A stretch of DNA of 44,438 nucleotides from a virus (taxonomy: Duplodnaviria; Caudoviricetes): the IMG/VR virus record IMGVR_UViG_3300038675_000512, positions 1 to 44,438 of that record. The stretch is one strand, 5' to 3'. Position 1 is the first letter of the stretch; each line of letters starts with the position of its first letter. Below the pieces are notes generated by a model. The model was not told the origin of the DNA, made no database searches, and worked only from the letters and a program-made list of their open reading frames with translations. This document shows positions 1 through 44,438 of this stretch, in pieces. The position numbers and the translations under genes were made by a program.

Positions 1-2
1 TG

Positions 3-3000
3 AAGTATAAAGCTGGTGAGGCATATCCATTTGGTGTTTCATTCATCATTGGTGGAAAGCAACAAACAGATGTTTATCCTATTTGTGGATATGATAGTAA
101 TCAATATTCGGCAGAGCAGGTGTTGTGGGAGATACATAATGATCAACACACTATAAAGAATCTCATTAGTGATGGCGCTTCCAATCTTGCTGAATTACAC
201 ATCCTCTATATAGATGAAAATACAAACGAGCCGGACATGGTCGTCTATGAGGGTGATCTTCTCGCTTCATGCACTGATGTTGTAAGTGGTAAGATTACTA
301 TACCAATAGGTTCAAGCCGAGTAGAAATAGATGGTTATTGGAGAGAAGATCGTGGATTACAATTTCGTGACCACTGGCCATATGTGATATTTACAGACGC
401 AAGCAATAAGGTTGTCGGTCAGTATACGACTCGAAATGGTACTAATATGCTTTCAGTTGACATACCTGATGGAGCCATGTATCTGTTGGTTAACACACTA
501 TCAATGTCTATATCATATAGGTTTTATGATGTTTTGCCGACAATTTCAGCATTGGATTATTATGGCGCGAATAAAGGTGTTTATAGGTTCCCATTCGCAA
601 AGAAGGGTGATTCACCGTCATGGAGAAGGCGTTTATTCCTGGAAATGATTGGAGTAACATTTGACACTACGGAAGCACAAGCATACCTCAATCGATTTAG
701 TGGTTTAAATATAACCGGTATTGTTTTTATGCAGGGTGAGAGGATAATCAATTTTATTAGCCAGGGTGTAACACTGAATATGATTGACCGTGTAGCTTCT
801 GTTCCATCCAAATTTGGTACCTATACTGTAAATAATGGTGGTGATGAGACTAAGATGTTTGCCCATGAGATAATTGCTTTAGGTGATGGTGAATCTATGA
901 CGATGTTCCCACATTTAAGTCCTTATTCATTCAGCACAAACACAATTGATGAGGGTGATGATTCCAAAAAGAACATCTTTACATTTCCTGTTAATCTTAT
1001 ACGATGGATGGAACGGGATGGTCGTGTTCATCCATTTACTGACCATAGACAAATCACATATGTTGCCCCTTATTTTAATAAAGTTGATTTTGCCAATGAT
1101 GGTCTTAATCATAGTATTGGTGCTGTGGGTACTGCTATTCATCATACAACGCATAAAGAAAGAGTCTATTTTTCAAGCTGTTTTACATATGCGGGCGATC
1201 CTCTTACGGATTCAGCCACCTTGCTTGCAAACAATGCAATGGAGTGTACAAGATTTGCTTTCATATCACCCGATGAGATAAACAGCACAGATGTTATATT
1301 TTCCGGATATGTACGCTCACTTGGATACATAGCCCAGGAGGATTATTCTTATTCAACAAACGATAAAGTAGTACATAAATCATTTGAAGATGTTTATAGC
1401 TCGAAGAAATATCTTTATGCAGTAGGTAACACAACAATGAAAGCAAGTGATACTTATTTTGCTGATGATGCTATCAAGACATCGCTTGTTGAAATGTATC
1501 GAGTAGAACGTGATCGATTATTCCCGGATAGTAATGGGTGTATCAGTCGCATGAAAGGTATGTGTGAGATATTCGGTGATTATCCACAGACAAATTATAA
1601 CACTGATTATATAAACAGTACAATAAATGGGCGTAGTCGCTTGTCCCTCACCAATGCTGGATTGATGCTTAACAGGCTCATGTTTACCAATGATCAGGAT
1701 GATGGTGCAATGCTTGCGCCAAGGGTTATTGATGCAAGTTTTACTTCTATATTGTATGATAAATGGAATCCATATGGAGGTGCAGCGCACACGCCACTGC
1801 CTGTTATCATGACAAACCTTTCTATGTCGTCAGCACCATATTTCTATTTCCAATGTAATGATGCCATTATTGATGAACCATTAACAGGTCTTACTTATGC
1901 TCATACTATTAATGAGAAGTATGTTTATGATCCTGATGCCAGTGATATTTATAATACCTTGAAAGGTCTTTTTGAACCTATTGGTTCGACATATCATCCT
2001 ATTGGGAGTGTTAAGTGTCTCCAATCAATAATAAATCCTGTCGGCGATTACTACCGTGGTGATATTTTTGCACAGAGAGTGTCATTACGGCTCAATCGCA
2101 TTACTCATATACCCCAAGAAGGTAATGATTATAAGGATAACTACCTTTTAGGGCAGATGATGGATATGTACCTTGAGTGTACTATCAATCATAATCTTCG
2201 TTGCCCTGGTGATGAGGATTCATTCTGGCCATATGCTTCTCGCATGGGGTTCAGTAGAGAGCAATTTGCTTTTGATTCACGGTCATCAAAAATTGAAGAA
2301 GAGACGACGCTGTACAATGAAGGTTATCAGCAATTATGGGGTACATCAGTACGTTTTGGTATAGATACAAATCTCATGTCACCGGTAACCGGTAAACCAA
2401 ATGCTGTTTACTGGTCAAATATATACCATTCCGGGTCATACGAAGATGCCTTTTGTAACATACCTGTTGGACAATTTATCAATGTTGGCTTGGAGTCCGG
2501 CCCTATCCGTAAGCTTGTAAGTCATTCAACAAGTTTATTCACTGTTCATGATAATGGCATCCATCAGTTGTACCAGGATGGCAATCTAAAAGTTGGTCAA
2601 GATGGTGAGTCTATAATTATAGGTGATACGGGCGTATTGCGTAACAAGACGCGCCTTCTAGCTCAATATGGTACACAACATCCATCGAGCATCGTTAAGG
2701 GCGGAAAAGGCTTCTATGGCGTTGACTGGAAACGCAAAAAGATATGGTCAACATCTCTTGTTGTCAGCGATAATGGTACATACTTTTACAATACTGATGA
2801 TTTGTTAGAGAGTAAATCGCTTCATCAAGCTTTTGCTGACATGGGGATAGCAAATGTATCATCGCTTATTGACTCTATTTTTGATGATAGTGATATGTTC
2901 TCTGGCATTACTAGTGGATATGACGCTAATAGAGGACTCGTGTACTTCAACTTTATGGTTCCAACACATGGTATACATACGCTTGTGTATGATGAGCGCA

Positions 3001-3608
3001 GGCAAGTATTCATGGGCTTTTATGATTATACGCCAAACATCTTTATGATGTTCAATGGACGCCTATTCATGTATCGTAAGTATATTAATATGCAGCATGG
3101 CAAAGGTCTTAATCGCTATGTTCAAGAACCGGAAACTGGAGCGAACTATAACTTATATGCTAATGGAGACCAAGCACCTTTCGTATTAACCTTTTACGTC
3201 AATGGTTCAAGCAAAGGGCTGAGCAACATTGAGAAGGATTTTATTCTTCATAGACTGTTTGCTTCTGACAATATCCTTAAACATAACCCGGATACAGACT
3301 TTTTTAGGAAAGTTGAATGGGAGACTGAATACCAAGGTTCGTCACTGGATCTTAGTGGTATAGAAACGGACACTAATGATGTAGCAAAATTCTGGAAAAC
3401 TCCTATCTTTGAAGAGCATCAATGGAAGATACCAATAGATGTACAGAGTTCTACTAATGATGGTCCCAATGGAACAGGCGCTTTCACTGCTTTTGAACCT
3501 GGTGCAACAATGAGAGGTTCATGGCTTAAGGTGACAATAAAATATTCCGGTACTGATCGGATATATATAAACAACTGTATCACAGATTTTCTAATCTCTT
3601 ATACTTAA
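3..3608 (+). CDS. Tail stabilization / muzzle-type protein (P22 gp10-like, crAss-like), 5'-truncated by the window edge
   Basis: The frame of ORF 120..3608 is open back to position 3 (KYKAGEAYPFGVSF, resembling the 'Y..GE.Y.FG..F' motif of crAss-like tail stabilization proteins). It has beta-rich segments (YGTQHPSSI, GFYGVDWKRKKIW, SGYD..RGLVYF, TLVYDE) and a C-terminal MRGSWLKVTIKY. It lies directly upstream of the cargo/RNAP genes. Confidence 0.7.
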   Translation, partial: KYKAGEAYPFGVSFIIGGKQQTDVYPICGYDSNQYSAEQVLWEIHNDQHTIKNLISDGASNLAELHILYIDENTNEPDMVVYEGDLLASCTDVVSGKITIPIGSSRVEIDGYWREDRGLQFRDHWPYVIFTDASNKVVGQYTTRNGTNMLSVDIPDGAMYLLVNTLSMSISYRFYDVLPTISALDYYGANKGVYRFPFAKKGDSPSWRRRLFLEMIGVTFDTTEAQAYLNRFSGLNITGIVFMQGERIINFISQGVTLNMIDRVASVPSKFGTYTVNNGGDETKMFAHEIIALGDGESMTMFPHLSPYSFSTNTIDEGDDSKKNIFTFPVNLIRWMERDGRVHPFTDHRQITYVAPYFNKVDFANDGLNHSIGAVGTAIHHTTHKERVYFSSCFTYAGDPLTDSATLLANNAMECTRFAFISPDEINSTDVIFSGYVRSLGYIAQEDYSYSTNDKVVHKSFEDVYSSKKYLYAVGNTTMKASDTYFADDAIKTSLVEMYRVERDRLFPDSNGCISRMKGMCEIFGDYPQTNYNTDYINSTINGRSRLSLTNAGLMLNRLMFTNDQDDGAMLAPRVIDASFTSILYDKWNPYGGAAHTPLPVIMTNLSMSSAPYFYFQCNDAIIDEPLTGLTYAHTINEKYVYDPDASDIYNTLKGLFEPIGSTYHPIGSVKCLQSIINPVGDYYRGDIFAQRVSLRLNRITHIPQEGNDYKDNYLLGQMMDMYLECTINHNLRCPGDEDSFWPYASRMGFSREQFAFDSRSSKIEEETTLYNEGYQQLWGTSVRFGIDTNLMSPVTGKPNAVYWSNIYHSGSYEDAFCNIPVGQFINVGLESGPIRKLVSHSTSLFTVHDNGIHQLYQDGNLKVGQDGESIIIGDTGVLRNKTRLLAQYGTQHPSSIVKGGKGFYGVDWKRKKIWSTSLVVSDNGTYFYNTDDLLESKSLHQAFADMGIANVSSLIDSIFDDSDMFSGITSGYDANRGLVYFNFMVPTHGIHTLVYDERRQVFMGFYDYTPNIFMMFNGRLFMYRKYINMQHGKGLNRYVQEPETGANYNLYANGDQAPFVLTFYVNGSSKGLSNIEKDFILHRLFASDNILKHNPDTDFFRKVEWETEYQGSSLDLSGIETDTNDVAKFWKTPIFEEHQWKIPIDVQSSTNDGPNGTGAFTAFEPGATMRGSWLKVTIKYSGTDRIYINNCITDFLISYT

Positions 3609-3613
3609 ATCGT

Positions 3614-3904
3614 ATGGCAATATATAACCCTCCCAAAGAAAATAATTGGGGTTCTATTCTTACTACTGCTGGCGTATCGCTGGCTGGTGTTGGTGGTGGA
3701 CTTGCAGCAACAGGTGTTGGCGTTATTCCAGGCGCTATCGCTGCTGGTGTTGGCGGCATTGCTGCAGGCGTTGGAACCATCATGAATGTCAATAGTCAGA
3801 AAAAACAACAGGATTACGATAGGAGATACCAGGCACGATTGAATGGTGATAACAACCTTCAAGCAAGTATTAACAATATCCGGTCACTGACTGGCTTAAA
3901 GTAA
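3614..3904 (+). CDS. Small Gly/Ala-rich hydrophobic protein, putative ejection/cargo protein
   Basis: 96 aa with a glycine-zipper hydrophobic stretch (GVSLAGVGGGLAATGVGVIPGAIAAGVGGIAAGVG). Tightly packed between the tail gene and the cargo genes. Confidence 0.6.
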   Translation: MAIYNPPKENNWGSILTTAGVSLAGVGGGLAATGVGVIPGAIAAGVGGIAAGVGTIMNVNSQKKQQDYDRRYQARLNGDNNLQASINNIRSLTGLK

Positions 3905-3910
3905 ACAACT

Positions 3911-4897
3911 ATGACTCCATTTATAACAAGAATATTGGCTGTCAATCCTATTCAACAAAGAGGGCAATCTATTGGAGAAATAGACGATGGTATCTTCTAT
4001 AAAAGTAATTCCATGTATCCTGATGATGGTAGCTCGGTTGATATGGAAATAGCGTCAAAGAATGGGAAAGAACTTATTCTTAATGACGTTCCCTCGCCTA
4101 TTATAAAAAGTAATCTGACACCCGAAAAGAAAACTGTTACCAAACCTGTTTCTTCGATGGATATTGCTACTAATGTAACAAGGCGAGCAATATCTAATGG
4201 TGCTCTTGATAAAAAAGTACAAACAACTACATCTTCTATGAAAAAGCCACTATCTAGTATTGAGCAATCGACCAAGGCTGCAAATATTATCAATCTTGTT
4301 AATGCTGGTGTTGGACTGGCCACTGGCATTTATGGCATGAACCAGGTTAATAAGATGAAAGCACCAATGCCACTTACAGCACCTACTATTACAGCATCAA
4401 AGGTCCGTGACCGTGGTGCTCAGCTTGCTGCCGCATCGAGTGGGAATATAAACTCACAAATGTCGGCAGTAAGGAATAGTCTTTATCGTTCTGGAAGGCA
4501 GGAATTATTACCATCCACTATTGCTCCTGGTGTAAATGCAACGAATCAGGCATCAGCATCCATAGAGCAATTGAGAACGGATATTGATAAGATTAATACT
4601 GCTGCTGAGAACCGTGTTAATGAGGTCAATGCTGCCAATAAGTACCAGATAGGGGCATTCAATCAACAGGTAGGTCTATCTTTCCAGCAGATGAAGAGTA
4701 ACCTTTCCAACCAGGTTCTTTCGAGTGCTGGACAGAATATCAGCGCTAATCTTAATGGTATCGTACAGAACAAATTTGGTTTAGCCATGTATCAGCAAGG
4801 AACATTACAAAGACAAAGGGAGATGTATCAGCAGATGTTATTGTCTAGTGATCCTGAGATTAGGATGTATGCTAAAGGTGAACTTAATAAATTATAA
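3911..4897 (+). CDS. Putative internal virion (cargo/ejection) protein
   Basis: 328 aa with a hydrophobic segment (IINLVNAGVGLATGIYGM) followed by an Ala/Asn/Gln-rich helical region. Its position before the virion RNAP matches crAss-like cargo genes. Confidence 0.55.
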   Translation: MTPFITRILAVNPIQQRGQSIGEIDDGIFYKSNSMYPDDGSSVDMEIASKNGKELILNDVPSPIIKSNLTPEKKTVTKPVSSMDIATNVTRRAISNGALDKKVQTTTSSMKKPLSSIEQSTKAANIINLVNAGVGLATGIYGMNQVNKMKAPMPLTAPTITASKVRDRGAQLAAASSGNINSQMSAVRNSLYRSGRQELLPSTIAPGVNATNQASASIEQLRTDIDKINTAAENRVNEVNAANKYQIGAFNQQVGLSFQQMKSNLSNQVLSSAGQNISANLNGIVQNKFGLAMYQQGTLQRQREMYQQMLLSSDPEIRMYAKGELNKL

Positions 4898-4901
4898 GCA
4901 A

Positions 4902-7127
4902 ATGGCACTGTATAAAGCACCTAAAATATTTACCGGTCAATTATCACCGGTAATACTTCCTTTCGGACAACCAACAGGTGGTGGTTCCTTATCGTCTATG
5001 GGTTATCATGCATCCAAGCAGAGAGATCCGGCATCTGAATTTATGAGTGATAATTCAAAGTTTAGTGATAAGCTTGAAGGGCTTGTTGGTGCTAATGAAG
5101 CACTTAATAGTCTATATCAAAGTATTGATCAACAGCAGGCGATGTTACGTTCAGACGTTAATAAGATAATATTCTCTGATACTGCAACAGAGGATGAAAG
5201 ACAGAAGGCAATCTCCGATTATTATATGGGTATGAATCAGCTTGCTGCTAAACGTTCTGAACTGTATATCTATGCTGAGTCGGCGAAAGATGATAAGAAG
5301 TATTATGAGGATGATCTCAAGTATGCTACCGATAATGGAAAGCTTGATGCGCCATTACTAAACTTTGATTATGGCTCTATTGCTGCTGGTACAAACAATG
5401 CCAATATTGCGGCCAATGGTCTTTTTGATAATGCTTCAGTGCCATTAGTCTACAATGATAATGATGGTCGAGTCATGAGTGTAGGCAAGTTTATGGACTT
5501 TAGGCGTAAACTTACGGCAACCGATAATAATGGCCGTCCTATTACTTATGAGCCTATTTTACGTTCACAGTCTGATGTGGAGTATACTGAAACACTGAAA
5601 AAATTCCTTGATGGCAAAAATATCACCACTGAGACCTTCTATGATGCTAATGGTCATGCTAAAAGCGTTAATCAACTAAGTAGTGAGTTTAATGGTGCAG
5701 GGTTTACTAAAAGGACTGTTACTACCAATCAGAAAAATATCCAGGAACAGGTTAATAATATGTTTGAGATGCTTCCTGCAGAAGCCCTTAACCGTGCTGC
5801 TGAACGCCTTATTGCTTCAAATATATCTATTCCGGAAGGTGACTTGGTAGTGAAAGAGAAGGTTGGCGATAAGGATAAAAAGTTTGAATTCAGTGGTAGT
5901 GTATCTGAGCTTACTCATGCGATAACATATGCAAAACAAAAGAGCCAGGACCCCAATCTTAGTGATGACGAGCGTATGTTCCAACGTAAGGTTGGTGTTG
6001 CGCTAGCTAATAAGTTCAATAATCTTGTCAAGGCACAGGTTGTGATGGATGCTAGGACAGCGGCTACCGGTCAGATTACCTTTACACCCTCAACAACTGT
6101 TTATCGCAATACAGAGTCTTATAATAGGCTTCTACAGTCTGAGTCGTTGGCAACTATGGTTAATCCAAAGGTGTTGAGAATGCGTACAGAGGTTGCCAAT
6201 AAAAGACCAGGAGCAAATGCACGTCAAACATTTTACTGGGGTCCTAAACAGATTAAAGAAGAATTACTTGTTCATGCAGGGAATTTTGATAGTCATACTT
6301 ATCCTACGCAGATTATAGAGAACATGGTTGGTCCTCTAAAAAATAATAAGAACGAACCTATTTTTCACAAGCTTGATGAACTTGGTGTTCCATTTCTAGC
6401 GTTTGGTGGTCGAGGATATTCACCTAATAATATACCAATAGGTCTTGGTGATGCCGTCTTTGAAGGTGTCACAACTGAATACATGGTTGCACGTAAGTTG
6501 GAGATAGACGGCAATAGAGCTAGCATGTCTGATAATACTGATGCATCATACATAACAGCTATATACAGTATTGACAAAAATGACGCAAGAGGTATAATGC
6601 TTAATTCAGCTACAGTAAACTCAGGTATGGTGAAAGGTCAATGGAAAGATAATGTGGTTGCCCTTAATGGAAAACCATACTCCCTTAAGAAGATGATTGA
6701 GGTTGGTAATGATCCACGAAGTAGAAGCGAGGCTGGGATAGAAGAAAAAGATGGTCGGATCTATTTTGAGGTTAAGATACCTGTCTATCCAGAAGCTATC
6801 ATGGATAAAGAAACCAAAGCATCATTTTATAACACTCAAAAGGCACAAGAGATAATAAATGGCTTTATAGCCCAATCAGTTTCTTATGATCCGGATGCTG
6901 AATCATCGGAAGAATTGCAAACATATATCACGCCTAATTCAATTAAGGATATTGGAAAGGATACCAGACTTAAATTTGGATTTAGTATGGATAATGCTCC
7001 AAATTCAATAAGACGTCTCCAGGAAATAAGACGAAATATGTCTTTAGATCCTACTGCTAGCGATTCTATGCGTATTGTTGGAACAGACAAATACCTCACC
7101 GATGAAGAATTGAATGCTGAATATTGA
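4902..7127 (+). CDS. Putative internal virion protein (ejectosome component)
   Basis: Long ORF, likely starting at ATG 4902 just after the previous stop. Helical N-terminal half. Lies immediately upstream of the RNAP polyprotein. Confidence 0.5.
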   Translation: MALYKAPKIFTGQLSPVILPFGQPTGGGSLSSMGYHASKQRDPASEFMSDNSKFSDKLEGLVGANEALNSLYQSIDQQQAMLRSDVNKIIFSDTATEDERQKAISDYYMGMNQLAAKRSELYIYAESAKDDKKYYEDDLKYATDNGKLDAPLLNFDYGSIAAGTNNANIAANGLFDNASVPLVYNDNDGRVMSVGKFMDFRRKLTATDNNGRPITYEPILRSQSDVEYTETLKKFLDGKNITTETFYDANGHAKSVNQLSSEFNGAGFTKRTVTTNQKNIQEQVNNMFEMLPAEALNRAAERLIASNISIPEGDLVVKEKVGDKDKKFEFSGSVSELTHAITYAKQKSQDPNLSDDERMFQRKVGVALANKFNNLVKAQVVMDARTAATGQITFTPSTTVYRNTESYNRLLQSESLATMVNPKVLRMRTEVANKRPGANARQTFYWGPKQIKEELLVHAGNFDSHTYPTQIIENMVGPLKNNKNEPIFHKLDELGVPFLAFGGRGYSPNNIPIGLGDAVFEGVTTEYMVARKLEIDGNRASMSDNTDASYITAIYSIDKNDARGIMLNSATVNSGMVKGQWKDNVVALNGKPYSLKKMIEVGNDPRSRSEAGIEEKDGRIYFEVKIPVYPEAIMDKETKASFYNTQKAQEIINGFIAQSVSYDPDAESSEELQTYITPNSIKDIGKDTRLKFGFSMDNAPNSIRRLQEIRRNMSLDPTASDSMRIVGTDKYLTDEELNAEY

Positions 7128-7159
7128 TTTTTACCACTAACAATAAAACACATACAGCG

Positions 7160-10100
7160 ATGTCTCAACCCAAAGCTATCGACCTTTTAGGCTATGCCTT
7201 AGAAAACAATTATTCCATAGATAAAGCCCTCAACGTCCTCGACGTAGGAGATCAAATTATCCTTCAAGATAAAGAGGCGTATTCTAATTATGTAGAGAAT
7301 CCTGAGAATCCAAACTCATTGAATGCAAAAGAGTTTGATATAGCATATGCAAAAGCCAAAGCCTTAAAGAACGTATATGATAAGGGTTTTGAATATAGGA
7401 TGACAGATCCCTCATGGATTTATACTGAGAAAGCCTTAAACATTTATACGCCCGGTAGGATCGCAGAAGGCAGTCATGTCTCACACACACCACTAACGTT
7501 CTCTTCTATCAATAATGGTCCTGGAAGGGTCATGAGCGATAATCAGTATGCTTACAGTCTTAGTGAGTATGCCGTTCCCGATCCAAAGCTTGTAGATGGT
7601 TATCGTTATGAGAAGAAGAAGCCTGGATGGGAATTTGAAGGCAAATATGTTTTCCATCCCGATCCACGCAATGGTGGCGAATCAAGTATTCTCGTTCAAC
7701 TTGATAGGGGTGATGATTCTTTTGGTTATGAACAGTTGAGTACCTTCTTTGGTATGCCTTCTGATTACAGTACAAATGTTATCATTAACTCATTCAAGAA
7801 CATTATTGATGCTGGCGCTCGTTTTGGTAAGTCAGCAGCTAATGTTGTTGCCGGTCTAAGCAATATTGCTACCGATGACATGGCTATCTTCAATGAAGAT
7901 GAAGATTACACTAAGTATATTCAGAAACTCATGATGTATATTAGTGGTAATAAGATGCATGAGAAACGGCTTAAGGATGCTTTAGAAAAGAATGATAAAG
8001 CTGAGCTACTGGATCTGTTCAACTATTTGGAGCATACGATGGATATTGGTCGCAGGAATCAGTTGAAAGAGATGCGCCATCCTGAACGTTGGGTTCAGCG
8101 TAATCGTGCCATGAATAACATTATTGGTTATTTCGAGGGCCTTGAACATAACAAATCCGAGTTCTATAAGAATACTAGTGCTCTTGAAGATTGGCGTTCA
8201 TTGATATATAATACTAGCCAGGTAGTTGGTGACCTTGCTATACAGCTTGGTGCTGGTGTTATTACCGGTGGTAGCATGGCTGCATTTACAGGTATTGGTA
8301 CTATACAGGCTGTTGGTAGTTTTTACGAATCTATGCGTGATGCTGGCTTTGATGATAGGACTATTGGTGTTGCTATGGCGGCTGCTTTGCCTATGGTAGC
8401 TGCTTCTGAGTATGTTGTTGGTAAGATGTGGGCTTTTAAGAGTCTTGATAACCAGTTTGCCGGTGAATTAAAGCGTGAGATCAAACAAACAGTCAATCAG
8501 ACGCTGAAAGATTATGGTGGTAAGGTCACTACTGAAGGTGCTGTCAAGCTCGGAAAAGATATGGGTAAGAAGTTCCTTAGTAGTAAAGCATTTAAGAATG
8601 CAACCACTAAACCAGCTGTTGCTAAGCTTGTTGACGTTGGTAAGGCTGTTGGTTTAGAAGTTCCTCAAGAAACCTTTGAAGATATGGGTTATAACTTCAT
8701 CAACTGGGTTGTTGAGAAGATGAAGCCTGAGTATTATGGTGAGGACATAACTACCGGTATTACGGAGGTTTATGGGAAACAGGGCATCATCAATCCAGAG
8801 CAGATGTTGGAAACAGCTGTTCTAACTGCATTGGCTACTGGCTTTAATGATGGTATCCGTAAGATAAATGATCCATATTACAAAAGAGAAAATCTTGAAA
8901 AGGTCCGTGATATTCAACGTAGTGGATGGGTAGCCGATCAATTCATTGATGGCAATATTGGTGTCTTTACGAAGATGGCCGCAGAGGAATCCAAGAAAGA
9001 GAATGGTGCTTTTGGTCCAAAGAATATGAAGCTCTCCGAGATGGGTATTGAGCCTATCGTTGTCAGCGCTGAAGAGGCTGTAAGGTATAAGGATTATTCT
9101 ATTGGTACTGCACAGCCTGACGGCTCACTGTTGATTGACAATGTTGCTGACATGAACATTAAAGATTTTGTCGATGAGGTAGAGACTATAGGTCTTGTCA
9201 TGCAGCGTCATAAGCTAGATAATGCCCGTGATTTGAATAATATAATGCTTCGGCAGATATATGACGCCAATGGGAAACTTATGGCTTCTAATGCGCTTAA
9301 AAACGCTGTGGCATATGACAAAGCGCAGGAGGCGTATGAGGCAAAGAAAGCCTCTATGTCTGTTGAAGGTTATGAGCTTAATGATGCTGACAAAAAAGAA
9401 TTGGATACTCTTGAATCGAATGTCAAGAGGACTAAGGCTGCTTTAGATTATTATATCAAACATGAGGCAGGCACGTCTTATTCAGAGGCTATCAATGATA
9501 GCATGAAGTCAATGCTTACATCCTATGACCAGGCTGTTGCTCTTGCTAGGAGAGATCTTGGTGCTGATTTTGATAAGGATGTAAAGAAAGGTGATCTTAA
9601 AAGGGTAAAGGCTGTTGTAGATCATTATAATAAGCTATTACAGACCTCAGAGCATTATTTGCATCTGAAGAAAACATACGATCTTATGAATAGCTTTAGG
9701 GACAATATTGAGCAGCAACGTGCCGCAAAGCTTGAAGAACTTAATGGCTATTATAGTGGTGAGAAGCCTTATGATGGTTCAAAAACTATCGAGGCATATG
9801 AAAAAGCATCAGAAGTATTGGAAAGATATCTTGCTAACCAGAAGATTAATGGACAAGAAGCATCCTCTATTCTTGAAGAGTTAAATCTTGAAGATGTAAT
9901 GTCTGTACAGCAAGATATAGCAAGAATCAATCCTACTGAGATGAATCCTGTCATCGAGCGTTTTTCCGGCTTGTTTGATAGAGCAAAAGCAAACCTGTCT
10001 AATCTTGTTGCCATTAATGAAGCAAACACAGCTTTCTATAAATCACTTGAAGAAGGACAGGGTAATAATCCATTCATAGCCAATATCATCCAAGCGATCA

Positions 10101-13100
10101 ATGATGCTGATGCCTCTATTGATGGTAAACTTCCCGAATTAAATAGTATTAATGGTTATGCTGAATGGGCTGGCAATGCTGACAAGAATGCCGTAAAAGA
10201 AGTCGAAAAACTTTATAATCGCTATCGTGCGTTTAACAATGAAAACAGGTATGATGAGATAGCCTCATTAAATAAATTGAACAATGCAAAAGTATCTACC
10301 TCTCCAGTATATAATGAGGAGGCGGAATATAAGTTCAAGCTTGCAGAAGAAATCGCCTCTCTCAGTACCGGTAAGACTATCACAGATGCTTATAACCTGT
10401 TAATTGAGGAGACACAGAAACAGCTTGATGAGTCTTTGGCTTATGTGACCGCTATTAAGGATGGTGTTGATCCTTATACTTTAGAACAGCGAAACATTCA
10501 AGAAGATAAAAATATTATAGACTCATACATGTCTATAATTAATGAACTTAAGACTGCCAAGGTTATCTCTGAACGTCTTCATGGCCAGGATAATTTCAAT
10601 AAACATTCAAGTGCTGATGAGCAAGAGTTTGTAGAGAATATGGCTACTGGTTCAATAGGTGAAGGGTTTAATTCAACCCTTTCAAATATTGAGGAGAAGT
10701 ATGATGAGTTTAAGCGTAAATCCGGATTAGATGCTTTAAGTTCAGCTAGAAAAAGTATTTTGACTGGCATGCTCATACATGCTCATCAAGCAAAGACCCT
10801 TCTATGGATGGAGAGCCTTGGATTGGAGATAGGCACATTCATTACTGCTGAGCAGAAAGAGGCTCTCACACGTCTTGTCGTCACCGAGGAGATTATGAAG
10901 AATGAGGGCGAACTTACTGATGCAGAACGTAAGATATTTGATAATGGTCGTAAGGCTATTGTAGATGTTATGACTGTTCTTCATAAGCATAAAGATAAGC
11001 TCTTTGGCAACAGTAAGAATAGTGATAAGCTTTATGAACCCATACGTCTTTTGGCTGAAAACATCGCTAAGACATCCACATCGGATGAGATACGTCTACC
11101 ATTAAGCTTTAATAGTCACGATGGTAAGTTCACCTCTGTTCGTCTGAAAGAGGAGAACCATGCTACAAAGAAAATGGAGCCGAAGATTGTGTCTGATGTT
11201 AATGAGTTGCGGTATGTCAGTTCACAGCTTACACCTATTGAAGCTACTCAATCCGCTGATAACAAGGTGAAGATGGAGGCCATTGTTCATTACGTCAATC
11301 TTCTTGTTCAGCTTGATGGTGCTCTTAGTGCACAACAAATCATGTCTAAGAGGAAGTTGTTGTATGATCCATTAAAGAATTATAACGTTGATGTGTCTAC
11401 TTATGAGCAGGAAGTTGTTGAAGATTCGATTATTGCTTTTGAGTCCGGATCACGTGTTCTCAGTCAGATAGAAGCTTTCAGTTATAAGGCTATTGCTGCC
11501 AACAATAAGAAGCCCTTGTCGTCCACAGCGATGATCCCTAACGCCATCATAATCCCTGGTGATTATGGTACAGGTAAAACGAAGCAGGTTATCTACAATG
11601 CGCTTAAAATACTTGAATTATCGAAAGCACATAAGGGTGGGGCTGTATACTTTTTCTCTCCTAGTGAAAAGCTACGTAATGATATGCAGAAGCTCTTCAA
11701 TCCGGATGGAAAGAAGGTTGATAAGTTTAATATCACAAGCAAGATAGAAACGCTTGATGGCTTAGATCTTACTAAAAACCAGACCTGGATAGTTGATGAG
11801 GGGTCACTACTCACAGAGAAAACACGGCAGGCTCTTGTAGATGCTTCTCAAAAAAGCAAGGGTAAGTTGCGTATAATCATCATGGCCGACATGAATCAGA
11901 TGCGGCCAAAGAATGATAAAGGTGGCTATCCTTCTATCATGGAGCGTGCACCTAAGACAGCCATGCTTAGTGAACAATGGAGTACTGCATCACAAATGAT
12001 TAAGAAGCATACAGACTTTTGGAAGAGACAAATCAATACTAATAGAGCCATGAATAGCACTATTAGTATTATTTCACTTCCAATGACTTATCATAAAGAG
12101 GTCGATGGTGTTCTCAAAGGTGTTCAGTATTTCAGTAGTAGCAATGATGTCTACACAGCCTTCAATGCGTCAAAGAATGAAAGCAAAGCTTTGGTATTTT
12201 ATGATATCAACGACTTGAAAGCCTTTTCTGCTAATAATCCTGGTATGCAGGATATTATCAATAAGGGTATGGCATTTGTCCTTCTTCCTGATGGTGCTGA
12301 TGAAAGGCATATCATACAAGGTCTTAGAGCCGAAGAGGTCTATATCATGACCTATTATGGTGATATGAAGGAGATAGGTATGTCCAGAGCCTCTACGGCT
12401 ATGTATACCGCTATTGGTCGTTCATCGGGTTATGTTGGCATTAATATGTCTGACCAGGCTAAAACATATACTGAGACTGATCCTTTAAAGATGAGTGCCA
12501 CAAGTGTTGGTGATGAAGCTTCAACGATACGTATCCTCAATGAGAAACGTGAGAATCTACGCAAAGAAATAGCGCGTAATCAAGAATTTGTCCTTGGTGA
12601 TGAGTATATAAAGCCAAGTATTTCTGAGAAACCGGAGATGCCTGACGATAGAGATGAGCTTATCACTACCACTGGCAGTATCGTTATCAATGATGGCCAG
12701 AATAATATCAATCTTTCATATCACACTACCCGTGTGCAAGAGGAAGATGAGTATGATGAGTACCTATTCAAGCTTAATGGTACCGATATAGGGCTTACAT
12801 CATTGCGTGTTAATGCAACAATGCAGGAGATCTCTGATGCAGCCACAAGATTGTATGCTGATTATACCAATCAAAAAGCACCAAAAACGAAAGTCAAAGA
12901 AGTTGCAACCCCATATGATGATCCTATTCTTGGTAAGACATATGGTACTGACCCGGATATTAACGCTATGGATAATCCGGAAACACCAGAGCAGGTACGC
13001 AAATCACAAGCTATTGCTTGGGAGAAAGGTAGTGGTCTTTATGGAACAACATATAATGTTATTGTTCCCGATGGTGTTGATCATAAAACGATGAATCTAC

Positions 13101-16100
13101 GTGAGGTAAGAGCCATGCATGCATTCCTTATACAAGAGAGAGAAAGGCTTGGATTAACTCTTTCCCTTAAATATCTACGCAAGGGTAATGCTATCAATAA
13201 GGATGGCAATATGCAAACCTATGATGATATGCTCCTTATCCGTGCGCAGACAGAGAGCTATAAAGCGCTTAAGAGTCGTATCAACGTAATCAAACTTAAC
13301 GACCTTAAAGATGGTTCAGTAAAGAATGTTATTAGGCGTTTGAAAGCAATCAAGAATATTGATGAATTTCAAAAGGCTTTTAATGCCTATACATACGTAT
13401 CAGCATTAGCCTTGCCTACACAAAGACCGGTGTTGGGTAAAGAGTCTCCAATGACTATATCTACTGCTGGTGGTAGAGATATCGATGAACAGACTATCAT
13501 TGATGGGTATGCTGCTTATGATGGACCCGAAAAAGCCATGGTTATAAACCAGCGTAATGCACAGATAGCCATATCACGCTTGCGTAATAGAGGGCGTGAA
13601 ATGCATGATAGCTCTCAAAATAATGAAATTACCATCGGCAATGTTGAGAATATAAGTAGCAGTCGTTCACGTGTTGAATATGGTAACACTCTCAAGCCTC
13701 TTGATGATGTGTTGGAGAATGGTGATGTCACTATTGATATCAGTCGTGGATTGACTGTTTATGATGATAAGGGGCGCTTCATGGTTTATGTAACTCATAG
13801 TCCATACAAGGATGCCAAGAGTAGTGGTGAAAGAGTTACCGTCTATGCTTCTAAGCTTGATCCAAATAAAGTTGCCAATCAAAAGAGTGAGGACTTGGAT
13901 GCCATAAATACAATATCCGATTACGATAAGCCTCTTAGTGGCGACCCGGTAGTAAAAAGAATCTATGGTAGTGCTATGGAGTTATTCATTAGCACGTATG
14001 CCTATCAGATATTACTGAACAACCGTAATATCATAAAAACTAAACTACCTGAATATTCGGATTATGTGGAGTTCAGTGGCAAATATGTCAATCCAGTAGG
14101 TAGCACACTGAAGGAGCAGAAGGATAACCTTGAAACGATTATCAATCTTATTTATGGTGACTGGGCGAAGTATCTACATACACCAATTATTATAAAAAAT
14201 AATATTCCTCAGTTAGGTCCAACATCGAGTTATAATACCTATGCTAAGCATGTTGGTTATCCTCATTACTACTTCACTATTGAAGGTGTAAGCTCTTCAG
14301 AAACAAATGTTGAGTCTGAAAGCAAGAGCAATAGAAAGAAAAGGGCTAGACCACAAGAATCTAGTGCTGATGCTTTTGATACTGATTTCACAACCGAAAA
14401 AGAGTCCAGTAAAGCTCTTAAACGTATGCTTGGTGGTCATTTCGCTAGTGATATGCTTGATATTCATGAAGGGATGATAAGCATTGACGGTATGCGTGCT
14501 ACCGGTCTTATGAAGGATGGGCGCATAATGTTAGCGTCTTTTGCTGGCCGTGTACGTATGTCCACACCCTACCATGAGACGTTCCATGTTGTGTGGAATT
14601 ACCTTCTGGATCCCGAAGCTAAGGTTCGTTATGAACAGGAAGCAAAAGAGAAAGCTTATGAGATGACAGGTAAACGTCTTGAAGGTATTGATCTTGAAGA
14701 GTGGATGGCTGGTGATGGATTTGCTAAGTATGCTATTGCAAGAGATAAAGCCAACAAAAAACCGACACTGTTTCAACGTTTCATGACATGGTTGAAGGAC
14801 CTTGTTGGATTCGCACATAAGAACGCTAAGACGCTTGAGGGATTGTATGACGATATCTATACTGGTCGCTATGCTAAAAAGGCCACACAGGCCACCTTTG
14901 GCACATCAGAGACGTTCTTTGAAGAGGCTGAGGATGTTGAAGAAGAGTATGAAGAGACTGATGATGAATTGTACGAGGAAAAGCAAGACCGTATAGATAG
15001 GTATAATACTTTAGTGCAATCATTGCCAACAATGAGGGATAATGTTATCCGTGCAGTAGATATTACTACGATGGCATTGCATGCGTATTCTCCATTAAGT
15101 AATGATCCAGCATTTGGAACAGAGACGATAAATGAGGCCATTGATCGTGTACGTAAAGAAAGTAAGGAGATTGAAGATGAATATGGCTCGATGCCTATTG
15201 TGGTCAAACGTGGTGGTGTCGATGTTGAAACAACCATCAAGGATGTTAAGCCAGAAGAGGTAGATAATATCTATGATAAAACCATTAGTGGTAGTACCGA
15301 GGAACAACGGAAAGAAGCACAAGCCAACTATCGTATGTGGTATCTAAACAGAAAGGATAATATTGATACTATCCTTGAACATATGATGCCTACATGGAAC
15401 GCAAAGAATAATACGTTTGGCAGGGGTAAGGTTGTACGTGATGCTTTTGACTGGACTAATGCTGACCCCATGAATGATGGTCTTAATGCTGCTATTCGTC
15501 TGCAGTTAAAGATGATCCCGGCCATGAAGGTATCAAAGGTGAATGGTAAGACTGTTCATTCATACAATATGGAAGATATGCGTATGGTTGATGAACGTGT
15601 CATGAACCAGGTCATGAAGGATGTTGGTACGGTAGCCTCTAAGATTTATGATGGCCGTAAGATTGATGATGGTTTTAGTCGGCTTGATGCTTTTAAGGAA
15701 GCTATTGAGGAAGTCATGAAAACATATGGTCGTCAATTGAATGATGATGGTACATATCGTAGTCGTTACACTGAGGCTCTTGCTGCTTTCAATGCAAAGT
15801 TCTTTAGTGGTAGTGATAGTTATTTCATTGATGAGTTCAATGATGGTAAGATGTATAGCCTTTATGACCTTGCCAGCAAGCATCTTAATGGCGAAAGAAA
15901 GCTTGATGAGAAAAGGGTTCAAGGCATTATAAACTTCCTTGTTGCTCTTGCGAATGTCAACTCGTCATATATCAAGAACAATAACTCAAAGGTTACTGTG
16001 AAGGGTAATGAGAAGATTGGGTTTACTTACACATTCACTGAGTATGGTAATAATATCTACGAGTCCACCCGTCAACGTATCAAGGATGAATTGAATACAA

Positions 16101-19100
16101 AGCTTACCGATGGGCTGTTTATTGATCGTAACAAGATCAAGCGTTTCCATGATAGGATTCATGTGTCTGATAAAGGAAATATCTCTATTGGAGGTGGCCG
16201 CATGGACACAGAGAGGGCTATTAAGTTTATCTCGATTGAAAAAGATAAGTATGTCTTTAATGTAGGCAATAGATTTGTTACTAGTGGTACTATGCTCACC
16301 AAACAAGAGGTTGATGAGATTATTGCCCATATCCATGAAATACAGAATGTCCTTGGTCTTGGAAATAAAGTGATAACGGATAATGTCCTACGTCAGTTTA
16401 TAGAAGCACAATCATGGGATGAACTTAAGGGTGCTCATACCGCTTCATTGAGTGGTGGCATACAAGGTGAAATGACCCCTCGTGAATTCATAGCAGCGTT
16501 CCTGGCTAACACTATCTATTCTTACCATGCGCAGAACAGCGTTTCTAAGGTTTCTATTGCTATTGGTGGTAAGAAATATGAAAAGCATGCCAGCCTTACT
16601 GATCATGTTCTCGAAGTTGAAGCATTCTTAGAATCACTTGACCATGATGATAGGAAGAATCAGATATACTTGAATAACAATGCTGTCACGCTTGATGAAT
16701 TAAAAGAGGGTATTGTCAAGGCAGCCTCCCCATTGAGTGAGAAGGTAAATGACTATGTCAAAAAACTTGGTGTACAGGGTATTTATAATTCATATTCATC
16801 TATTGATGGTGAGTCGATGACTTCCATGGGTTATCCATTCCCTATCCCATCACAGTTCTATACAGCTATTAACGCCATCGCTCATGAGGCAGCATCACAG
16901 GCTGGTCTTGCTACTGGTGTACAGGTCTTTAGGGCTGATGGTAAGCCACAGCATGTCTTGCAGCAAAAAAATAAGTTTAATGAGATGATTGACGGTGCTG
17001 GCCAACAGATTAAGGTAATCGCCAATAGCATTGGTGAGATGAAGCGTGTTGGCTTCAATGATTACTTGTCAGTCAGTAAGGAGGCTAAGAAGGTATCACC
17101 ATTTGTTTCATCATCGGGAGAAGTCCTATCCCCATATCTACTTAATCTTGTTGAGGGTAAGGAGAGTGAAAATGGAATGCATTTGAAGCATATTCAGGAT
17201 ATGTACGGTATGCGTCGTGACTATGGTGGCTTTACTCGTGGCACCGATGACCTTACCACTACGGATATGATGATCATGGGTATACAGGCATTTCTTAGTA
17301 ACCTTACGAAAAGTTCTTATCGTTACCAACGTATTACAACTCCTATAATGACTATTGCTGATACTGGTCGTATTTATCATATGACTCATCAGATGAATGG
17401 TAAGGCTATGTTTTATCTTTCTGGTAAGGGAAGAAACAAGATGATCCTAATCAATGAGGATGTCATTCTCAAACAGCTTGAACTAATAGCAAAAAAGGTT
17501 GACAGACGTGTTCAGCTTTCTTATGATGGTTTCATTGGCTTAATTAGTGAGCTTAACGATAAATTTGGCAGTGATGGTTTCATGATAGCATTGCCTATTA
17601 AGGGTAATCTTAAACAGACAAGGACACCATCAAGAGCTGGCTTTATCTCCAATGTGGACAAACAGATAGCTGCAGCCCTCAACGCTGTAAGTGCAGATGT
17701 CCGTCAAAAGATCATTGACTATGTTCAGCAGTCCAATCTTGATAAGACTAGCGTGGTTAAACTAATTGGTAATGATGGTTTTGGTATTGGTCATACAGCT
17801 GCTGATGCTATCCCTAACAAGTCAGCCGGAGAGAGCATATACAATTCATCCAACAGGAAGGCTATCATCAAGGCAGCAAATGATAGTAAGATGTCCAAAG
17901 AGCAAAAGTATAAGCTTATCGTTGATCTTTTCTTGAATGACTATAAGGCTACGGCCAAGTATATGGAGCAGCACAATGTTACTGACAGCCAACACCTGAA
18001 AGACATCCTTGCTCTTGGTACTACCAGTCAGCCGTTCTCTGGAAAAACGGTTAACGATGGTCTTTTTGCTTATTACCTTGCTTTCCATATCACGAATGAG
18101 GCGTTTTCAGACATCAACGGTGGTGTGGCTGACTATAGGGATCTCTATGACCGTGTTAAGCGCACAGGCGTCCTTAATACCCCCACTATTAACCTATCAA
18201 CAGATGTGACCATTGATGGAAATAATGTCGGTTCATTACCCAAGAAAGGTTATGCGATAACTATCAATGATGTTGAGTACAAAACCATTCTTGATGGAAA
18301 GAATGAAGAGGTTATGAAGAGAGGTACTGATGGGCAGTCGTTTATCAGTGGTCTGTGGCGTAAATTTTATGATATGTCTGCTGGTGGCAGAGATTATTCT
18401 GTTACTGGTAATGGAAGCATGATTAAAACGCTCTATATCCATCGTGACCCACTCCGTGGTGGTGTAAGTATTATCAAACATGCTGGAAAATTTATCACAC
18501 AGGATGATTTCATGAATAATAGGGCCTATTACAATATGCAAATGGATATGCTCGCTTCACAGGATAACCACCTCCCGGAAGGATTTAGCGAAAGGGAGGA
18601 TCTCATTGGTACTGAGCTAGAGAATTTCTCATGGCTTGATACCTTTGAAAGTCTTCTTGATAAAGGTCTTACTTTTGATGAAGCGATGAATGAGATGCAT
18701 CAGCTTGTTATTCGTTCACAAGAGTATGGTGAAGATGTCTATAATGCTCTTGTTGAAAGTATCTGTTACGGATTCAATACAGAAAATACACGTAAGGCAG
18801 GATTGAAAGCTATCAACAGGTACAACCCTCTTGATAATACCGGTAACCGTTATCCCGAAGGTGGTCTTGTGTCAGAGGATCTCTATTATGATTCTATGGG
18901 TATTATCCTATCAGCCGAACAGCCTCTCGATGATAGCAAGCCACAAGCACCATTCGCACAGCAGGAAGCATTCTTTGGCGTTTCTGGTGCTACTCTTACT
19001 GGCGAACTTCAACAAAAATGGGGTGACAATCCAGGTGTTGCTATAAGTAAGATCAAGAAGAAGATGTATGATATTGCTTCTAAGCAGTTGAGTGAGCGTA

Positions 19101-22100
19101 TAGGAAAGACTAATCTACCAGTTGAGGTCTCCGGTCTTGATTTTAGTTCTATCGACTGGTCACGTGATGATCTCGAGCAGCATTATGGTGATAAGCTTAA
19201 TAGGGCTGTTGCTCAGTATGACTGGTATGTAAGAACCAATACACGTAGAAGTCTTGACTTATCGCGTGTACCTGGTCAATTTGTTGAGATGCTTGGTAAG
19301 AATGGCGTTACATCACAGGCTCCACAGCTAAGGACACGCCTTATACAGAACATCCGTAAAGAGATCAATAAGAACCTTCTTAAGCAGGGATTCAAGGGTA
19401 TGCGTGTTGTTCAAGCAACAGGTATGTTCCATCAACTTTATTATCTTGAAGGTGATTCAATGGCATTCACTCGTGAAGATGCTATCAAGCATGTCTATGG
19501 AGATAAAGCACCTATTGGTGTTGAACGTTTCAGTCAAGCGGTGGAAGATAAATTACTTGAAACCTTCACTGTGCGTGGTCTTCGTGATATGAGTGTGCAG
19601 GATGGTAAAACAGTACCGGGTCAAATAATCATGCCATACATATATGCTGAAAAGTTTGGATTGAAAGAAGGTCAAAGCCTTCGTGACCTGTTCACGTTAT
19701 ACATTGGTGGTAAGGCCGTCAATATCCGTAATATGTCCAAGGGTGAATTGATTGGATTGATTGAAGATAATGGTATTAATGAAGCATTCTTCACATCTGT
19801 TCTTGCTCAAAAATACTACAAAGAGTATGGGTACGAAGGTACTGATGACATTTTACTTGATATGGCTGTGAAGATACATGAGTATGTACAGGCTGCCAAC
19901 GAAACGCTTACTACCTATGCCAACCGTGTACCTTCAAATAGGCTTGGTTCCGGTGCTATCATGGAAGTAGCTGCTATCCATTGGGGAGGCAATGAAGCAT
20001 TCATTCCTAATGGTATGGCTATCATGAATGACTCTGACTTTGATATTGACCAGTTGGCTACTTATTTCAAGGATCTATCTGCTTCTGGGATATTGAATGA
20101 TAGTGAGATATCGAAACTACAGTCTGAGATAATGGATGTTGTAAAAGATGTCTATATGAATCAAGGCACAGACAAGAATCTATTCCTTGAATCGGGTATC
20201 AATCATATCCGTAATGTTGCTGATGAGGGTAAAGAGAATGAGACCTATACGGATAATACCTTGGCCTCTATGTATAAGACCTATAATGATAACCGTGCAG
20301 GGGCAGAAGCTATTGGTATCCTTGCTAACACTCTTAGTGCTGTATCATGGTTACAGTCTATTGGTGATAACTTAGAAGGATCAATCATGGATGACAACAT
20401 TAGGAGCATTATCAGTGATAGAAAAGTTAAGGGTCGTAATTCAACAGTTGTTCGTCTTGGTGACTGGCTACAAGCAGCACTTGATAATAACAAGTACAAT
20501 ATCCTTGGCCGTTTCGGTGTTACTCCGGAAGTGGTTAATATCTTGGGTGTTTATGTTGCTGTTGGACCAAAGGCTGGTCAAGACATGAATGACTTCTTGC
20601 ATGAGATAAAGGACTTCTTCAATGATCCAGTCCTCAGTAGGCTTATCAACCAGGCAAGCATGGGTGAATCAGTCCATTATAGCAAGAAGGATAATAAGCT
20701 TTATGATCTTGTTGTTTCGACTATTGAAAAGATCAATAGTAAGAACTACCGTGATAATAAGGTGAGCGTTCAGAAGGCCAAGGATGATCTCTATGTTTAT
20801 GTCAAAGATCTTATCTTCAAGTATAATGAATTCGCCGAGGAGAATGATATGGAGCAGCTTTCTCCGGATGATTATGGCGTTGATCAATACATCCGTAGCG
20901 GTCTTATCTATAAGACGTATGCATCGGGTGATAAGGAAGTAGAAGAATATAAGAAGCTCCGTGAAACATTATATCTTGCTACTGAGGAGTTAGAAGATAA
21001 AGAGGCATTACCTAAGCTTGAGAAAATGAAGTCACTGATGATTACTGGTGATGCTCTTCGTTCATTAAGTGATATCATAACCCTGCGTAATGGTATACCT
21101 GGTAATGATAATAAGTTTGACTATTCACGTAAAAACATCGAGTTGGCTCTTGGTATGAGTGTAGCTAAATTTGGTCATTCTGGCCGTTCTCTAACCAATG
21201 ATAAGAACAATTTCGATAGGGTGCTTGATTATGCCAAAAATAACGATAATGAGATCCTTGAATATGAAGTTGATTCTGTAGAGTACAAGCGGTATGTTGA
21301 GCATCTTAAGGGTCGATTCGAAGCATTTGATCTGTATAAGGTTATACGCAGTATCCCAATGCTTGAGGTCTATCTTGAACAAATGGCAAGGGATATAAAC
21401 ATACATGGTGGTTTGTTCTTGTATGATAATCCAAATACTCTTTCTCTAGCTAAGGAGTTCCTTGACAAGGTCAGAAAGAACGATTTCCCTTATTCAAACA
21501 ATAAGGCGTTGTTCAATAAGGCCATAACGATGGTTGTCCTTGATCAGTGGTTTGCATCTTTATCTAAAAAAAGAAGGATTGTTTATATGGCGGCTCCTAT
21601 TGGTCAGAACATGCAGCTTGGATATGATAACCTATCACCATATAAGAGACTTGATATGGCTAAGGTTGAAGACAGACAAAAGTTATCACTTCAAATGTCT
21701 AACTTCATAACTTTCTTTGATGAAGAGTTCATCAGCCGTGAGCAAATGGAGATGTATTTTGAAAAGATGGTACCTCCTGGTGATCGCAATATCTATGAGG
21801 GTATATCAAATGCTTTCTATGATGCTGATAATAACTTTGTCGGGAATAAGTTTATCAATATGCTTCGCTCTATTGGTCGTGGTGAAAGGTTGTACGTCGG
21901 ATTGATGAGTGATACTGCTGGCATGACAGAGCAAGAACGATTGAAGCTTAAGAGTGAATTTGCCAGGTTGCCTATATCTATCCAGGATATATTCAGGTAT
22001 AACGAGATGATCGTTAATACCCTCAATTATCACAAGGGTAGCATATCAGATATCATGGGTCTGGATGCCTTCAAGTATGGTCTTAATGATATTTATGAGT

Positions 22101-23407
22101 CTGTTACAGAAAGCTTCAGAAGGGGAGAGCATCAGGTGCTTACAGATGATAATATCAAAAATAGCTTTTTCGATTTCTTGGCTCTTAAGATAGATGCCAC
22201 CCCTTATGTCAAGAATAAGATGAAGAATGTCCTTACTGATCCATTCTATATAACAACGTTTGTCAATGAAGATAATCAGCGTTATGGCAGAAAGGTAACA
22301 TTCAAGCAGAACGCTTCCGGAACAGCTTTTGAGCAGATATCTATGATTTATAATCGTGCCGGGTTCTCAGCATTCAATAATTCCGTATCAACGAATATGG
22401 ATGTTATTAGTGTTCCTGCTGATGGCGCTGAACAAATCTATAAGGGTGAGCCTTACATTAAGACTACTGTTGAACAGCACAACTATAAGAATGGCTTCTA
22501 TATGTTAGATAACGGGATGGTTGTCAAACTAACAACTATGACAAATAATTCTGTTAAGCTTGAAAAGGTTGAAGATGATGATATTGAAGCTGCACGTAAA
22601 GCTGCTTATGATGTCATTGATCAGAGGGGTAATAACACTGTTATTGTTAGTGTGAATAGTGGAGAAGGTGGTTCAATGATTGCTCCACCTAATGCAGAGG
22701 CAAGATTTGCTGCATTATCTATCTATGCTGAGCGTCCATTTACTCTTAAGGGTGGTCGTATTGTTGGATACAATGATGATATGACGTTTAACAGTATCAA
22801 TGAAGCTATGATATGGTTCCGGGTAAGCCTTATGAAGCGTTTCAGCAACAATAGCGAGATCCAGAAGCTAAAGCTTGATGAAAACATTACTGATCGTGTT
22901 CATGCATACAATAAGATGAATAAGCTTCTTGATATAATCATATCCAAGAACAAGGACAAGGATATGGCTACTGCTGTCATGCGTACCAAGAATAATTTGT
23001 CTAATCTTGCTAAGTACATAGTATCTGTTTCCATTCTTTCACCGATAGATGCTTTCAAGTATGATAAGGATATTGTTAGTAGTCACTTAGCCATGCGTAA
23101 GGGCACAAACGAGACACTTAATCGTTTCTTCCCTGAACGTGGTGAAGAAAGCCTTACGCATTTCATCTTGAATAGTGGTAAGAATGTTGATGATTTCTAC
23201 AATAGGGAAAATCCAATTCTATTGGTTGATGATATCAAACCTACCACAACAGTCAGCAAAGAAGATCTTGAATATATTGCTTCCGGGTATATGAAGTCTT
23301 CTGATATGACTGATGAGGATATAGCTTTCCTTAACAGTATTATGTCGTCTGAAGCAGATGATGCATCTTTGCAGAATGAAGAAGAGAAGAATAACAAACA
23401 ATGTTAA
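7160..23407 (+). CDS. Giant virion-associated DNA-dependent RNA polymerase polyprotein (with SF1 helicase and zincin domains)
   Basis: ~5,415 aa from the likely ATG at 7160. Catalytic NDSDFDIDQ (DFDID at 20036-20050) is preceded by NRVPS (~19922), with TDGQSF at ~18326. DFDID is the motif of crAss-like phage RNAPs such as phi14:2 gp66. It also carries GDYGTGKT/WIVDEGS helicase motifs and HETFH. Confidence 0.9.
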   Translation: MSQPKAIDLLGYALENNYSIDKALNVLDVGDQIILQDKEAYSNYVENPENPNSLNAKEFDIAYAKAKALKNVYDKGFEYRMTDPSWIYTEKALNIYTPGRIAEGSHVSHTPLTFSSINNGPGRVMSDNQYAYSLSEYAVPDPKLVDGYRYEKKKPGWEFEGKYVFHPDPRNGGESSILVQLDRGDDSFGYEQLSTFFGMPSDYSTNVIINSFKNIIDAGARFGKSAANVVAGLSNIATDDMAIFNEDEDYTKYIQKLMMYISGNKMHEKRLKDALEKNDKAELLDLFNYLEHTMDIGRRNQLKEMRHPERWVQRNRAMNNIIGYFEGLEHNKSEFYKNTSALEDWRSLIYNTSQVVGDLAIQLGAGVITGGSMAAFTGIGTIQAVGSFYESMRDAGFDDRTIGVAMAAALPMVAASEYVVGKMWAFKSLDNQFAGELKREIKQTVNQTLKDYGGKVTTEGAVKLGKDMGKKFLSSKAFKNATTKPAVAKLVDVGKAVGLEVPQETFEDMGYNFINWVVEKMKPEYYGEDITTGITEVYGKQGIINPEQMLETAVLTALATGFNDGIRKINDPYYKRENLEKVRDIQRSGWVADQFIDGNIGVFTKMAAEESKKENGAFGPKNMKLSEMGIEPIVVSAEEAVRYKDYSIGTAQPDGSLLIDNVADMNIKDFVDEVETIGLVMQRHKLDNARDLNNIMLRQIYDANGKLMASNALKNAVAYDKAQEAYEAKKASMSVEGYELNDADKKELDTLESNVKRTKAALDYYIKHEAGTSYSEAINDSMKSMLTSYDQAVALARRDLGADFDKDVKKGDLKRVKAVVDHYNKLLQTSEHYLHLKKTYDLMNSFRDNIEQQRAAKLEELNGYYSGEKPYDGSKTIEAYEKASEVLERYLANQKINGQEASSILEELNLEDVMSVQQDIARINPTEMNPVIERFSGLFDRAKANLSNLVAINEANTAFYKSLEEGQGNNPFIANIIQAINDADASIDGKLPELNSINGYAEWAGNADKNAVKEVEKLYNRYRAFNNENRYDEIASLNKLNNAKVSTSPVYNEEAEYKFKLAEEIASLSTGKTITDAYNLLIEETQKQLDESLAYVTAIKDGVDPYTLEQRNIQEDKNIIDSYMSIINELKTAKVISERLHGQDNFNKHSSADEQEFVENMATGSIGEGFNSTLSNIEEKYDEFKRKSGLDALSSARKSILTGMLIHAHQAKTLLWMESLGLEIGTFITAEQKEALTRLVVTEEIMKNEGELTDAERKIFDNGRKAIVDVMTVLHKHKDKLFGNSKNSDKLYEPIRLLAENIAKTSTSDEIRLPLSFNSHDGKFTSVRLKEENHATKKMEPKIVSDVNELRYVSSQLTPIEATQSADNKVKMEAIVHYVNLLVQLDGALSAQQIMSKRKLLYDPLKNYNVDVSTYEQEVVEDSIIAFESGSRVLSQIEAFSYKAIAANNKKPLSSTAMIPNAIIIPGDYGTGKTKQVIYNALKILELSKAHKGGAVYFFSPSEKLRNDMQKLFNPDGKKVDKFNITSKIETLDGLDLTKNQTWIVDEGSLLTEKTRQALVDASQKSKGKLRIIIMADMNQMRPKNDKGGYPSIMERAPKTAMLSEQWSTASQMIKKHTDFWKRQINTNRAMNSTISIISLPMTYHKEVDGVLKGVQYFSSSNDVYTAFNASKNESKALVFYDINDLKAFSANNPGMQDIINKGMAFVLLPDGADERHIIQGLRAEEVYIMTYYGDMKEIGMSRASTAMYTAIGRSSGYVGINMSDQAKTYTETDPLKMSATSVGDEASTIRILNEKRENLRKEIARNQEFVLGDEYIKPSISEKPEMPDDRDELITTTGSIVINDGQNNINLSYHTTRVQEEDEYDEYLFKLNGTDIGLTSLRVNATMQEISDAATRLYADYTNQKAPKTKVKEVATPYDDPILGKTYGTDPDINAMDNPETPEQVRKSQAIAWEKGSGLYGTTYNVIVPDGVDHKTMNLREVRAMHAFLIQERERLGLTLSLKYLRKGNAINKDGNMQTYDDMLLIRAQTESYKALKSRINVIKLNDLKDGSVKNVIRRLKAIKNIDEFQKAFNAYTYVSALALPTQRPVLGKESPMTISTAGGRDIDEQTIIDGYAAYDGPEKAMVINQRNAQIAISRLRNRGREMHDSSQNNEITIGNVENISSSRSRVEYGNTLKPLDDVLENGDVTIDISRGLTVYDDKGRFMVYVTHSPYKDAKSSGERVTVYASKLDPNKVANQKSEDLDAINTISDYDKPLSGDPVVKRIYGSAMELFISTYAYQILLNNRNIIKTKLPEYSDYVEFSGKYVNPVGSTLKEQKDNLETIINLIYGDWAKYLHTPIIIKNNIPQLGPTSSYNTYAKHVGYPHYYFTIEGVSSSETNVESESKSNRKKRARPQESSADAFDTDFTTEKESSKALKRMLGGHFASDMLDIHEGMISIDGMRATGLMKDGRIMLASFAGRVRMSTPYHETFHVVWNYLLDPEAKVRYEQEAKEKAYEMTGKRLEGIDLEEWMAGDGFAKYAIARDKANKKPTLFQRFMTWLKDLVGFAHKNAKTLEGLYDDIYTGRYAKKATQATFGTSETFFEEAEDVEEEYEETDDELYEEKQDRIDRYNTLVQSLPTMRDNVIRAVDITTMALHAYSPLSNDPAFGTETINEAIDRVRKESKEIEDEYGSMPIVVKRGGVDVETTIKDVKPEEVDNIYDKTISGSTEEQRKEAQANYRMWYLNRKDNIDTILEHMMPTWNAKNNTFGRGKVVRDAFDWTNADPMNDGLNAAIRLQLKMIPAMKVSKVNGKTVHSYNMEDMRMVDERVMNQVMKDVGTVASKIYDGRKIDDGFSRLDAFKEAIEEVMKTYGRQLNDDGTYRSRYTEALAAFNAKFFSGSDSYFIDEFNDGKMYSLYDLASKHLNGERKLDEKRVQGIINFLVALANVNSSYIKNNNSKVTVKGNEKIGFTYTFTEYGNNIYESTRQRIKDELNTKLTDGLFIDRNKIKRFHDRIHVSDKGNISIGGGRMDTERAIKFISIEKDKYVFNVGNRFVTSGTMLTKQEVDEIIAHIHEIQNVLGLGNKVITDNVLRQFIEAQSWDELKGAHTASLSGGIQGEMTPREFIAAFLANTIYSYHAQNSVSKVSIAIGGKKYEKHASLTDHVLEVEAFLESLDHDDRKNQIYLNNNAVTLDELKEGIVKAASPLSEKVNDYVKKLGVQGIYNSYSSIDGESMTSMGYPFPIPSQFYTAINAIAHEAASQAGLATGVQVFRADGKPQHVLQQKNKFNEMIDGAGQQIKVIANSIGEMKRVGFNDYLSVSKEAKKVSPFVSSSGEVLSPYLLNLVEGKESENGMHLKHIQDMYGMRRDYGGFTRGTDDLTTTDMMIMGIQAFLSNLTKSSYRYQRITTPIMTIADTGRIYHMTHQMNGKAMFYLSGKGRNKMILINEDVILKQLELIAKKVDRRVQLSYDGFIGLISELNDKFGSDGFMIALPIKGNLKQTRTPSRAGFISNVDKQIAAALNAVSADVRQKIIDYVQQSNLDKTSVVKLIGNDGFGIGHTAADAIPNKSAGESIYNSSNRKAIIKAANDSKMSKEQKYKLIVDLFLNDYKATAKYMEQHNVTDSQHLKDILALGTTSQPFSGKTVNDGLFAYYLAFHITNEAFSDINGGVADYRDLYDRVKRTGVLNTPTINLSTDVTIDGNNVGSLPKKGYAITINDVEYKTILDGKNEEVMKRGTDGQSFISGLWRKFYDMSAGGRDYSVTGNGSMIKTLYIHRDPLRGGVSIIKHAGKFITQDDFMNNRAYYNMQMDMLASQDNHLPEGFSEREDLIGTELENFSWLDTFESLLDKGLTFDEAMNEMHQLVIRSQEYGEDVYNALVESICYGFNTENTRKAGLKAINRYNPLDNTGNRYPEGGLVSEDLYYDSMGIILSAEQPLDDSKPQAPFAQQEAFFGVSGATLTGELQQKWGDNPGVAISKIKKKMYDIASKQLSERIGKTNLPVEVSGLDFSSIDWSRDDLEQHYGDKLNRAVAQYDWYVRTNTRRSLDLSRVPGQFVEMLGKNGVTSQAPQLRTRLIQNIRKEINKNLLKQGFKGMRVVQATGMFHQLYYLEGDSMAFTREDAIKHVYGDKAPIGVERFSQAVEDKLLETFTVRGLRDMSVQDGKTVPGQIIMPYIYAEKFGLKEGQSLRDLFTLYIGGKAVNIRNMSKGELIGLIEDNGINEAFFTSVLAQKYYKEYGYEGTDDILLDMAVKIHEYVQAANETLTTYANRVPSNRLGSGAIMEVAAIHWGGNEAFIPNGMAIMNDSDFDIDQLATYFKDLSASGILNDSEISKLQSEIMDVVKDVYMNQGTDKNLFLESGINHIRNVADEGKENETYTDNTLASMYKTYNDNRAGAEAIGILANTLSAVSWLQSIGDNLEGSIMDDNIRSIISDRKVKGRNSTVVRLGDWLQAALDNNKYNILGRFGVTPEVVNILGVYVAVGPKAGQDMNDFLHEIKDFFNDPVLSRLINQASMGESVHYSKKDNKLYDLVVSTIEKINSKNYRDNKVSVQKAKDDLYVYVKDLIFKYNEFAEENDMEQLSPDDYGVDQYIRSGLIYKTYASGDKEVEEYKKLRETLYLATEELEDKEALPKLEKMKSLMITGDALRSLSDIITLRNGIPGNDNKFDYSRKNIELALGMSVAKFGHSGRSLTNDKNNFDRVLDYAKNNDNEILEYEVDSVEYKRYVEHLKGRFEAFDLYKVIRSIPMLEVYLEQMARDINIHGGLFLYDNPNTLSLAKEFLDKVRKNDFPYSNNKALFNKAITMVVLDQWFASLSKKRRIVYMAAPIGQNMQLGYDNLSPYKRLDMAKVEDRQKLSLQMSNFITFFDEEFISREQMEMYFEKMVPPGDRNIYEGISNAFYDADNNFVGNKFINMLRSIGRGERLYVGLMSDTAGMTEQERLKLKSEFARLPISIQDIFRYNEMIVNTLNYHKGSISDIMGLDAFKYGLNDIYESVTESFRRGEHQVLTDDNIKNSFFDFLALKIDATPYVKNKMKNVLTDPFYITTFVNEDNQRYGRKVTFKQNASGTAFEQISMIYNRAGFSAFNNSVSTNMDVISVPADGAEQIYKGEPYIKTTVEQHNYKNGFYMLDNGMVVKLTTMTNNSVKLEKVEDDDIEAARKAAYDVIDQRGNNTVIVSVNSGEGGSMIAPPNAEARFAALSIYAERPFTLKGGRIVGYNDDMTFNSINEAMIWFRVSLMKRFSNNSEIQKLKLDENITDRVHAYNKMNKLLDIIISKNKDKDMATAVMRTKNNLSNLAKYIVSVSILSPIDAFKYDKDIVSSHLAMRKGTNETLNRFFPERGEESLTHFILNSGKNVDDFYNRENPILLVDDIKPTTTVSKEDLEYIASGYMKSSDMTDEDIAFLNSIMSSEADDASLQNEEEKNNKQC

Positions 23408-23418
23408 TCCGTAGTATC

Positions 23419-26400
23419 ATGAAATGTCCAAACATAAAAGATAAAGATTATCAGCGCCAGGCTGCTGTTCTTGGTGGTCAAGCAGCACAAGAGATGTGGT
23501 TAAGGAATAATGGTCAGCCCTTATGGTTAACGCCAGAGGGAGAACCATCGAAAGTATTCGAGGGCCTTAAGAATGCTCTAGGCTTTTTTAATGCTATGCA
23601 GGCCATGCGTCGTGCTGTTGGTAGGGGTATCATCGTAAATGATACTGTTACTAATAAGAAGGTCTTAGACGCTCTTATACAACATGAATCAATGAAGGAT
23701 AACAATCCTCGTGTTATGCTTGCCCAGATGCGTCAAGAGGCCACAGCTACGTCACGCGCTCTTGATGAAGTGGTGTCATCTATTCAGAAAGCTGTTCCTG
23801 GTCTTGTCATTCATAGAGAGACCAGCCTTACAGCAGAAAAAAAAGGTGTGGACCGTTCACTTGCCGGATGGGTAGATAATGAAGGGTATCATATAAATAT
23901 TGATCATGCTTCTCTTTCTACTCCTATTCATGAGTTCTCCCATGTCTTTATGGCGCTTGTTAGAGCACGTAATCCTAAGCTCTATTCAGAGATCCAGGAT
24001 ATGTTGGATGACTATATCAACAGCAGCCAGATAGTGCCGCAAATCAAAGCTAAATGGCTCAACAGGGATGAAGCAGTCTTACGTGATGAACTCATTGCAC
24101 AGGTTGCCGGTAGTGCTTCAGTGGAAAAAATTAAGCAGTATATGGTCAGGAATGGTATTGCACCTTCTGATGATGTAGCCACCAAAGAATATAACAATAC
24201 ACGTTCATTCTTTGAAAAGATATGGAATGCTATACGTACAGCAATAAAGAACGTCTTTGGTCAGCAAGTGTCTATTGATAGTGATAATACTCTTCAACAT
24301 TTCTTTTCCAACCTTACCCAGTCTTTTCTTGATGGAAATGGCATGAATATAGACTATGATGTTATGACCGCTCTCCGTGATGGTCTTGCGCCTATTCTTA
24401 GTGATGATACTCCGTATCTTGGGTTCAACGAGAATATGGTTGATGAGGCTATTGCAGAAGGGATGGTTAAACGACGTCATGCAAGCATTGTTCGTGGTAC
24501 TGCAGACATCCCTAAAGCGTTAATAAACAACGATGATCCAACAGTCTTTGGTGGTAGAGCCAGCAACTGGGCTAATAACCAGAACACTTTCTCAGAAATG
24601 GTGTCTAGAAGGGCTTACACACCTATAGGCAGCAAGGTGACATACATCGAGTGGATGGGCAAACGTTTTGAGTTTCCTGTTGGCTTATCAAAGATAGCCT
24701 TTCATGAACGTATAGTTGCTGACATACTTCCACATCACAACAAACAGATAGAATCATTCCCATCCAATATACGTGAGATAATGGAGAAAAACATAACATC
24801 TGATCGTGATTTGTTGGACATTATCGAAGATACTTTCTCTGATGATGATGGCAACATACGTGTTGATAAGTTTGAGGTCAAGAGGCTTGTTGAGCTTGCA
24901 GGTGGTAATGATAATGTAGAAGCTATCATGAAGCTTAGTGAGCTACGTACTAATGCTAAGTATGCTAAGCTTGGTCAATTAATAGACATCTCCACTCTTG
25001 GTAGTGATCCAACAGTTGTTATCCATAAAGCTGAGAATGGCGAATTTGATATATCTATCAGTGATATCAATACTGGTGATATGTCCTTTGATGGTGTTCG
25101 TACTGGTAGAAACAGAAAGCTTGGTGCTCGTTTTATGAATGATATTGATAACCCCATCAAGACAAATGCCTGGACGAATAGTAAGATGGATGTACAAGCA
25201 GCTGCATTAGTCTATACTATTGCCAGTATCAAGCATAAGGCTGAGGCTGCCGGTGTTAAGGTTCGTATCCGTCGTTCAGGTGTCTATGGTATTAGTGGTG
25301 GTGGTAAGGGCCGTTTACGGGCTAAGACAATCTTTGATTATAAGGATGCTTTTCATCAAGTACGCTCGGTTCTTCAACACAAAGGCATGCAGGATCTTAT
25401 CACTAATGAATACATGAAAGAGGTCATCAATGATGACAAAGCATGGGATCATACCGATATGACTGTAAGTCATCTTTTTGAACTTCAGTCGTACTATTCC
25501 AATGAAAACCTGTACGAAAATCTAAGTACATCTATGCGTGATGCTATCAGTGGTGATGATAAGACAAAAAGTGAACGTATAGCTGCTATTCGTAGACGCA
25601 TGAACTACCTTTCTCAGCACTATGGTATTGAGAATGCAAGAAGAGATTATGAATACCAATTGCTTGCCAAGACTGTTATTGAATTAAAGTCTGGCTGGCA
25701 TACTAGTACTATGAATTTCAACGATATGGCCAATGCGACAAAGAATATCTTAAATCCTCATAATGTTGGCAATTCGATTGTTCAGTATGCTTCTCTTGAG
25801 ATGGAGGCTGCCAAGCAAAAGGTCTTACGTAAAGCAAATCAATTTGAGAAAGAGATTAACGCTCTTATCAAAGAGGTACAGAGAGCCCGGGGGCTTCATA
25901 CATCACGTGCAGATGAGATATTTAATCGTATGTATCCGGAGATTGATGTTATTGCCGATAAAGAATACCCAGCTACAAAAGAGCATGAAGCTATCAAAGC
26001 TGGTCAGACTGTACGCATGAAATTATACAATGAGATCTATCACCACAACTATCCTAATAAAGAACTGATACGATCTATGCTTGCATCAAACGCAATCACA
26101 GAAGAAGAGCTTAATCTTGGTGATTTTATTATCAAGAATGTAAAGGATCTGTATGTCATGAGCAAGTATGAGAAGGGTTTCCGTAATAGCAGTAAGTATA
26201 CTATGGCTGATGCCTATAAAGATGTCAATGCTGAATACACTGAGAATACTATTCCTGTCTTGCCAGCTACCCAGATGCAGTTGTTACGTGGTATGCACAT
26301 GAAGGAGTGGTTTAAGAATCTAGGCTCCATGCTCTCTAAGGGTGATATCATGTATGGTGATTTGACTACTGAGAGGTTTGGAAATATTGGTTCAACCTTT

Positions 26401-28182
26401 GACTCTCAGATCAGTCGTGAGAAGCAGCTTGCGAATATGGGTATTATTTATGAAAATGGTCAGTATCATGCTTATGACATTGAGATGATGTATATGCAGT
26501 CGAATAACCTCGAATACACCATAAAGTTTTTCAACTTAGAGACTCACCGTAATGCCATCTTTAACCGGGATCTTGTACCCATGTATAACGAGCTTAAAGC
26601 TATAGCAGCATATGCTAAAACGCTGACTGGTACAGAAATGGTCAATGCAGAGAAATATCTTGATGAATACTATCAGTATGTCGTCAATCGTAAACATAAG
26701 GATGATTATGCTACTGATGCTCTTACTAAACGTGCAGCGCCTATTGTTCGTGGTCTGCTGGCATTAAACACATTTGTCAGTATTGGTTATAGACCGGTGA
26801 CATGGATCAAATCAATGTTCTTTAATGAACAGAACTCTCTTATTGGTGCTCTTGCTACGAAAGCTGCTAATTGGGGTGCTGTGACCAATGAAGTTGACCT
26901 ACCATCACCTGGTGATTTTCATAAAGCACATGAGTTGATGTTTACTGAACTAAAGAAATCATGGCGTATTGCTGAGCGCTTTCAGATTATCAACAACCAG
27001 GAACGTGATATCCTTGAAAATATGGATAAGAATATCACTGATAAGCATTTTGCTAAGCGTCAGATAGCTCACTGGGGTAACCACTATGGTGATGCTGCTA
27101 GTAGAACAATGACTCTTTTAGCGTTCATGATCCATGATGGTTCTTATGATGCATATAGCTACGATGCTCAGCAAGATGAAGTGTTATATGATCCCAAAAA
27201 AGACCGGCGCTTCTTCAATGAAGATGGTACTTACAAGGAAGGTATGGAAGCAGTCCACAATACTATTATTGCTGACCAGATAGAGCAGGGTCTTGTTGAT
27301 ATGGTTGATGGTAAGCGTGTACAAGCTATAGGCTATGACTTTGTTGAGATCAATAAGCGTATCAAATGGTATGCAGACAAGTATATCATCGGCGCTATGG
27401 ACCCCAACCAAAAGACCATGCTTGGTAATCAATGGATGGGTGCTGCTCTTGGTCAGTTTAAGACCTTCATGTGGGATAAGTTGTGGAATATGGGTTACGG
27501 CCAGATAACCACTGAGTATGGTGGTAAGTATGTTCCTATAAAAGATAAGAATGGTGAATGGGTTGCCGTCCGTGAACAGATGCTTATCGAGGGGCAGATG
27601 CGTTCACTTGTGGAAGCTATCAAGACGTTTAAGGACGTTATCAATAAGGACAAGAAGTGGTGGGCTGATATGCCTCCTATGAGGCGTCGTAATCTTATGG
27701 AGACCGGTTTACGTACAATGATGTTGTTAGCACTCTTGTCAGCATTCGCTATGCTTACTGATGATGATGATGAGAAAGAAGAACGCGAGAAGTTCATACG
27801 TGATGTCATGCGAAGGAATAAAGACCTTACTCGTGATGAGGCTATGTCTATGTGGAAGAAGAAATCACATACTATCAGTGATGCTGATAAACGCAAGTTG
27901 AATTTCTTATGGGGTGATATTTTCCTTGGGGATACAATGACAAGCTTTTATAACAACCCATTGCCTCTTTTCCGCACGTTGATTGATGTCTATGAGCTTG
28001 CGGTGGGTAAGAATAAGGCCAAACGTTTGATACGCCTCGTAGGGCCTGCAAAAGATGCCGTATGGTTCTATAGTCTATTTGGTATCCATGATGATCCTTG
28101 GGATGGTGACCTTTCAACCAAAGAAAAGGAGCGGCTGCGCGAAGAGAGGGAGAAGGAGAAGAAGCTTGAGGAAGCAGAATAA
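23419..28182 (+). CDS. Large virion (ejection) protein with a zincin HExxH domain and a C-terminal hydrophobic helix
   Basis: STPIHEFSH at ~23917-23943, a downstream DEL.A and FFEKIWNAI. C-terminal hydrophobic segment MMLLALLSAFAML. Last gene of the + strand block. Start is ATG 23401 or 23419. Confidence 0.7.
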   Translation: MKCPNIKDKDYQRQAAVLGGQAAQEMWLRNNGQPLWLTPEGEPSKVFEGLKNALGFFNAMQAMRRAVGRGIIVNDTVTNKKVLDALIQHESMKDNNPRVMLAQMRQEATATSRALDEVVSSIQKAVPGLVIHRETSLTAEKKGVDRSLAGWVDNEGYHINIDHASLSTPIHEFSHVFMALVRARNPKLYSEIQDMLDDYINSSQIVPQIKAKWLNRDEAVLRDELIAQVAGSASVEKIKQYMVRNGIAPSDDVATKEYNNTRSFFEKIWNAIRTAIKNVFGQQVSIDSDNTLQHFFSNLTQSFLDGNGMNIDYDVMTALRDGLAPILSDDTPYLGFNENMVDEAIAEGMVKRRHASIVRGTADIPKALINNDDPTVFGGRASNWANNQNTFSEMVSRRAYTPIGSKVTYIEWMGKRFEFPVGLSKIAFHERIVADILPHHNKQIESFPSNIREIMEKNITSDRDLLDIIEDTFSDDDGNIRVDKFEVKRLVELAGGNDNVEAIMKLSELRTNAKYAKLGQLIDISTLGSDPTVVIHKAENGEFDISISDINTGDMSFDGVRTGRNRKLGARFMNDIDNPIKTNAWTNSKMDVQAAALVYTIASIKHKAEAAGVKVRIRRSGVYGISGGGKGRLRAKTIFDYKDAFHQVRSVLQHKGMQDLITNEYMKEVINDDKAWDHTDMTVSHLFELQSYYSNENLYENLSTSMRDAISGDDKTKSERIAAIRRRMNYLSQHYGIENARRDYEYQLLAKTVIELKSGWHTSTMNFNDMANATKNILNPHNVGNSIVQYASLEMEAAKQKVLRKANQFEKEINALIKEVQRARGLHTSRADEIFNRMYPEIDVIADKEYPATKEHEAIKAGQTVRMKLYNEIYHHNYPNKELIRSMLASNAITEEELNLGDFIIKNVKDLYVMSKYEKGFRNSSKYTMADAYKDVNAEYTENTIPVLPATQMQLLRGMHMKEWFKNLGSMLSKGDIMYGDLTTERFGNIGSTFDSQISREKQLANMGIIYENGQYHAYDIEMMYMQSNNLEYTIKFFNLETHRNAIFNRDLVPMYNELKAIAAYAKTLTGTEMVNAEKYLDEYYQYVVNRKHKDDYATDALTKRAAPIVRGLLALNTFVSIGYRPVTWIKSMFFNEQNSLIGALATKAANWGAVTNEVDLPSPGDFHKAHELMFTELKKSWRIAERFQIINNQERDILENMDKNITDKHFAKRQIAHWGNHYGDAASRTMTLLAFMIHDGSYDAYSYDAQQDEVLYDPKKDRRFFNEDGTYKEGMEAVHNTIIADQIEQGLVDMVDGKRVQAIGYDFVEINKRIKWYADKYIIGAMDPNQKTMLGNQWMGAALGQFKTFMWDKLWNMGYGQITTEYGGKYVPIKDKNGEWVAVREQMLIEGQMRSLVEAIKTFKDVINKDKKWWADMPPMRRRNLMETGLRTMMLLALLSAFAMLTDDDDEKEEREKFIRDVMRRNKDLTRDEAMSMWKKKSHTISDADKRKLNFLWGDIFLGDTMTSFYNNPLPLFRTLIDVYELAVGKNKAKRLIRLVGPAKDAVWFYSLFGIHDDPWDGDLSTKEKERLREEREKEKKLEEAE

Positions 28183-28203
28183 AATAATAATCATCCAGCG
28201 TCT

Positions 28204-28241
28204 AAAAAAGGGGGGAAGCCACATGGCCTCCCCTCTTCTTT
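28204..28241. terminator. Probable bidirectional rho-independent terminator
   Basis: AAAAAA-GGGGGGAAGCC-ACAT-GGCCTCCCCTCTTCTTT: a GC-rich hairpin with an A-run on the left and a T-rich run on the right, in the gap between two convergent gene blocks. Confidence 0.8.
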
Positions 28242-28277
28242 CGTGTTGATCAGAATTGTTTACAACCGATGTTACCA

Positions 28278-29192
28278 TTATTCGGTCTTATCATCTTCAT
28301 CTTCTTCCTCCTCTTCGTTATCCTCGTTGAAGATTCCGTCGATATATACAAATAAATCATCCTCATTGATTGGCTCACCGGTGGCATTGCTTTCATTGAT
28401 TACTTCAATCAGTTCGTGAAAGTATGAAACATCCACACCAATAAGCTGCTGTTCAAGAACACCAATATCAGACAGATCGAGCTTAGATACTTGAAACATT
28501 ATTTTAAGCATCTCACCGGATGATATATCCCAACCTCTCTTGATAAACTTCTTAACTCTTATCAAAGAAGTTAGAGGGAATTTAGAACCTTGATACAATA
28601 GCACTTTGCTTATGATGCATTCAAGAGCCTTGGGATTCAATACAAGCCCATCCTTTGATGTGAAATAATTAGTTGCATGAACAAAATCAAATGAACTATG
28701 GATAACCTCAACTGTTCCAACAAATCTTGTTATTATTTGTACCTTGTTTGATAGGCTGATTGCATTCTCTGAGATAAACAACGGTGTGTACTTTGGGTAC
28801 ATACCTTTTTTATCTTTTTTTACCTGGATCTTACCATTGAAAGCAATCTTAACCTGATTGTCGTACAGATTTTTAATCGCTAGGGTTTTTTTATTATCAT
28901 GGATGTCTTTATAGGCTTCAAGATACTCATCCTTCCTTCTACCATCAAGAACCTGAATATTGGGCATCTTGGCTTCTTTAAGGTAGTATTTGGATAATTC
29001 AACACAAGTATCCATATCCTGTATGTACACATCGTAATCTTTTGGTTCATCATCACAAAGAAGGCTTACGATAGCACCACCAGAAACAAGGTAGTTTCTT
29101 TTCACTTTAGCACGTAATGATTGATCCTTTATGGATTCCAACCATTGATTCATCTTATAGCGTATACGCCTAGAAACATCTGTTTTATTCAT
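28278..29192 (-). CDS. Nucleotidyltransferase (Pol beta superfamily, poly(A) polymerase/CCA head-like)
   Basis: LVSGGAIVSLL..DEPKDYDVY (GG + DxD signature), later FDFVH and R..KF..RGW. Acidic C-terminal tail. Confidence 0.75.
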   Translation of the reverse strand: MNKTDVSRRIRYKMNQWLESIKDQSLRAKVKRNYLVSGGAIVSLLCDDEPKDYDVYIQDMDTCVELSKYYLKEAKMPNIQVLDGRRKDEYLEAYKDIHDNKKTLAIKNLYDNQVKIAFNGKIQVKKDKKGMYPKYTPLFISENAISLSNKVQIITRFVGTVEVIHSSFDFVHATNYFTSKDGLVLNPKALECIISKVLLYQGSKFPLTSLIRVKKFIKRGWDISSGEMLKIMFQVSKLDLSDIGVLEQQLIGVDVSYFHELIEVINESNATGEPINEDDLFVYIDGIFNEDNEEEEEDEDDKTE

Positions 29193-29532
29193 TGACTATA
29201 TAGTATTGTTCACCAACAAAATCGGACTCATCAAGAACATATTCTTGATTACGATAACCTTTCTCCACAATAGATAGAGCTTCATCAGCTGTCTCAGCAT
29301 CAACAGGTATAACCCTTCGTAGCGTTTCTTCAATGACTACGTTGAACTTACCATCAACCTTCTTAGGCAACTCCTGCTTCTTGAATCTACTCAATTCTTC
29401 TTCTGAAAAGAACCCAACAAAATCGCCTGTAGCTGCATCAACAACTTTAGCTGTATCTTGGTTTAAAAGCGATTTGATTTTAAGGTGACGCCTTTCAGTA
29501 TAGATATCACCGATATTCTCCTTTTTAAACAT
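29185..29532 (-). CDS. Protein with a C-terminal DpnD/PcfM-like domain
   Basis: FNVVIEETLRRVIPVDAETADEALSIVEKGYRNQEYVLDESDF matches the DpnD/PcfM pattern. Confidence 0.7.
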   Translation of the reverse strand: MFKKENIGDIYTERRHLKIKSLLNQDTAKVVDAATGDFVGFFSEEELSRFKKQELPKKVDGKFNVVIEETLRRVIPVDAETADEALSIVEKGYRNQEYVLDESDFVGEQYYIVNE

Positions 29533-29812
29533 GGCCAGACTCTTTAATTGTTATAGACTTGTTTCTTTCAAGAGAACCAATAATGCCCTGGATCTCATAT
29601 TTGAATGTGGTAACAGATGTAATCACAATATCCATTTTGGATTTACCATTGGAAACAGTCACCTTGTTGTTTGCAATTCTCATTTGCTTCTTTGAACGTG
29701 TAACAAGATACTTTTTCACATTAGCACTAATGCCTTCAGTATAATACTTTTGGAAAGCATTATACACAGCTTCATTATCATTAATGAAGTAGAGATAATA
29801 AATTGTATCCAT
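29525..29812 (-). CDS. Hypothetical protein
   Basis: Fills the gap in a tightly coupled operon. Likely start ATG 29812 (MDTIYY). Confidence 0.6.
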   Translation of the reverse strand: MDTIYYLYFINDNEAVYNAFQKYYTEGISANVKKYLVTRSKKQMRIANNKVTVSNGKSKMDIVITSVTTFKYEIQGIIGSLERNKSITIKESGHV

Positions 29813-29822
29813 AGTTAATTGT

Positions 29823-31139
29823 TTAGAATATTCCCAAAAAATGTGTAGGTCTACTGAAACCAACATAGATTGATTGCAGCTTCCTTTTATTCGTCAAGGG
29901 CTTCACCCCAAGTATGTCATGAACATCAACATAGACACCTCTTAGCGTTGATCCTTGAATCTTATAGAGCGATACGGCATAACCATAACTCACATTGGCG
30001 AAAAGCTTCTTAAAAGCCATAAAATCGCCCCAGAATTTGGTAGCAAGAGCCTCAGACTTCAATGATGCTATCTTTGAGTTATACTGTGGGAGACACTCGT
30101 CAGTAACAACATAGATTGGTTTGTCTTTATCCTTGCACCATAAGCGCCAACAATCAATATCCTCTACTGTTTCCTTTTCAACCTTCTCAACAATCATATC
30201 TTCACCATTGAAGTATATGGGTTGATCAAAATCTACAGGAGCATACTGATCATTGCCAACAATAAGCTCTCCGGGTGTAAATTCATCAGCCGCTTTAAGA
30301 CCAAAGAGTTCTTTTCGGATAACATCATTAAGATAATTGATACGCATGTTCCTATACGCTGTTATACGTATATTCATGCCATCACGGTAATTCTTAACGA
30401 AACTCTTTATAACCTTATCCTCTGTAGTCAAAGCAACACCCTTCTTTGACCTTCCATCATACTCTTGACGTATATCCTTAATAAAACTCAATGAGTTATC
30501 ACCATCAATATGTTGACAAGTGATATCACAGAGTTGGGCAATATAATCACCTTCATTCTGCCTCATCTTTTCAGTAAGAGTATACTTGTTCGGAAGATCA
30601 AATACGGAGCTATCCTTATCGGGTGAATAATCACCATTACGAGGTTTTATGGGTGGAAGCTGATGATTATCCCCAAGATAGATAATCTTTGCACCAGCAG
30701 AGCATGAATTATTAAGTATCAATCTCATCTCATCACTAACCATAGAGGCTTCATCAAAGATGATATACTTGTATCCATATATCTTACTGTTACGAAAATC
30801 GCTTGTCTTAGGAACAAAGATCATTTCTCCCCACTGGTCGTAATCAATAATCATATTTACCGCTGCAGCATAGGTTATGCTATTAGGTATATGTTCTTGA
30901 AGTACCAGCCTGGCTTTGTGAGAAACAGTAACACCAATAACACTTCTGGGGATGTAAAGCTGTTTGTTTTTATCCTCTTTGATGAAGAGTTCTTTGATTA
31001 CTGTTGTCTTGCCAGTACCACCAACACCATTAAGACAGAACTCATGAACATCCTTACTCTTATTGAATTTCTTCATCAGAGCAAGTGCTTCAGCTTGTCC
31101 GTCATTCGGTGTTATCCTTTTGAACTTTTTCTTTTTCAT
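29823..31139 (-). CDS. Dda/RecD-like SF1B DNA helicase
   Basis: Q motif (TPNDGQ), GVGGTGKT, IIFDEASM, LGDNHQLPP, LTEKMRQ, YGYAVSLYKIQGST, YVGFSR. Likely start 31139. Confidence 0.9.
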   Translation of the reverse strand: MKKKKFKRITPNDGQAEALALMKKFNKSKDVHEFCLNGVGGTGKTTVIKELFIKEDKNKQLYIPRSVIGVTVSHKARLVLQEHIPNSITYAAAVNMIIDYDQWGEMIFVPKTSDFRNSKIYGYKYIIFDEASMVSDEMRLILNNSCSAGAKIIYLGDNHQLPPIKPRNGDYSPDKDSSVFDLPNKYTLTEKMRQNEGDYIAQLCDITCQHIDGDNSLSFIKDIRQEYDGRSKKGVALTTEDKVIKSFVKNYRDGMNIRITAYRNMRINYLNDVIRKELFGLKAADEFTPGELIVGNDQYAPVDFDQPIYFNGEDMIVEKVEKETVEDIDCWRLWCKDKDKPIYVVTDECLPQYNSKIASLKSEALATKFWGDFMAFKKLFANVSYGYAVSLYKIQGSTLRGVYVDVHDILGVKPLTNKRKLQSIYVGFSRPTHFLGIF

Positions 31140-31413
31140 ATAACTTGTGAATAAGTTTAGCCATATCAGAGCGATAGTCTCTGATGATACCTCCAAGAAT
31201 CTTATTTTGTTTATTAAGGGTACGTATAAGATGATCATTTTTCAGAACAAGACGTTCCTCCTTTGTCAACTCCATAAGACCCTTCACAGTAAACTGTAAT
31301 TCTTGTATGTATGCTTCATCCTGGCCAATCTTGAATTCAAGACGTCTGATAGTCTTCTTAAGATCATCAATAAGCGCCTCATAAGGCACTTTCATTGGTG
31401 TTGTTTCCTTCAT
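31102..31413 (-). CDS. Hypothetical coiled-coil protein
   Basis: ~103 aa, overlaps both neighbours, heptad-like sequence. Confidence 0.6.
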   Translation of the reverse strand: MKETTPMKVPYEALIDDLKKTIRRLEFKIGQDEAYIQELQFTVKGLMELTKEERLVLKNDHLIRTLNKQNKILGGIIRDYRSDMAKLIHKLYEKEKVQKDNTE

Positions 31414-31741
31414 CAATCATTGGTATATGATGATTAACAAACAGGCGCCCACAATTGATCATATCTTCCGTGTCTTTACCAGTAGGTAAGCCACCAATGA
31501 TAGTCAATATATAAACGTCATCCTTCTTGAATAGAATAGGCAATGTCTTATCGTAGTCAATCTCATATGATGTTTCCGGTTGCTTTATATCCACAAGATC
31601 AAATACCGTTCTGACGACAGAGAAGCCATCAGGGATACTCTTTACGTGTGGTCCATAGACATCATTATCAAGAACATCAATAGAGCTGTAGAAAGCTTTA
31701 AAACGCTCAACAGCTTTTTTTTCGCTTTCAAAGACAATCAT
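31379..31741 (-). CDS. Hypothetical protein
   Basis: 120 aa with an ATGA overlap with the upstream RusA gene. Confidence 0.6.
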   Translation of the reverse strand: MIVFESEKKAVERFKAFYSSIDVLDNDVYGPHVKSIPDGFSVVRTVFDLVDIKQPETSYEIDYDKTLPILFKKDDVYILTIIGGLPTGKDTEDMINCGRLFVNHHIPMIDEGNNTNESAL

Positions 31742-32394
31742 AACCTACCTTCGATTTCAACAATGACACCTGGAGTAAAACCGTACCTTTTGAAGATACC
31801 GTTTTTTGATGCTATCTGAGAGTCATTCTCAAAGACACCTGCCTCTTCCATACAGTCCCATAGCATCTTTTCGAGGTTATCAAGGTCAGGCTTGGTGTTC
31901 TTGAAAACAATATACTTATCATTCTTGATAACTTCTTCATCCCTCTTTGTCATAGTGGCAAGAGGATTGAATACAAACTCACATCGAGTGACATGAACAT
32001 CTTTCTTGAAAGCAGCATGACCACGATAATCAGTAGAAAGGATATACTTTATTTGTAGTACCAACGAATCTTTTGTTGTTGTTACCTTCTTATCTGTATA
32101 CCCACCCAGGAACACATCAAGCCTACCATCCTTGTTCCTGAATGTTCTCACATTACCATCACGATCCCTTTGAACAAATTGCTTAAAAGACTGTTTAGGC
32201 ATAGGATCACTATTAGGATTCTCGTCAAGCTTGATGTAGTGTAGCCGGAAGACCATCTTTTTATATGGACTTTCCTCAGTTTCATCATTGAACATAGAGG
32301 TTTGATCAATCTTGATAACCTCTCTTGGCATTGGAATCTTTCCTTTTTGGATAAGGTTCTCAAAAACCATGCGCATTTTCTTACTTAGTGCCAT
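31738..32394 (-). CDS. rusA: RusA-family Holliday junction resolvase
   Basis: KPDLDNLEKMLWDCMEEAGVFENDSQI signature, with an N-terminal PMPKQS motif. Confidence 0.88.
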   Translation of the reverse strand: MALSKKMRMVFENLIQKGKIPMPREVIKIDQTSMFNDETEESPYKKMVFRLHYIKLDENPNSDPMPKQSFKQFVQRDRDGNVRTFRNKDGRLDVFLGGYTDKKVTTTKDSLVLQIKYILSTDYRGHAAFKKDVHVTRCEFVFNPLATMTKRDEEVIKNDKYIVFKNTKPDLDNLEKMLWDCMEEAGVFENDSQIASKNGIFKRYGFTPGVIVEIEGRL

Positions 32395-32590
32395 CAATCA
32401 ATTTGTTTAGCATTTGTAATCGTCCAGAAAGGTTATGCATAAGAGCTTCATAGGTCTTTTCTATGCTATCAATAGAACCATCAAAACGTTGCTCCTTGGG
32501 CATATTATCTATGCACTTTTTAAGTTGCCTTGCTTGGTATAACTTTACCTGGACATCCATACGCTCACTTCGGATATTCGATTTTCTCAT
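32381..32590 (-). CDS. Hypothetical protein
   Basis: 69 aa, coupled to both neighbours by overlaps. Confidence 0.55.
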   Translation of the reverse strand: MRKSNIRSERMDVQVKLYQARQLKKCIDNMPKEQRFDGSIDSIEKTYEALMHNLSGRLQMLNKLIDGTK

Positions 32591-33498
32591 ACATTTTCAA
32601 ATTCTACGCTGTTACCCAATTGTTCGGATTCACTATCATCACTACCATCTGCATTGAACCTGAATGGACAGTCGCACGCACAGTACATGCAGTTTTCTTT
32701 TGATGGCAGTGTATCAGCCCAATTATCCAGCCTGTTGTGTTTTTGAATGATTTCCTTTGTAACTTTGATACTTTGATAAAGCTCTTTCCTTCTCATCTCA
32801 TCATAAGAGACACGGATAATTTTCACGTTCTTACGAGGAGAATAATCAAAGACAAAATACATAAATACCGGTGTCTGGGCTAACAAAGTATCAGTCAACC
32901 CGGCATTCTTTATGAATTCTTCAAGAGGATTACCCATGGTTGCATTCAATTCAAGATCAATATCAGTAGCACACTCCATGTACATGTATGCTTGTGTATG
33001 ATCAAGAGAGGCTGCATTGTTCCAATTGAACATCCCAAACGTGCTTTTAAGGTCACTAGTGAGCTTCGTATCTACAATGGCATATTGTGGCTCTTGATCA
33101 GGATGCAGTTGAACAGACACGGGGAAAATATCCATATGAGCCTCTAGTATGACTTCATCATCAAAGCGCTTGAATATGGTAGCTTGTGTATTCACACCAG
33201 GAACAATAACCATCTTATATTGATCTGCAAGAGCAGTAAAACGCATATGTTGCTCTTCAATACGCAGCTGGTCTGTCGTCTTATCACCATTCTTTTTCCT
33301 TGGTAAATCGGTAGTCTTTTTACCTTCATAACCACCACCGATACAAAGAGTCTCAAAGTAGTTACCTTTCTCTTGGGATGCTGTGGTAAGATTATGCGTT
33401 TTCACCATAAGGTGAGAGTACGCCCTGTTCGGGCAATACTCTCTTAATTCACCATGGTAAAGAAACTCTTTAATGATTGACTGTGTTATTACTATCAT
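32587..33498 (-). CDS. PD-(D/E)xK exonuclease, Cas4/RecB-like, with a probable Cys metal cluster
   Basis: N-terminal YCP, KGNYFE, AHMDI...IVDTKLT, QAYMY, and C-terminal CMYCACDCP. Confidence 0.75.
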   Translation of the reverse strand: MIVITQSIIKEFLYHGELREYCPNRAYSHLMVKTHNLTTASQEKGNYFETLCIGGGYEGKKTTDLPRKKNGDKTTDQLRIEEQHMRFTALADQYKMVIVPGVNTQATIFKRFDDEVILEAHMDIFPVSVQLHPDQEPQYAIVDTKLTSDLKSTFGMFNWNNAASLDHTQAYMYMECATDIDLELNATMGNPLEEFIKNAGLTDTLLAQTPVFMYFVFDYSPRKNVKIIRVSYDEMRRKELYQSIKVTKEIIQKHNRLDNWADTLPSKENCMYCACDCPFRFNADGSDDSESEQLGNSVEFENV

Positions 33499-34117
33499 TG
33501 ACGTGTTGTTTGAATTCAGTGAATAATTGTTCTGCTTCTTTTACCCATGTTGTTACTGGTAATTCATTTGGATCAGCTGATGACATGATACCTACTGTTG
33601 ATACCTTGATAAGTAAGGCATCATAAGCAGCAATCATGAGCCAAATATCTGACTCATTACCTTTAGCAAGAATTGAATGCAAGAAGATTTCAGCTGGCTT
33701 TGTATACCTCTCTTCGGTGTATACCTTTTTGTTGTCACCCCAGATCCAGAAGCTACCAATAACCCGGTATGAACATTCAATAGCTTTTTGCTTAGCGAAT
33801 GCCAGGTAGTCTTTCTTTGGTGCTCCACTACCACTATAACCACCACTACTACGCATAGGTGCGACGTCAACAGGTTTCATTGAACGATAGGAGATAAACT
33901 GCCCATTTGCACCGTTTACTGTCCTGTCAAAATTGTACTCTTTACCGACAACCCAGGACGGTGTTGTTTTAGATGATGATGCTTCACCCCTTTCTGTTGC
34001 ACCATTAAATTCCATAACTACCCAAAATTTATATAGTGGGCCGTTATTACCGTTGAAAACTTCCTGTGAACCGTCTTGTAGTTTTTTGGGTTCAAAACTG
34101 ACTAATTTACCTTTCAT
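33470..34117 (-). CDS. Putative single-stranded DNA-binding protein (OB-fold-like N-terminus)
   Basis: Beta-rich N-terminal domain (FNGNNGPLYKFWVVME...VVGKEYNF) and a Gly/Ser linker. Adjacent to the exonuclease and ATPase genes. Confidence 0.45.
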   Translation of the reverse strand: MKGKLVSFEPKKLQDGSQEVFNGNNGPLYKFWVVMEFNGATERGEASSSKTTPSWVVGKEYNFDRTVNGANGQFISYRSMKPVDVAPMRSSGGYSGSGAPKKDYLAFAKQKAIECSYRVIGSFWIWGDNKKVYTEERYTKPAEIFLHSILAKGNESDIWLMIAAYDALLIKVSTVGIMSSADPNELPVTTWVKEAEQLFTEFKQHVNDSNNTVNH

Positions 34118-34349
34118 TGTTTTGGGGATTAAGAATTGATGATAATAGATTGTTTAATAGCATGGCTTCACCATGTTGTAATGAGCACTTGATAAACTTG
34201 TCACCTTGTGATAGACTAAGTTCGATAATACCATTATTGTCTTCTACTTCAATACATGATGTATCGTAAGTATAAATGATATAATCTTGTTCTTTCTTAG
34301 AAGAGTTCTGTTCCATGGATTTCCTCATTTGTTGTTTCAGTTGATTCAT
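34107..34349 (-). CDS. Hypothetical protein
   Basis: 80 aa, overlaps its neighbours in the operon. Confidence 0.5.
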   Translation of the reverse strand: MNQLKQQMRKSMEQNSSKKEQDYIIYTYDTSCIEVEDNNGIIELSLSQGDKFIKCSLQHGEAMLLNNLLSSILNPQNNER

Positions 34350-35835
34350 TCATTTTAGGTTCTAATCGCCTACTTACATTCTTTTTTACTGCAACAGGCT
34401 TTGTTTCCGGGATATCTAACTCATCATAACAGACAAGCTCAACATCATCCATTGTACGATCATGTTCAGCAAATACCATGATACGGTTGTGCTCTTTGGC
34501 TATTTCAACCAATTCATTAAGCACTTCAAAGCCAAGGCTTTCAGCATCACCCATGATCATTACTGGACATTTGTTAATGGAAACCATAAGGTCCGTGACG
34601 GCACGCAGAGAAAGTGATGTACTGATCTCTGTTGGCAAGAAAGGAATACCATCATAGGTAAGATAATCATCTTCAAAGCCCCATCTGTCAGGGATATTCT
34701 TACTGTTCTTAATGATTTCTGATTTCTCCTTTCTTTTGTTTTCAATACTGGCATTAAGGCTATCAATCTCAAGATAGAGTGTTTGAAGGGTTACATTGTT
34801 TTTGTCAAACGTCTCTTTCTTTGTTTTGATAGCTTCAATGGATTTTAGTATTCTCTGTCCATTGCTAATCCTAGTGTTAAGACCGGGAATGATAGTACCA
34901 TTGTTTTCACGATCTTCAAGAATATCCCTGCTGGCATTGATAGTCTTTTCATCAACCTCCTTCTCAAGAGCGGTGATGGTTTCAATGATTGCATTCTTGT
35001 TTTCACTGTAAGTCTTTGTCCTTTCCATCTTTTCCTTCTTGGCAGCAACCAAACGATCTTCAAGATCTTTGATAAGTGCATCCTGTGATTGGAGATACTT
35101 TTCGTATGCCTCATCCTCAACTGCACGGATGTGGCGGGCATTGGCAAGCTTTTCCAGGTTTACCTTATTGTTGTCAAGAATAGACTGATGCTTGGCTTGT
35201 GAAGCTATGAGATCAGCAAATGTTCTTTTGGCGTTCTTCTCATTGTTCAACAGCTTGACCTCATCATCTGTAAGAGCAAATTGCGCATTGACTTTTTTAA
35301 GGGCATCATACTCAGCATTCTTTTGTGTACGTAAGGCAAAATCAGTACCCTTGCGTGTATCAATCGCTTGATCAATCTCTTGCAAGCGTTTACGTTCAGA
35401 ATCGCTCATAAGATTGATAAGCACTTCTCTTTGTTTCTGCCTACCACCTTCAGACTTTGACATCTCAAGCCAGTCTGTAGCTGAAATATGGTTGTATGCA
35501 AAAACAGACCTCATAGCACCAATAGTCTGTATGCTACGTCCATTCTCATCAATAATACGGAAACGTTTCTTACCGTCACTTGTGAAATCATAACGTACTT
35601 GATACTGCTTACCATCAGCACCAGGTATAGAGCAGATAATTTCGCCTTCAGTTTCGCCATAGGTAGTAGGATCAACCTTTTCATCCTTGACCTCCATGAT
35701 AGATTTGAGAGCATTCAGAAAGGTGCTTTTCCCTTTGTTGTTATGACCCTTGATAAAAAAGATTGTACCATCGTGTAAGTTGTATTCACCATTTGGTACA
35801 AGAGCGTAATTCTTAAATGTGATTTTGAGTTCCAT
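34297..35835 (-). CDS. SMC/Rad50 (SbcC)-like coiled-coil ATPase
   Basis: N-terminal ITFKNY and Walker A GHNNKGKST, a long coiled coil, a degenerate signature (EISTS) and Walker B MIMGDAESL. Likely start 35835. Confidence 0.8.
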   Translation of the reverse strand: MELKITFKNYALVPNGEYNLHDGTIFFIKGHNNKGKSTFLNALKSIMEVKDEKVDPTTYGETEGEIICSIPGADGKQYQVRYDFTSDGKKRFRIIDENGRSIQTIGAMRSVFAYNHISATDWLEMSKSEGGRQKQREVLINLMSDSERKRLQEIDQAIDTRKGTDFALRTQKNAEYDALKKVNAQFALTDDEVKLLNNEKNAKRTFADLIASQAKHQSILDNNKVNLEKLANARHIRAVEDEAYEKYLQSQDALIKDLEDRLVAAKKEKMERTKTYSENKNAIIETITALEKEVDEKTINASRDILEDRENNGTIIPGLNTRISNGQRILKSIEAIKTKKETFDKNNVTLQTLYLEIDSLNASIENKRKEKSEIIKNSKNIPDRWGFEDDYLTYDGIPFLPTEISTSLSLRAVTDLMVSINKCPVMIMGDAESLGFEVLNELVEIAKEHNRIMVFAEHDRTMDDVELVCYDELDIPETKPVAVKKNVSRRLEPKMNESTETTNEEIHGTELF

Positions 35836-36442
35836 AATATTTGATAATTGATTTATCCTTCTCACTTAGTGGAAGGAGTAGTGTGTAGATATTATAATCA
35901 GATGTATTAAACGGTTTATCAACTGTATTAACCCTTATAATGACAGGGTTGTGTTTCATGTTGAATGGTTCTTTTGGGAATAACCGTTTCATTCGTGGAT
36001 CATTTGACGGTACTGGTAGTCCAGATGAAAGAATAAGCTCCCTTTCATGTGCAATAACAACGTTTAATGATTGTCCTTGCACCTTCTTGGCACTTTCATA
36101 GATATTTTGAATAAGTCTATCAGTGTATTGTAGCTTCTTCTTTGCAAAAGCAAGAGTGAGGAATCCTTGTAATCGAAGGTATTCATTGTCTGGCTTATTG
36201 TTTTCAACTGTAATAGTATACTGTCTTATGATGGGGGCGTAGTCGATTGAAGGATGGTCTTTCTTCATTATGATAGAGACCGTTGACTTCTGTAGATTTA
36301 TTGGCCGGAGTTCGATCTTCTCTACTTTCAAACATTGTTGGCCAGGCTCAATAATACGCTTACTGGTCTTACCAACAATAGTGGTACGTTCTTGATAGAG
36401 AAAATCGAAATACTCCTTATACCAACCGGTAATGAGTCTCAT
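35813..36442 (-). CDS. Hypothetical protein
   Basis: 209 aa with an ATGA overlap with the upstream gene. Confidence 0.65.
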   Translation of the reverse strand: MRLITGWYKEYFDFLYQERTTIVGKTSKRIIEPGQQCLKVEKIELRPINLQKSTVSIIMKKDHPSIDYAPIIRQYTITVENNKPDNEYLRLQGFLTLAFAKKKLQYTDRLIQNIYESAKKVQGQSLNVVIAHERELILSSGLPVPSNDPRMKRLFPKEPFNMKHNPVIIRVNTVDKPFNTSDYNIYTLLLPLSEKDKSIIKYYGTQNHI

Positions 36443-36708
36443 ATGTCTATGATCTCTTTACATCGTTTACAGGAAGCTTTTGACCATGATATTGAATCAA
36501 GTCCTTCATATCCACAGTGGGGGCAAATAGAGGTGTCTAATTTGCGTTGCCTGTCAATCATTGCTTTAAGCACAGAGCCGCTCTCATTTTGAAAATCCGG
36601 CATCGTTGCTTGTAGAAAGTTAGCGTATTTCTTTGCGCATTGAGGTCCGATACCGGCTCGCAAAGATTCGCTATTCTTTAGTGTTCTACCACATATAGCA
36701 CATTTCAT
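36439..36708 (-). CDS. DUF6011-like zinc-finger protein with a second C-terminal zinc ribbon
   Basis: CAICGRTLKNSESLRAGIGPQC (DUF6011 pattern) plus CPHCG...CKRC. Confidence 0.75.
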   Translation of the reverse strand: MKCAICGRTLKNSESLRAGIGPQCAKKYANFLQATMPDFQNESGSVLKAMIDRQRKLDTSICPHCGYEGLDSISWSKASCKRCKEIIDI

Positions 36709-36738
36709 TGTTGTGTTCAAATGTAAGGAATATTTTGC

Positions 36739-37653
36739 TCAGACAGAAAGATATTCACTTTTTATGACATCTGTCCATGCCAGGTTCTGATTGATGATTG
36801 ATGGAATAGCCATCCTGTCTGCCTTGAAGTTTTCTGTGGCTATGTTATACACATCAAAGAGGCTTAAGCGGCCATCATCACCATTTTTCATGCGTTCATG
36901 GTACTCCATAAGGAATCGTTGCGTAAAGACGCTTATTTGACCTTGATTGAGGGGATAATTCTCGCATCTTTTGATGTATGTATCATGACCAACACGTATC
37001 ATGGTTACATGACCAATAAGCTCAGCAACCTGGTTGTACGACATAGGGATAGCCTTCATCCTTTCAAGAAGTTCCAAATCTTCTTCACGGATAGCATGCA
37101 TGTTATGCATCCAGTCATCAATGATTTGGAAGATCTTATCAAGATCAGTGACTTTGTTTTGGCCAAAAGTACTGATGGTTCTTTCACGTGAAAGGATGCA
37201 CTGGTTGTGGCAAATCTTGATGTTTGGCCCCATACCAATCTGTATACCATCTTGATGATAAGCAATAGCAATACCCGTATCAGAATCTTCATCATCAGGT
37301 GTAGAAAGATGAATGGTTGTGAACACACGACGCAAGCAGTGAGCCTCTGGAGCACCAGGACCAAACTTCTCAATCATATGTGGAGCAACAATAACACCTG
37401 GCATTGTTTTGTCTTGGCTTTGTGCCGCAAAGATCTCTTTTATCTCTACATCCGGATAATGCCTTTTGCAAATATCCAAGATGATTTCAATAAGGCGATA
37501 ATGGTGGATGCCACGCAGTGGTTGTTGAGTGACTGGATGGATCTCGAGGTATGTCCTTTTGAGCGTTTCAAAATCCATTATTTCAACAGAATTCTTTTTG
37601 AAATCAAAGCGCTGATCAACGATTACAGCATTTTCGGCAAGTTCTTTTTTCAT
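36739..37653 (-). CDS. DUF932-family protein (Bacteroidota type)
   Basis: RGIHHYRLI...IFAAQ...GIQIGMGPNIKICHNQCIL, and C-terminal SLFDVYNIATE. Confidence 0.7.
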   Translation of the reverse strand: MKKELAENAVIVDQRFDFKKNSVEIMDFETLKRTYLEIHPVTQQPLRGIHHYRLIEIILDICKRHYPDVEIKEIFAAQSQDKTMPGVIVAPHMIEKFGPGAPEAHCLRRVFTTIHLSTPDDEDSDTGIAIAYHQDGIQIGMGPNIKICHNQCILSRERTISTFGQNKVTDLDKIFQIIDDWMHNMHAIREEDLELLERMKAIPMSYNQVAELIGHVTMIRVGHDTYIKRCENYPLNQGQISVFTQRFLMEYHERMKNGDDGRLSLFDVYNIATENFKADRMAIPSIINQNLAWTDVIKSEYLSV

Positions 37654-37688
37654 TTGATTGTTGTTTAGGATAGTTAATTTTGATTGTT

Positions 37689-38291
37689 TTATGCTTGTGA
37701 GGTGCTTGTTGAAATGAAGCTGTATGACATATAGCGGATCTTTGAACCAACAAAGCCTTGAGGAAGGCTTGTCATTCCATTAAAGCCTGTTGATCCAAGA
37801 ATAATCGAGTTGTTGTTGTATCCACAAACGATATACAGTTGCTGTGGATCTTGTTCAACGATGTTTGAAACTTCTGAGTGTTTGTACAACTCATAGATTT
37901 CTTTTGGTGACTTTCCACTATAGCATTCATCAATAATATCTTGAACCGGTGTTACAATCTTATAGCCCTTTTTGAGCCTTAGAGATTCAAGATACTTTCT
38001 GAAATATAAGGATGCCAAATTTTCTGTGTATTTTATATCGGCCTCCAGACCTTCGATGATTTTATTTTTGTTTAGTATGATGGCTTCCTTATTTTTTAGA
38101 ATATCATCCAATGTATCTCTGTGTTTGGACAAATTATCATGATTGTTTTCCAATCTTTTGTGCTCAAATTTAAGCTCATCTTGTTTTACTTTTTCAGCCA
38201 TTATGGCTTTCTTGTACTTTTCAACAGTAGATACAAGTACAATACAAATGATAATCAAAACAAAAGACAAAATAACTAAAGATAGTAACAT
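37689..38291 (-). CDS. Membrane-anchored coiled-coil hypothetical protein
   Basis: N-terminal hydrophobic helix (LLSLVILSFVLIIICIVLV) followed by a coiled coil. Confidence 0.65.
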   Translation of the reverse strand: MLLSLVILSFVLIIICIVLVSTVEKYKKAIMAEKVKQDELKFEHKRLENNHDNLSKHRDTLDDILKNKEAIILNKNKIIEGLEADIKYTENLASLYFRKYLESLRLKKGYKIVTPVQDIIDECYSGKSPKEIYELYKHSEVSNIVEQDPQQLYIVCGYNNNSIILGSTGFNGMTSLPQGFVGSKIRYMSYSFISTSTSQA

Positions 38292-38317
38292 AGTTGTAGT
38301 GTTTAGAAGGTTGATAA

Positions 38318-40186
38318 TTAGGGAATAAATTTAAGAGTATTGAATTTCATTGTGCCAAAGTATACAAGATATCTTGAGATAGCTCTTTCATCATCAATTT
38401 CACCATCCCTATTCTTTGCTACTTCAACGATAAGCATATTCTTCATTAATGTCGCTCTCTTGTATGATTTATAAGAACCATCCTTAGAGAGGCATTTGAC
38501 ATCAGGAAGCTTTGAGTGTTCACGTATAAGATCTTTGTGCTGACCAATGTTGTTCAATAATAGAACTATGTTAGCTGTGTCTTGTACACGTGTGGAGCCT
38601 TTCATGTTGCTTATCCTTGGCCTATAACCTTCATCCTTATTTGCTTTCTGTGCCACTTCTTTTGTAAGATGATGAACAAGAAAGATGTCAGAAGTCATAT
38701 TATCCCTGTTTGTATCAGTACGTAGCTGTTTTAGCTTTGCCATAACCTGATCCTCAATAGCTGTTGTATTACTTACAGCCTCAGAAATGTCCTTGATAAG
38801 CATGAAATTGTCAATAATAAGTAAGCACCATCTATTCTTCCTTTCCTTACAGAAGCCCTTAAACTTACTGCAGATGGTATCCATTGTGGAGGAGTCGTTT
38901 ACAAATTCTATGTCATAATTAGTGTATTTATTTGAACTCATTTCAATATTCTTCAAATCATCATCGGTAAGTGTGTAGTTACGTGATAATAACTGAGCAT
39001 CACTAAGATTAGTATCAGAAGAGATAAGACAACGGATAATCTTTTCGTCTGAATCTTCCATACTAAACCACAAGACAGATATATCCTTGTTAAGCACGAA
39101 TATTTGCTTTACCAGGTTTATCAACCATCGTGTTTTGCCAGATCCTTGCTGACCAGCAATAACGACAATATTATCCGGAGAGATGTATGCTACATTATCC
39201 AGTATCTCATCACCGGTTATAAGGTATGAGCGTTCAACTCCCTTATTGACCCTCTGTATACGCTTGATAGTTTTTTGTATTGAGCTTTGAACCTTTGTTT
39301 GTGGTTGTAAGCTTTCACGCATGCTATCAACCATTGATCCTATACGTTGGATAAAAACATCCAGGTCATTATTATCACGCTTAATGATAGCCATGGCCAG
39401 GTTGTTTAGAATCTTCACATTGTTGGTATCAATAATGAACCGCATATACTTAGACCAGTTTTTATATGGCTGCTTGATGATATTCTTCACCTCAGGAGTA
39501 GAGAGGGATAGACCATGCTTATCTACTATAGCAAGTATCGATTCTTCATCAACATTATCACTTTTTGCATGCAACGCTCTTATAGCCAAAAAGAGATCTT
39601 TATGGATGTCTTTGTAGAATAATGATGGCTGCATATTATCAATGATTGTTGCACGTGCATTATCATCATTGATGCATGCAGATAAGACAGATTGCTCATA
39701 CTGTATCAACCGGTTAATATCACTTTGATTAATATTAAACAGCGCATCCAGCTCTTTTCTGACATTATCATATACATCAACAATATCTTCCTTCCCTTTT
39801 AGTACCGTCTCTGTATATCGCTGAAAAAGGGCTACTAGTGACCGTTTGATATAGCTATCAACAATGATCATACAGTAGCGATCCAAATTGTTTACAGAGA
39901 AAACACCATTGAGAAGAGTAATAACGATTGATATAAGTTTTGGATCTCTTTCTGATAGATGTTTATTAAGTATTATTGTATCAAATGAACCTTGCTTAGA
40001 AGATAATTGCTCTATAGCTTCATAGATGATCTTATAACTGTCACGCATGATCATGTATGGTTTTACATAACCCTGAGCAACAGGTAGAAGATTTGGGTAG
40101 TTTAGAAGTACTGAAAGCATTGCTCTTTCAGCCTCTTCACCGTGATTGGGTGCTGATAAGAGTTGCTTTGTCGGCTTTTCTTTCAT
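38318..40186 (-). CDS. dnaB: DnaB-like replicative helicase with two tandem N-terminal domains
   Basis: AGQQGSGKT, WFSMED, IIDNFMLI, RPRISNMKGSTRVQDTANIVLLL, VAKNRDGE. N-terminal EAERAMLSVLL is echoed by a second YEQSVLSACI unit. Confidence 0.88.
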   Translation of the reverse strand: MKEKPTKQLLSAPNHGEEAERAMLSVLLNYPNLLPVAQGYVKPYMIMRDSYKIIYEAIEQLSSKQGSFDTIILNKHLSERDPKLISIVITLLNGVFSVNNLDRYCMIIVDSYIKRSLVALFQRYTETVLKGKEDIVDVYDNVRKELDALFNINQSDINRLIQYEQSVLSACINDDNARATIIDNMQPSLFYKDIHKDLFLAIRALHAKSDNVDEESILAIVDKHGLSLSTPEVKNIIKQPYKNWSKYMRFIIDTNNVKILNNLAMAIIKRDNNDLDVFIQRIGSMVDSMRESLQPQTKVQSSIQKTIKRIQRVNKGVERSYLITGDEILDNVAYISPDNIVVIAGQQGSGKTRWLINLVKQIFVLNKDISVLWFSMEDSDEKIIRCLISSDTNLSDAQLLSRNYTLTDDDLKNIEMSSNKYTNYDIEFVNDSSTMDTICSKFKGFCKERKNRWCLLIIDNFMLIKDISEAVSNTTAIEDQVMAKLKQLRTDTNRDNMTSDIFLVHHLTKEVAQKANKDEGYRPRISNMKGSTRVQDTANIVLLLNNIGQHKDLIREHSKLPDVKCLSKDGSYKSYKRATLMKNMLIVEVAKNRDGEIDDERAISRYLVYFGTMKFNTLKFIP

Positions 40187-40613
40187 AAATAGCAAGATAA
40201 TTAAGTTTGAGGTTCGCCATGTAATAATCAAACCATGGTTCTAATTTCATTTTGTCCATAGTCATGTCATGAATTTTTCTGTGACACTTACGATGAACAA
40301 ACACAAGATGCTCCTTATCTATAAGTTGCTCTTCTTCTCTCCCATCAACGTGATGCCAGTCCGGTGTTCCATAAATTGTATCACCACATACAAAACACTT
40401 TATATGACCTGTTTTGCGGGCTTCTAAGACTGCTGATGTTTTGAGGATGTTGTATATCGCCAACATCTCTTTGCGTTTATCAGAGAGCTTCTTTATGGGC
40501 CTACGTGGCTTGTTTAACACCATAGGTTTATCTTTACGTAGATACTGATGATTTTTGCAATACCCATGACTGAAAACAGGGTATTTGCAATTAAGAGCCT
40601 TACATGTTTTCAT
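40137..40613 (-). CDS. HNH-type endonuclease with an N-terminal Cys/His finger
   Basis: CFVCG...DWHHVDGR...VHRKCHRKIH, and N-terminal CKALNC...YCKNH. Confidence 0.7.
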   Translation of the reverse strand: MKTCKALNCKYPVFSHGYCKNHQYLRKDKPMVLNKPRRPIKKLSDKRKEMLAIYNILKTSAVLEARKTGHIKCFVCGDTIYGTPDWHHVDGREEEQLIDKEHLVFVHRKCHRKIHDMTMDKMKLEPWFDYYMANLKLNYLAIYERKADKATLISTQSR

Positions 40614-40954
40614 AACCCAAAAAGGTATTTATCAGCTGGACGTTCCTGTATTTTTGAGTAATCAGACATATACGTTTTATTGTAACAGTAATCTTCAATT
40701 GTTTCAATGAGATCCTGTTTACGTGTATACTTATCATTCTGCAATGGGAGCTTATAGTTATAATAGTCTGTATAGCGTTTCAGCAATTCCTCCCATGTAA
40801 GTATTTCATTGTTAGGAAGAATCTGACCGATAGCTTGACTAGCATAATAATAAGCTGAATTCAATGATGCACCATTAGAAGCATTGATAGGGTTTATAGC
40901 AAAGAATACTGATGCAAACCATTCTAGTGTTCCTATCTCATAATTTTCTGACAT
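40610..40954 (-). CDS. Hypothetical protein
   Basis: 114 aa, ATGA-coupled to the HNH gene. Confidence 0.6.
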   Translation of the reverse strand: MSENYEIGTLEWFASVFFAINPINASNGASLNSAYYYASQAIGQILPNNEILTWEELLKRYTDYYNYKLPLQNDKYTRKQDLIETIEDYCYNKTYMSDYSKIQERPADKYLFGL

Positions 40955-41298
40955 TCTTCTGTAAGTGTTTTACCAGGTATCCATCCAAGTAATGAACGAA
41001 CACCATTGATGAAGGACTGTTTGAACGACTTGTTTATCGGTAACACATCGACTTCTTCAAATGTGTTTATTAGTGCTATGAGGTCTTTAAGTAAGATGAT
41101 CTTTTCTGTCTTACGCCATACAAGAAAAACACCATGCGTTTCCGATTTTTGTATGTAGGCAATATCTTCTTCACTTTTTACAAGATACCGGCCTTTCTGT
41201 TCATCTATATCAAGTAAATAACCCATATAGATTGATACCATATTTAAGTATAACTCATCCCCTGTAGTAAGGGAAGGTCTAATAAGTTTGTAGTTCAT
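40933..41298 (-). CDS. Hypothetical protein
   Basis: 121 aa, overlaps its neighbours. Confidence 0.6.
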   Translation of the reverse strand: MNYKLIRPSLTTGDELYLNMVSIYMGYLLDIDEQKGRYLVKSEEDIAYIQKSETHGVFLVWRKTEKIILLKDLIALINTFEEVDVLPINKSFKQSFINGVRSLLGWIPGKTLTEECQKIMR

Positions 41299-41624
41299 AT
41301 GTTAATGTCTATTTGTTTTTTATCATGTTCTCGTTTTGCATTCCTTTTACGGATATAAAGCTCATTCTCCCTGGCAATGATTGCTTGTCTAGCAGGAGAA
41401 GCAAAGACTAATGTTGGTACTGTTTCATCAAGCTTTTTTACATACGCCCACCCATTTGCCATCATCTTCTTTTCCCATTCACTGTTTTGAAGGGTCATCT
41501 TATTCACATGAAAGACTTGTTCGACATATTCCTTGTGTTCACTCTCAATATATTTTTTACTGTTCATAAGGGATGTAATTAAAGTATTTGTATAATAGTT
41601 CGTAATCTCTTTTTTTGTAGGCAT
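41295..41624 (-). CDS. Hypothetical protein (true start may be internal, MNSKKY)
   Basis: Fills the gap between flanking genes and overlaps the downstream gene's start. Confidence 0.5.
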   Translation of the reverse strand: MPTKKEITNYYTNTLITSLMNSKKYIESEHKEYVEQVFHVNKMTLQNSEWEKKMMANGWAYVKKLDETVPTLVFASPARQAIIARENELYIRKRNAKREHDKKQIDINI

Positions 41625-42198
41625 TATCCCATAACTTAGCTGAAGTATAATTGCAAGATGAAATGGCCTTCTTTTTATAGTATGTAAGAATACTCATGGG
41701 ATTATTAACCTTGATAAGGTATTTATCACCACCAAAGTTCAATATTGCTTTCTCACACTCAGTAGGCCCTTCAAGAACCATAGCATTCATTTGACTCCCA
41801 TTTTGGATAGCAAATTTAGCTGTTACATAACGATGTTTCTTCTCGAGCAGATGTAATGAATAGAAAAAGGCCAATTGTAGTGCCGACATATCAAGGAACC
41901 ATGGTTCAACATTATTTAGATCTCTTACCTGTTTATGCTCAATGAAGTGTACTTCTTCATCAGTGATAACGATCTCATCAAACGAGAAGAATATAACATG
42001 ATTATTCAGTTGATCATCCCTGAAGTGATACTGATTACGCATTTCTTTATATTTACCCGATATTTTATCAGCATAGATATTTCCTTGTATCATTCCAGGT
42101 GTGACTTTTCTTTCATGTGATTTATAAAAGCATAGCTGTTTCGCTGATAATTTAACAAGCATAGCAGCTGAATGAAGATAATCACTCTTGTTGTTCAT
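41557..42198 (-). CDS. PD-(D/E)xK nuclease-like protein
   Basis: FSFDEI...FIEHKQ...LQLAFFY fits the D...ExK...Q..Y layout. Confidence 0.55.
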   Translation of the reverse strand: MNNKSDYLHSAAMLVKLSAKQLCFYKSHERKVTPGMIQGNIYADKISGKYKEMRNQYHFRDDQLNNHVIFFSFDEIVITDEEVHFIEHKQVRDLNNVEPWFLDMSALQLAFFYSLHLLEKKHRYVTAKFAIQNGSQMNAMVLEGPTECEKAILNFGGDKYLIKVNNPMSILTYYKKKAISSCNYTSAKLWDNAYKKRDYELLYKYFNYIPYEQ

Positions 42199-42379
42199 AG
42201 ATAAGTTCTTTCAGATTGTTATTAGTAGCATTATGCATACGTTCATTTTCCTTACACAGAAGACAGGTGTTATCTCTTCCATACATAGATAGTGATAATT
42301 GAAAGCCACAAATAACACACTTGAATGTTATCCGTTGTAGTTTCAATAATTGCTCTTTTAATAATGCGGATTCATCCAT
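42182..42379 (-). CDS. Small zinc-finger protein
   Basis: CVICG...CLLC. Confidence 0.6.
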   Translation of the reverse strand: MDESALLKEQLLKLQRITFKCVICGFQLSLSMYGRDNTCLLCKENERMHNATNNNLKELIYEQQE

Positions 42380-42448
42380 AACATTATATTATATACTTAA
42401 AATTCAATCTCTCCTTGGCCTTTATTTTCCGCTGCGTTCATTTCAGTG

Positions 42449-42655
42449 CTATAGGGCATTTAATGAAACGCTCTCAACAGTTTCCATCACATCTTTACCA
42501 TAATTAACTCCTATTTTACGGATGCCAATTTTTTCTACCTGTTCAGGCGTTAACTCAATTTCAACAGCCCTACGATTCGGAGCGTTTAAAACCCCTGTGT
42601 GTTCGTATTCAATATAACGAGCATCACCATCATTGATTACAAATAGTATTTTCAT
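42449..42655 (-). CDS. Hypothetical cassette protein
   Basis: 68 aa. Bounded by GCTATAGGGC (42448-42457, containing its stop) and the near-complementary GTCCTATAAC (42674-42683). Confidence 0.65.
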   Translation of the reverse strand: MKILFVINDGDARYIEYEHTGVLNAPNRRAVEIELTPEQVEKIGIRKIGVNYGKDVMETVESVSLNAL

Positions 42656-42673
42656 TTTGACTAAATTAAAAAC

Positions 42674-42748
42674 GTCCTATAACATACGCTATGGGTAATC
42701 GTAAGACCGTTCCGAAGAACAGTCTTACGAACCCGAAACTTTTAGTCA
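42674..42748 (+). repeat. attC-like palindrome (right end degenerate)
   Basis: GTCCTATAAC ... GGGT-AA-TCGTAAGAC-CGTTC-CGAA-GAAC-A-GTCTTACGA-ACCC ... TTTAGTC. The extra bases are in the left arm. Confidence 0.6.
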
Positions 42749-43035
42749 ATCATATTAACTACTCTTTCGACATTGTTGCCAATTTTATTTAGCAAGTTGT
42801 CTAATCGGTTATCAATATCATTGAATAAATCAATAATGTCTGGTTGCAAATCTTTGCATTCTCTATCTCGCATAACCTGAGTATTGCACGGCGTATCCTC
42901 AGTGCGTTCAAACTTTGCAACCAGTCTTTCGCTCAGTTTTGACAATTCATCAAATCTATTAGCGGTAACATTTAATCGTTCAACAGCATTCATTAATGTT
43001 TTTTTAGCTGTTGGTTGGCATCCTAAATCGTTCAT
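42742..43035 (-). CDS. Hypothetical helical cassette protein
   Basis: 97 aa between two palindromic sites, with an A/T-rich leader before the ATG. Confidence 0.65.
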   Translation of the reverse strand: MNDLGCQPTAKKTLMNAVERLNVTANRFDELSKLSERLVAKFERTEDTPCNTQVMRDRECKDLQPDIIDLFNDIDNRLDNLLNKIGNNVERVVNMID

Positions 43036-43093
43036 AATTTTAATTGTGAGTTTTACAAAGCCCTCCCAGAGCTATATTTTAAAAAGAACAGCA

Positions 43094-43140
43094 GCCCATA
43101 ATATCGAATAAAACGCAATGCGTTTACATAGGTGTTAGGT
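43094..43140 (+). repeat. Short attC-like palindrome
   Basis: GCCCATAAT-ATCGAA-TAAAACGC-AAT-GCGTTTA-CATAGGT-GTTAGGT. It is similar to 44402-44438, and the GTTAG box holds the stop of the next gene. Confidence 0.6.
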
Positions 43141-43389
43141 ACAAGCTGGAATGTGCATCCAATGAGTAGGTTTTGGAGCATCCCACGCAAACAGCGAACC
43201 AATCAACGGTATTCTTCCAAAGATGGCAACTGAATACCATCCGCCAAGCATTTCTCTTTCCAACCGCACCAAAACCTGAATGTCATTTGGCGGTGGAGTT
43301 GTATTTATATCAAACCGACCATCAGCTAACACAGTGTCAACCGCAATAGTGGGGTTTGTGGTTTGCGAAGTTTTGTTCTTTCTATTCAT
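43135..43389 (-). CDS. DUF551-like protein
   Basis: PPNDIQVLV...PTHWMHIP pattern. The first ~22 codons are encoded inside the palindrome at 43324-43455. Confidence 0.65.
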   Translation of the reverse strand: MNRKNKTSQTTNPTIAVDTVLADGRFDINTTPPPNDIQVLVRLEREMLGGWYSVAIFGRIPLIGSLFAWDAPKPTHWMHIPACT

Positions 43390-43455
43390 ATTCGTTTATT
43401 TTGATAGGCTATTACTTTCTAATCCGCTACATGCGGTTACACTCAACGTTACCTG
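43324..43455 (+). repeat. attC-like palindrome (best conserved copy)
   Basis: AGCTAAC-AC-AGTGT(C)AACCGCA ... TGCGGTTACACT-CAAC-GTTACCTG: a 12-bp stem with one unpaired C in the left arm. Confidence 0.72.
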
Positions 43456-43709
43456 CCATTGGCACACGCCAACGCAAAATCAAACGCAATTATCATATCA
43501 TCATGTGGTTCTTGCAGGTTATATTTTCTTTTAATTCGTTTAGCCAAAGTGCGTTTTCCCGCCCTCAAACACTTTCTGTAAATTATTTCAGCTTTACAAC
43601 GCTTACCGTACTCCGTCAATTCTTCAAACAAATCAACTACAGGTAACAATGTATAACAATCATTGCTACGTAAGTGGTTTTCCATAAGTCTTTTCGTTTT
43701 ATCATCCAT
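43449..43709 (-). CDS. Hypothetical cassette protein
   Basis: 86 aa from ATG 43709. Its stop lies in GTTACCTG (43448-43455) and its start lies inside the palindrome at 43640-43770. Confidence 0.65.
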   Translation of the reverse strand: MDDKTKRLMENHLRSNDCYTLLPVVDLFEELTEYGKRCKAEIIYRKCLRAGKRTLAKRIKRKYNLQEPHDDMIIAFDFALACANGR

Positions 43710-43770
43710 TGTGCTATATTTTAAATTTGTACTATTAATCTGCAACGCTTGTTATGCTAGCCGTTATTCC
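43640..43770 (+). repeat. attC-like palindrome
   Basis: CAGGTAAC-AAT-GTATAACAATCATTGC ... GCAACGCTTGTTATGC-TAGCC-GTTATTCC, with 13/16 complementary arms. Confidence 0.68.
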
Positions 43771-43967
43771 TTCACCCTCACAAACACAACAGGCTCGCCA
43801 TCTTCACGCCTTACTGCGCCACATTCGCCTGCTAGGCTTCGGTTCGTCTGGTATCCACAAAAAGGAGCATGCCTGTAATAGCATCCAGAACACAACCCTT
43901 GGTCTTTTCTTACTTCAAGCGTAACGCTCCCGTCTTGGAAACGTTCGCCAATTGGTCTTGTTTTCAT
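43764..43967 (-). CDS. Small Cys-rich hypothetical phage protein
   Basis: 67 aa, CSGCYY...FCG...ECG..RREDGEPVVF. Its stop lies in the GTTATTCC box. Confidence 0.65.
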   Translation of the reverse strand: MKTRPIGERFQDGSVTLEVRKDQGLCSGCYYRHAPFCGYQTNRSLAGECGAVRREDGEPVVFVRVKE

Positions 43968-43979
43968 TATTTTTCGTTT

Positions 43980-44008
43980 TAGCCTCTTTAAGCCTGGCTG
44001 GGGCGGTT
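43980..44008 (+). repeat. 29-bp direct repeat, copy 1
   Basis: TAGCCTCTTTAAGCCTGGCTGGGGCGGTT, 28/29 identical to 44372-44400. Confidence 0.9.
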
Positions 44009-44359
44009 TGGGTGTTTAATATGTTCGACAACTCCATTAGCATCAGGTTTGCCCCATTCACGTTTTTTGTTGATTTCTAATTTTTCCCGTGTTAATTCAA
44101 GCAGGTTTTCTGCTGTCAATCCAAAATGGTGAGCAGAATCGAGTAGTAGCATAAAACAGTCAGCATACTCCATTTTTGTTTTTGAGAGTTGTCTTCTAAA
44201 CTCACCAACGCCAATAGCGTGCGTGTAATCTAATGCCTGAATAAGTTCATCAACTTCTTTTTTCAAATGATAAACTATTGCTGGATTTCTTTGTCCATCT
44301 CCAAAAGTGACATCAGACCACGCTGAAATGTCATTCATTAAATCTTGTAGTTGTTTCAT
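43988..44359 (-). CDS. dATP/dGTP pyrophosphohydrolase-like protein (DUF550 / MazG-like all-alpha NTP-PPase)
   Basis: WSDVTFG...HLKKEVDEL...MEYADCFMLLLD...KLEINKKREW. Likely start 44359. Confidence 0.8.
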   Translation of the reverse strand: MKQLQDLMNDISAWSDVTFGDGQRNPAIVYHLKKEVDELIQALDYTHAIGVGEFRRQLSKTKMEYADCFMLLLDSAHHFGLTAENLLELTREKLEINKKREWGKPDANGVVEHIKHPNRPSQA

Positions 44360-44371
44360 AATATTTGTTTG

Positions 44372-44400
44372 TAGCCTCTTTGAGCCTGGCTGGGGCGGTT
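44372..44400 (+). repeat. 29-bp direct repeat, copy 2
   Basis: TAGCCTCTTTGAGCCTGGCTGGGGCGGTT. Confidence 0.9.
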
Positions 44401-44401
44401 G

Positions 44402-44438
44402 TGTAAAGCGCAATGCGCTTACATCGGTGTTAGCAACC
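44402..44438 (+). repeat. Short attC-like palindrome lacking its left (AAC) end
   Basis: TGTA(A)AGCGC-AAT-GCGCTTACA-TCGGT-GTTAGCAACC, paralogous to 43109-43140. Confidence 0.6.

Follow-up and report, generated by a model that had tools for sequence, protein, structure and literature searches.

Phage gene cassettes, probably integron-like and built back to front, with exchange of hairpins between genes

The stretch of DNA analysed here (44,438 nucleotides, hereafter the window) is a linear virus record, IMGVR_UViG_3300038675_000512, that is about 52% complete. Its minus strand holds a block with genes for a DnaB helicase (38318-40186) and a Dda-like helicase (29823-31238), and positions 42449-44438 are occupied by a row of small minus-strand ORFs, the contig ending inside this array. 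On the plus strand, a 5427-aa ORF followed by a 1593-aa ORF takes up 7124-23407. No match to positions 42380-44438 was found among the INPHARED phages. The host of the phage is likely a member of the Bacteroidota, as suggested by the organism names of most of the genome matches listed (80) for the site pattern and by the start-region signature described below. The features of the array are as follows, with the plus strand taken as the 'top' strand of the sites.

42448-42454: mutated box GCTATAG, left end of the array
42449-42655, minus strand: cassette ORF, 68 aa; ATG 42655 outside its hairpin, stop TAG in the mutated box
42677-42747: compact site; box CTATAAC, unpaired AA at 42697-42698, R' box mutated to TTTAGTC
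42742-43035, minus strand: cassette ORF, 97 aa; ATG 43035 outside any hairpin
43096-43140: short decayed site; left box mutated to CCATAAT (AAT at 43100-43102), stem TAAAACGC/GCGTTTA, R' box GTTAGGT at 43134-43140
43135-43389, minus strand: DUF551-like ORF, 84 aa; stop TAA in the R' box 43134-43140, core from Leu21
43330-43389, minus strand: 20-codon leader of this ORF, formed by the loop and one arm of the site 43324-43454; A at -3, -6, -12 and -13 of the ATG
43324-43454: long attC-like site, 131 nt; R''-like AGCTAAC at 43324-43330, R'-like GTTACCT at 43448-43454
43135-43448: cassette unit 1 (gene and its hairpin); outer flanks drifted apart
43449-43709, minus strand: helical ORF of no known family, 86 aa; stop TAA in the R' box 43448-43454
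43647-43709, minus strand: 21-codon leader of this ORF, formed by the loop and arm of the site 43641-43769; second in-loop ATG at 43685
43641-43769: long attC-like site, 129 nt; R''-like AGGTAAC at 43641-43647, R'-like GTTATTC at 43763-43769
43449-43763: cassette unit 2 (gene and its hairpin); outer flanks complementary, CAGGTAAC at both ends
43764-43967, minus strand: ORF, 67 aa; stop in the R' box of the site 43641-43769; D1 repeat ahead of the ORF; no recognised hairpin
44401-44435: half site of the short family; R' box GTTAGCA at 44429-44435, D1 repeat in place of the left box

Both long sites score at least 15 on the minus strand with an arm-pairing finder anchored on AAC/GTT, a score reached by one site in total across 200 dinucleotide shuffles of 42300-44438. 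Their whole-site folding z-scores are not significant (-0.69 and -0.42), as the loops are long and A-rich; the compact site at 42677-42747 has a strong inner stem, with a z-score of -4.9. Arm-to-arm folding of the window sites occurs on the minus strand only, and the minimum free energy of the 43324 site is not below that of other plus-strand folds; among viral sites, the coding strand is the more stable one in 313 of 343. The 43324 hairpin belongs to a family with 87-88% identical members in loci L001-L004. The main crossover would fall between G43448 and T43449 in the 43324 site, with a minor one between 43330 and 43329, and between G43763 and T43764 in the 43641 site.

The initial annotation held that unpaired bases always lie in the left arm. 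C43338 and the AA at 42697-42698 are indeed unpaired bases of the left arm; the rule itself fails, since A43431 is unpaired in the right arm and the 43641 site, which has unequal spacers, has no unpaired bases. Whether there is an extra A at 43110 and at about 44406, as reported, varies with the alignment; both positions lie in short sites whose left box is mutated or missing. With one gap allowed per site, no bulge was detected in 255 of 343 distinct viral sites, and the commonest was a T on the right arm (50/343).

Four boxes of the array are decayed, being mutated or lost (42448, 42741, 43102 and the left box of the 44429 site), and relatives of the short site at 43096-43140 have CCATAAC, seen at a loose contig end in run X7. 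Contigs of runs X4 and X11 have loose ends behind 42744, and loose ends are also found behind the 44432 box. A 47-nt direct repeat, D1 (87%), stands at 43962-44008 and 44354-44400, ahead of the ATGs at 43967 and 44359. The many loose contig ends and the high summed depth at its edges suggest that D1 fronts other genes in related DNA; it is a second kind of module boundary, and is absent from all 215 loci collected below. A piece of about 40 nt upstream of the ATG at 43035 (43042-43083) is common to many other contigs, with loose ends on both sides, and TTTAAAATATAGC from this piece recurs in the loop of the 43641 site. A gene for dATP/dGTP pyrophosphohydrolase (PF04447) at 43988-44359 sits within the array, with a 72% identical homologue in L012 that lies outside any hairpin found there; contigs of runs X4 and X5 carry an in-frame 18-nt insertion at 44205. 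In a contig of run X2, from a lower-depth relative, both cassettes (43115-43751) are missing and 91 other letters stand in their place, and no clean excision joint was seen in the contigs of eight runs. A candidate site at 28115-28248 was rejected, as it overlaps a GC-rich hairpin between convergent genes, and so was a weak Rfam FMN match (19.7 bits, with the cut-off at 66.2). Promoter patterns, both sigma-70 and Bacteroidetes, occurred at chance level only.

Patterns made from these sites collected 94 viral loci, one usable metagenome locus and 120 genome loci (215 in total). L006 was a chance match and was left out of all counts, another site family was sought in the viral data with too strict a scan, which yielded one locus outside the counts, and a search with the short-site pattern gave no match. 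As the loci were gathered with polar patterns, the counts describe this attC-like site family only. Shared segments with both ends interior numbered 66, of which 15 were at least 97% identical (eight classed automatically by script, the rest by eye). In 12 of these 15, representing 8 distinct units, the coding-strand AAC stands at both ends; one of the remainder starts 12 nt before AAC and two have one end at GTT. Unit 2 of the window recurs whole, in an X4 contig from another study that covers exactly 43445-43766 with five differences. These breakpoints show that each mobile unit extends between two successive coding-strand AAC boxes and usually carries hairpin, start, leader, core and stop along as one, and that the stop codon can form the last three bases of the unit as delimited in this way.

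The flanks of the units agree with these limits. Across 304 viral units, the flank past GTT pairs better with the unit's own stop end in 254, with that of the neighbour in 27 and equally well in 23; complete pairing (5/5) is seen with the own end in 185 viral units and with the neighbour in three. The 86 chromosomal units behave alike (own 75, neighbour 4, tie 7). For unit 1, the flanks of which have drifted apart in the window, the far end in L005 matches the window R'' start, read as GTTAGCTG.., at nine of nine positions. In the circular form, position 8 past GTT is complementary at a frequency of 0.06 in viral and 0.00 in chromosomal units and positions 9-11 pair again. The result is an outer 12-bp stem with a conserved mismatch; in the family inspected, the coding strand has G.T at this mismatch. 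Stops are concentrated either at the box or 11-13 nt ahead of it.

The polarity of the sites can also be read from G.T pairs, which favour the coding strand over the other strand by 435:39 (268 viral sites, search seeds removed); in classical attC it is the bottom strand that is richer in G.T pairs (PMC5027507). Within 260 viral intervals, which were not de-duplicated, genes run hairpin-first in 158 and against this order in five, with 97 unclear. The 37 scorable genome loci, likewise not de-duplicated, comprise 21 with classical genes only, seven with inverted genes only, two mixed and seven unclear, and our guess is that the seven inverted-only loci are prophages or binned phages. Taken together, the breakpoints, flank pairing, G.T bias and gene direction argue that the genes are inverted relative to classical cassettes and that normal shuffling keeps the leader with its gene. 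That the genes lie antisense to attC polarity was the central claim of the initial annotation, which had drawn it from the bulges; it now has support from breakpoints, circular complementarity and chromosomal gene direction, all of them independent of bulges.

Hairpins are also exchanged between genes, as shown by comparisons of related loci, with the join placed by the alignments at the coding-strand GTT and the outer flank staying with the gene. An alignment of homologues of the 43135 protein, as had been proposed, shows that the leader varies independently of the core, with the break at x-[VL]-L. In L005 this core recurs with a body 90.9% identical, from TGTT to CTAAC and in the same phase, behind a hairpin that is 53.2% identical to the window hairpin (background median 56%); at the join, window and L005 have no more than TGTTA in common. 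The base after GTTA in L005 follows the hairpin family and not the core, so the join may lie a few bases past the box. The L005 leader and further leaders stand on the DUF551-like core in P0016, P0018 and P0020. The hairpin family of the 43324 site, for its part, heads three unrelated cores, and a second hairpin family heads eight different cores in eight loci. Two further swaps are clean: L062 and L210 share a body (98.1%) behind hairpins that are 69.9% identical and of different families, and in L003 and L004 unrelated bodies stand behind one and the same hairpin (100% over 284 nt), with each flank complementary to its own far end. The initial annotation had set whole-gene shuffling and the making of N-terminal chimeras as alternatives that depend on polarity. 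The main crossover does keep the leader with its gene, but leader-core chimeras exist as well, joined at the other box. The loop of the segment shared by L003 and L004 (L004 4941-5224) holds a whole 81-aa ORF, the ATG of which lies in a conserved TATG of the arm; the two phages have this hairpin in identical form, whereas the short bodies that follow GTT differ.

Not all joins are of this kind. Same-family hairpins on unrelated bodies keep identity above background for 10-17 nt past GTT, and 11 of 26 hairpin families have a single self-complementary flank class (15 have more than one), so that many joins are gene replacements inside a kept backbone and not crossovers after the G of GTT. The largest hairpin family keeps one backbone around unrelated ORFs. 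A second process therefore replaces ORFs inside the backbone.

We consider it probable that these are integron-like phage cassettes built back to front, hairpin then gene, with hairpins exchanged between genes. The coding strand would fold and recombine as the 'bottom' strand, and an Xer-like tyrosine recombinase without the IntI insertion would cut it between A and C. There is a slightly better than even chance that the exchanges arise from top-strand recombination of two sites, as such a crossover would yield two well-formed cassettes with their hairpins swapped; loss of extrahelical bases permits, and favours, top-strand recombination in the IntI1 system, as PMC5027507 describes. The cassettes could be inverted and the exchanges nonetheless be due to homologous or illegitimate recombination in shared arms, or to independent creation of cassettes from one gene, which we regard as a serious possibility if well short of an even one. 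The family identity past GTT and the backbone kept around unrelated ORFs are what it would predict, and the arms share sequence beside the box in two of the three clean swaps (L062/L210 and L003/L004), so homologous recombination could have made those. Even in these two, however, the change falls at the box and the flanks match their own far ends, the window/L005 join offers TGTTA only, and four leader types meet the DUF551-like core at x-[VL]-L. Within the back-to-front reading, both strands of one hairpin may be in use, the bottom strand moving whole genes and the top strand swapping start-plus-leader modules; this is put forward tentatively, at a little under even.

No recombinase (PF00589) was matched in the window contig, which is 52% complete, neither at the expected left end nor elsewhere, and the attI-like motif is absent from the window at up to two mismatches. 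The phage loci L003, L016, L020 and L063, however, encode a tyrosine recombinase of 266-268 aa just past the array on its downstream side, and a conserved attI-like motif precedes the gene. This motif occurs in 6 of the 215 loci and lies directly upstream of an intact recombinase gene in four. In an unrooted tree built from 11 sequences, the four phage recombinases form one group (support 0.996), and they share 32-44% identity with most of their chromosomal counterparts. All eight array-linked recombinases tested score below the TIGR02249 cut-off of 265 (138-213 bits, in two stretches), and at the VchIntIA insertion the L020 enzyme has 34 residues against 82 in 2A3V, about 48 fewer. On these alignments, the linked recombinase is Xer-like and is predicted to be without the IntI insertion. 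In phage and chromosomal loci alike, its gene is found where the array has its top-strand 5' end; in six genome loci (L109, L111, L117, L118, L126 and L167) it is transcribed towards the array, and in the phage loci in the opposite direction. With neither enzyme nor motif, and with mutated boxes, the window array would rely on an enzyme acting in trans, or may be partly frozen. With the genes inverted, transcription from a phage promoter at the far end could run across the array in the direction of attI.

The lack of a recombinase in the window contig would also suit hairpins that are mainly RNA elements, serving as processing or expression adaptors in the manner of the repeated leaders found between early genes of phages, with modules moved by homologous recombination and no site-specific enzyme. 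The arms do pair in the predicted mRNA, and D1 shows that a second repeat also marks gene boundaries. Such hairpins seem improbable to us all the same, given that identity falls to background immediately upstream of TAAC, that the flanks pair in the circular DNA form only, that chromosomal copies of the sites lie antisense to the genes, and that related arrays have a recombinase and a conserved attI-like motif at a fixed end.

The ATGs at 43389 and 43709 were found in the loops, as first described, between the arms of the sites 43324-43454 and 43641-43769, and the leader of about 20 codons said to run through the arm measures 20 and 21 codons when counted as far as the GTT box of the coding strand, which both leaders cross in the phase NNG-TTA. 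The description of cassette ORFs as beginning inside the site holds for these two and not for the ATGs at 43035, 42655, 43967 and 44359. Stops do fall in the opposite boxes (TAA at 43135, 43449 and 43764, TAG at 42449), and that at 42742, which had not been listed, is a further case. The suggestion that the site doubles as start region, leader and stop signal is therefore supported, the leaders being presumably translated.

Neither of two findings that would have spoken against this was made. True starts outside the palindromes were not found, there being no usable ATG outside the hairpins: the first lies deep in the core of the 43135 protein (Met47) and near the end of the 43449 protein (Met72). 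Nor is the leader part of the domain, as 13 of 30 distant DUF551-like homologues, the starts of which were counted by hand, begin no more than 7 residues from the first Trp. Among 12 sequences compared, Met1 and Met9 of the 43449 protein do not vary, and its homologue P0011 is without nine residues (16-24) that span the arm. The ATG is invariant in five members of the 43324 family, in which indels lie upstream of the ATG only, and 14 hairpin pairs have 11 frame-shifting alignment gaps after the ATG, yet keep the same phase at GTT in 14/14. The leaders may outlast their sites: those of the GNEANTLL family in L008 (4869-5045) and L011 (4974) persist where the matching left arm is gone, a site-derived N-terminus being kept after loss of the hairpin.

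In 291 units, the ATG lies in the hairpin only in 76, after the hairpin only in 138, in both places in 49 and in neither in 28. The 76 in-loop ATGs have A at -13/-12/-11 at frequencies of 0.86/0.71/0.79 and at -6 and -3 at 0.68, as compared with 0.32-0.44 at the same positions of 464 internal control ATGs, and this signature matches the A-enriched start positions reported for Flavobacterium johnsoniae in PMC6847099. The A-rich loop may act as a start region that is free of a Shine-Dalgarno sequence. The region -15 to +3 around the ATG at 43709 is only 0.54 unpaired in the RNA fold, and the RNA run X19 has no contig on 42980-43860, a result without bearing on expression. The idea of one reading phase at GTT for all units was rejected, the three phases being taken by 48, 26 and 2 of 76 units, and the exchange of leaders is accordingly constrained and not free; genes without an ATG of their own would survive a swap only when the new leader has the same phase.

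The window protein labelled DUF551-like has no Pfam hit itself, while 5 of 14 tested homologues pass the DUF551 cut-off and two more match with scores below it. For neither ORF were protein relatives found in the viral contig collection. An AlphaFold model of the 43135 protein is unusable (mean pLDDT 44.6), and that of the 43449 protein has a pLDDT of 48-58 in the leader and 72-87 in the core, which weakly supports a division between the two. The poor fold of the 43135 protein, together with an Arg in place of a conserved Trp, might mean that the in-loop ATGs are unused and that the genes start downstream or are pseudogenes. With the first outside ATGs at Met47 and Met72, Met1 and Met9 invariant and a strong start signature across the family, this is quite unlikely. 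Least credible of all is the reverse polarity, in which routine crossover at the coding-strand GTT would let headless ORFs borrow the start and leader of the upstream neighbour: the shared GTT phase of both window genes, the one core with different leaders and the one hairpin on unrelated cores would suit it, but it is largely refuted by the AAC ends of 12/15 near-identical segments and by flanks that complement the downstream gene's own end, and neither the mixed phases nor the 138/291 units with an ATG only after the hairpin agree with it.

The back-to-front cassettes may be set beside classical integrons, for which the comparison draws on PMC5027507. Inverted AAC/GTT boxes and paired arms are common to both, and the lengths of 131 and 129 nt are within the 57-141 of classical attC. 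So are a crossover in AAC, found here at both ends of the unit, a self-complementary circle, a folding strand that is richer in G.T and more stable, and arrays of small ORFs. Classical cassettes have the gene on the top strand with attC downstream, whereas here the gene is on the bottom strand with the site upstream, and start and leader can lie within the site. The spacers differ by 2-4 nt here, unlike those of classical attC, and the extrahelical G16 and T23/24 of the classical R''-L'' arm, 6 bp apart, were not found, the 43324 site having an unpaired G at position 15, which is often absent in its family, and a T on the other arm. Integron integrases have the IntI insertion, which the recombinases linked to related arrays appear to be without, and no attI beside an integrase was found in the window. 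PMC5027507 also notes that insertion of cassettes so as to face the promoter had not been seen; here it is the gene that is turned round, and not the site.

Clusters of attC without an integrase (CALINs) have been described in phages, including a phage of Polaribacter, a member of the Bacteroidota (Qi et al., 2023, PMC9892861). The window resembles these in that no recombinase was found in its contig, but the contig ends inside the array and the sites are attC-like and not canonical. Inverted genes, starts within sites and leader exchange are not described in the main text of that work, where sites were tested with IntI1 and not with an Xer-like enzyme. ORF-11, ORF-17 and ORF-18 of attI1 in class 1 integrons are alike in that the site supplies a start and the frame crosses the box; they belong to attI, serve the first cassette only and act mostly by translational coupling, whereas here each attC-like site may do so, in frame with the protein (PMC8876359). 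Bacteroidota chromosomal arrays (L110, L118, L140, L142 and L166) resemble the phage arrays in site pattern, in G.T bias and in the pairing of the flanks, and have a related Xer-like recombinase (32-44%) at the same array end, but their genes are classical, with 43 of 46 starting after the site and none inside, and their recombinase gene points towards the array whereas the phage one points away. The core at 43135-43329 aligns with phage proteins of DUF551 (PF04448), many of which are without the 20-residue site-derived leader. No description of an inverted cassette design was found in the literature covered, in which subscription journals are mostly not included.

These findings indicate that gene orientation in a cassette can be independent of the polarity of the recombination site, and that a protein can take both its start signal and its N-terminus from a recombination hairpin. 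As the IntI insertion is regarded as essential for integron function in PMC8138268, the linked enzyme without it allows the requirements of folded-strand recombination to be tested directly. With one hairpin on many cores and one core behind several hairpins, the acquisition of sites by cassettes becomes testable with named pairs, and shared leaders of 15-25 residues on unrelated small proteins will mislead protein clustering. If both strands of the hairpin are indeed used, the system would be a natural shuffler of N-termini and expression levels, run by an enzyme without the IntI insertion, and would offer a visible route by which new cassettes are made.
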